The position numbers and the translations under genes were made by a program. A stretch of DNA of 32,888 nt from contig JAGOUA010000002.1 in the NCBI GenBank assembly GCA_018061485.1, forward strand, positions 1 through 32,888, written 5' to 3'. Position 1 is the first letter of the stretch, and every line of letters begins with the position of its first letter. The DNA is from Patescibacteria group bacterium (GTDB lineage Bacteria; Patescibacteriota; Patescibacteriia; 2-12-FULL-60-25). Below, one piece after another: positions 1-32,888 of the stretch. The notes under the pieces are model-generated. The model did no database searches. It was not told the origin of the DNA and worked only from the letters and a program-made list of their open reading frames with translations.

Positions 1-950
1 GGATATAAGCCTTCATTATCCTGAAGGAAAATTGTACCATCGGCTTTATAGGTGATTGTTTTGGTTGAAGCATCAATGTTTCCAATTGCACCAACCGAAC
101 CGCCACCCAATCCACCATTTGCCGATATAGAGCCAGATCCACTGATGGCGGCCGCCGTAATAACAACCGTTCCACCAGATCCCCCTCCAGCGCCGTTAAG
201 GTGACCCAGGTCAGCAGGCGAGCCGTTATTGCCATTCGCACTAATAGAACCACTCACCTCTAAGACGCCTAGAGACCTCAATACGATCCTGCCACCACCA
301 GCCCCTCCATACGAATACAAATAATACCCTTGACCCCCACCAGACCCAAGCAACGTAGGATTGAGACCATCTCCATAAACAGCCGTCACCGCCACACCTC
401 CTCCCGGAGCGGCTCCGCTAGTGCCTCCGTAAGCACCTCCGCTTCCACCCCCTCCGGCACCGCCTCCGCTCTTACCAGCTCCGCTCGCGCCATAGGTGCA
501 AGCACCTGTTGTCAGCGATGGCCCGTACCCTTGCAAGGTCTCACCGAGAGATCCAAAACACCCTTTTCCGTTGGCGCTTAAGGCGCCTACAACAGTAATA
601 TTCCTCGCAGTAATCTTCAATCCATTAGCATCAGCTGCCGTGTGCGTGGTTGTCGCGTTCGCCTCTACCACAAAATCATCAGCCGCGCCCAAAATCATTT
701 CACTACTTGTCCCCATTGTCATCGTATACCCTGTTTTGACGGTCACCGTTCCGCCGCCAAGATCAACCGTTCCAATCCAGGTCGTACTCACGTTTCCCTC
801 AATGTTAATAGACGTACACGCATTGTCGGTAACATACGTTTGATTCACCACCGTATCGGTGCTAATACTACAAACAGCCGCTTGGACCGAGCTTGGCAAC
901 CAAAATGATCCAAGGATAAGAAAAACGAAGAGCAAAAGAAAACGTCTCAT
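1..950 (-). CDS. secreted glycine-rich repeat (beta-helix-like) protein; 3' end runs off the window
   Basis: Absent from the ORF track because no stop lies inside the window. I checked every minus-strand codon from ATG (950-948) down to nt 3 and found no in-frame TTA/CTA/TCA on the plus strand. Translation begins MRRFLLLFVFLILGSFWLPSSVQA/AVCS (signal-peptide-like). Gly-rich repeats follow, e.g. GAGKSGGGAGGGGSGGAYGG, GGAGGGRIVLRS, SANGNNGS...GAGGGSGGTVVITA, SANGGLGGGS. The plus-strand ORFs 330-908 are its shadows. Confidence 0.75.
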   Translation of the reverse strand, partial: MRRFLLLFVFLILGSFWLPSSVQAAVCSISTDTVVNQTYVTDNACTSINIEGNVSTTWIGTVDLGGGTVTVKTGYTMTMGTSSEMILGAADDFVVEANATTTHTAADANGLKITARNITVVGALSANGKGCFGSLGETLQGYGPSLTTGACTYGASGAGKSGGGAGGGGSGGAYGGTSGAAPGGGVAVTAVYGDGLNPTLLGSGGGQGYYLYSYGGAGGGRIVLRSLGVLEVSGSISANGNNGSPADLGHLNGAGGGSGGTVVITAAAISGSGSISANGGLGGGSVGAIGNIDASTKTITYKADGTIFLQDNEGLY

Positions 951-1067
951 AGAGACAGTATACCATAAAAAAACACCGCTCGCATCAAGCAAGAATTCCG
1001 CAAAATTAGATACCTGAACAATACAAACCCCTCAAACACAAAACCCGCAAGATTGGATGCTCTGTGA

Positions 1068-1151
1068 TGAGCTGGAGCGAAAAAGAACCGGAGGCGTACG
1101 CATTAGTACGGTGAGGATCTTTTTCGCGAAGCTCGCGCAGAGCGCCAATAT
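1068..1151. repeat. copy A of an ~85-bp hairpin-forming intergenic element (downstream of HU)
   Basis: Aligns with 1511-1595 at about 75% identity in the same orientation. Outer stem GCGAAAAAG (1077-1085) pairs with CTTTTTCGC (1119-1127). Inner stem CGTAC/GTACG surrounds a 6-nt loop. Confidence 0.7.
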
Positions 1152-1164
1152 CGCGGGTTTACTC

Positions 1165-1446
1165 TTACAAGAGAGCTTCTTTTGCTGCCTTTGCTACGCG
1201 GAACTTCACGACCGTCTTCGCAGGAATCTTGATCTCTGCACCCGTTGCTGGGTTGCGACCCATGCGAGCAGCACGCTTGACCTTCACGAGCTTACCGAGT
1301 CCAGGAAAGGTGAACTCGCCATTCTTTTTGACCTGCGCGTAGGCGGTCTTGGTGATAAGATCGATCATCGCCATCACTTCTTTTTTGGTGTGGCCAGACT
1401 TGGCAGCCAACTCGGTCATGAGTTGGGACTTGGTCATTTTGGACAT
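1165..1446 (-). CDS. hup: HU/IHF-family DNA-binding protein
   Basis: 93 aa. MSKMTKSQLMTELA...FPGLGKLVKVKRAARMGRNPATGAEIKIPAKTVVKFR is a typical HU fold signature, including the RNPxTGE arm. Confidence 0.95.
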   Translation of the reverse strand: MSKMTKSQLMTELAAKSGHTKKEVMAMIDLITKTAYAQVKKNGEFTFPGLGKLVKVKRAARMGRNPATGAEIKIPAKTVVKFRVAKAAKEALL

Positions 1447-1510
1447 AGGTGCGGAAACCCAGGGATAAACAGGTTAGTAAGGAGAACGTTCAGATTTGAG
1501 TGGGATACGC

Positions 1511-1595
1511 TGAGCTGGACCGAGAAAGACTCGCAAACGTACATCGAGGTACGTTGAGAATCTTTCTCGGGAAGCTCTCGTAGCTCGCCAAATAT
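1511..1595. repeat. copy B of the ~85-bp hairpin-forming intergenic element (upstream of HU)
   Basis: Outer stem CCGAGAAAG (1520-1528) pairs with CTTTCTCGG (1562-1570). Inner stem CGTAC/GTACG is present. The loop ATCGAG is unrelated to the copy A loop. Confidence 0.7.
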
Positions 1596-1685
1596 GAGCG
1601 TTCTTGAGAGTAAAAATGGGTTTGCGAGGTTCAGTATGCACACCGCGTAAGAGATACGCAAGAGCATCAAGCGCTTTTTTGCTCG

Positions 1686-2420
1686 CTATTGTTGCATTTT
1701 CGCGACACGATCAATCATTTGTGCTTGATTTACCAGAACTTTTAGCAAGGGAACATCTACTTCTGAGATATATTGCTTAGGAAGAATCAATAAAAGATAC
1801 GCCTTGGTGTCGGGAGTGTAGGCATCGGAAGGAACCGCGAGCACATCGAGACCTTCATCCGTAGCAAGAAACGCATGCGACACTTTTTGCTCATCAAGAG
1901 CCCGCAACTCTCTATTCGCTATATGGAATACTTGCTTCTCGCGAGAATCTACCTGAATCTCTTGCACGGTACGCAGCGAGGCGCGATCCAACATGCGCAA
2001 CAACCCAGACTCGGCGCCCGTTGCCGCCAGCGCTCCTTGCACAACTCCTTGCAATAGCTCTTTTGGGAGCTGCTTTTTGTCTAAAAAATGGGCGGAGGCC
2101 TCATTTGCCAACCGCTTAATTAACTCCATCTTGCGATTTACAGAACCAATGTAGGTATAGGAGTCGAGCAGCTCCGCTTTGATACGCTCTACATCACCTT
2201 CGATAACCTTTGCCTCTTTTTCACGATTCTCCATGAGGCGCTCGTAAAAGGTAAACGTGAGGATACCCGCGAGACCAAACAGGAAAATCGTGATCTGTTC
2301 GAGCATTTCTTCGCTTAAACCAAAGGATCCCTGCGTGTAAAGCGAAGGAGAAATCACCGCCAGAACAAAGAACGCTAGGTATAAAAGCGAAATCCACTCC
2401 AAGCGATGCGTCTTCTCCAT
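1686..2420 (-). CDS. hypothetical membrane protein (two N-terminal TM helices, coiled-coil linker, soluble C-terminal domain)
   Basis: 244-aa ORF with hydrophobic stretches WISLLYLAFFVLAVISPSLY and ITIFLFGLAGILTFTFY, then a charged helix NREKEAKVIEGDVERIKAEL. I recognise no family. It is tightly packed 8 nt downstream of mnmA. Confidence 0.65.
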   Translation of the reverse strand: MEKTHRLEWISLLYLAFFVLAVISPSLYTQGSFGLSEEMLEQITIFLFGLAGILTFTFYERLMENREKEAKVIEGDVERIKAELLDSYTYIGSVNRKMELIKRLANEASAHFLDKKQLPKELLQGVVQGALAATGAESGLLRMLDRASLRTVQEIQVDSREKQVFHIANRELRALDEQKVSHAFLATDEGLDVLAVPSDAYTPDTKAYLLLILPKQYISEVDVPLLKVLVNQAQMIDRVAKMQQ

Positions 2421-2428
2421 ATTGCCTG

Positions 2429-3532
2429 CTAGCGTAGCGTATCTTCGGCTAAAATACCACCACCGAGACAGTACCCCCCTTGATACACCGCCGCCGATTG
2501 ACCCGCCGCCGGAGCCCAGACCGGCTCCGCCAATACACCTCGATACATCCCGTCACGAATCCGCTCCAGTCTCGCGGGCACTGCTCGTTGACGGTAGCGG
2601 ATCATCACCTCGCCCTCGATCACCTCAGCCTCTTCTGCGGAAGCATCTAGCCAATGCATCTCCTCGATCACGATCTCGCGCCGGAATAAAAGCGGGTGAT
2701 CCGCCTCAGGAACCATCACCAACGCATTCCGTGCACGATCTTTTTGCGCTACGTACCATGCCCTTTGCCCTACTGATACATGCAGCCCATGGCGCTGCCC
2801 AATGGTATACGCATCGATACCGTCGTGCGTACCGATCGTGCTGCCCTCCTCGTCCAGAATAGGCCCCGGAACCGGAGGAAGACGCTTGCGCAAAAACTCA
2901 TGAAAATCGAGCTTGCCCACAAAACAAATCCCCTGACTGTCTGGCTTACGCGCGACAGAAAGACCAAACTCCTCGGCAAGCACACGAACATCAGCCTTCT
3001 CGAATCCACCAACAGGAAACAGGGTGCGCTGCAATGCCTCGCGAGACATGCGCTGCAAAAAATACGTTTGATCTTTTTGCGCATCAACCGCTTTTGCAAG
3101 ATGGACGCCATTCGCATCACGAACGCTTTGGGCATAATGCCCTGTCGCAACCCCATCAAACCCAGCACGCATCGCCGCTTCGTAAAACAATCCAAACTTG
3201 ATTTCTTGATTGCACAAAATATCCGGATTGGGCGTTCGTCCGGCTTGGTATTCCCGAAACATCCGATCAAGCACGCGCGCTCGATACTCCTCCTCAAAAT
3301 CAAAGGTGAGAAGCGAAATCCCAAGCTTTGCCGCAACGCGCAACGCATCACGACGCTCAGCCTTCCATTGGCACTCCCCCGTCCAAAGATCCTTGCTATC
3401 CGACCAGTTTTTGATGAATCCCCCCACCACTTGATACCCCTGCTTGAGGAGCAAGGCTGCCGCAACGCTCGAATCCACCCCTCCCGACATCCCCACTAAA
3501 ATCTTACTCCCCACCGGAAGAACCGCGCTCAT
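2429..3532 (-). CDS. mnmA: tRNA-specific 2-thiouridylase MnmA
   Basis: PP-loop GMSGGVDSSVAA, the later motifs ATGHYA and QTYFL, and a length of 367 aa. Its ATG overlaps the rlmN stop (ATGA). Confidence 0.95.
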   Translation of the reverse strand: MSAVLPVGSKILVGMSGGVDSSVAAALLLKQGYQVVGGFIKNWSDSKDLWTGECQWKAERRDALRVAAKLGISLLTFDFEEEYRARVLDRMFREYQAGRTPNPDILCNQEIKFGLFYEAAMRAGFDGVATGHYAQSVRDANGVHLAKAVDAQKDQTYFLQRMSREALQRTLFPVGGFEKADVRVLAEEFGLSVARKPDSQGICFVGKLDFHEFLRKRLPPVPGPILDEEGSTIGTHDGIDAYTIGQRHGLHVSVGQRAWYVAQKDRARNALVMVPEADHPLLFRREIVIEEMHWLDASAEEAEVIEGEVMIRYRQRAVPARLERIRDGMYRGVLAEPVWAPAAGQSAAVYQGGYCLGGGILAEDTLR

Positions 3533-4614
3533 ACACCAGCTGGTTGGCGTTTTTTTGCCTTACTCGCCTGAATCGCGGCCTGTCCTTGAAGCAGCGCGTC
3601 ACCCTCTTGCACGGCGAGCTGCCCACAGGCGGCATCGATATCTTCACCAAACGTAATGCGATGCGTCGCTGGAATGCCGAGCTCGTGCAGCTCTTGCAAA
3701 AAGGCGTGGCGACGATCTTTCGGAGTTCCTTCAAACGCTTGCGTATTGTGATATTTGATCAAATTGATATGCACCAAGCGCAGATTATTCCCAAAGAGTC
3801 TCTTGATCGCGCGAGCATCTTCTGGGCGATCATTCACCCCAGAAAGCAAGAGGTATTCAAACATCACCTTACGATTCGTCTTCTCCATATAGATGCGCAC
3901 CGCGTCCATCAGTTTGGCAAGCGGATACGCTTTGTTTACGGGCATGATCTTGGAGCGGACCTCATCGATTGCTGAGTGCAAAGAGATCGCCAAATTCACC
4001 TGAAATTGCTCATCCGCCAACCGCAAAATACCTGGAACAATACCACAGGTCGACACACTCATATGACGAGCACCGATATTCATTCCATGCGGGTCATTTA
4101 AGAGACGTAATGCGCCGATCGCCTCGTCGTAATTATGCAACGGCTCACCCATGCCCATAAGCACAACATTTGTGACGCGATCATCACGTTCGCGAAGTAA
4201 ACGCGCATAATACAGTACCTGCTCCGCGATTTCGTCACGCGTCAGATTGCGCGTCAACCCCATGGTGCCCGTGGCGCAAAACGCACACGCCATCGCGCAG
4301 CCAACCTGCGACGATACACACACGGTGTTACGCTCATCTTGATGCTGCATGAGTACCGCTTCGATCTTTTTCCCATCCGCGCACGCGAGCAGCGCCTTGA
4401 TGGTTTCGCCCTGATCTCCTTCTTGCTGACGAACGAGTGTGAGCGCATCCCAAGGAATCTGTTCTGCTAGTTCTGCGCGCAGGCCTTTTGAAAGAGTGGT
4501 GACTTCCTCCCACGAACGACGCTGATCCACGTAAAAAGCCCGCTTCAACTGCTGTAAGCGGTACATCGGCTCATTCCGTTCACGGAAGAGCTTTTCAACG
4601 TCGAGAAAACGCAT
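3529..4614 (-). CDS. rlmN: 23S rRNA/tRNA (adenine-C2)-methyltransferase RlmN (radical SAM)
   Basis: Radical-SAM cluster CAMACAFCATG, then GMGEPLHN and a C-terminal DIDAACGQL. I placed the start at MRFLDVEKLF (ATG 4614). The ORF-track start at 4683 would overlap the upstream gene by 89 nt. Confidence 0.92.
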   Translation of the reverse strand: MRFLDVEKLFRERNEPMYRLQQLKRAFYVDQRRSWEEVTTLSKGLRAELAEQIPWDALTLVRQQEGDQGETIKALLACADGKKIEAVLMQHQDERNTVCVSSQVGCAMACAFCATGTMGLTRNLTRDEIAEQVLYYARLLRERDDRVTNVVLMGMGEPLHNYDEAIGALRLLNDPHGMNIGARHMSVSTCGIVPGILRLADEQFQVNLAISLHSAIDEVRSKIMPVNKAYPLAKLMDAVRIYMEKTNRKVMFEYLLLSGVNDRPEDARAIKRLFGNNLRLVHINLIKYHNTQAFEGTPKDRRHAFLQELHELGIPATHRITFGEDIDAACGQLAVQEGDALLQGQAAIQASKAKKRQPAGV

Positions 4615-5572
4615 GGGAAGACCAGGTAGCCTGAGCAAGGGCCTTTGCCGCCGCCTGTGAGCGCTCCTTTGTGGGGGCGCCAAACACGACTACCAAGACA
4701 TCTTTGCCATTTATGGGCGTTCCGTCAACATTTGTGGGACGCATCCATGCGACAAAACTATGCCCCGCTTCAGGCAAATACCCCGTTTTTCCAGCGATAA
4801 CCCATACATCTGGGTCGGTTTTAAGGAGGTCATTCGTACTCGAAATCACCCGATTGTGCGGCTTAGGCGACACGACCTTCACTGTATGCATAGCGGTACT
4901 TGCCGCTTTTTGAAGCGGTCGAAAGGCGAAAGCAGCATCGCTTAAATAAGCCATCTCTTTTGCCGTAGACCTATTCTCCGGACTCATTCCTGACGCGTCT
5001 ACAAAGGTCGTATGCTTGAGTTTGAGACGCTTTGCCTGCGCGTTCATGGCGCGAGTGTACTGCGCTGGAGACATGCCCAAGTTACGAGCTAGTGCCATCG
5101 CCGCGTTGTTAGCACTCGCGGTGATACTGGCATACCACAGATCTTCAAACGTAATGCGCGTACCGCTATTCACACGCAAACGCCCTCCGCCCACCTCATC
5201 CTTCGACGAAAGACTCACAACGCGCTTCCACGGAACCGTCTTTTGTCCCGCCCAAAGCATCGCTGAAGCGAGTTTTGTAAGGCTTGCTACCGACCACGAA
5301 GCGTCGGCGTTGTACGCATACAGCTCGCGACGGGTTTTTGGCGTCATGACATAGGCTGACGTAATGCCGAACGGCACGGGGTCAAACACCACCCCAACAG
5401 ACGACGTCGCAACCACAGTCGGAACCGTCGAAGAGACGCTCGCGACAGGCGTGGACACGGTTGTGCTCACCGTTGTAGGAAGAGCGCTCGTGCTCGTGGC
5501 TGCGCGCACCATCGAGAGTGGCCACGCCCCCAGCAGAACGATTAGTATGGCAAGCGCGATTCGTTTTGGCAT
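4595..5572 (-). CDS. serine-type D-Ala-D-Ala carboxypeptidase (peptidase S11, PBP5/6-like)
   Basis: Signal peptide MPKRIALAILIVLLGAWPLSMVRA, the SxxK motif SLTK and the KTG motif KTGY. The ORF-track start at 5593 is a GTG; the ATG at 5572 gives a canonical signal peptide. Confidence 0.88.
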   Translation of the reverse strand: MPKRIALAILIVLLGAWPLSMVRAATSTSALPTTVSTTVSTPVASVSSTVPTVVATSSVGVVFDPVPFGITSAYVMTPKTRRELYAYNADASWSVASLTKLASAMLWAGQKTVPWKRVVSLSSKDEVGGGRLRVNSGTRITFEDLWYASITASANNAAMALARNLGMSPAQYTRAMNAQAKRLKLKHTTFVDASGMSPENRSTAKEMAYLSDAAFAFRPLQKAASTAMHTVKVVSPKPHNRVISSTNDLLKTDPDVWVIAGKTGYLPEAGHSFVAWMRPTNVDGTPINGKDVLVVVFGAPTKERSQAAAKALAQATWSSHAFSRR

Positions 5573-5614
5573 AGAAAAAGAAGAAAAATACACCTCAAAC
5601 CGTATAAGACTCTA

Positions 5615-6214
5615 CTAGCGCTGAATGATGACTGGTGTACCGATGGGCGACCACTCATACAACCGCTTCGCTACACCCACTCCGACACGAATACAGCCAC
5701 CGCTCACCGGCGTACCGAGATGCGACTCCCCTTCTTTTTTCCCTCCCGGCCATTCAGGCAGCTCATGGATGCCATAGACCGTCCCTTTAAACGCCATCCA
5801 GTTCGGCATCCAGAGCTTCGCGCGATTTGACCACGCGCGAGGATGTTTCGAGAGGACGGTAAAGGTTCCCACAGGTGTCGGCGTAGAGGCTTTTCCTGAC
5901 GAGATGCGATGCTCTTCGATCACTACCCCGCCCAACTCCTGCCGAAGCTTTTGCTCGGACAGATCTACCAACAGGCGCTTTGGGAGTTTTTTAGGCTCGG
6001 CAGAGACAGGTGAATACCCATTCGCTACCTCAAGACCGTCGCGAAACCCATCGCCATCGGTGTCAGGATTCTGGGAATCACTCCCAAACGCTCGTTCAAG
6101 CGCATCAGTCAGTCCGTCGCCATCCGCATCAGGAGCAGCGGCATGGATCGGCGAAGCGACGAGGAGAAGCCCCGCGCCAACGAGGAGAAGCACCCCTAAG
6201 ACGGAAGGGCGCAT
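5615..6214 (-). CDS. L,D-transpeptidase (YkuD domain) with N-terminal Asp-rich Ca-binding-type repeats
   Basis: Signal peptide MRPSVLGVLLLVGAGLLLVASPIHA. Thrombospondin-type-3-like repeats DADGDGLTD and DTDGDGFRDGLE. YkuD catalytic motif HELP...SHLGTPVSGGCIRV. Confidence 0.9.
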   Translation of the reverse strand: MRPSVLGVLLLVGAGLLLVASPIHAAAPDADGDGLTDALERAFGSDSQNPDTDGDGFRDGLEVANGYSPVSAEPKKLPKRLLVDLSEQKLRQELGGVVIEEHRISSGKASTPTPVGTFTVLSKHPRAWSNRAKLWMPNWMAFKGTVYGIHELPEWPGGKKEGESHLGTPVSGGCIRVGVGVAKRLYEWSPIGTPVIIQR

Positions 6215-6216
6215 AT

Positions 6217-8271
6217 CTAAAACTGGATCGTTTCCCCCGGCTGAATGACGCGCGAAGCGGTCGGCATTGCCTCGATCACTGGCTCTTGCGAAGCGGTTGG
6301 CGCTGACGAGCTTGCTGGCGGCGTTGACGGAACAGGATCTGGCGTTTTTTCTGGGCGAGGCACCTCTATGGGCGGAATCTGCAAACGCACTGGCGCCGAA
6401 GCTACCGGAGTAGAGGTATCGCGTCGGCTGGACGAGCGATCACCTCGAGAACGGTCTCGATCGCGATCTTGTCCAGAACGGGAGGACGCGTTCGAACGAG
6501 ATGCATCACGAGCGTCACGATCCTCACGAGGTTCTCGTGTCGCAAAACGAGCGGTCGTTGGCGATGACGAGGCCTTGGGCGCTTCCGCCGCTTTTTGCTC
6601 ACGAGCGACACGTTCTAATCGCAAAATCTCACGACATTCTGGATCGTAAATCGGCTTACTTGGATCTAATTGGACCGCCAGAGCAAACTCTTTTCCGCAA
6701 CGACCGCACACGTGCTTAAAGCTTGGCTTTTTCCGCATTTTTTCTGCTTCGCGGTTTGCCTTATTCGCTTCTTGAATGGCCGCTAATCGCTCGGGACGAA
6801 TAACGAGCTTTGGCGCCGCGGTGGACACGCGCTCCGTTGTATCGATACGCGCCTCGAGCTCTTCTTCGGTTTGAATAGCGGGATAGGCAACGGCTGCGCC
6901 TTCTCCCGTCACGGCCTCTGAAGAGGTGACGACGGGTTTTGAAGCACTTGGCGTTGCTGTATGCATCATTTCCATCCCCGCCCACTTGAGAATTTTTTGT
7001 TCGATTACGTGCCGAGGCTCTGCGTATCGCTCACGACTAACCTTTAAGACTTTTTCTTCGCTCTGCGTACGTTGTGCGATCGGCGGCAAGGTATTCGCGG
7101 AAAATGGCTGCGTAGAAACGCCATCCACCATCAACTTGAGATACATCTGGAACTTGGCGAGGTTTACCAAGTCTTCTGGCGTAAACGTGGGCGCAAACTC
7201 CGTTTCGAGCATTTCCGCGTCGGTCGGTCCTACGCGCATCGCAATCATCGTACCCACGTTTCCTAGCACAGCCGCTTGCACCTTCTCATCCAACTGCTCC
7301 ATGTATTGGTGCGCCACCACCAGATTCAGGCGATATTTGCGCGCTTCCGACAAGATCGTTGCGAAGGATTCGTTGGCAAAGTTTTGAAACTCGTCTACGT
7401 AGAGATAAAAATCTCGCCGCTCTTGCTCAGAAACGTTTTGCCGCTCTTGAGCGCAAAGCTGAATCTTGGTGACAATCATCCCTCCAAGAAGCCGCATCCC
7501 ATCTTCACCGACACGCCCCTTTGACAGGTTCACGATCAAAATCTTCCCCTCATCCATGATACGACGGATATCAATAGTGGATCGCACCTGCGCGACAATA
7601 TTACGAATGATACTCGACGAGAGAAACTGTCCCACCTTGTTTTGGACCGGCGCAATCGCTTCGGTCGCGTACTTTTCGGACCACGAGGTAAACTCTGCAA
7701 CCCAAAACGTCTTCACGACAGGGTCTTGAATCTTGTCTATAATCTTTTCGCGATACTCTTTATCGACGAGCAATCGGTTGATCCCCATGAGCGTCGCTCC
7801 TGGATAATCAAGTAGCGCGGACACACAGTTTTGGAGAATATACTCCATACGCGCACTCCACACGTCTGGCCAAATCTTTTTAAAGACGCCCATCAATCCA
7901 TCGCGTACCAAGTGTTTACGATCGTCTGACGGCGTTTCCAGAATATTAAACCCGAAGGGAAAAGCCGTATCTGCAGGATTAAAATACACGACATCGTTAA
8001 TACGATCCGACGGAATAAAGTCAATGAATTTTTCGGCTGTATCACCGTGTGGATCTATATAACAACACCCATGCCCCGCATACACATCGGACATGAACAT
8101 GTTTTCCATCAGCGTCGTTTTGCCCATGCCCGTTTTCCCGATGATATACATGTGCCGACGGCGGTCATCTGTGCGAATACCGAAACGCTTGCCGGTATTC
8201 CGAAAATTCACCTGTCCAAACAGAGTGATTTCGCGTTCGTGCTCGTGACCGTTTGGATAGATGACTGGCAT
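6217..8271 (-). CDS. soluble TraD/VirD4 (type IV coupling protein)/HerA-like P-loop ATPase with a Cys-knuckle and an RD/RS-rich disordered C-terminal tail
   Basis: Walker A GKTGMGKTT, Walker-B-like FYLYVDEFQNF, and downstream LVVAHQY. No TM segment. The C-terminal 165 aa contain HVCGRCGKEF...DPEC, REPREDRDARDASRSNASSRSGQDRDRDRSRGDRSSSRRD and a Pro-rich end. Confidence 0.85.
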   Translation of the reverse strand: MPVIYPNGHEHEREITLFGQVNFRNTGKRFGIRTDDRRRHMYIIGKTGMGKTTLMENMFMSDVYAGHGCCYIDPHGDTAEKFIDFIPSDRINDVVYFNPADTAFPFGFNILETPSDDRKHLVRDGLMGVFKKIWPDVWSARMEYILQNCVSALLDYPGATLMGINRLLVDKEYREKIIDKIQDPVVKTFWVAEFTSWSEKYATEAIAPVQNKVGQFLSSSIIRNIVAQVRSTIDIRRIMDEGKILIVNLSKGRVGEDGMRLLGGMIVTKIQLCAQERQNVSEQERRDFYLYVDEFQNFANESFATILSEARKYRLNLVVAHQYMEQLDEKVQAAVLGNVGTMIAMRVGPTDAEMLETEFAPTFTPEDLVNLAKFQMYLKLMVDGVSTQPFSANTLPPIAQRTQSEEKVLKVSRERYAEPRHVIEQKILKWAGMEMMHTATPSASKPVVTSSEAVTGEGAAVAYPAIQTEEELEARIDTTERVSTAAPKLVIRPERLAAIQEANKANREAEKMRKKPSFKHVCGRCGKEFALAVQLDPSKPIYDPECREILRLERVAREQKAAEAPKASSSPTTARFATREPREDRDARDASRSNASSRSGQDRDRDRSRGDRSSSRRDTSTPVASAPVRLQIPPIEVPRPEKTPDPVPSTPPASSSAPTASQEPVIEAMPTASRVIQPGETIQF

Positions 8272-8273
8272 AC

Positions 8274-9578
8274 CTATTCAGCAAAAGGAATATTCGCAGG
8301 TGGTTCAGACTTTTTGGACTCCGTCCGTCGCAAGAGCGGTGCTTTAACCTGCGTAAGGATCGGAAAGTGCCACAACGTCGCAAGCTCTTCCACCGATAGA
8401 AAAAAGGCATTGAGCCCAACCCCGTCAGAACGATCTCTAAACGCTCGAACGAGGCGCGTTTTACGAGCATCATTGCGTTCCGCCTTAAAAAACCACCAAT
8501 CATTATTCATGCCAATCTTTTTGCTATCAGGACGAAGGGATTGCATGTTAAACGTATTAAACTGACGAATCGATCCCAAAAATGGCGTCACCACTCTTGG
8601 TTTAGACATCGCTTCTTTTTTTGCGAGATAGATCACCCGCATCTTACACATAAACCCAATCTTGGACGTTTTGCGTTCGATATATTCCAACACGAGTTTT
8701 TCCCCCGGAGAAAGCAGCGTGATCTTTGGTGGACCATCTTTCTTTTTCTCGTCTTTCTTTTTTTCTCCCATCGGTAAAAAGATCCCGATAATCCCCTCGA
8801 GAATCTCCACAGGCAAAGCAAAGATCTGCGCCAGCAAGCTTGGGTCTTTAGACTTGGACTCCCCCTTGATCTTCTCGATTTCTTGTTTTGCGCGTTCTTG
8901 CGCCTCTTTTTGGTCGGTAGGCGTCAAAATCACCTGATACCACACCTGCTCACCAGGCCCGATGCGCGAAAAATTCTCAAGCATCGCCGCGAGAGGGTCT
9001 TTCATCTCACCCGACACCTGATCCGTAAAATCGGCATAGGTCTTGATGGGGTACGCGTCGGATTTTGTCGGCGTCAGCTCCGTTCCCCATAGATCATACA
9101 CTTCGTCCGGAAACTTGGTGGGCGCCATCACGGTATAATCTTCAACGACATCAATATCCGCATCAGGATACTGGGCATAGATCGCGGCCTCGACCAAATC
9201 CTTCAACCGTTTTTCGATATACAAGCGATACGATACATCGCCCTCAAGAGAAACGATTTCAATAGAAAGCGGCGATTGATGCTCGCCCTTGAACCATTTT
9301 TCTGTCCAGTTTGGCGCGGCGGCCGCTCCCGCGAAGACGGAGAAGATATTCTCGACTGCCTTGACCGTTTGCTCGGTGGTACGAGGCACGGTTACACGCA
9401 ACATGATAAAGGTTTTGCGCGCGGCGGCCTGCCCCTGCTTGTGCTCAAGCCATAACTCTCGAGCGATCCACAAAGCAATCCACAAAAAGAGAATCCATCC
9501 TCCAGAACGAAAGAGGATCCACATGCCATAGAATGGGTCGTCACCCATGGCGAGAAGGAACGCGGTGAAATCAAACAT
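8274..9578 (-). CDS. membrane protein partner of the T4CP-like ATPase (N-terminal TM hairpin, Lys-rich linker)
   Basis: 434 aa. Hydrophobic GMWILFRSGGWILFLWIALWIA, a second amphipathic stretch LLAQIFALPVEILEGIIGIFLPM, the linker KKKDEKKKD and the C-terminal motif EELATLWHFP. Its stop lies 2 nt before the ATPase start. Confidence 0.75.
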   Translation of the reverse strand: MFDFTAFLLAMGDDPFYGMWILFRSGGWILFLWIALWIARELWLEHKQGQAAARKTFIMLRVTVPRTTEQTVKAVENIFSVFAGAAAAPNWTEKWFKGEHQSPLSIEIVSLEGDVSYRLYIEKRLKDLVEAAIYAQYPDADIDVVEDYTVMAPTKFPDEVYDLWGTELTPTKSDAYPIKTYADFTDQVSGEMKDPLAAMLENFSRIGPGEQVWYQVILTPTDQKEAQERAKQEIEKIKGESKSKDPSLLAQIFALPVEILEGIIGIFLPMGEKKKDEKKKDGPPKITLLSPGEKLVLEYIERKTSKIGFMCKMRVIYLAKKEAMSKPRVVTPFLGSIRQFNTFNMQSLRPDSKKIGMNNDWWFFKAERNDARKTRLVRAFRDRSDGVGLNAFFLSVEELATLWHFPILTQVKAPLLRRTESKKSEPPANIPFAE

Positions 9579-9599
9579 GCTATCACCAAGGATAGCATG
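9576..9599 (-). promoter_or_regulatory. perfect 9-bp inverted repeat (CATGCTATC-N6-GATAGCATG) containing the start codon of the 8274-9578 gene; possible secF terminator or attenuator
   Basis: Read directly from the sequence. On the minus strand the hairpin is preceded by AAAAA and followed by TTTGATTTC. The 3' arm contains the ATG at 9578-9576. Confidence 0.4.
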
Positions 9600-9625
9600 T
9601 TTTTCGATCTCTCAAAAGCCCTCTT

Positions 9626-10537
9626 TTACGCCTTCTTTTGACGAGCCTGCGCCCACTCGTTCCAGCTGACCAACAAGGTCGAAGCAATGAAGAGCGAGGA
9701 GTACGTACCAACACCGATACCAATAATCATCGCCAGACTGAACTCATGCAAGGAAGCCCCTCCAAAGAAGAAGATCGCAAGCAAAGCGAAGAGGGTCGTT
9801 GCTGACGTGTAGAAGGAACGGCGATACGTCTGCGCCAGCGAGTAATCCATAATCTCGGCAAACGTCCCCTTGATTTTTGGGAGGTTTTCACGAACGCGGT
9901 CCATCACCACAATCGTATCCGTGATGGAATATCCAAGAATCGTGAGCATCGCCGCGATAAAGGGCGTTCCCACCTCTACCCCACGATAGTGACCAAGCGC
10001 CGCAAAGACTCCCAGCGGGACAAGCACGTCATGCAAGGCCGCTACCATCGTCACGACGCCATACTTCCACGAAGCAACCGGCGCCGACACTTTGCGAAAG
10101 GTGTACGCAATGTAGAGCACGATCAAGATCAACGCGAGAATAATTCCCTGCAAAGACTTGGCCCGCAATTCATCACCAATCACCGGACCAACCGTCTCAA
10201 AACGCTGTTCCTCGACAGACGCGTTGTTTGCGCGAAGTGCCTCGAGAACCTTGCCATACTGCTCTTGCGTGAGCTCCTTTGAACGAATATACATCTCCGT
10301 CTCCCCCACGGGTTGCACAACCGGCTGACCAAGATCAAGGCCCTCAATGCCGCGCAGGGTGGTAAGAACCTGTTCTACAGATGGACGCGTCTCAAAACGC
10401 ACCGCCATGAGCGAACCACCCGTAAAATCAATACCGAAACGCAGGCCCCATGTCGCCAAAGCTCCAATCGAAGCGGCGATCATAAGCCCCGAAAGAGCAT
10501 ACCAAACCGACCGATAGCGTGTAGCAGAAAACGTCAT
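9626..10537 (-). CDS. secF: protein translocase subunit SecF
   Basis: RFGIDFTGGS motif followed by six TM segments. Start set at MTFSATRYRS (ATG 10537), 1 nt after the secD stop. The ORF-track N-terminal extension overlaps secD. Confidence 0.93.
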   Translation of the reverse strand: MTFSATRYRSVWYALSGLMIAASIGALATWGLRFGIDFTGGSLMAVRFETRPSVEQVLTTLRGIEGLDLGQPVVQPVGETEMYIRSKELTQEQYGKVLEALRANNASVEEQRFETVGPVIGDELRAKSLQGIILALILIVLYIAYTFRKVSAPVASWKYGVVTMVAALHDVLVPLGVFAALGHYRGVEVGTPFIAAMLTILGYSITDTIVVMDRVRENLPKIKGTFAEIMDYSLAQTYRRSFYTSATTLFALLAIFFFGGASLHEFSLAMIIGIGVGTYSSLFIASTLLVSWNEWAQARQKKA

Positions 10538-10538
10538 A

Positions 10539-12596
10539 CTAGTTCTTGGAGAGTTCACGAGATTTGAGGAACAACCATTCCCAACGAGTGAGTGCGGTTT
10601 TTGCCAAAAAGCGCAACCAGACACGACACGTCACCACCGCCGTAAAGAGGGACAGAAGAATACCGATCGCGAGCGTTAGACTAAACCCGCGAATCACCGA
10701 AGACGAGAACCAGTACAACAGCGCACACGAAATCAGCACAGTGACGTGTCCATCGCGAATCGATGGCCATGCGCGAGTAAAGGCTTCCTCCAGAGCCGTC
10801 GGAATACTCTTCCCAAGAGCAAGCTCTTCACGAAACCGCTCAAAGGCAAGGATGTTCGCGTCTACCGCAATACCCAGCGAGAGAATGAATCCGGCAATGC
10901 CCGCAAGGGTTAATGTGACCGGAATATATTTGAAGATCGCCAGAGACAAGATCGCGTAGAGTGTAAGCGCCGCAACAGCGACTAATCCTGGAACGCGATA
11001 GACTAGGAGCAGGAACAGAGCAACGAAGGCAAAGCCAATCAGTCCCGCCCGAAGCGATGCCGCAAGCGAGTCCGCTCCAAGACTTGGACCGATCGTTTGC
11101 TGAGCGATCAGCTCAACCGGCACAGGAAGCGCTCCGGCTTGCAAGCTACGGGCAAGTTCACGAGCCTCCTCGAGTGAGCCGGAGCCTGTGATCACCGCCT
11201 GACCACCTGGAATCTCGCTCTGGACAACCGGCGCCGAAATCAACTGACCGTCGATAAAGATACCGACACGCTTACCGATATTCGCCCGCGTGATCTGCGA
11301 AAAGAGCTCGCGACCTTCGTCGTTAAACTGCAACGCCACCACGACCGCGCCTGTTTGTGGATCAAAGTCGACGCGCGCCGAAGCGAGTTGCTTACCCGTA
11401 AGTGCCGTCGCCTTCCATCCATCCGCCGGTGGAAGAATATCTTCCTTTGTGAGCTTTTCAAAACGTACCACCTGTGCACGCACATCCTCTACCGAACGCT
11501 CATCTGTTTTATAGATAATGTGGTAGCCAAACGGCGTTTCGACAACGTCGGAAATAGCTCCTTTGGCGAGAGCGAAGAACGGCCCTGCGAATTCAGGCAC
11601 AAAGCGTTGCGCGTTTGGATCCGTTTCGAGAGGCGATTCTTCCGTCCAATCAAGCTCCCCCGAGGTCGAGCTTGCGTACGGTTCCATGGAACGTGTCTTC
11701 GCCAGCTCCACAAAGGTTTGCGGAGTTACCGTAGCACGCAATCCATCAATCGTGGCTTTTGCTTCTTCCTTGGTGAGATCGGAGGCTATGCCCTCAATCC
11801 CCTTCCAGGAAATCAAGATATGATGACCTTTCGCTTCTTTTGTGACCACCTTCTTTTCTTCGATGTTTGCGACAAGATACGCATCCGCCGTTTCAATCAC
11901 GCGAGGGGCGACACCCACCGCTTCACCGCGAAGAGCAAGATATTCCTCTTTACGAGCAAGATCTTCTCGCAAGAACACCGAAGGAAGCGTCGTGATACTT
12001 GGTTGAGCTTCTTTTGCCACGTTCAAAAATGATGCTCCTGGAGCGCGAGCCGCCTGAAGCAATGCTTCTGCCTTGGCTTTTGCCGCTTCGTTTTCGACAC
12101 GAATACGAGTCGCCTCATCAAGTGTTAATTCACGAGCAGGCTCTACACTCTCTTCTTTAAACTCCAAGATCGGTGTTTCTCCAATCTTTTTAATTGCTTC
12201 TTGCACGTTACTTACCCCAGCAAGCTCAACACTGACGCGCCAAGCATCACCCGCTTGCGTGGTTTGAATCACTGGCTCAGCAACGCCAAGTGCGTTAATA
12301 CGACGCTCAATAACATCACGTACACCGTTCAAAGCCTCTTGACGCTCTGCGAGAGGGATCTTGGATACATCCGCCTCGTACTCCAAACGAGATCCGCCCT
12401 GTAAATCCAATCCAAGCACAAAGGACTTGGATGATTGCTTATCGGACCAGTCATAGCCAAGCACGGATCCTGCCGTCCGAATCACCCAGTTCATTGGCTG
12501 GGGAAGAATATACACCGTAGCCAATACACCCAACAAAAGGAGCCCCAACGCCCGTCGTTGCGTGGAAGTTTTTGAGACGGTAGAAACAGTTTTCAT
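10539..12596 (-). CDS. secD: protein translocase subunit SecD with an inserted PrsA/SurA-like parvulin PPIase module
   Basis: LGLDLQGG motif, P1 head (GIFIDGQLISAPVV) and a C-terminal 6-TM block. Residues ~150-385 are an insertion containing parvulin signatures GHHILISW ... FVELAK ... FVPEF ... PFGYHIIYK. Confidence 0.93.
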   Translation of the reverse strand: MKTVSTVSKTSTQRRALGLLLLGVLATVYILPQPMNWVIRTAGSVLGYDWSDKQSSKSFVLGLDLQGGSRLEYEADVSKIPLAERQEALNGVRDVIERRINALGVAEPVIQTTQAGDAWRVSVELAGVSNVQEAIKKIGETPILEFKEESVEPARELTLDEATRIRVENEAAKAKAEALLQAARAPGASFLNVAKEAQPSITTLPSVFLREDLARKEEYLALRGEAVGVAPRVIETADAYLVANIEEKKVVTKEAKGHHILISWKGIEGIASDLTKEEAKATIDGLRATVTPQTFVELAKTRSMEPYASSTSGELDWTEESPLETDPNAQRFVPEFAGPFFALAKGAISDVVETPFGYHIIYKTDERSVEDVRAQVVRFEKLTKEDILPPADGWKATALTGKQLASARVDFDPQTGAVVVALQFNDEGRELFSQITRANIGKRVGIFIDGQLISAPVVQSEIPGGQAVITGSGSLEEARELARSLQAGALPVPVELIAQQTIGPSLGADSLAASLRAGLIGFAFVALFLLLVYRVPGLVAVAALTLYAILSLAIFKYIPVTLTLAGIAGFILSLGIAVDANILAFERFREELALGKSIPTALEEAFTRAWPSIRDGHVTVLISCALLYWFSSSVIRGFSLTLAIGILLSLFTAVVTCRVWLRFLAKTALTRWEWLFLKSRELSKN

Positions 12597-12641
12597 ACAA
12601 GAGACACCATGAGAAGAAAAACAAAACGGAAAAACAGCACA

Positions 12642-13397
12642 TTAGCCAGGCAACTGTTGCGTCATTTTTGGCGGCAACGTGCGCATAATCCACCACTGCT
12701 GCACCACCGACAGCAAGCTCATCACCAACCAGTACAGCGTGAGACCAGCAGGAAGCTTGATACCGATCACCACCGTCAGGATGGGCATCATGTACATCAT
12801 CTGCTTATTCATAATCGCTGCCATACTTTCATCTTGCGCCCCTTGCGTATCGGCCACCTCTTTTGGAGGTTGCGCCACCGCCTTTGGGGTAGACTTCAAC
12901 ATTTGACGCCCCTGCACAAACTGGATCAACCCAGCGACAATAGCCAAGAGGACATTGGGACGAGTAAGCTCCACGAGACCGAGAAACTGGGTCTGAATCA
13001 CGCCCGGATTTTGAACAAACCCGTACAAGAGCGATCCATCAATGGCGCCAAGTCCGCGCGATAACGCTTGATAGAGCCCGATAAAAATCGGGATCTGAAT
13101 CAAGAGCGGAAGACATGACGAGGCAGGGTTCACTTTTTCACGAGCGTAGAGCGCCATGAGTTCGCGCCCCTGCGCTTCTTTGTCATCCTTCAAACGAGAG
13201 CGAATTTCTTCGATCTTCGGCTGAATCGCCTGAAGCGCGCGTTGCTGCTTAATCTGCAACGTCATGAATGGCCAGAGCACCGCCTTGACCACCACCGTCA
13301 TCAAAATAATGGCCAGCCCAATATCTTGACCCGGTAGAACGTTATACAACCCAATCAACAGGTTAAAGAATGGCTTGAGAATGAGAAGTTCAAACAT
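12642..13397 (-). CDS. yidC: membrane protein insertase YidC (short, Oxa1-like form)
   Basis: 251 aa. PFFNLLIGLYN..., LAIILMTVVVKAVLWP, QPKIEEIRSRLKDDKEAQGRELMALYAREKVNP and PLLIQIPIFIGLY are typical of the YidC core. Confidence 0.92.
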   Translation of the reverse strand: MFELLILKPFFNLLIGLYNVLPGQDIGLAIILMTVVVKAVLWPFMTLQIKQQRALQAIQPKIEEIRSRLKDDKEAQGRELMALYAREKVNPASSCLPLLIQIPIFIGLYQALSRGLGAIDGSLLYGFVQNPGVIQTQFLGLVELTRPNVLLAIVAGLIQFVQGRQMLKSTPKAVAQPPKEVADTQGAQDESMAAIMNKQMMYMMPILTVVIGIKLPAGLTLYWLVMSLLSVVQQWWIMRTLPPKMTQQLPG

Positions 13398-13405
13398 ACA
13401 AGAGA

Positions 13406-14710
13406 TTATGAGACGAGGCCGACATCTTTGGCGTCCGCTTGCGCTGCACTCTCAGGAGCGTCTTCTTGCGCGACCGCTTCTTGGACGTCTTCGACACCCG
13501 CTTCTTCTTTTGCCTCCCCGCTCTCGATAGCGACCGGTTCAGGGGCGCCGTCTTCGCGGATCGTGATCTTCCATCCTGTGAGACGCGCTGCCAAACGCAC
13601 GTTTTGCCCTCCCTTGCCAATGGCGAGCGAAAGCTGATCCGAAGCCACCAATACCGTCGCGAGATGCTCCCCTTCATCCAAGCTCACGCTCATGATCTTC
13701 GCTGGAGCTAAGGCCGCTTCGATAAACTTCGCCGCGTCCTCGTTCCATTCGATGATATCCACCTTTTCACCGCCCAGTTCGCGAATAATCGTCTGAATAC
13801 GCACGCCACGCTGACCGATACACGAACCGATCGGGTCGATGGCGCTGTCTCCCGTGGTTACGGCAAGCTTCGAGCGACTGCCCGCTTCACGCGCAATATC
13901 ACGAATTTCAACCACGCCGTTGGCGATTTCGGGAATTTCTTGTGCGAATAATGCTGCTACCACCTGTGGACTGCTGCGCGACAAGCGAATTTCTGGGCCC
14001 TTTGTCGTGAGTGCCACCTCGCGAAGCAGCGCTTTGATGCGCGTGCCTGGGTAATAGCGCTCGGTTTCGATCTGATCCTCCGGAAGGAGTACGCCCGTTG
14101 TACGACCAAGGTCAATCAATACCACACGGCCTTCACGACGTTGCACCGTCACGTTCATGAGCTCGCCTTCGCGGCCTTTAAAGTCGTTATAGATCACGCC
14201 ACGTTCTGCTTCGCGCAAACGTTGCAAGATCACCTGCTTGGCCGTTTGAGCCGCGGTACGACCAAATGCCGCAGGAATACCGAGTTCCACACGAATTTCT
14301 TCGCCAACTTGCGCATCTGGCTTGACGTCGCGTGCGTCCGTCAACATGATCATCGTCTTTGGATTGAACGCGAATTCCTGAGCAAACTGCTCCGCAGAAA
14401 GCGCCGCCGCTTCAGCTGTTACGCGATCATCACGCTTTTTTGGAGCCGTTGCCGCATCAAAACGTGAAAAATAATCCTCTGGCAAGACCATGTTTTCTAC
14501 CACCTGCTTGCTATCAAATACACGAATACCACCGGTTGAACCGTCGTATTTTTCGGGATCAAAAACAACTTTAATATTTTGATTCTTGTTGCCGAAGTCT
14601 TTGCGATACGCATTTGCCAGCGCCGCCTCGACCGTTTCAAGAACCGATTCGTACGAAATATTTTTTTCTTCAGCGATTTGCTTCATCGCTAAGGTGATAG
14701 GACTAGCCAT
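13406..14710 (-). CDS. nusA: transcription termination/antitermination factor NusA
   Basis: N-terminal ALANAYRKDFG, an S1 domain, two KH domains (GSCIGQRGVRIQ, AIGKGGQNVRLAARLTGW) and an acidic tail. Start set at MASPITLAMKQ (ATG 14710). Confidence 0.93.
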   Translation of the reverse strand: MASPITLAMKQIAEEKNISYESVLETVEAALANAYRKDFGNKNQNIKVVFDPEKYDGSTGGIRVFDSKQVVENMVLPEDYFSRFDAATAPKKRDDRVTAEAAALSAEQFAQEFAFNPKTMIMLTDARDVKPDAQVGEEIRVELGIPAAFGRTAAQTAKQVILQRLREAERGVIYNDFKGREGELMNVTVQRREGRVVLIDLGRTTGVLLPEDQIETERYYPGTRIKALLREVALTTKGPEIRLSRSSPQVVAALFAQEIPEIANGVVEIRDIAREAGSRSKLAVTTGDSAIDPIGSCIGQRGVRIQTIIRELGGEKVDIIEWNEDAAKFIEAALAPAKIMSVSLDEGEHLATVLVASDQLSLAIGKGGQNVRLAARLTGWKITIREDGAPEPVAIESGEAKEEAGVEDVQEAVAQEDAPESAAQADAKDVGLVS

Positions 14711-14729
14711 AGGAAGGGGAACCTCTTTT

Positions 14730-14757
14730 ATTGTATTAGGACCAGTATTCTTGTGAA
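14730..14757 (-). promoter_or_regulatory. candidate sigma70-type promoter for nusA-yidC-secDF
   Basis: On the minus strand: TTCACA (14757-14752), a 16-nt spacer, then TACAAT (14735-14730), 19 nt upstream of the nusA ATG. Confidence 0.4.
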
Positions 14758-14773
14758 AAACAGGAATGCTTGG

Positions 14774-14808
14774 GTACAAAGGCGACCCGTTCTTCTGGAA
14801 CGGATCGC
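14774..14808 (-). terminator. intrinsic terminator of the heat-shock operon
   Basis: On the minus strand: GCGATCCGTTC-cagaa-GAACGGGTCGC (11-bp stem with one G-U pair) followed by CTTTGTA, 32 nt after the dnaJ stop. Confidence 0.55.
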
Positions 14809-14839
14809 GCAAAAAGCCTACTCCTTCCGCCTACACTCG

Positions 14840-15949
14840 TCAAAGTCCCAACGTCTTGAGGGTTTTTAGCACCTCTTCTTGTTCACGGGTAAGCTTCTTG
14901 GGAACTTCTGCAACAAACGTTGCTACGTGCTCCCCTCGATCGCCTTTTCGACCCGTCGGCACCCCTTTTCCAGCGAGACGCGTCTGCGTTCCCGAAGGTG
15001 TTCGCTCACGAATATTCACCTCAACAGGACCATCGATCGTCTCGACCATCACCGAACCACCTAACGCCAACGTTGAAAAGGGCACCTCTACCCGTGAAAG
15101 AATGGTGGTACCTTGGCGCGTAAAGCGCTCATCTTGCTTCACGTGTACGCGCACAAACAGGTCGCCTGATACTCCCCCGTGTGGTGCCGCCTCCCCCTGC
15201 CCCTCAATACGTAACGTATCCCCAGCGCTTACCCCCGCTGGAATCTGAAACGAAATCTTCGCCGACACGCGATCTACGCCCAAGCCCTTACACGTGGCAC
15301 ACGCTTTTTCTGGAATCTTGCCACGACCTTCACACGCCCCACAAGCACTTGCGACTTGCATCACACCAAACATGGTTCGTTGTGCCTGTCGGACCTGTCC
15401 CGAGCCTTTACACGTTCCACACTCGACCAGCTTTGAACCGCTCGCCACACCATTTCCAGAACACGACGAACAGGTGCTTGGACGCACAATCTCAATCGTT
15501 TTTTCGACACCAAACACCGACTCTTTAAAGCTGAGCTCGACATCTACTTGGATATCTTGCCCTCGTGCGCGCTTCGCTCGACGAGATCCACCTCCGCCAA
15601 AACCGAACATCTCGCCCAAGACATCACCTAAGCCACCAAGATCGTCCATGTTAACTTGGAATCCTCCAAAGCCGTTCTGAAAACCGCTTGGATCAAACCC
15701 GCCGAATCCACCAAACCCTCCCTGACCAGCTCCGCCCTGTTCGAATGCCGCAGAACCAAACTGATCGTACGTTGCACGCTTTTGCGTATCGCCCAACACC
15801 TGATACGCCTCGTTCACATCTTTAAACTTCTGCTCGTTCCCCCCTTTGTCCGGATGATGCTCGTGCGCTAAACGACGGAACGCTTTTTTGATTTCGTCCG
15901 CGCTGGCCGTTTTTGGCACGCCAAGAATGGAATAGTAGTCTTTTGCCAT
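14840..15949 (-). CDS. dnaJ: molecular chaperone DnaJ
   Basis: J domain (DYYSILGV...HPDK), a G/F-rich region and four CxxCxGxG zinc motifs ([32 protein letters not shown]). Confidence 0.97.
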
Positions 15950-15968
15950 GCGAAAACATCACGAGCTT

Positions 15969-16367
15969 TTACGCCTGTTGGACCACCACAAAATCGTTGG
16001 CCGCTGCTTCTTGCCCATCTACCAACACACGCACTTCGTAATGACCAAGCGCCTTAATCGGAAACAGGTGGAAGTTTAAGAGCCCCGAAATCTTTTGCGC
16101 AGGATCGGTGGTTGGTTCTACGGTAAAACCCTGGTCGAACAAACTCTTTGCAGACTCACGATGCGTCATCTGTACTTGCACTTGTCGCGCTTGAGAGAGC
16201 TCAGCGTCACGAATCTCGAAGCTGACGCTCAACGCCGGAAGCGTGAGAGGAGCTTCTTCGGAAGGCACGTCTTTCGTAACGATACGTTCGATGATCTTGT
16301 GCAGAATAAACTGACCAGACTCAGTACGTGCCGCACCTTCGCTACACAAAAGAAAGAGGGTTTTCAT
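15969..16367 (-). CDS. hypothetical 132-aa protein inserted between dnaK and dnaJ
   Basis: ORF starts 5 nt after the dnaK stop and ends 19 nt before the dnaJ start. No TM segment or signal peptide, and I recognise no motif. Its position implies co-transcription. Confidence 0.6.
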   Translation of the reverse strand: MKTLFLLCSEGAARTESGQFILHKIIERIVTKDVPSEEAPLTLPALSVSFEIRDAELSQARQVQVQMTHRESAKSLFDQGFTVEPTTDPAQKISGLLNFHLFPIKALGHYEVRVLVDGQEAAANDFVVVQQA

Positions 16368-16372
16368 AGGAA

Positions 16373-18286
16373 CTAGGCTCCTGTTTCAGGAGAGGAAGAG
16401 GAAGAATCGTTAGAGGTATTTGTTTGCGAGGCATCTCCCGCTGGAGGAGCCGTTTCCGTATCTGGACGCGTTTGATAGAGCGCAGCACCGACTTTTTGCG
16501 CTTCTGTCGCGAGCTCGTCCGCCGCTTTTTTGATCGCTTCCAAGTCAGTACCTTCTTTGACCTGCTTGAGCGCTTCCATCTTTGCTTCGATAGCCTGCTT
16601 GTCTTCTGGTTGTACTTTTCCTTCGTGCTCTTTGAGCATCTTCTCGGTCGTGTAGATCATGGTTTCCGCCATGTTCTTCACTTCAATCGCTTCACGCTTC
16701 TTTTTGTCTTCCTCGGCATGAAGCTCGGCCTCTTTACGCATGCGCTCCACCTCTTCTTTTGAAAGATTGGTCGATGCCGTAATGGTGATCGTCTGCTCTT
16801 TTCCGGAAGCCTTGTCTTTTGCCTTCACGTTCAAAATGCCGTTCGCATCAAGATCAAACGACACTTCTACCTGAGGAACGCCGCGTGGCGCAGGAGGAAT
16901 GCCCGAGAGCGTAAAGCGCCCCAACGAGCGGTTATCCGCCGCCATTTCGCGCTCACCTTGCAAGACGTGCACTTCTACGGACGTTTGCCCGTCTGCTGCT
17001 GTCGAGAAAATCTGCGATTTGGACGTAGGAATCGTCGTGTTGCGTTCGATCACTTTTGTCATCACCCCACCAAGCGTCTCAATACCAAACGACAATGGCG
17101 TGACATCCAACAGCAGCAACTCACCCTTGATATCTCCCTGCAAATTTCCTGCCTGAATCGCCGCACCAAGCGCGACGACTTCGTCTGGGTTCACCGAGGC
17201 GTTCACTTTTTTACCAAAGAATTTTTCCACCGTCTGCTGAACGAGCGGCATGCGCGTCATTCCACCCACCATGATCACCTCTTGCACATCGCCAAGCGAA
17301 AGTTTTGCATCCGCAAGCGCTTTTTTACATGGCTCGAGCGTTTTTTCGACCAAATCTCCCACGAGCTGCTCCAATTTTGCGCGAGACAACTTCAAGAGCA
17401 AGTGCTTTGGACCTGAAGCATCGACACTGATAAATGGCTGGTTAATTTCTGTCTCGTTCGCGCTCGAAAGCTCGATCTTGGCTTTTTCCGCCGCATCTTT
17501 CACACGTTGAAGAGCGAGTGGATCTTTTGCAAGGTCTACACCTTCGGTCTTTTTGAACTCTTCTACCACCCACGCAATGATGCGCTGATCAAAGTCATCA
17601 CCGCCCAAGTGCGTATCACCGTTGGTTGCGCGAACCTCGATCGTGTTCTGATCCGTCGTTGCGTCATACGCGACTTCGAGCACCGACACGTCAAACGTTC
17701 CTCCGCCGAGGTCATACACCACGATCTTTTCGTCCTTTTTGCGATCAAATCCGTACGCAAGAGCGGCGGCCGTTGGCTCGTTGATAATACGACGAACCGT
17801 AAGACCCGCAATTTCTCCGGCGATCTTGGTTGCCTGACGCTGTGAGTCATCAAAATAGGCTGGCACGGTAATCACCGCTTCGGTAATCACTTCGCCCGTT
17901 TTTGCTTCTGCGTCTGCCTTGAGTTTTTGCAGCACCATCGCGGAGATCTCTTCTGGCGTGTATTCCTTGCCCGCCATGAGGACTTTTACCGCATCACCAG
18001 ACGCGACCACTTTGTACGGAAGCCACTGTTGATCGCGCTTGACCTCGATGTCATCAGCGCGACGACCAATTAAGCGCTTGACCGAGAACAACGTATTTTC
18101 GGCGTTCACCATTCCCTGACGCTTCGCAATTTGTCCCACCAATCGCTCACCTGACTTGGAAATAGCCACAACCGACGGCGTGGTACGCGCTCCTTCGGCG
18201 TTTTCTAACACCTTTGGCTGACCGCCTTCGACGATCGCCATACAGGAGTTGGTGGTTCCAAGGTCAATACCGAGAATTTTTCCCAT
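16373..18286 (-). CDS. dnaK: molecular chaperone DnaK (Hsp70)
   Basis: [19 protein letters not shown] and [11 protein letters not shown]-like ([11 protein letters not shown]) signatures. 637 aa. Confidence 0.98.
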
Positions 18287-18319
18287 AGAAGTAGAAGATA
18301 AAGAGAGAGAAGAGAGAGT

Positions 18320-18757
18320 TTATGAGGCTTTGATATCCAGTTTTATCGCCGTCCCTGTCGATGAGCGCTTGGGAAACGAAATCTTGATGATTCCCTGCTC
18401 GTAGCGAGCATCTGCACGGTCTTCGATGACGGGCGTTGGCAACGGGATGCGACGAAACACCGCTCCATGTCGCACCTCTTTTCGATAGTACGTCGCTTCC
18501 TCGACCTCGGTGCGTCGCTCACTCATCGCTTTGATGGTGAGCACACCTCGATCAATCGAGAGCTCGATATTTTTTGGATCAATACCCGGCATAGGCGCTT
18601 CGACCACCACCGTTTCGCCAGATTCGTACACATCCACCGCGGGAATCAACCCCGTTTGTTGCTTTTGTGCCGAGGTGAGCGCCGAACGACTCTGTACTAG
18701 CGCATCCATGTCGTCGAACGGCTCAAACGCGAGCGGCGACCAATGAATCAGAGACAT
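18320..18757 (-). CDS. Hsp20/alpha-crystallin family small heat-shock protein
   Basis: Alpha-crystallin domain PAVDVYESGETVVVEAPMPGIDPKNIELSIDRGVLTIKA...GIIKISFPK. Start set at MSLIHWSPL (ATG 18757); the longer ORF-track form overlaps grpE. Confidence 0.9.
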   Translation of the reverse strand: MSLIHWSPLAFEPFDDMDALVQSRSALTSAQKQQTGLIPAVDVYESGETVVVEAPMPGIDPKNIELSIDRGVLTIKAMSERRTEVEEATYYRKEVRHGAVFRRIPLPTPVIEDRADARYEQGIIKISFPKRSSTGTAIKLDIKAS

Positions 18758-18774
18758 AAAACAGGTACTGAATA

Positions 18775-19332
18775 TTACGAGGCTTTTGCCACCACGACAC
18801 GAGCAGCTTGCAACACCTTCCCATGGAGCTTCCATCCCGGAGTGAGTACGCGGAGAATCGATCCTTCTGCTACTTCCGTTGAAATCTCCTGACTTACCGC
18901 CTCGTGCCATTGCGGGTCAAACGCGCCATCCGTTGGGATTGGTTCAAGACCCGCCTGCTGAGCAGCTTGCTCCCACAAGGTTTGAATCGCCTTCACCCCC
19001 ACAAGCCACTGATCCCACGAGCGCTTCGCCTCTTCAGGAAGGGCTTCGGTCGAAGGAAGAAACCGCATCGCGTACGAAAATTGATCCAACGCGGGCAAAA
19101 GCTCTCGCAATAGCCGCTCATTCGCAAAGCGCGTGAGCGAAGAACGTTGCTCCTCCATATCGCGTTGCAAGTTTTTGTAGTCCGCCTGCGCGCGCTTCCA
19201 TCCAGCGAGATACTCTTCGCATCGTTGCTCGAGGGAAGATTGCGCGCCGGACGAGACCTCGCTCTCGTTCATAGCAGGAGCTTCTTGCTCTGCAGGTTGT
19301 TGGTTTTGGGTGTCATCCATAGAAGAAAGCAT
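18775..19332 (-). CDS. grpE: nucleotide exchange factor GrpE
   Basis: Acidic N-terminus, then YLAGWKRAQADYKNLQRD, LLPALDQF and HEAVSQE...V.PGWKLHGKVLQAARVVV. The ATG at 19332 overlaps the hrcA stop by 1 nt (TAATG); an alternative ATG lies at 19320. Confidence 0.9.
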   Translation of the reverse strand: MLSSMDDTQNQQPAEQEAPAMNESEVSSGAQSSLEQRCEEYLAGWKRAQADYKNLQRDMEEQRSSLTRFANERLLRELLPALDQFSYAMRFLPSTEALPEEAKRSWDQWLVGVKAIQTLWEQAAQQAGLEPIPTDGAFDPQWHEAVSQEISTEVAEGSILRVLTPGWKLHGKVLQAARVVVAKAS

Positions 19333-20024
19333 TACAAAGTAAGTAGCGGAAGGATAAGCGAAAGAAGATCGTGCGTGCGTCGATACGGCATGCGAAGCGG
19401 GCCAAGTGCCCCAATACACACGCCATCAACCTCACCATACACCGTGGAGCAACTTGCTCCGAAGGGGCTTTCTGTCCCGATCAGGCGTTTGGGCGTAGAC
19501 CCAGCCCCCTCGAGACGTTGGACCGCTTCATCTAAGCGATCGAGTACCTCGGAGAGTGAGACGACTCGTTGCCAATCACGAAACTCCGGCTGAGCAAAGA
19601 GCGCTGAAAGCCCCGTATAGTACAGATCATTCGGTCCAAAACGGACAAAACAGGCAACCCCGAGATCTTCGACCATGGCCTTGGCAAACGCCTTGGCGCG
19701 AGGGGCTCGATCTGGATACGCCTCACCGAGGCGGTGATACGTCTCACGATCTTGCTCGCTTGAGGACGTCACCCAAGGCGCCGTCAAGACCACTCGATAG
19801 CCTGCCTCTGTAGGAATACGTCCACCCGAGGTATGGGGCTGTTCAAGGAGTCCCAACTCGTCCAAATCCGCGAACCAGTTACGAATCGTCGCCGAACTCA
19901 CGGAAAATCGCCCCGTATCCACCAACGTTTGGGACCCAACCGGCTGCGCCGTCTCTTGATAGACCTCAACAACCGCTTGGAGCAACTGCTCAAGGCGAGG
20001 ATCGAGGGGAAAAGGGGTCGTCAT
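19332..20024 (-). CDS. hrcA: heat-inducible transcription repressor HrcA (short form, about 230 aa)
   Basis: N-terminal wHTH: [27 protein letters not shown]...[35 protein letters not shown]. Start set at MTTPFPLD (ATG 20024) because the ORF-track extension would translate through the CIRCE operator. Confidence 0.85.
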
Positions 20025-20030
20025 GGGAGT

Positions 20031-20057
20031 TTGGCACTCTCTTCTTTCGAGTGCTAA
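20031..20057 (-). promoter_or_regulatory. CIRCE operator (HrcA binding site)
   Basis: The minus strand reads TTAGCACTC-GAAAGAAGA-GAGTGCCAA, against the consensus TTAGCACTC-N9-GAGTGCTAA (1 mismatch). It lies 7 nt upstream of the hrcA ATG. Confidence 0.88.
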
Positions 20058-20061
20058 TGGT

Positions 20062-20090
20062 AGGATAGTCACCCGCGCAAGGTGTGTCAA
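20062..20090 (-). promoter_or_regulatory. sigma70-type promoter of the hrcA operon
   Basis: On the minus strand: TTGACA (20090-20085), a 17-nt spacer, then TATCCT (20067-20062). The predicted transcription start falls inside CIRCE, as in classical CIRCE promoters. Confidence 0.55.
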
Positions 20091-20139
20091 GCAACCCCCA
20101 CCCCTTCATAACCCAAACCACGAACTCATACTCTTTCCA

Positions 20140-20168
20140 TTGACATAGTTTATGGTTTAGTGTAAACT
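20140..20168 (+). promoter_or_regulatory. sigma70-type promoter of the wHTH-PRTase gene
   Basis: TTGACA (20140-20145), a 17-nt spacer, then TAAACT (20163-20168), 22 nt upstream of the ATG at 20191. Confidence 0.5.
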
Positions 20169-20183
20169 ATAAACTATAAATAT
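20145..20183. promoter_or_regulatory. palindromic array of 7-bp units (candidate operator)
   Basis: TAGTTTA TGGTTTA gtg TAAACTA TAAACTA TAAATAT. ATAGTTTA (20145-20152) is the exact reverse complement of TAAACTAT (20163-20170). The array overlaps the spacer and -10 of the plus-strand promoter. Confidence 0.45.
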
Positions 20184-20190
20184 TCTACCT

Positions 20191-21171
20191 ATGCGGACCG
20201 ACTCCCGTCAGCGTATTCTCGCGTTTTTGCAAGCAAACGGCCGCACCAGCGCCCATCTTCTAGCGCAGCATCTGAGTATTACTCCGCAGGCCGTGTTTCG
20301 ACATCTGAAACACCTACAACAAGCTCAGATTATTAAAAAAATTGGCGCCTCTCCGAAGACCTACTACGAACTCGATACGCGCCCATCCCCTTCTACGGAA
20401 ACATCGCTCGATCCAGCAACCCATACCCTTATAGAGCAGGAGTTTCTTCGTATTACACCCGACGGCCTTCTTGAGCAGGGCGTGCATGCCTTTGTGCATT
20501 GGTGCGAAAAACGACATCTTCCTGTCGAAAAAACAGCTCGAGACTACGTGGAGAGCATGCGAAAATTCGCTCGCTACAAAACACCCGATGGGCTGATTGA
20601 CGGCCTGCCCAAATTTCAAAAAACATTCCCTCATACGTATCCAAACCATGTCTATTACTTGGATTTTTACAGTATTGAGCGATTCGGCAAGACAAAACTC
20701 GGCGAACTCTTGCTCTATGCAAAACAAAGTCAAAACGCTTCGATGATGAAACTCGTTGTACAAGAAGTTCGAGAGCGAATCCTTCGCCTTATTCAACGCT
20801 TCGAGATTGATGCTATCTGTTTTGCACCCCCTACCATCAAGCGCGAAGTCCAATTTATGAAAGTTCTTGAACGAGAATTGCACCTACCTATACGCGTTAT
20901 TCCCGTCACAAAAATCAAAACCCCCATCATCGTTCCTCAAAAAACCCTCACAAAACTCGAAGATCGTATAGAAAATGCAAACACCACCATGCATATCGAG
21001 GCCACAGCACCAGCCAAACACGTTCTCGTTATTGACGATGCTATCGGTTCGGGGGCGACGCTCAATAGCCTTGCTCGACAACTAAAAGAGCGCGGCATTG
21101 CCACCGAAAGCGTAACCGGACTCGCTATCACTGGAAGTTTTAACGGCTTTGACGTGATTCAAGAAGTCTAA
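20191..21171 (+). CDS. winged-HTH domain fused to a ComF-like phosphoribosyltransferase domain
   Basis: N-terminus RQRILAFLQANGRTSAHLLAQHLSITPQAVFRHLKHLQQAQIIKK (ArsR/DeoR-like wHTH). C-terminal PRTase PRPP loop HVLVIDDAIGSGATLNSLARQL. Confidence 0.85.
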   Translation: MRTDSRQRILAFLQANGRTSAHLLAQHLSITPQAVFRHLKHLQQAQIIKKIGASPKTYYELDTRPSPSTETSLDPATHTLIEQEFLRITPDGLLEQGVHAFVHWCEKRHLPVEKTARDYVESMRKFARYKTPDGLIDGLPKFQKTFPHTYPNHVYYLDFYSIERFGKTKLGELLLYAKQSQNASMMKLVVQEVRERILRLIQRFEIDAICFAPPTIKREVQFMKVLERELHLPIRVIPVTKIKTPIIVPQKTLTKLEDRIENANTTMHIEATAPAKHVLVIDDAIGSGATLNSLARQLKERGIATESVTGLAITGSFNGFDVIQEV

Positions 21172-21180
21172 CCACCCAAG

Positions 21181-21201
21181 AAGCGCCTATCGGTGCTTTT
21201 T
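21181..21201 (+). terminator. candidate intrinsic terminator after the wHTH-PRTase gene
   Basis: AAGCGCC-tatc-GGTGCTT (7-bp stem with one G-U pair) running into TTTTT, 10 nt after the stop. Confidence 0.45.
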
Positions 21202-21234
21202 GCATCTGAGAGCGCTCGTTCTACGCGAAAAACC

Positions 21235-21263
21235 TTGACAAAGGTCGAAAAACTTGCTTTACT
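21235..21263 (+). promoter_or_regulatory. weak candidate promoter for the lipoprotein gene
   Basis: TTGACA (21235-21240), a 17-nt spacer, then TTTACT (21258-21263). This leaves a ~100-nt leader containing the hairpin GGGTCC-gacc-GGACCC (21334-21349). Confidence 0.3.
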
Positions 21264-21365
21264 TATGTCTTTCCTCTATTCTTATCGATAGATGCGGGTA
21301 AGAGATACTCTCTTTTCCCTCGTCATTGACACCGGGTCCGACCGGACCCATCGAAGGAGCCAGTC

Positions 21366-22361
21366 ATGGCCAAGCTCTCCCGTCTGTTCATGGGCGCCTT
21401 GTTCATCGTCTTCGCGCTCCTCGTGGGCTGCGGTGGCGACCCCTCCAACCTCCCGACGGACACCCCGTCCGGGAGCCTCGACTCCGGCACGTGCCCCTCG
21501 GGCACCTGCGACGACGCCGGCCTCACGGTCGACGTCGCTTCCCCCGCGGAGGGCGTGAGCCCTCCGACGGACACCGGCAGCCCCGCGGTTGACGTGGTGG
21601 TGTGCGAACCTCGGTATAGCTGCTCGGACAGCTACGGACGAGATCCTGGCACATGCTGCCACGGTCAAGTCTGCCGACCCAACATCGCGAACCCGCACTG
21701 TGTGGGGGCAGCAAGCTGTCTCTGTCAGCTCCCCGAGAGCATGGAACAGATGTGCGGTCCCGGCTCGAGTCCCGACTGCCGAACCACGGTGGCCCGCCTG
21801 ATGACGGAGCGCGGTTGCACACCCGGAAACAACCGGTGCTTGGTCAACCTCCCCGATCAAGACGCGCCGCACCCTCGTTGGTTCCTGGATCAGTTCGACT
21901 GGGAATTTGCCGGCCTTCCCCTGCAGCTCCGCCTCAACAGAGGGATGCGCACCCGCGCAGCACTCATGGCACACACCTACCGCTGGCCGAGTGGCGGTGG
22001 TGGTGGCGGATCCCTGAACTTCCGGTGTGAAGACGGCGATACCACCGGCGGCATCCAAACCTTCAACGGATTCTTCCAGACCTGCTTTCGGAGCAACTGG
22101 GATACTCGCCTGATGGCTGCGATGGGGGATGTGCGACACCTGATGGAGTGCTCGGGGCGCTCGTGCTACTGGAACCGGTCCAATGGTATGCGCGCCGTGC
22201 AGTTTTCTGCTCAGGTAGACTGGGACAGTGAACCCGATCCAGAAGCTTGGGCCGAAACCTGCGAGATCCGTCTGCGGGTGTGGCGACCCGGTCAGACCGA
22301 ACCCTTCTTTGAAGAACGGGGCTTCGCCGCCAATTGCCGCCCCTTCGCCGACCAGCTCTAG
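21366..22361 (+). CDS. Cys-rich lipoprotein of unknown function, compositionally foreign
   Basis: Signal peptide with lipobox MAKLSRLFMGALFIVFALLVGC. 21 Cys by hand count. SD GAAGGAG lies 6 nt upstream of the ATG. Third codon positions are 38/40 G or C in the first 40 codons. The antisense 363-aa ORF is a GC shadow. Confidence 0.8.
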   Translation: MAKLSRLFMGALFIVFALLVGCGGDPSNLPTDTPSGSLDSGTCPSGTCDDAGLTVDVASPAEGVSPPTDTGSPAVDVVVCEPRYSCSDSYGRDPGTCCHGQVCRPNIANPHCVGAASCLCQLPESMEQMCGPGSSPDCRTTVARLMTERGCTPGNNRCLVNLPDQDAPHPRWFLDQFDWEFAGLPLQLRLNRGMRTRAALMAHTYRWPSGGGGGGSLNFRCEDGDTTGGIQTFNGFFQTCFRSNWDTRLMAAMGDVRHLMECSGRSCYWNRSNGMRAVQFSAQVDWDSEPDPEAWAETCEIRLRVWRPGQTEPFFEERGFAANCRPFADQL

Positions 22362-22407
22362 AAGGCAGAGCAAGCGTGACGTGATCGACGCAATAACAGA
22401 TCACCCT

Positions 22408-22467
22408 CACCCCGTGTTCTCGTGAGATCGCGAAAGCGGTCACCGAGAACCAGGGGTGTTTTTATTT
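22408..22467 (+). terminator. intrinsic terminator of the lipoprotein gene
   Basis: Long imperfect stem: CACCCC..TTCTCGTGA pairs with TCACCGAGAA..GGGGTG. It is capped by CGC-GAAA-GCG (a GNRA tetraloop) and followed by TTTTTATTT. Confidence 0.6.
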
Positions 22468-22537
22468 GTGAAGGCAAAGCACAAATCAGACACCCTCTAA
22501 AGAGTAGAACCTTGCATCAGCACGCCCCATGCGCCTT

Positions 22538-22581
22538 GAAATCACAAACAAACACCCCCGCATCGTGCATCGATACGGGGG
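22538..22581 (-). terminator. intrinsic terminator downstream of the giant gene
   Basis: On the minus strand: CCCCCGTATCG-atgca-CGATGCGGGGG (6+4 bp stem, 1 mismatch) followed by TGTTTGTTTGTGATTTC. The hairpin lies ~175 nt after the giant-gene stop. Confidence 0.55.
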
Positions 22582-22755
22582 CGTTCTACTAAGGGTAGGG
22601 CTTTCACATTTGGATGGCGCCCTGCGTAGCTTTAGCAAAGAAGGGTGAGATGCGAAGCGCTGAAGCAAGAACCACCAGAAGCGCACTACTAAGCGCGGTG
22701 AGACTGGTTCGTAGCGACACTCGAGCAGGTCACCAAAGGCGGAAGCCCTAAGGCG

Positions 22756-25700
22756 TTACCGACGCGGTCGGAGCTGAAGCGATCCAGGAAACACGATCCA
22801 TGGACGATAGTCACGAGCATCTGATCCTGCGCGAACAGCTCCTCCTTGCAATTGTAGATTTCCTTGCGGATAACTCTGTGAACACTCCATAGCTCCGTTC
22901 AGAGCCGTTGGGGAAGATCCCGCGGTATTCAACCGAGTCATGCTAGACCCATCGTTTCCAACAAGCGGAGAATAACATCCTCCATAAGCATGCCGGACGT
23001 AAGAATTTGGAGCATCGCTCAGCATCTCACCGGTCTTTATGGTGCGACACTCACCCGAACACCAACCCCAGTTATCCTGCAAGAAGACTCTTGGCGTATA
23101 GCGACACGCGTTGTTTTGTGCGTCCCAACACCCTCCTGCTGGCGCGAGACCGGCTTGGATACACCGATCACCCGCCGCACAGTCGTTATCCGCTCGACAG
23201 AAGCGCGAAGGATCTTGTGAACAGCGCGCTTGTGTCGCCGTCGGCAACACCGTCGTCACAGCCACAGGACCACAGCTTGCACCCGTCACCGAAGAACCAA
23301 GCGCAAGATACGATCCAGCACCAAATCGCGCATCATAGGCCGCCTGGCAATCTGCGGTCACCGTACAGGTCGGTCGAGTATTGCCAAACGCGTCATAAAT
23401 CAAGGAATCAGCACCGCCGAAATAACACGTCCCCGCACGAACTCCAATAGCTTCGTAATCCACAGACGCCCCACCGCTCGCAAGGTTCTGCCCCGTACAG
23501 CTTGGCAACGTCTGTTGGGCGTTAGCAGGACAGGTGTACACGTGCGAGAACTCGAACGGACTCGCTTCACACGCTTCGCCGCTATTGCCAAAGAAGCTGC
23601 GGAAGGTACAGGTGTCTTGCGTGCCATCAGTGCGACAATCGCTGTCCTGACCACACACGATGTGTGGTTTATCTTTACAACTTCCCATCGGACGACATGC
23701 CTGCGCCGACAACGGACAATCGCTATCCGATTGACAGGTCAACCCCGTAAAGCGACTCGTTGGTGAATAACATTCTTTTTGGACACTGCAGAACGGCTTA
23801 CGGTTCTTGAGCTTGACGTCGTCGAAGGACTGCACAAACCCATCTCCCCAATCCACCGCCAAGCGTCGAAGCGCCATTTGCTCATGCGCCGCCCAGCCAA
23901 AGAACTTGATCGTCGAACGCTGCTGACCACCCACCACATTCAGAATGCCTTGCGTTACCCCATTAAAGCTGAACACGTCGAGCTCCTGCACCGGACAGCT
24001 TGCCCCCGTTGGACAGCTGGTCGCCGGTGCCGCGATCCGCGGCGGTCGAGGGGTGTAGTAATCGATGTATTGATAGCTTGATTCAGACACCCCTAGTAGA
24101 CCAAGGTAAGACGGAGTGTAGTGACCAAGCGTCACATCCGTAGGAAGACGAGTGCCCGCCGAGCGAAGTGAGGCATCAACATCTCCTCGCTCACCCCTTG
24201 CATCCACTACCCGCATATCGTACGCCCTTAATCCACAGAATTCGTTACGCGGATCTGAGCACAGCTGAGTATCCGGCACATATCCTATTTCGGCAGTACA
24301 GCGATTATTGTCCGTGTTCTTATTGCGACGATTTTCTTGAACTTCACCAACATTCCAATAATCTACCGCTGTCTGGCCAGCACCACGCCCACCCGGAAGC
24401 ACGCAGAAAGGCGATGGGATGCTATTTACAACCGATAATACCTCTGTCCGTGAAACCCCTGGCGCAAAATCAGCAACAGGCTCACATCTGTCAGACGCCC
24501 GACACACTCCCCCTGCGAGACAGCCGACCGTCCCCTCTCCTGTACATTGCCGAGAAGGATCATTGCTACACGTTCTACCCGAAGAAGAAACCACACCGCA
24601 CGATTGTGCCTGCTCCCACTGAGTATATCGCCATGCATTACGAGTATTCTGCGTAACTACAAGACAGCTGCGACCAGCTCGATTACCGGCAGAGCTCGGA
24701 CAGACCCCCGTTTGAGCCGCATACTGATACCCAGTTGTATATTGCTCACAAGCACCGACGGTATACCGAGCTCGCAACGGTGACTGCGTATCGCTAGCCG
24801 TTACACTTTGAAGCGAAACCACCTGCGCCCCTGGAAATCTATCCAATTCTGAAATCCTTGTTTCAATGGTGATTCCGGCTACCTCGGTACGTTCTATCGG
24901 TGTTGCAGATATCGTATACGTACGACCGAGCTCAGCGTCCAAGAAGGTACAGGGACCGTTTTCACATGTTCGACTCGTAACAGACCACTGATCATGCCTT
25001 GCAACCCTCACTGCACCCACTCTCCCATCAACATAATAATCGCTCGATGACTGATACCTGCCAGCATTCTTCCAAAAATGCTCTGCCGTAAAGGAGCAAT
25101 CCGTATCCATGTAGCACTGCACGTCTGTCTCAGCGTTTACTACAGCCGGCCTTGAGACCGCGGCCGCCCAGGATACCCTACACCTACCCGGGGTAAGACC
25201 ATTTCTCCCTACACAGGTACCGCTAACCTCAAGAGGACAATCTACTGATACACCCTCCGTCGGTCTTGTGCAATAAAGCGTTTCAGCTGGGATATTTCGA
25301 GAAGCAGAATCTGCGACAAGCCCCACTTGAACAACGCGAGGAGACCCTCCTGCTTGACCGGCGGATGAGGATCCTGGCTCTGGATACGTATCCAAGACCT
25401 CTGTTGTAGCGCTTAAGGAAGTAAGTCGAACAGCTCCAGAGGCGCAGCGGAAGGCCCCCAATTTTGCCGCGTCCTCAACACGTAGAGGGCCTCGAGTTTC
25501 GCCCGCCTTAATATACTGCCCTGATGAATTCACACTCCATCCTTCGGAAGCATTAATATTACACGCTGTCAGCAACGGAACTGGGGACCTAGCCGTCGTT
25601 CTTCTGTCAAGAGCAGCCGTGTGACACGTAGTTGATTCAGCGTTCCCACAGCTTGCTCCAGCGTTAATACCAGACAACGCGTTACAGGCAAATACGGATG

Positions 25701-28700
25701 TCGGAACAGTTGTATCGCAGCCAACGTCCGCGGACGAGACTCGACAATCCACACTTGGGCCCGCATTCTGAGTCGCACCGCTAGGCAAAGCGTCTGGTAC
25801 GCACTTTCTCCCTTCAAACGGACCAGTTGCGCAGACTCTATCGTTATACCCAATAGCCTGCTCATTGTATTTATACACCCTATAGATACGAGCGAAGACG
25901 TTTGTGAGATACCCGTATTTATCCTTAGGCGCATTTTCCGTAACAGGTCCAAAATAAGTCGATCGACCAGAAGCAAGGAATACTGGCGGATTAAGCGCAG
26001 AAACGCCAGCGATTCTGCCGCCGCTTTGATACAGAGGATCGGCTCCGGCGGATCGAGTATTGAGCGCACTGGAGAATGGAGCAAACGTTTCATTGCGCTT
26101 GATATTTAGTACCGGAATTGTGTATTTTGATTCTTGCCATACACGGTCGGTAAAAGCAGCGTCTTGACCCGTTTCCGATGATCGTACTTCAGCAATCTCT
26201 TTACAAATATCAGCCGTACTCACCTTGATATTCATGTAGATGAAGCGATTATCCGTTACCGCTTGACCGGCGCAGGTAGAAACCCAAAAACCTGTTAATC
26301 GCCATGGACCGCGTATATCCCTCGACGTACGCTGACTAGGATCTCCAGATTGATTTGCGTCAGGAGACTGGAATACTGCTCGGATAGCGTAGTACGGCTT
26401 ATCAGAGGCGCAAGACTCGTAATAGGGTGATCCGCTCAAGTCATTGAAGCTCGCCGTCGCGCCACGATCACCTGAGAAAGCCTCAAACTTTCGCTTATCC
26501 GTTGAACGATAGCCGATTTCCCAGGTTTTGAAGTAGCAGCTATCTCCAGGAGCTGGCTCCGCCTGCAAACCAATACCCGTACTATCTGATAAGTTGACAC
26601 AGTCGCCTCGATACGGACTTCCGTCTGGAAGAGTCATTAACTTCTCTGATCCCCGAGTAAGATACGTAGAGATGTCTGGCTCAGCATAAAAAGCTTGCTG
26701 CCATCTTGCATCCTGTTGCTTAATTTCGTCGATATCAGAGTAGTCTCTAACAGTTACACCATCTACCCAATCCTCTTGATAGCCACACGCTAGACGACCA
26801 ATACCATTAGGGTTTTTAAACGGCTTGATCTCGATAAAGCTAAAATTCTGCTCATTTACACCCTCTGCAAGACTGGCTAGCGTCTCAGATCCCTTAACGG
26901 CTAAAGCAAACTGCCTTGCTCGAATAGAGTAAAATGCTTCCGCGTAGTTCCTTCCCTCCCCTCTACCGGTAGCTACGAGGCGAAGAGCCCATGGATCCGC
27001 GTCATATCCCCCGTCATCCTGATGATCGTCGGCATCTTCACACTGAACCGCTGCCGTACTCCCACGCGGAAGAGCCGAATCAAAGTATGCTCCTCGCTCA
27101 TTCCCATCAGCTCCAAAAACACCCGTATCATCAGACACAAAGTCATCATCATAATCCAATCTACTTACAGGTACACTCTTAAAATAAGCAGCGTCAAGAT
27201 TAAAGGATACAGGATTCTTGGTTCGAGCCGTGCAGTAATACTGACCCGAGTTTTGCGGAGGAAAGTACCCGGCCGTATCGACATAGTGATACGGATCGTT
27301 CCGCCCACCGATCACCGGCGAAGGATTCCACGTCAAACAGCTGTAGACCTCCTCACCCAATGGACCACGTGCACGCGTTGTGTCGTATTCAAGACACGCC
27401 CCCTCGACGCCGCGAACAATTTCGGCGCGTTCAAACGCCACACATCGGCCACCGCCCGTCAGTGGACCACAGGACTGGGCGTTATTTGCCGCCTCAGCGA
27501 TACGCGCTGATGTCGAAGTAGAATTCGAGACGTTAAACACTTCGGACGGCAGACACGCCTGACCATCACGAGGACCGCCAACACAGATTCCTGGAGGAAC
27601 CGCTTGAGAATCGGCCGCAAAGAAGAGCGGGCTTCCGCTGCCTGAGTAGGTCACACGCTTATACGAACAGAAGCACTCTTCACCATAGGCGCAGGTATTC
27701 GCGCTCGAGAAACCAGCCTTATTCCCCTGTGGGCGAACGGGGTTCTTACTCATGTCCCACGAAGTCACTACGCTGGTTGGATACGGAGCGTCCGCCTCAG
27801 GATACGCGCGACACATCGTGCGTGGGTACGCCTGATCAAGCACCAAATCTTGCGTATCAGCCCCACTTACGCCCAATTTCGCTTGAAGTGCAGCAAACGA
27901 CGTCGCCGCTTCAGCACTTGTGAATGGGAGATAACAGTTTAGCGGAACTCCTTCTCGAGCCTCATTCACGACATAATAGCCCATCATTCCCGTCCCCCTG
28001 TGACGACATAATCCGATGTCTCTTCTCGATAGGTTAATGTAGAGAGCAACGTTGGTATCTCGAGGCAACATCTCTGCCTCGTTTGCCTGCGTTGGAGCAA
28101 GAAGATGACGCGCACGATCTCCACGAGTAACACTCGAAACGTTCACCGGCGGCATGCTCACCGCCACAACAAGACGCTTATCCTTTGCGTTCGCCGCTTC
28201 GCCCGTCAGAAGATCCGCACTCACCGAACGCGAGACCAGGTCTGTTACCTGAAAACTCTGCGGAATCGTGTAACCAGCGTAATCACGTCCACCGATACCC
28301 GTTGGGCGACTGGTGTACGTAGCCGCATCAAAGAAGACCCCTTTCGCCAACACCGGCTCGGTACTGGTTGAGGCGCGGTTGACGTAGTTCGTACAGAACG
28401 ATCCTCCGCTGGTTGCTTCGCCTGCCTTGTCACACAAGGCCACCTGCGTACACAGCTCTTTATAACGATTTGTCGCTGGATCGTACACCGTTTCTCCTGA
28501 AGCACACCCAAGCCACTGCGCGCAATCACGATCCATTTTTACCTTCACCACCAAGTTTGCGTCATTCAGAGACGTCTCGCCCACGCTTCCACCGAGAGAC
28601 AATACGCTACCACTCACCAAGCTTCTACCCGTACTACTAACGATGCTTGATGTACCGCGAGACGCTGTACACCCTGGTTGAGACGCATCGCGCGCGCAGT

Positions 28701-31700
28701 CTACCGGCGTGACGGATTGGAGATTATTTTGTCGATAAGCAGCATCCGTGGCACGCGCGCTATACAGAAGCCGAGCATCAGACATGGCTCGCACAAGCAC
28801 ACAACCACGCGCTGGATCGACCTGACCGTTACAGGAACGCGTATCAATACGGTTGTCGTAGATAAAGTGGTACGAACGGCCCGTCGCCCCCGCCGCCGTA
28901 TCCATCGGATCGCGGAACTCCGTACATTCGGCCTGTTCTACAGGACACGTACCCGCCCAGCCTGCATATCCAGGCGCTGGAACCGCATCCCCGGTACGGA
29001 GCATCAAGAAGATCTGTCCGCTCGCAAGGGCATTTGGATAACATGGGGTATTCTCTCCCTTCACAAACCATCCACCGTACGTACCGGCGGGCACACCCGC
29101 CACACCGCTCACCGGAACCTGCGTACGATATTCACACACATGATTTTGCGGATCTTTAAAGTACTCACGACCGGCTGCGGTGGTGAATTCTTCACAGAAG
29201 AGTTCTGATGGACGGCACAAGCCTTCGCCATACTTGGTGACGTCATCTTTTAGGTACACCGTTTCGTAACGATCTACCGAAGCGCGATCCTTCGAGAAGA
29301 CCGGTTTACCAAAGGCGCGACAGCTCGCGTTTTCAGCGTTACATCGCTTAGATGGCTCGTCGATCAGATAGACATACCGGTCGCCAAGGGCACGCGTCAC
29401 CGAAGGGCCTGCTCCATCTTGCAGAGTAAAGGTCTGATCGTACGGACTCGTAGAGTTACGCGTATCGATAAACTGCTTACAACCGATAGCCGCTGGACGA
29501 CACAACTGGCTAAATTGACGGACTTGGACCGCCTGACCGGCACGATTTTGATATTCACGACACCCAACCATCGCTTGAGGCTCTGGAACGCCATAGGCGT
29601 TCTGATCACATTGCGCAGGGGTATTCCACGTATTGCGACGCACGAACGCCACATCGCGAATCTGCAAGACAGAGACTTCATCCAAGAAGAATGCCACCGG
29701 CGTTGCTGTTGGACCCGCCACCGTAAAGTTGAGACGCGACTTCGCTCCTACTTGCCCGTTAAAGAGTCCGAGGTTCACCTGCTGCCACTCGGTGGTGACA
29801 CGCACCGTTCCCACGGACTGTGGATTCGTGTTCCCTTCTGTCGCGACTTGTACACCAAGCGATGTAGGCGCACTTCCTTTCATCCAAAACGACACACGAT
29901 ACAAGCCCGTGGCGGTACTTGGAAACGCCATCGAGATGGTCCGACTTTCCGCCGCAGGAGCGTCCACGCGATACGAACGATCGCCCACCAAAATAGACTC
30001 GGTGGATTGTGTTGCTCCCGTAATATCAGACGTAATATCTCCCGTCGCACGGAACACGCTCAAGGTATTTCCCGCCTCGGCACCTGCATACGCACGACAC
30101 CCCGCCGCTTCTACGCGACACGAGCGACTCTCTGGCGCATAGGCTTGATACAGACAGGAGTTGTCGTTGGACTGATACACGCCGCCCGTCTTGGCACAGT
30201 CATCTTGATTCGACGCGCTCAAGCGGTACTGACGACAGTCTTCCGTGGACAACACGGTTTGCGAGTAGTAGCGGTAAAATACGCCGCCATCAGCGTTGTA
30301 GAATTGACGACAGTCTGGATCTGTCCCCGTACGCCAAGCGTCTTCGTTACAACCGTTTGGTGCTTTTTGCGAAAAGAGATCTCCTGAGCGTTTAACCACA
30401 ATGCGAGGCGCGCTCGCTGTCGTGATCGCTGCTCCTTCCGGAGGGACGTCTCCCGGCTTGCTATCCGTGCGCTTTTTTAAGCTCCATGTACGCAACTGGT
30501 ATCCCGTTGAATCCGAACCCTCCCACGTAAAGTAGGTATCCGTGTCAGAGGATGGCTGCTCACAAAACCGTAAGCTCGCGAAGGCCGCTTGAGACTCGCC
30601 TCCTTGCGCAGCACTGTCTGCAACCGTAAATACCTCACAACCCACCTCTTCTTGCGAACATTGTTGCGCTGTACTTGGAATAAAGTAGTCTGCACGAGGC
30701 TCGGAAGCGTCGTTAAAGTCTGGCGTCTCGCTCTTCACCAAGTCAAACGAAGAAGCAAGCTTGCGGTATTCAGCATACCCAACACACGCGGCTGGACAAA
30801 AGTCTCCCGAGCCAACCTGCGCCGCGAGCTCTGGAAAACCGCCCGATGTGTCGGTATACCCTTCACACCCCGCCTCAGACTGACGACACACCTTCGCGAA
30901 GTTCGCACACGATGGAGGATCTGTTTCAGCGCCTGTACACGCAAAATCATCTGGAGCGATCTTGATTGTGCTCGCTGCAAGGGTGGTATTCAGGCCGTTC
31001 ACGTACGGAGCAGCCACCGATCCCTCTTCGAGCTGAACCGCATCCACCAGGGTATTTGCCCCTTGAATAACGATTTCTCCCGCGCGCGTCGAGGCATTTG
31101 CGGTAAACGAACACTGAATACGTGCCCAAGATGTGCCGTTCGCATTCTGTAACGCCGCGCCCAAGATATGGTCTGTGCTTGGACCAGACGCTCCAAAGAT
31201 CTCACAGTCTCGCGTACGAAAATCTGTCGCGATCTGTGTTCGCGTGATTGGGGAAGTGCGAGCAATCGCATCGGCTCGCGTTGGATACTGACGAATACCG
31301 ATCGATCCCTTTGGCGTTGCGCCGCTCTCATCCAATACGCGCACAAACCCGGACACCACATAGGTTCGCCCCGGCGTCATGTCGACGACTTGCGTAAAGC
31401 CAGACGTGAATCCACCAGCAAAATGCGCGGCGGTGGCGCCATCAGCGGTTGCTTCACCCGCTGGAACCGTCGCACGAAGAAAACCTCGATCCGTTCCAAC
31501 GAGTGGCGACCACGCGTCCATCAACCCTTGATCCGTCGTTCGATCTTCAAAAGAGGGGTTTTTTATGACATTCAAAGAACTCTCACCCAAACGTGTCGCA
31601 AGAACGCGCGTACATCCTTCGCCCGAAGCCTCACAAGATTCGAGCGTGCTATCAAAGTACACACGATCTCCCGTAGTCGCCGTGCCGATCCAGGCATCCG

Positions 31701-32888
31701 ATCGCCCACCAGACGTGTCGCGAGACGTTGCATACCACAAACATCCAACGTTATCTTGAGAACAACGTCCGTAGTCCAACGTATTGCGCAAGTATGACAC
31801 CTGTTCGTTCGTGCGGCTGGTATACGCTCGGCAACTCGCAAAATTCGCCGAACACTCGTTTGCGCCAAAGCGATAGACGGTTTTTTCTGCGACACACTGA
31901 CCATAGCCACCGATACACTCACCCGCGTCATTGCGACGAAGACAGGTCTGAATGTCCTGGCACTCTTCGCGACGCTGTGGCAAGCCGTTTCCTAAAGCTG
32001 TTTCGCCAAATCCCGTTAATGCACATTGCTGCGGCATCATGGTGAGCGCCCAGTTTGGATCGATCAACTTACACCACGGATGCGCGTTATCTTTTTCGCC
32101 GCGCTCGTTACATTGCGTAAAACCATCTACCACCTCGCCCAACGTGACACACCCTTCGCTTCCGCCACAGCGTTGGACGTTTTTTGGATCGTTTGCCGCA
32201 AACTCAAAACCCGCCGGCAAGATGCGCATCGCCCGCATTTTCTTGAGGTTCCCTGAGCAGTATCCATAGGTGTAGCACAATGGATCGCGTTCTTCACGCG
32301 TGTTGCTCGATGGATACAGCTTCCAATCCGCCTTGAGATACCCACGTTCGATCGCTTCACGAATCGTGAACATGCCAGAATCCCCGGAAGAGCGCAGCGC
32401 CTGACCGAGGCCTTCATCCATCGTACAGTTCCACGTTCCGCGCGCTTCTGGACACGACTGCAATTCCGTCAACACTTCGTACGAACGCTGCTGGAACAGA
32501 CTTGGTGTACGCAAACTAATATTCGCTTTACGAAGATCCTCGCGATTTGGCGCAAGCAAATCATCTGGATTATTCACCGAAGCAAAGCGACGCGCCGAAA
32601 AATCAAACATGTCCAACCCTTCAGACATAATTCTCCCGAGCATCTTGGACGAAAGCGTGTTCACGAACACCGATCCGGTATACACCGCGATCATGTGCAC
32701 CGAACGCAAGCTGAGAGCGCTCGAAAGAATGGCTTGATTGATTTGATGTTGCGTGGTTTTTGGCTGCTTCACAAACTGCTCGTTCACCTCTTCACGAATC
32801 GTCGCCGAAGGGGTGCGGATACGTCCCGAGACAATATCCCGCAACGACTGATAGCCCTGACCCTCTTTTCGATCTTGTGCCGCCGTTT
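22756..32888 (-). CDS. giant Cys-rich secreted/surface multidomain protein (at least 3,376 aa), 5'-truncated by the window edge
   Basis: The single ORF stops at 22756. The M at 32844 in the ORF track is a TTG codon, and the frame stays open for 14 more codons (..TAAQDRKEGQGYQS) to the window end. It contains two CBM4_9-like jelly-roll modules (NPSFED...VDAVQLEEG; LYRVSFWMKG...FFLDEVSVLQI), a PKD-like VDWGDG...HVY segment, about 136 Cys and no TM segment in the visible part. Confidence 0.9.
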   Translation of the reverse strand, partial: TAAQDRKEGQGYQSLRDIVSGRIRTPSATIREEVNEQFVKQPKTTQHQINQAILSSALSLRSVHMIAVYTGSVFVNTLSSKMLGRIMSEGLDMFDFSARRFASVNNPDDLLAPNREDLRKANISLRTPSLFQQRSYEVLTELQSCPEARGTWNCTMDEGLGQALRSSGDSGMFTIREAIERGYLKADWKLYPSSNTREERDPLCYTYGYCSGNLKKMRAMRILPAGFEFAANDPKNVQRCGGSEGCVTLGEVVDGFTQCNERGEKDNAHPWCKLIDPNWALTMMPQQCALTGFGETALGNGLPQRREECQDIQTCLRRNDAGECIGGYGQCVAEKTVYRFGANECSANFASCRAYTSRTNEQVSYLRNTLDYGRCSQDNVGCLWYATSRDTSGGRSDAWIGTATTGDRVYFDSTLESCEASGEGCTRVLATRLGESSLNVIKNPSFEDRTTDQGLMDAWSPLVGTDRGFLRATVPAGEATADGATAAHFAGGFTSGFTQVVDMTPGRTYVVSGFVRVLDESGATPKGSIGIRQYPTRADAIARTSPITRTQIATDFRTRDCEIFGASGPSTDHILGAALQNANGTSWARIQCSFTANASTRAGEIVIQGANTLVDAVQLEEGSVAAPYVNGLNTTLAASTIKIAPDDFACTGAETDPPSCANFAKVCRQSEAGCEGYTDTSGGFPELAAQVGSGDFCPAACVGYAEYRKLASSFDLVKSETPDFNDASEPRADYFIPSTAQQCSQEEVGCEVFTVADSAAQGGESQAAFASLRFCEQPSSDTDTYFTWEGSDSTGYQLRTWSLKKRTDSKPGDVPPEGAAITTASAPRIVVKRSGDLFSQKAPNGCNEDAWRTGTDPDCRQFYNADGGVFYRYYSQTVLSTEDCRQYRLSASNQDDCAKTGGVYQSNDNSCLYQAYAPESRSCRVEAAGCRAYAGAEAGNTLSVFRATGDITSDITGATQSTESILVGDRSYRVDAPAAESRTISMAFPSTATGLYRVSFWMKGSAPTSLGVQVATEGNTNPQSVGTVRVTTEWQQVNLGLFNGQVGAKSRLNFTVAGPTATPVAFFLDEVSVLQIRDVAFVRRNTWNTPAQCDQNAYGVPEPQAMVGCREYQNRAGQAVQVRQFSQLCRPAAIGCKQFIDTRNSTSPYDQTFTLQDGAGPSVTRALGDRYVYLIDEPSKRCNAENASCRAFGKPVFSKDRASVDRYETVYLKDDVTKYGEGLCRPSELFCEEFTTAAGREYFKDPQNHVCEYRTQVPVSGVAGVPAGTYGGWFVKGENTPCYPNALASGQIFLMLRTGDAVPAPGYAGWAGTCPVEQAECTEFRDPMDTAAGATGRSYHFIYDNRIDTRSCNGQVDPARGCVLVRAMSDARLLYSARATDAAYRQNNLQSVTPVDCARDASQPGCTASRGTSSIVSSTGRSLVSGSVLSLGGSVGETSLNDANLVVKVKMDRDCAQWLGCASGETVYDPATNRYKELCTQVALCDKAGEATSGGSFCTNYVNRASTSTEPVLAKGVFFDAATYTSRPTGIGGRDYAGYTIPQSFQVTDLVSRSVSADLLTGEAANAKDKRLVVAVSMPPVNVSSVTRGDRARHLLAPTQANEAEMLPRDTNVALYINLSRRDIGLCRHRGTGMMGYYVVNEAREGVPLNCYLPFTSAEAATSFAALQAKLGVSGADTQDLVLDQAYPRTMCRAYPEADAPYPTSVVTSWDMSKNPVRPQGNKAGFSSANTCAYGEECFCSYKRVTYSGSGSPLFFAADSQAVPPGICVGGPRDGQACLPSEVFNVSNSTSTSARIAEAANNAQSCGPLTGGGRCVAFERAEIVRGVEGACLEYDTTRARGPLGEEVYSCLTWNPSPVIGGRNDPYHYVDTAGYFPPQNSGQYYCTARTKNPVSFNLDAAYFKSVPVSRLDYDDDFVSDDTGVFGADGNERGAYFDSALPRGSTAAVQCEDADDHQDDGGYDADPWALRLVATGRGEGRNYAEAFYSIRARQFALAVKGSETLASLAEGVNEQNFSFIEIKPFKNPNGIGRLACGYQEDWVDGVTVRDYSDIDEIKQQDARWQQAFYAEPDISTYLTRGSEKLMTLPDGSPYRGDCVNLSDSTGIGLQAEPAPGDSCYFKTWEIGYRSTDKRKFEAFSGDRGATASFNDLSGSPYYESCASDKPYYAIRAVFQSPDANQSGDPSQRTSRDIRGPWRLTGFWVSTCAGQAVTDNRFIYMNIKVSTADICKEIAEVRSSETGQDAAFTDRVWQESKYTIPVLNIKRNETFAPFSSALNTRSAGADPLYQSGGRIAGVSALNPPVFLASGRSTYFGPVTENAPKDKYGYLTNVFARIYRVYKYNEQAIGYNDRVCATGPFEGRKCVPDALPSGATQNAGPSVDCRVSSADVGCDTTVPTSVFACNALSGINAGASCGNAESTTCHTAALDRRTTARSPVPLLTACNINASEGWSVNSSGQYIKAGETRGPLRVEDAAKLGAFRCASGAVRLTSLSATTEVLDTYPEPGSSSAGQAGGSPRVVQVGLVADSASRNIPAETLYCTRPTEGVSVDCPLEVSGTCVGRNGLTPGRCRVSWAAAVSRPAVVNAETDVQCYMDTDCSFTAEHFWKNAGRYQSSSDYYVDGRVGAVRVARHDQWSVTSRTCENGPCTFLDAELGRTYTISATPIERTEVAGITIETRISELDRFPGAQVVSLQSVTASDTQSPLRARYTVGACEQYTTGYQYAAQTGVCPSSAGNRAGRSCLVVTQNTRNAWRYTQWEQAQSCGVVSSSGRTCSNDPSRQCTGEGTVGCLAGGVCRASDRCEPVADFAPGVSRTEVLSVVNSIPSPFCVLPGGRGAGQTAVDYWNVGEVQENRRNKNTDNNRCTAEIGYVPDTQLCSDPRNEFCGLRAYDMRVVDARGERGDVDASLRSAGTRLPTDVTLGHYTPSYLGLLGVSESSYQYIDYYTPRPPRIAAPATSCPTGASCPVQELDVFSFNGVTQGILNVVGGQQRSTIKFFGWAAHEQMALRRLAVDWGDGFVQSFDDVKLKNRKPFCSVQKECYSPTSRFTGLTCQSDSDCPLSAQACRPMGSCKDKPHIVCGQDSDCRTDGTQDTCTFRSFFGNSGEACEASPFEFSHVYTCPANAQQTLPSCTGQNLASGGASVDYEAIGVRAGTCYFGGADSLIYDAFGNTRPTCTVTADCQAAYDARFGAGSYLALGSSVTGASCGPVAVTTVLPTATQARCSQDPSRFCRADNDCAAGDRCIQAGLAPAGGCWDAQNNACRYTPRVFLQDNWGWCSGECRTIKTGEMLSDAPNSYVRHAYGGCYSPLVGNDGSSMTRLNTAGSSPTALNGAMECSQSYPQGNLQLQGGAVRAGSDARDYRPWIVFPGSLQLRPRR

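Follow-up and report, generated by a model that had tools for sequence, protein, structure and literature searches.

A giant cysteine-rich exported protein of Uhrbacteria-type Patescibacteria, possibly the large subunit of a two-component cell-surface complex

Large extracellular Cys-rich proteins that vary between strains and were proposed to act in attachment have been described in Peribacteria (Anantharaman et al. 2016, PMC4736985), and general statements on such large Cys-rich CPR proteins (PMC4736985) are all that we found in the literature on the protein family considered here. The Peribacteria proteins and the giant protein encoded in the present locus are both from CPR, very large, provided with a signal peptide, elevated in Cys, strain-variable and unannotated. 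The likeness is one of description between different lineages, and the Peribacteria proteins have about 1,655 aa, about 7% Cys and a 14-gene array, whereas the giant protein has about 3,600 aa, is usually encoded once per genome and has a partner with a transmembrane helix and TSP3 repeats. Giant adhesins (RTX/LapA, Embp/Ebh, and the 7,651-aa protein of Mobiluncus, PMC10619420) are likewise the largest proteins of their proteomes, extracellular, intramolecularly cross-linked and presumed to serve attachment, but they carry long arrays of Ig-like or FIVAR repeats together with T1SS, RTX or LPXTG signals. In contrast, the giant protein has no such signals, no internal repeats detectable by self-BLAST and mostly unmatched folds, and would be retained on the cell by a separate membrane protein; Pfam matched no Big, Ig or FIVAR domain in the window protein or in 13 family members. 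In the archaeal S-layer formed by SlaA and SlaB, a large outer subunit is combined with a small membrane-anchored stalk encoded by an adjacent gene, SlaB being anchored at its C-terminus. The analogy with the present locus is functional only, with no kinship in sequence or structure, and the giant protein is Cys-rich and bacterial.

The window, the whole stretch of 32,888 nucleotides that was analysed, ends within a single uninterrupted minus-strand ORF, as an earlier reading made from the sequence alone (hereafter the sequence-only reading) had stated. The ORF list and translation place its stop codon at 22756-22758, and 3,376 codons without a stop lead from there to the window edge at 32888; an open frame of that length is expected by chance in random 54% GC sequence with a probability of about 1e-61. 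The TTG at 32844 listed as the start is internal, as had been suspected, and the 14 open codons upstream of it match residues 228-241 of an orthologue, P0001 (3,603 aa, 98% identical and collinear over all 3,376 residues), so that the N-terminus lies 227 residues beyond the window, in keeping with the earlier view that the protein exceeds 3,376 aa. The estimate of about 136 Cys proved exact (136, or 4.03%, distributed along the full length), compared with a mean of 0.73% in 18 neighbouring proteins. Hydropathy in 19-residue windows does not exceed 1.36, below the level of transmembrane segments, which bears out the claimed lack of a hydrophobic anchor. The protein is acidic (pI 5.2) and has a size of about 380 kDa, and the relatives belong to Patescibacteria and have contigs of 0.76-1.24 Mb, in line with the small genome that had been assumed. 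A split into several genes, envisaged earlier as a possible refutation, is unsupported because more than 100 homologues are equally long and dN/dS between the giant gene and P0001 is 0.05 (at dS 0.26); split ORFs occur in a few relatives (L012, L027, L028) and none in this window. The giant gene is real and intact, and its backbone is under strong purifying selection. The features of the locus, from the N-terminal end of the giant ORF onwards, are as follows.

22756..32888, minus strand: giant ORF, 3,376 of about 3,603 codons, the first 227 or so lying beyond the window edge
32518..32888, minus strand: C-terminal third of the hallmark N-terminal helical domain (P0001 ~40-350; from alignment)
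32038..32460, minus strand: predicted compact, mostly helical domain with conserved Cys pairs (P0001 370-510; AF2 pLDDT ~80-90)
31588..32025, minus strand: first Cys-x6-Cys-x2-[YF] block (P0001 515-660; from motif scans)
30988..31575, minus strand: CBM-like jelly roll no. 1 (P0001 ~665-860, window aa ~438-633; AF2 pLDDT ~80)
30088..30960, minus strand: second Cys-rich block with Cys-x6-Cys units (P0001 870-1160)
29707..30069, minus strand: CBM_4_9 module, jelly roll no. 2 (window aa 940-1060; Pfam PF02018)
28768..29670, minus strand: third Cys-x6-Cys block (P0001 1300-1600)
27331..28263, minus strand: predicted mixed beta/alpha block X (window aa ~1542-1852; AF2 pLDDT 70-88), containing V1
27868-28167, minus strand: variable cassette V1, within block X (from mosaic analysis)
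24268..27267, minus strand: variable cassette V2 (P0001 2101-3100; 46-65% nucleotide identity between close strains)
26221..27213, minus strand: predicted block Y, within V2 (window aa ~1892-2222; AF2 pLDDT 80-96)
22759..24270, minus strand: C-terminal Cys-dense region (P0001 3100-3603), containing the partly variable V3
22550..22586, minus strand: terminator-like hairpin with a T-rich tail, 170 nt 3' of the giant stop codon (16 pairs, of which 9 are G-C; by consensus match only)
21366..22361, plus strand: convergent Cys-rich lipoprotein gene (lipobox LVGC, 21 Cys or 6.3%, GC 0.649)

That the protein is extracellular, as had been claimed, is backed by a classical Sec signal peptide at the start of P0001 (...MSAQA-Q, the hyphen marking the cleavage site) and by signal peptides with an AxA cleavage site in 60/60 family members inspected. 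The 227 residues missing from the window contain no transmembrane anchor, and neither a membrane anchor nor an LPXTG motif or lipobox was found in the giant protein. In 60 members the chain finishes with ...PGSLQLRxxx or ...DGxIxVxP, and LPXTG, RTX motifs and transmembrane segments are all absent there. Lpp-like anchoring to peptidoglycan through a C-terminal Lys, considered in view of the VanW and YkuD neighbours, was rejected, the C-terminal residues not being conserved in these 60 members. The family consists of 2,500-3,900-aa 'hypothetical proteins' of Candidatus Uhrbacteria, Magasanikbacteria and other Patescibacteria: 155 word-indexed homologues are equal in length to the giant protein, and a profile of the N-terminal domain reached 1,308 cluster representatives (50% identity clusters), always matching at residues ~40-350 of giant proteins. 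Family matches carrying a name are assigned only to Uhrbacteria, Magasanikbacteria or 'Patescibacteria group'. The full-length protein has about 138 Cys, and nearly all of them are invariant across 36-59 homologues, which argues for a structural role, in keeping with the disulfides suggested earlier; about 69 extracellular disulfides are expected, many of them probably stapling short Cys-x6-Cys hairpins. No DsbA, DsbB or VKOR gene was seen in the approximately 60 kb examined for oxidative-folding genes, which speaks against the cell-surface reading proposed below, and the syntenic Trx/TrxR pair, tried as a candidate for such a system, is an ordinary cytoplasmic TrxA/TrxB, with WCGPC in TrxA.

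Pfam and NCBIfam searches of the window protein returned CBM_4_9 as the sole domain (aa 940-1060, E 6e-10; 40 bits, against 43.3 bits in P0001 and a cut-off of 25.9), and in Pfam searches of 13 diverse members it was the sole recurrent domain, present in 10/13. This module, jelly roll no. 2, was assigned by sequence profile and also matched the CBM4 of a laminarinase in PDB profiles (1gui, E 7e-5). Jelly roll no. 1 was assigned from an AF2 model, for which Foldseek retrieved CBM16 2zey (E 9e-5), the porphyran CBM 8xmz and CBM4 1gui, with TM values of 0.65-0.74 against the CBM16 and CBM4 structures; its PDB profile match was weak (4d0q, E 0.01). The two carbohydrate-binding-type jelly rolls proposed earlier were thus recovered, with module 2 related to CBM4/CBM9/CBM16 by profile and module 1 by predicted structure; the two account for under 10% of the chain. 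In a distant member, P0095, two PKD domains occupy the slot of jelly roll no. 1, which thus appears to undergo module swapping. The PKD-like unit (WGDG...HVYTC) that the sequence-only reading had also named was not recovered, as no PKD HMM (PF00801/PF18911) matched window aa 2843-3376 even at E<=10, and genuine PKD domains were found only in P0095, at a different position. The C-terminal Cys-dense region carries the motifs WGDG...HxYTC and DNWGWC(T/S)GEC and a terminal strand RPW[IV]V[FY]PGS[LI]QLR, and matched no Pfam or PDB profile.

Outside the jelly rolls, no curated family and no adhesin or RHS family was matched, so the description of the protein as mostly familyless stands, and PDB sequence and profile searches (with the whole protein and with three 1,200-aa tile profiles) gave only weak CBM matches. 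The sole recurring motif is the short Cys-x6-Cys-x2-[YF], in about 12 copies, whose units we read as likely disulfide-stapled hairpins; in the first block the cysteines are invariant and AF2 confidence is low. Structures were predicted with AF2 for two tiles, P0001 1-1200 and window aa 1433-2433, from alignments of 23-35 sequences, and two thirds of the giant protein is poorly modelled or outside the tiles. The first tile reached a mean pLDDT of 52, and Foldseek found in it only the CBM; the Cys-x6-Cys blocks are unclear in it, as is the N-terminal domain, which is predicted as long helices of low confidence and continues, with the signal peptide, beyond the window edge. For the compact helical domain (P0001 370-510), profile searches and Foldseek found no PDB relative. 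The second tile contains the two confidently modelled blocks X and Y; Foldseek found no significant match in PDB or BFVD for block X and none at E<=1e-3 for block Y, and both may provisionally be regarded as novel folds.

Comparison of close strains revealed mosaic alleles, with cassettes of 46-65% nucleotide identity set in a backbone of 86-98%. Residues 2650-3050, within V2, also differ in length among family members. The last ~100 aa are conserved throughout the family, and most of the variable region is internal.

Directly upstream of the giant gene, on the same strand, lies a gene for a 220-290-aa protein in 52/52 loci with an examinable upstream flank, at a distance of 4-34 bp (median 7 bp). 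It is present also in a Magasanikbacteria member that was reached only by profile search. The partner is composed of a transmembrane helix at the N-terminus, two Ca-binding TSP3 repeats (Pfam E ~1e-7), a linker rich in Pro, Ser and Thr, and a helical end that is conserved; the transmembrane helix and linker were read from the sequences. Mirror-tree analysis with partial correlation, in which the partner was compared with the giant protein in 200-aa tiles, gave partial r <=0.32 and singled out no docking region. The pair sits in a conserved neighbourhood, with IF2-TrxAB-VanW-Hsp20 on one side of partner-giant and NusA-YidC-SecDF on the other; the envelope and export neighbours include VanW (49 loci), YidC, SecDF, YkuD and a DD-carboxypeptidase. 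For the present window, the position of the partner gene falls beyond the edge. A gene for a T4SS coupling protein (6217-8271) was considered as part of the system and set aside, as it has no synteny with the giant gene in other loci.

The convergent Cys-rich lipoprotein gene at the other end of the giant gene is present as described earlier, and it matches no Pfam family. Its proposed horizontal acquisition is not supported, despite the unusual GC of 0.649, because homologues with 25-30% identity occupy the same convergent position in related loci; synteny with the giant gene is confined to closer relatives. No similarity to the giant protein was found for either the lipoprotein or the partner. 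The upstream partner gene, the mosaic alleles of close strains and the synteny of the lipoprotein are new results of this analysis.

We tentatively regard the giant protein as the larger of two components that would form a complex on the surface of Uhrbacteria-type Patescibacteria (CPR), with glycan contact and variable cassettes, a reading in which we place a little less than half of our confidence; the complex would serve as an adhesin or as a surface coat. Exported through Sec as a single chain of ~3,600 aa without an anchor of its own, the giant subunit would be held on the cell surface by the partner, acting as a membrane-anchored stalk that spans the wall. Its CBM modules may contact external glycans, most plausibly those of the envelope of a host or neighbour cell, and the cassettes V1-V3, mainly in the C-terminal third, could set or diversify specificity, or evade phage or other antagonists. 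The sequence-only reading had proposed a surface adhesin or host-interaction structure, a reasonable proposal that the membrane-anchored partner in all 52 loci and the strain-variable cassettes strengthen; it stays conjectural, and a role in the core envelope or as an S-layer-like structure would suit the data about equally well. The protein is non-repetitive, conserved in length and present throughout the Uhrbacteria and Magasanikbacteria loci examined, so that it is unlike typical adhesins, which counts against that assignment. In a coat with a primarily housekeeping rather than adhesive role, the giant protein would form a canopy or lattice and the partner its stalk, as in SlaA/SlaB. Variable exposed cassettes are known in S-layer proteins of other bacteria, and cassettes within a backbone under strong purifying selection, the acidic pI, the conserved length, the two-gene arrangement common to all loci examined and a conserved neighbourhood of housekeeping, envelope and export genes would all suit such a coat; a distinct surface layer, its protein unassigned, has reportedly been seen by cryo-TEM on ultra-small groundwater CPR cells. 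However, S-layer proteins are typically Cys-poor and of 40-200 kDa, compared with 4% Cys and ~380 kDa here, Pfam found no SLH, CWB2 or other S-layer domain in the 13 members, and the L016 and L059 genomes may hold a second, divergent copy of the giant gene. We consider an S-layer-like coat a possible though somewhat unlikely explanation.

A secreted enzyme or toxin, released from the cell with its CBMs directing an unrecognised catalytic or lytic domain to polysaccharide or a host wall, appears improbable to us. As a rule, CBM4/9/16 modules occur together with glycoside hydrolases or lyases, and the large conserved blocks without a known fold could hide an active site. In a preprint on predatory Omnitrophota, giant genes are linked to cell-wall degradation (bioRxiv 10.1101/2023.11.21.568195). 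The giant protein, however, has no detectable catalytic domain: in agreement with the earlier statement that it lacks enzymatic motifs, Pfam, NCBIfam, PDB profiles and Foldseek gave no match to a catalytic, peptidase, RHS/YD or toxin family. Membership of an RHS or toxin family, raised earlier as a possibility, is also at variance with the conserved, non-polymorphic C-terminus; no gene of immunity type recurs consistently beside the giant gene, the lipoprotein is confined to the close clade, and the membrane partner found in every locus with an examinable flank argues for retention on the cell. We give almost no credence to a chimeric or frameshift-masked ORF, or a decaying pseudogene, for which the unusual length alone would speak; against it, well over 100 independent assemblies share this architecture and length, and dN/dS relative to the fully collinear orthologue is low.

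CPR/Patescibacteria account for a large share of bacterial diversity and most are thought to be attached to other cells, and to our knowledge the attachment-interface molecules outside Saccharibacteria are essentially unknown. Because it takes up ~1% of a ~1 Mb genome, is under strong purifying selection and is conserved across more than 1,000 clusters, the giant gene is a prime candidate for an envelope or attachment component of Uhrbacteria-type cells. In a bolder reading, which we regard as rather doubtful, the partner and the giant protein would form the principal structure on the cell surface across a large Patescibacteria branch, being either the surface layer reported on ultra-small CPR cells or a host-attachment organelle, built almost wholly of disulfide-stapled folds without known structural relatives, whose recombining cassettes would set host range or phage resistance. 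The two-gene module, the two expressible CBM modules and the confidently modelled domains without known structural relatives provide handles for experiment, and the variable cassettes may serve as metagenomic markers of strain or host range.

The giant gene occupies the minus strand from 22756 to 32886 as a single open frame of 3,376 codons in both the ORF list and the frame-1 translation, with its stop codon at 22756-22758 and the frame still open at the window edge; a stop-free run this long has a chance of about 1e-61 in DNA of 54% GC. The TTG tabulated as its start, at 32844, is internal to the ORF, as the 14 codons upstream (TAAQDRKEGQGYQS) are open and align with residues 228-241 of P0001, a full-length orthologue that also supplies the signal peptide. 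The encoded protein contains exactly 136 cysteines (4.03%), present in each 200-residue bin, the mean of 18 neighbouring proteins being 0.73%, and no 19-residue window of the part encoded here attains TM-like hydropathy. The numerical details of the sequence-only reading were thus all correct, and it was right that the listed start is an artefact, that the true N-terminus lies beyond the window, that some 136 cysteines are spread along the whole length, and that a hydrophobic anchor is missing. P0001 is collinear with the window protein and 98% identical to it (80 residues differ), and the codon-level comparison gave dS 0.26, dN 0.013 and dN/dS 0.05. With this collinearity and constraint, the gene is intact and under strong purifying selection, and neither an assembly artefact nor a pseudogene is a realistic alternative.

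The N-terminus of P0001, MDHPSSHLSFGKRALLAFASLGILLGGTLPMSAQA followed by QLGG, comprises a basic n-region, a hydrophobic core and an AxA cleavage site, and the same kind of signal peptide was present in 60 of 60 family members inspected, among which we found no lipobox, TM segment, LPXTG motif or RTX motif. The giant protein is therefore Sec-exported and is not itself anchored, either covalently or in the membrane. Near the other end lies a conserved strand motif, which in the close clade takes the form RPW[IV]V[FY]PGS[LI]QLR and in distant members DPWVYYDGxIxVxP; a few variable residues come after it.

Of the 155 homologues returned by a word-indexed protein search, almost all measured 2,800-3,900 aa, those with names being "hypothetical protein" of Candidatus Uhrbacteria, Candidatus Magasanikbacteria or "Patescibacteria group bacterium"; scanning a single genome for each GTDB species yielded 232 coding stretches, for which the informative titles were Uhrbacteria or Patescibacteria. 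As the contigs of relatives measure 0.76-1.24 Mb, the gene amounts to about 1% of the genome. An exhaustive search of 1.84 billion cluster representatives with an N-terminal-domain profile gave 1,308 matches at E<=1e-3, of which 1,136 passed E<=1e-10 and 476 passed E<=1e-30; among the best 150, most were 2,500-3,900 aa long with the domain at residues ~40-350, and shorter matches are probably fragments. These giant proteins thus form a family that is both large and coherent, and for which there is no curated model. Many SPIRE-type MAG records (loci L007-L077) bear the title "uncultured Gammaproteobacteria" with Patescibacteria-like gene content, and the title of one is "Candidatus Methylomirabilis"; such titles are probably placeholder or mis-binned labels. 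One MAG (JALNYW01, loci L016 and L059) carries a second, divergent partial copy with ~36% identity on another contig, either a paralogue or bin contamination.

The architecture of the giant protein, in coordinates of P0001 unless the window protein is named, is as follows.

Architecture of the giant protein from N- to C-terminus
40-350: helical N-terminal domain, motif NAxQxFxGQxAYDAAxYIAxGGKGQ; long helices of low confidence in AF2
370-510: compact domain, modelled confidently (AF2 pLDDT ~80-90)
515-660, 870-1160 and 1300-1600: three blocks of Y...C-x6-C-x2-[YF] units, ~12 copies
665-860: jelly roll 1 (AF2 pLDDT ~80)
1167-1287: jelly roll 2, CBM_4_9 (Pfam E 6e-10 in the window protein, 6e-11 in P0001)
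window aa ~1542-1852: block X (AF2 pLDDT 70-88)
window aa ~1892-2222: block Y, the best-modelled domain (AF2 pLDDT 80-96)
2650-3050: region variable in length and sequence
last ~500 residues: Cys-dense, conserved C-terminal region

Nearly all cysteines (138 in P0001) are invariant in alignments of 36-59 homologues and, in an exported protein, such invariance suggests disulfides; we read the Cys-x6-Cys units, which AF2 leaves without resolved structure in P0001, as putative disulfide-stapled hairpins. Both carbohydrate-binding-type jelly rolls proposed earlier were recovered, one by AF2 and Foldseek (CBM16 2zey, E 9e-5; porphyran CBM 8xmz; CBM4 1gui; PDB profile match 4d0q, E 0.01) and the other by Pfam as CBM_4_9, found in 10 of 13 family members (PDB profile match 1gui, E 7e-5). 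The proposed PKD-like unit (WGDG...HVYTC) finds no support, as it gave no PKD match even at E<=10; the only genuine PKD domains are in the distant member P0095, whose two copies (residues 715-882) take the place of jelly roll 1. This slot is therefore modular, its domains being swapped within a conserved scaffold. For more than 90% of the chain, Pfam and NCBIfam contain no matching family, in line with the claim that the bulk resembles no recognisable family. Blocks X and Y had no Foldseek match at E<=1e-3 (best 0.18 in PDB, 0.03 in BFVD), an apparent structural novelty that refers to AF2 models from shallow alignments compared with PDB and BFVD only.

Between P0001 and P0002, encoded at loci L001 and L078, overall identity is 77%, distributed very unevenly along the chain.

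Nucleotide identity between L001 and L078
Flanking genes and residues 1-1800, 1900-2100 and 3200-3300: 86-98%
V1 (1801-1900) and V2 (2101-3100): 46-65%
V3 (3301-3600): 58-77%

Third codon positions in V1 and V2, the latter containing block Y, are near saturation within this 86-98% backbone, so that both segments are far older than the sequence around them, the mark left when closely related strains swap allelic cassettes through recombination of divergent alleles.

Among 72 loci, the recurrent upstream neighbours were VanW (49, usually divergent), Hsp20 (45), TrxB (30), TrxA (22) and IF2 (16), and the downstream ones NusA (27), YidC (22) and SecD (15), a setting of housekeeping, envelope and export genes. 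The neighbouring thioredoxin is an ordinary cytoplasmic TrxA (WCGPC), and no oxidative-folding gene was seen in the ~60 kb examined. The window also encodes MnmA, a radical-SAM protein, a DD-carboxypeptidase, SecF, YidC, NusA, DnaJ, DUF6941, DnaK and HrcA, together with the following genes.

Further genes of the window
5615-6214, minus: YkuD L,D-transpeptidase with TSP3 repeats
6217-8271, minus: VirD4/TrwB-type coupling ATPase
8274-9578, minus: 434-aa protein of no family
10539-12596, minus: SecD with a PPIC-type PPIase (rotamase) domain inserted in its periplasmic region
18320-18910, minus: Hsp20 (longest-ORF call)
18775-19419, minus: GrpE (longest-ORF call)
20191-21171, plus: protein with an N-terminal winged-helix HTH and a weak phosphoribosyltransferase-like C-terminus
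21366-22361, plus: lipoprotein, convergent with the giant gene

The SecD-PPIase protein, an unusual fusion of export and folding functions, is also found in the relative L004. The ATPase and the 434-aa protein, between YkuD and SecF, may be a remnant or minimal T4SS-like module; the VirD4-like gene is not syntenic with the giant gene in other loci and does not belong to the conserved neighbourhood. The Hsp20 and GrpE calls overlap by ~135 nt, and as their L001 orthologues are called shorter (145 and 181 aa), the true starts are probably internal. The winged-helix gene adjoins hrcA and is conserved in L001.

The lipoprotein (lipobox LVGC, 21 Cys) had been taken as horizontally acquired, and its gene does have a GC of 0.649 against 0.48-0.58 (~0.53) in its neighbours. 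Despite this odd GC, recent acquisition is unsupported: homologues with 25-30% identity (E 1e-13 to 1e-30) lie in the same convergent position in the closer loci L002, L011, L014, L028 and L032, which answers the synteny check, with weaker ones in other loci and none in distant loci. It is therefore a companion gene specific to the clade, evolving fast and passed down with the locus.

Directly upstream of the giant gene, on the same strand and separated by 4-34 bp (median 7 bp), lies a gene for an obligate partner protein of 220-290 aa, present in 52 of 52 loci with an examinable upstream flank after clustering (e.g., L001:9281-9988) and in a Magasanikbacteria locus reached only via the profile search (E 5e-43); its position here falls beyond 32888, outside the window. 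The partner consists of a short cytoplasmic N-terminus, one TM helix, two bacterial TSP3 Ca-binding repeats (PF18884, E ~1e-7) that end in a CPxGxxC loop, a linker rich in Pro, Ser and Thr, a conserved helical segment and a final residue that is almost always proline. The tight spacing suggests co-translation, and the partner would serve as the giant subunit's membrane-anchored stalk or dock; no part of the giant protein stood out as co-evolving with the partner in a mirror-tree test. Bacterial TSP3 repeats also lie between the N-terminal region and the catalytic domain of YkuD, hinting at a shared envelope-targeting module.

What the giant protein and its partner do we infer throughout. Sec export, CBM-type modules, the TM-TSP3 partner and the variable cassettes fit the surface adhesin or host-interaction role proposed from the sequence. 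The main rival, an S-layer-like core coat in which the partner would be the stalk, by analogy with SlaA/SlaB, is favored by the housekeeping context and by the conservation of both the two-gene arrangement and the length, but the protein is Cys-rich and has no S-layer domains, and we consider such a coat less probable than an adhesin. A released enzyme or toxin is less probable again, given the membrane partner and the lack of any catalytic or toxin family among the matches. The protein also lacks what defines a repeat adhesin, an RHS toxin or an S-layer family; its CBM_4_9 modules are true members of that family.

We found no description of the family, the partner or the cassettes in the literature searched, but the general kind is already known, though uncharacterised: large, Cys-rich, strain-variable extracellular proteins, with a proposed role in attachment, have been described in Peribacteria, also of the CPR (PMC4736985). 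Our preferred reading, held tentatively, is that the partner-tethered complex is an adhesin or host-recognition structure, in which the partner would keep the giant subunit on the cell surface, rigidity would come from disulfides, and CBM modules and variable cassettes would engage external glycans or surfaces. Structures that face hosts, phages or competitors would be expected to show such a mosaic pattern.
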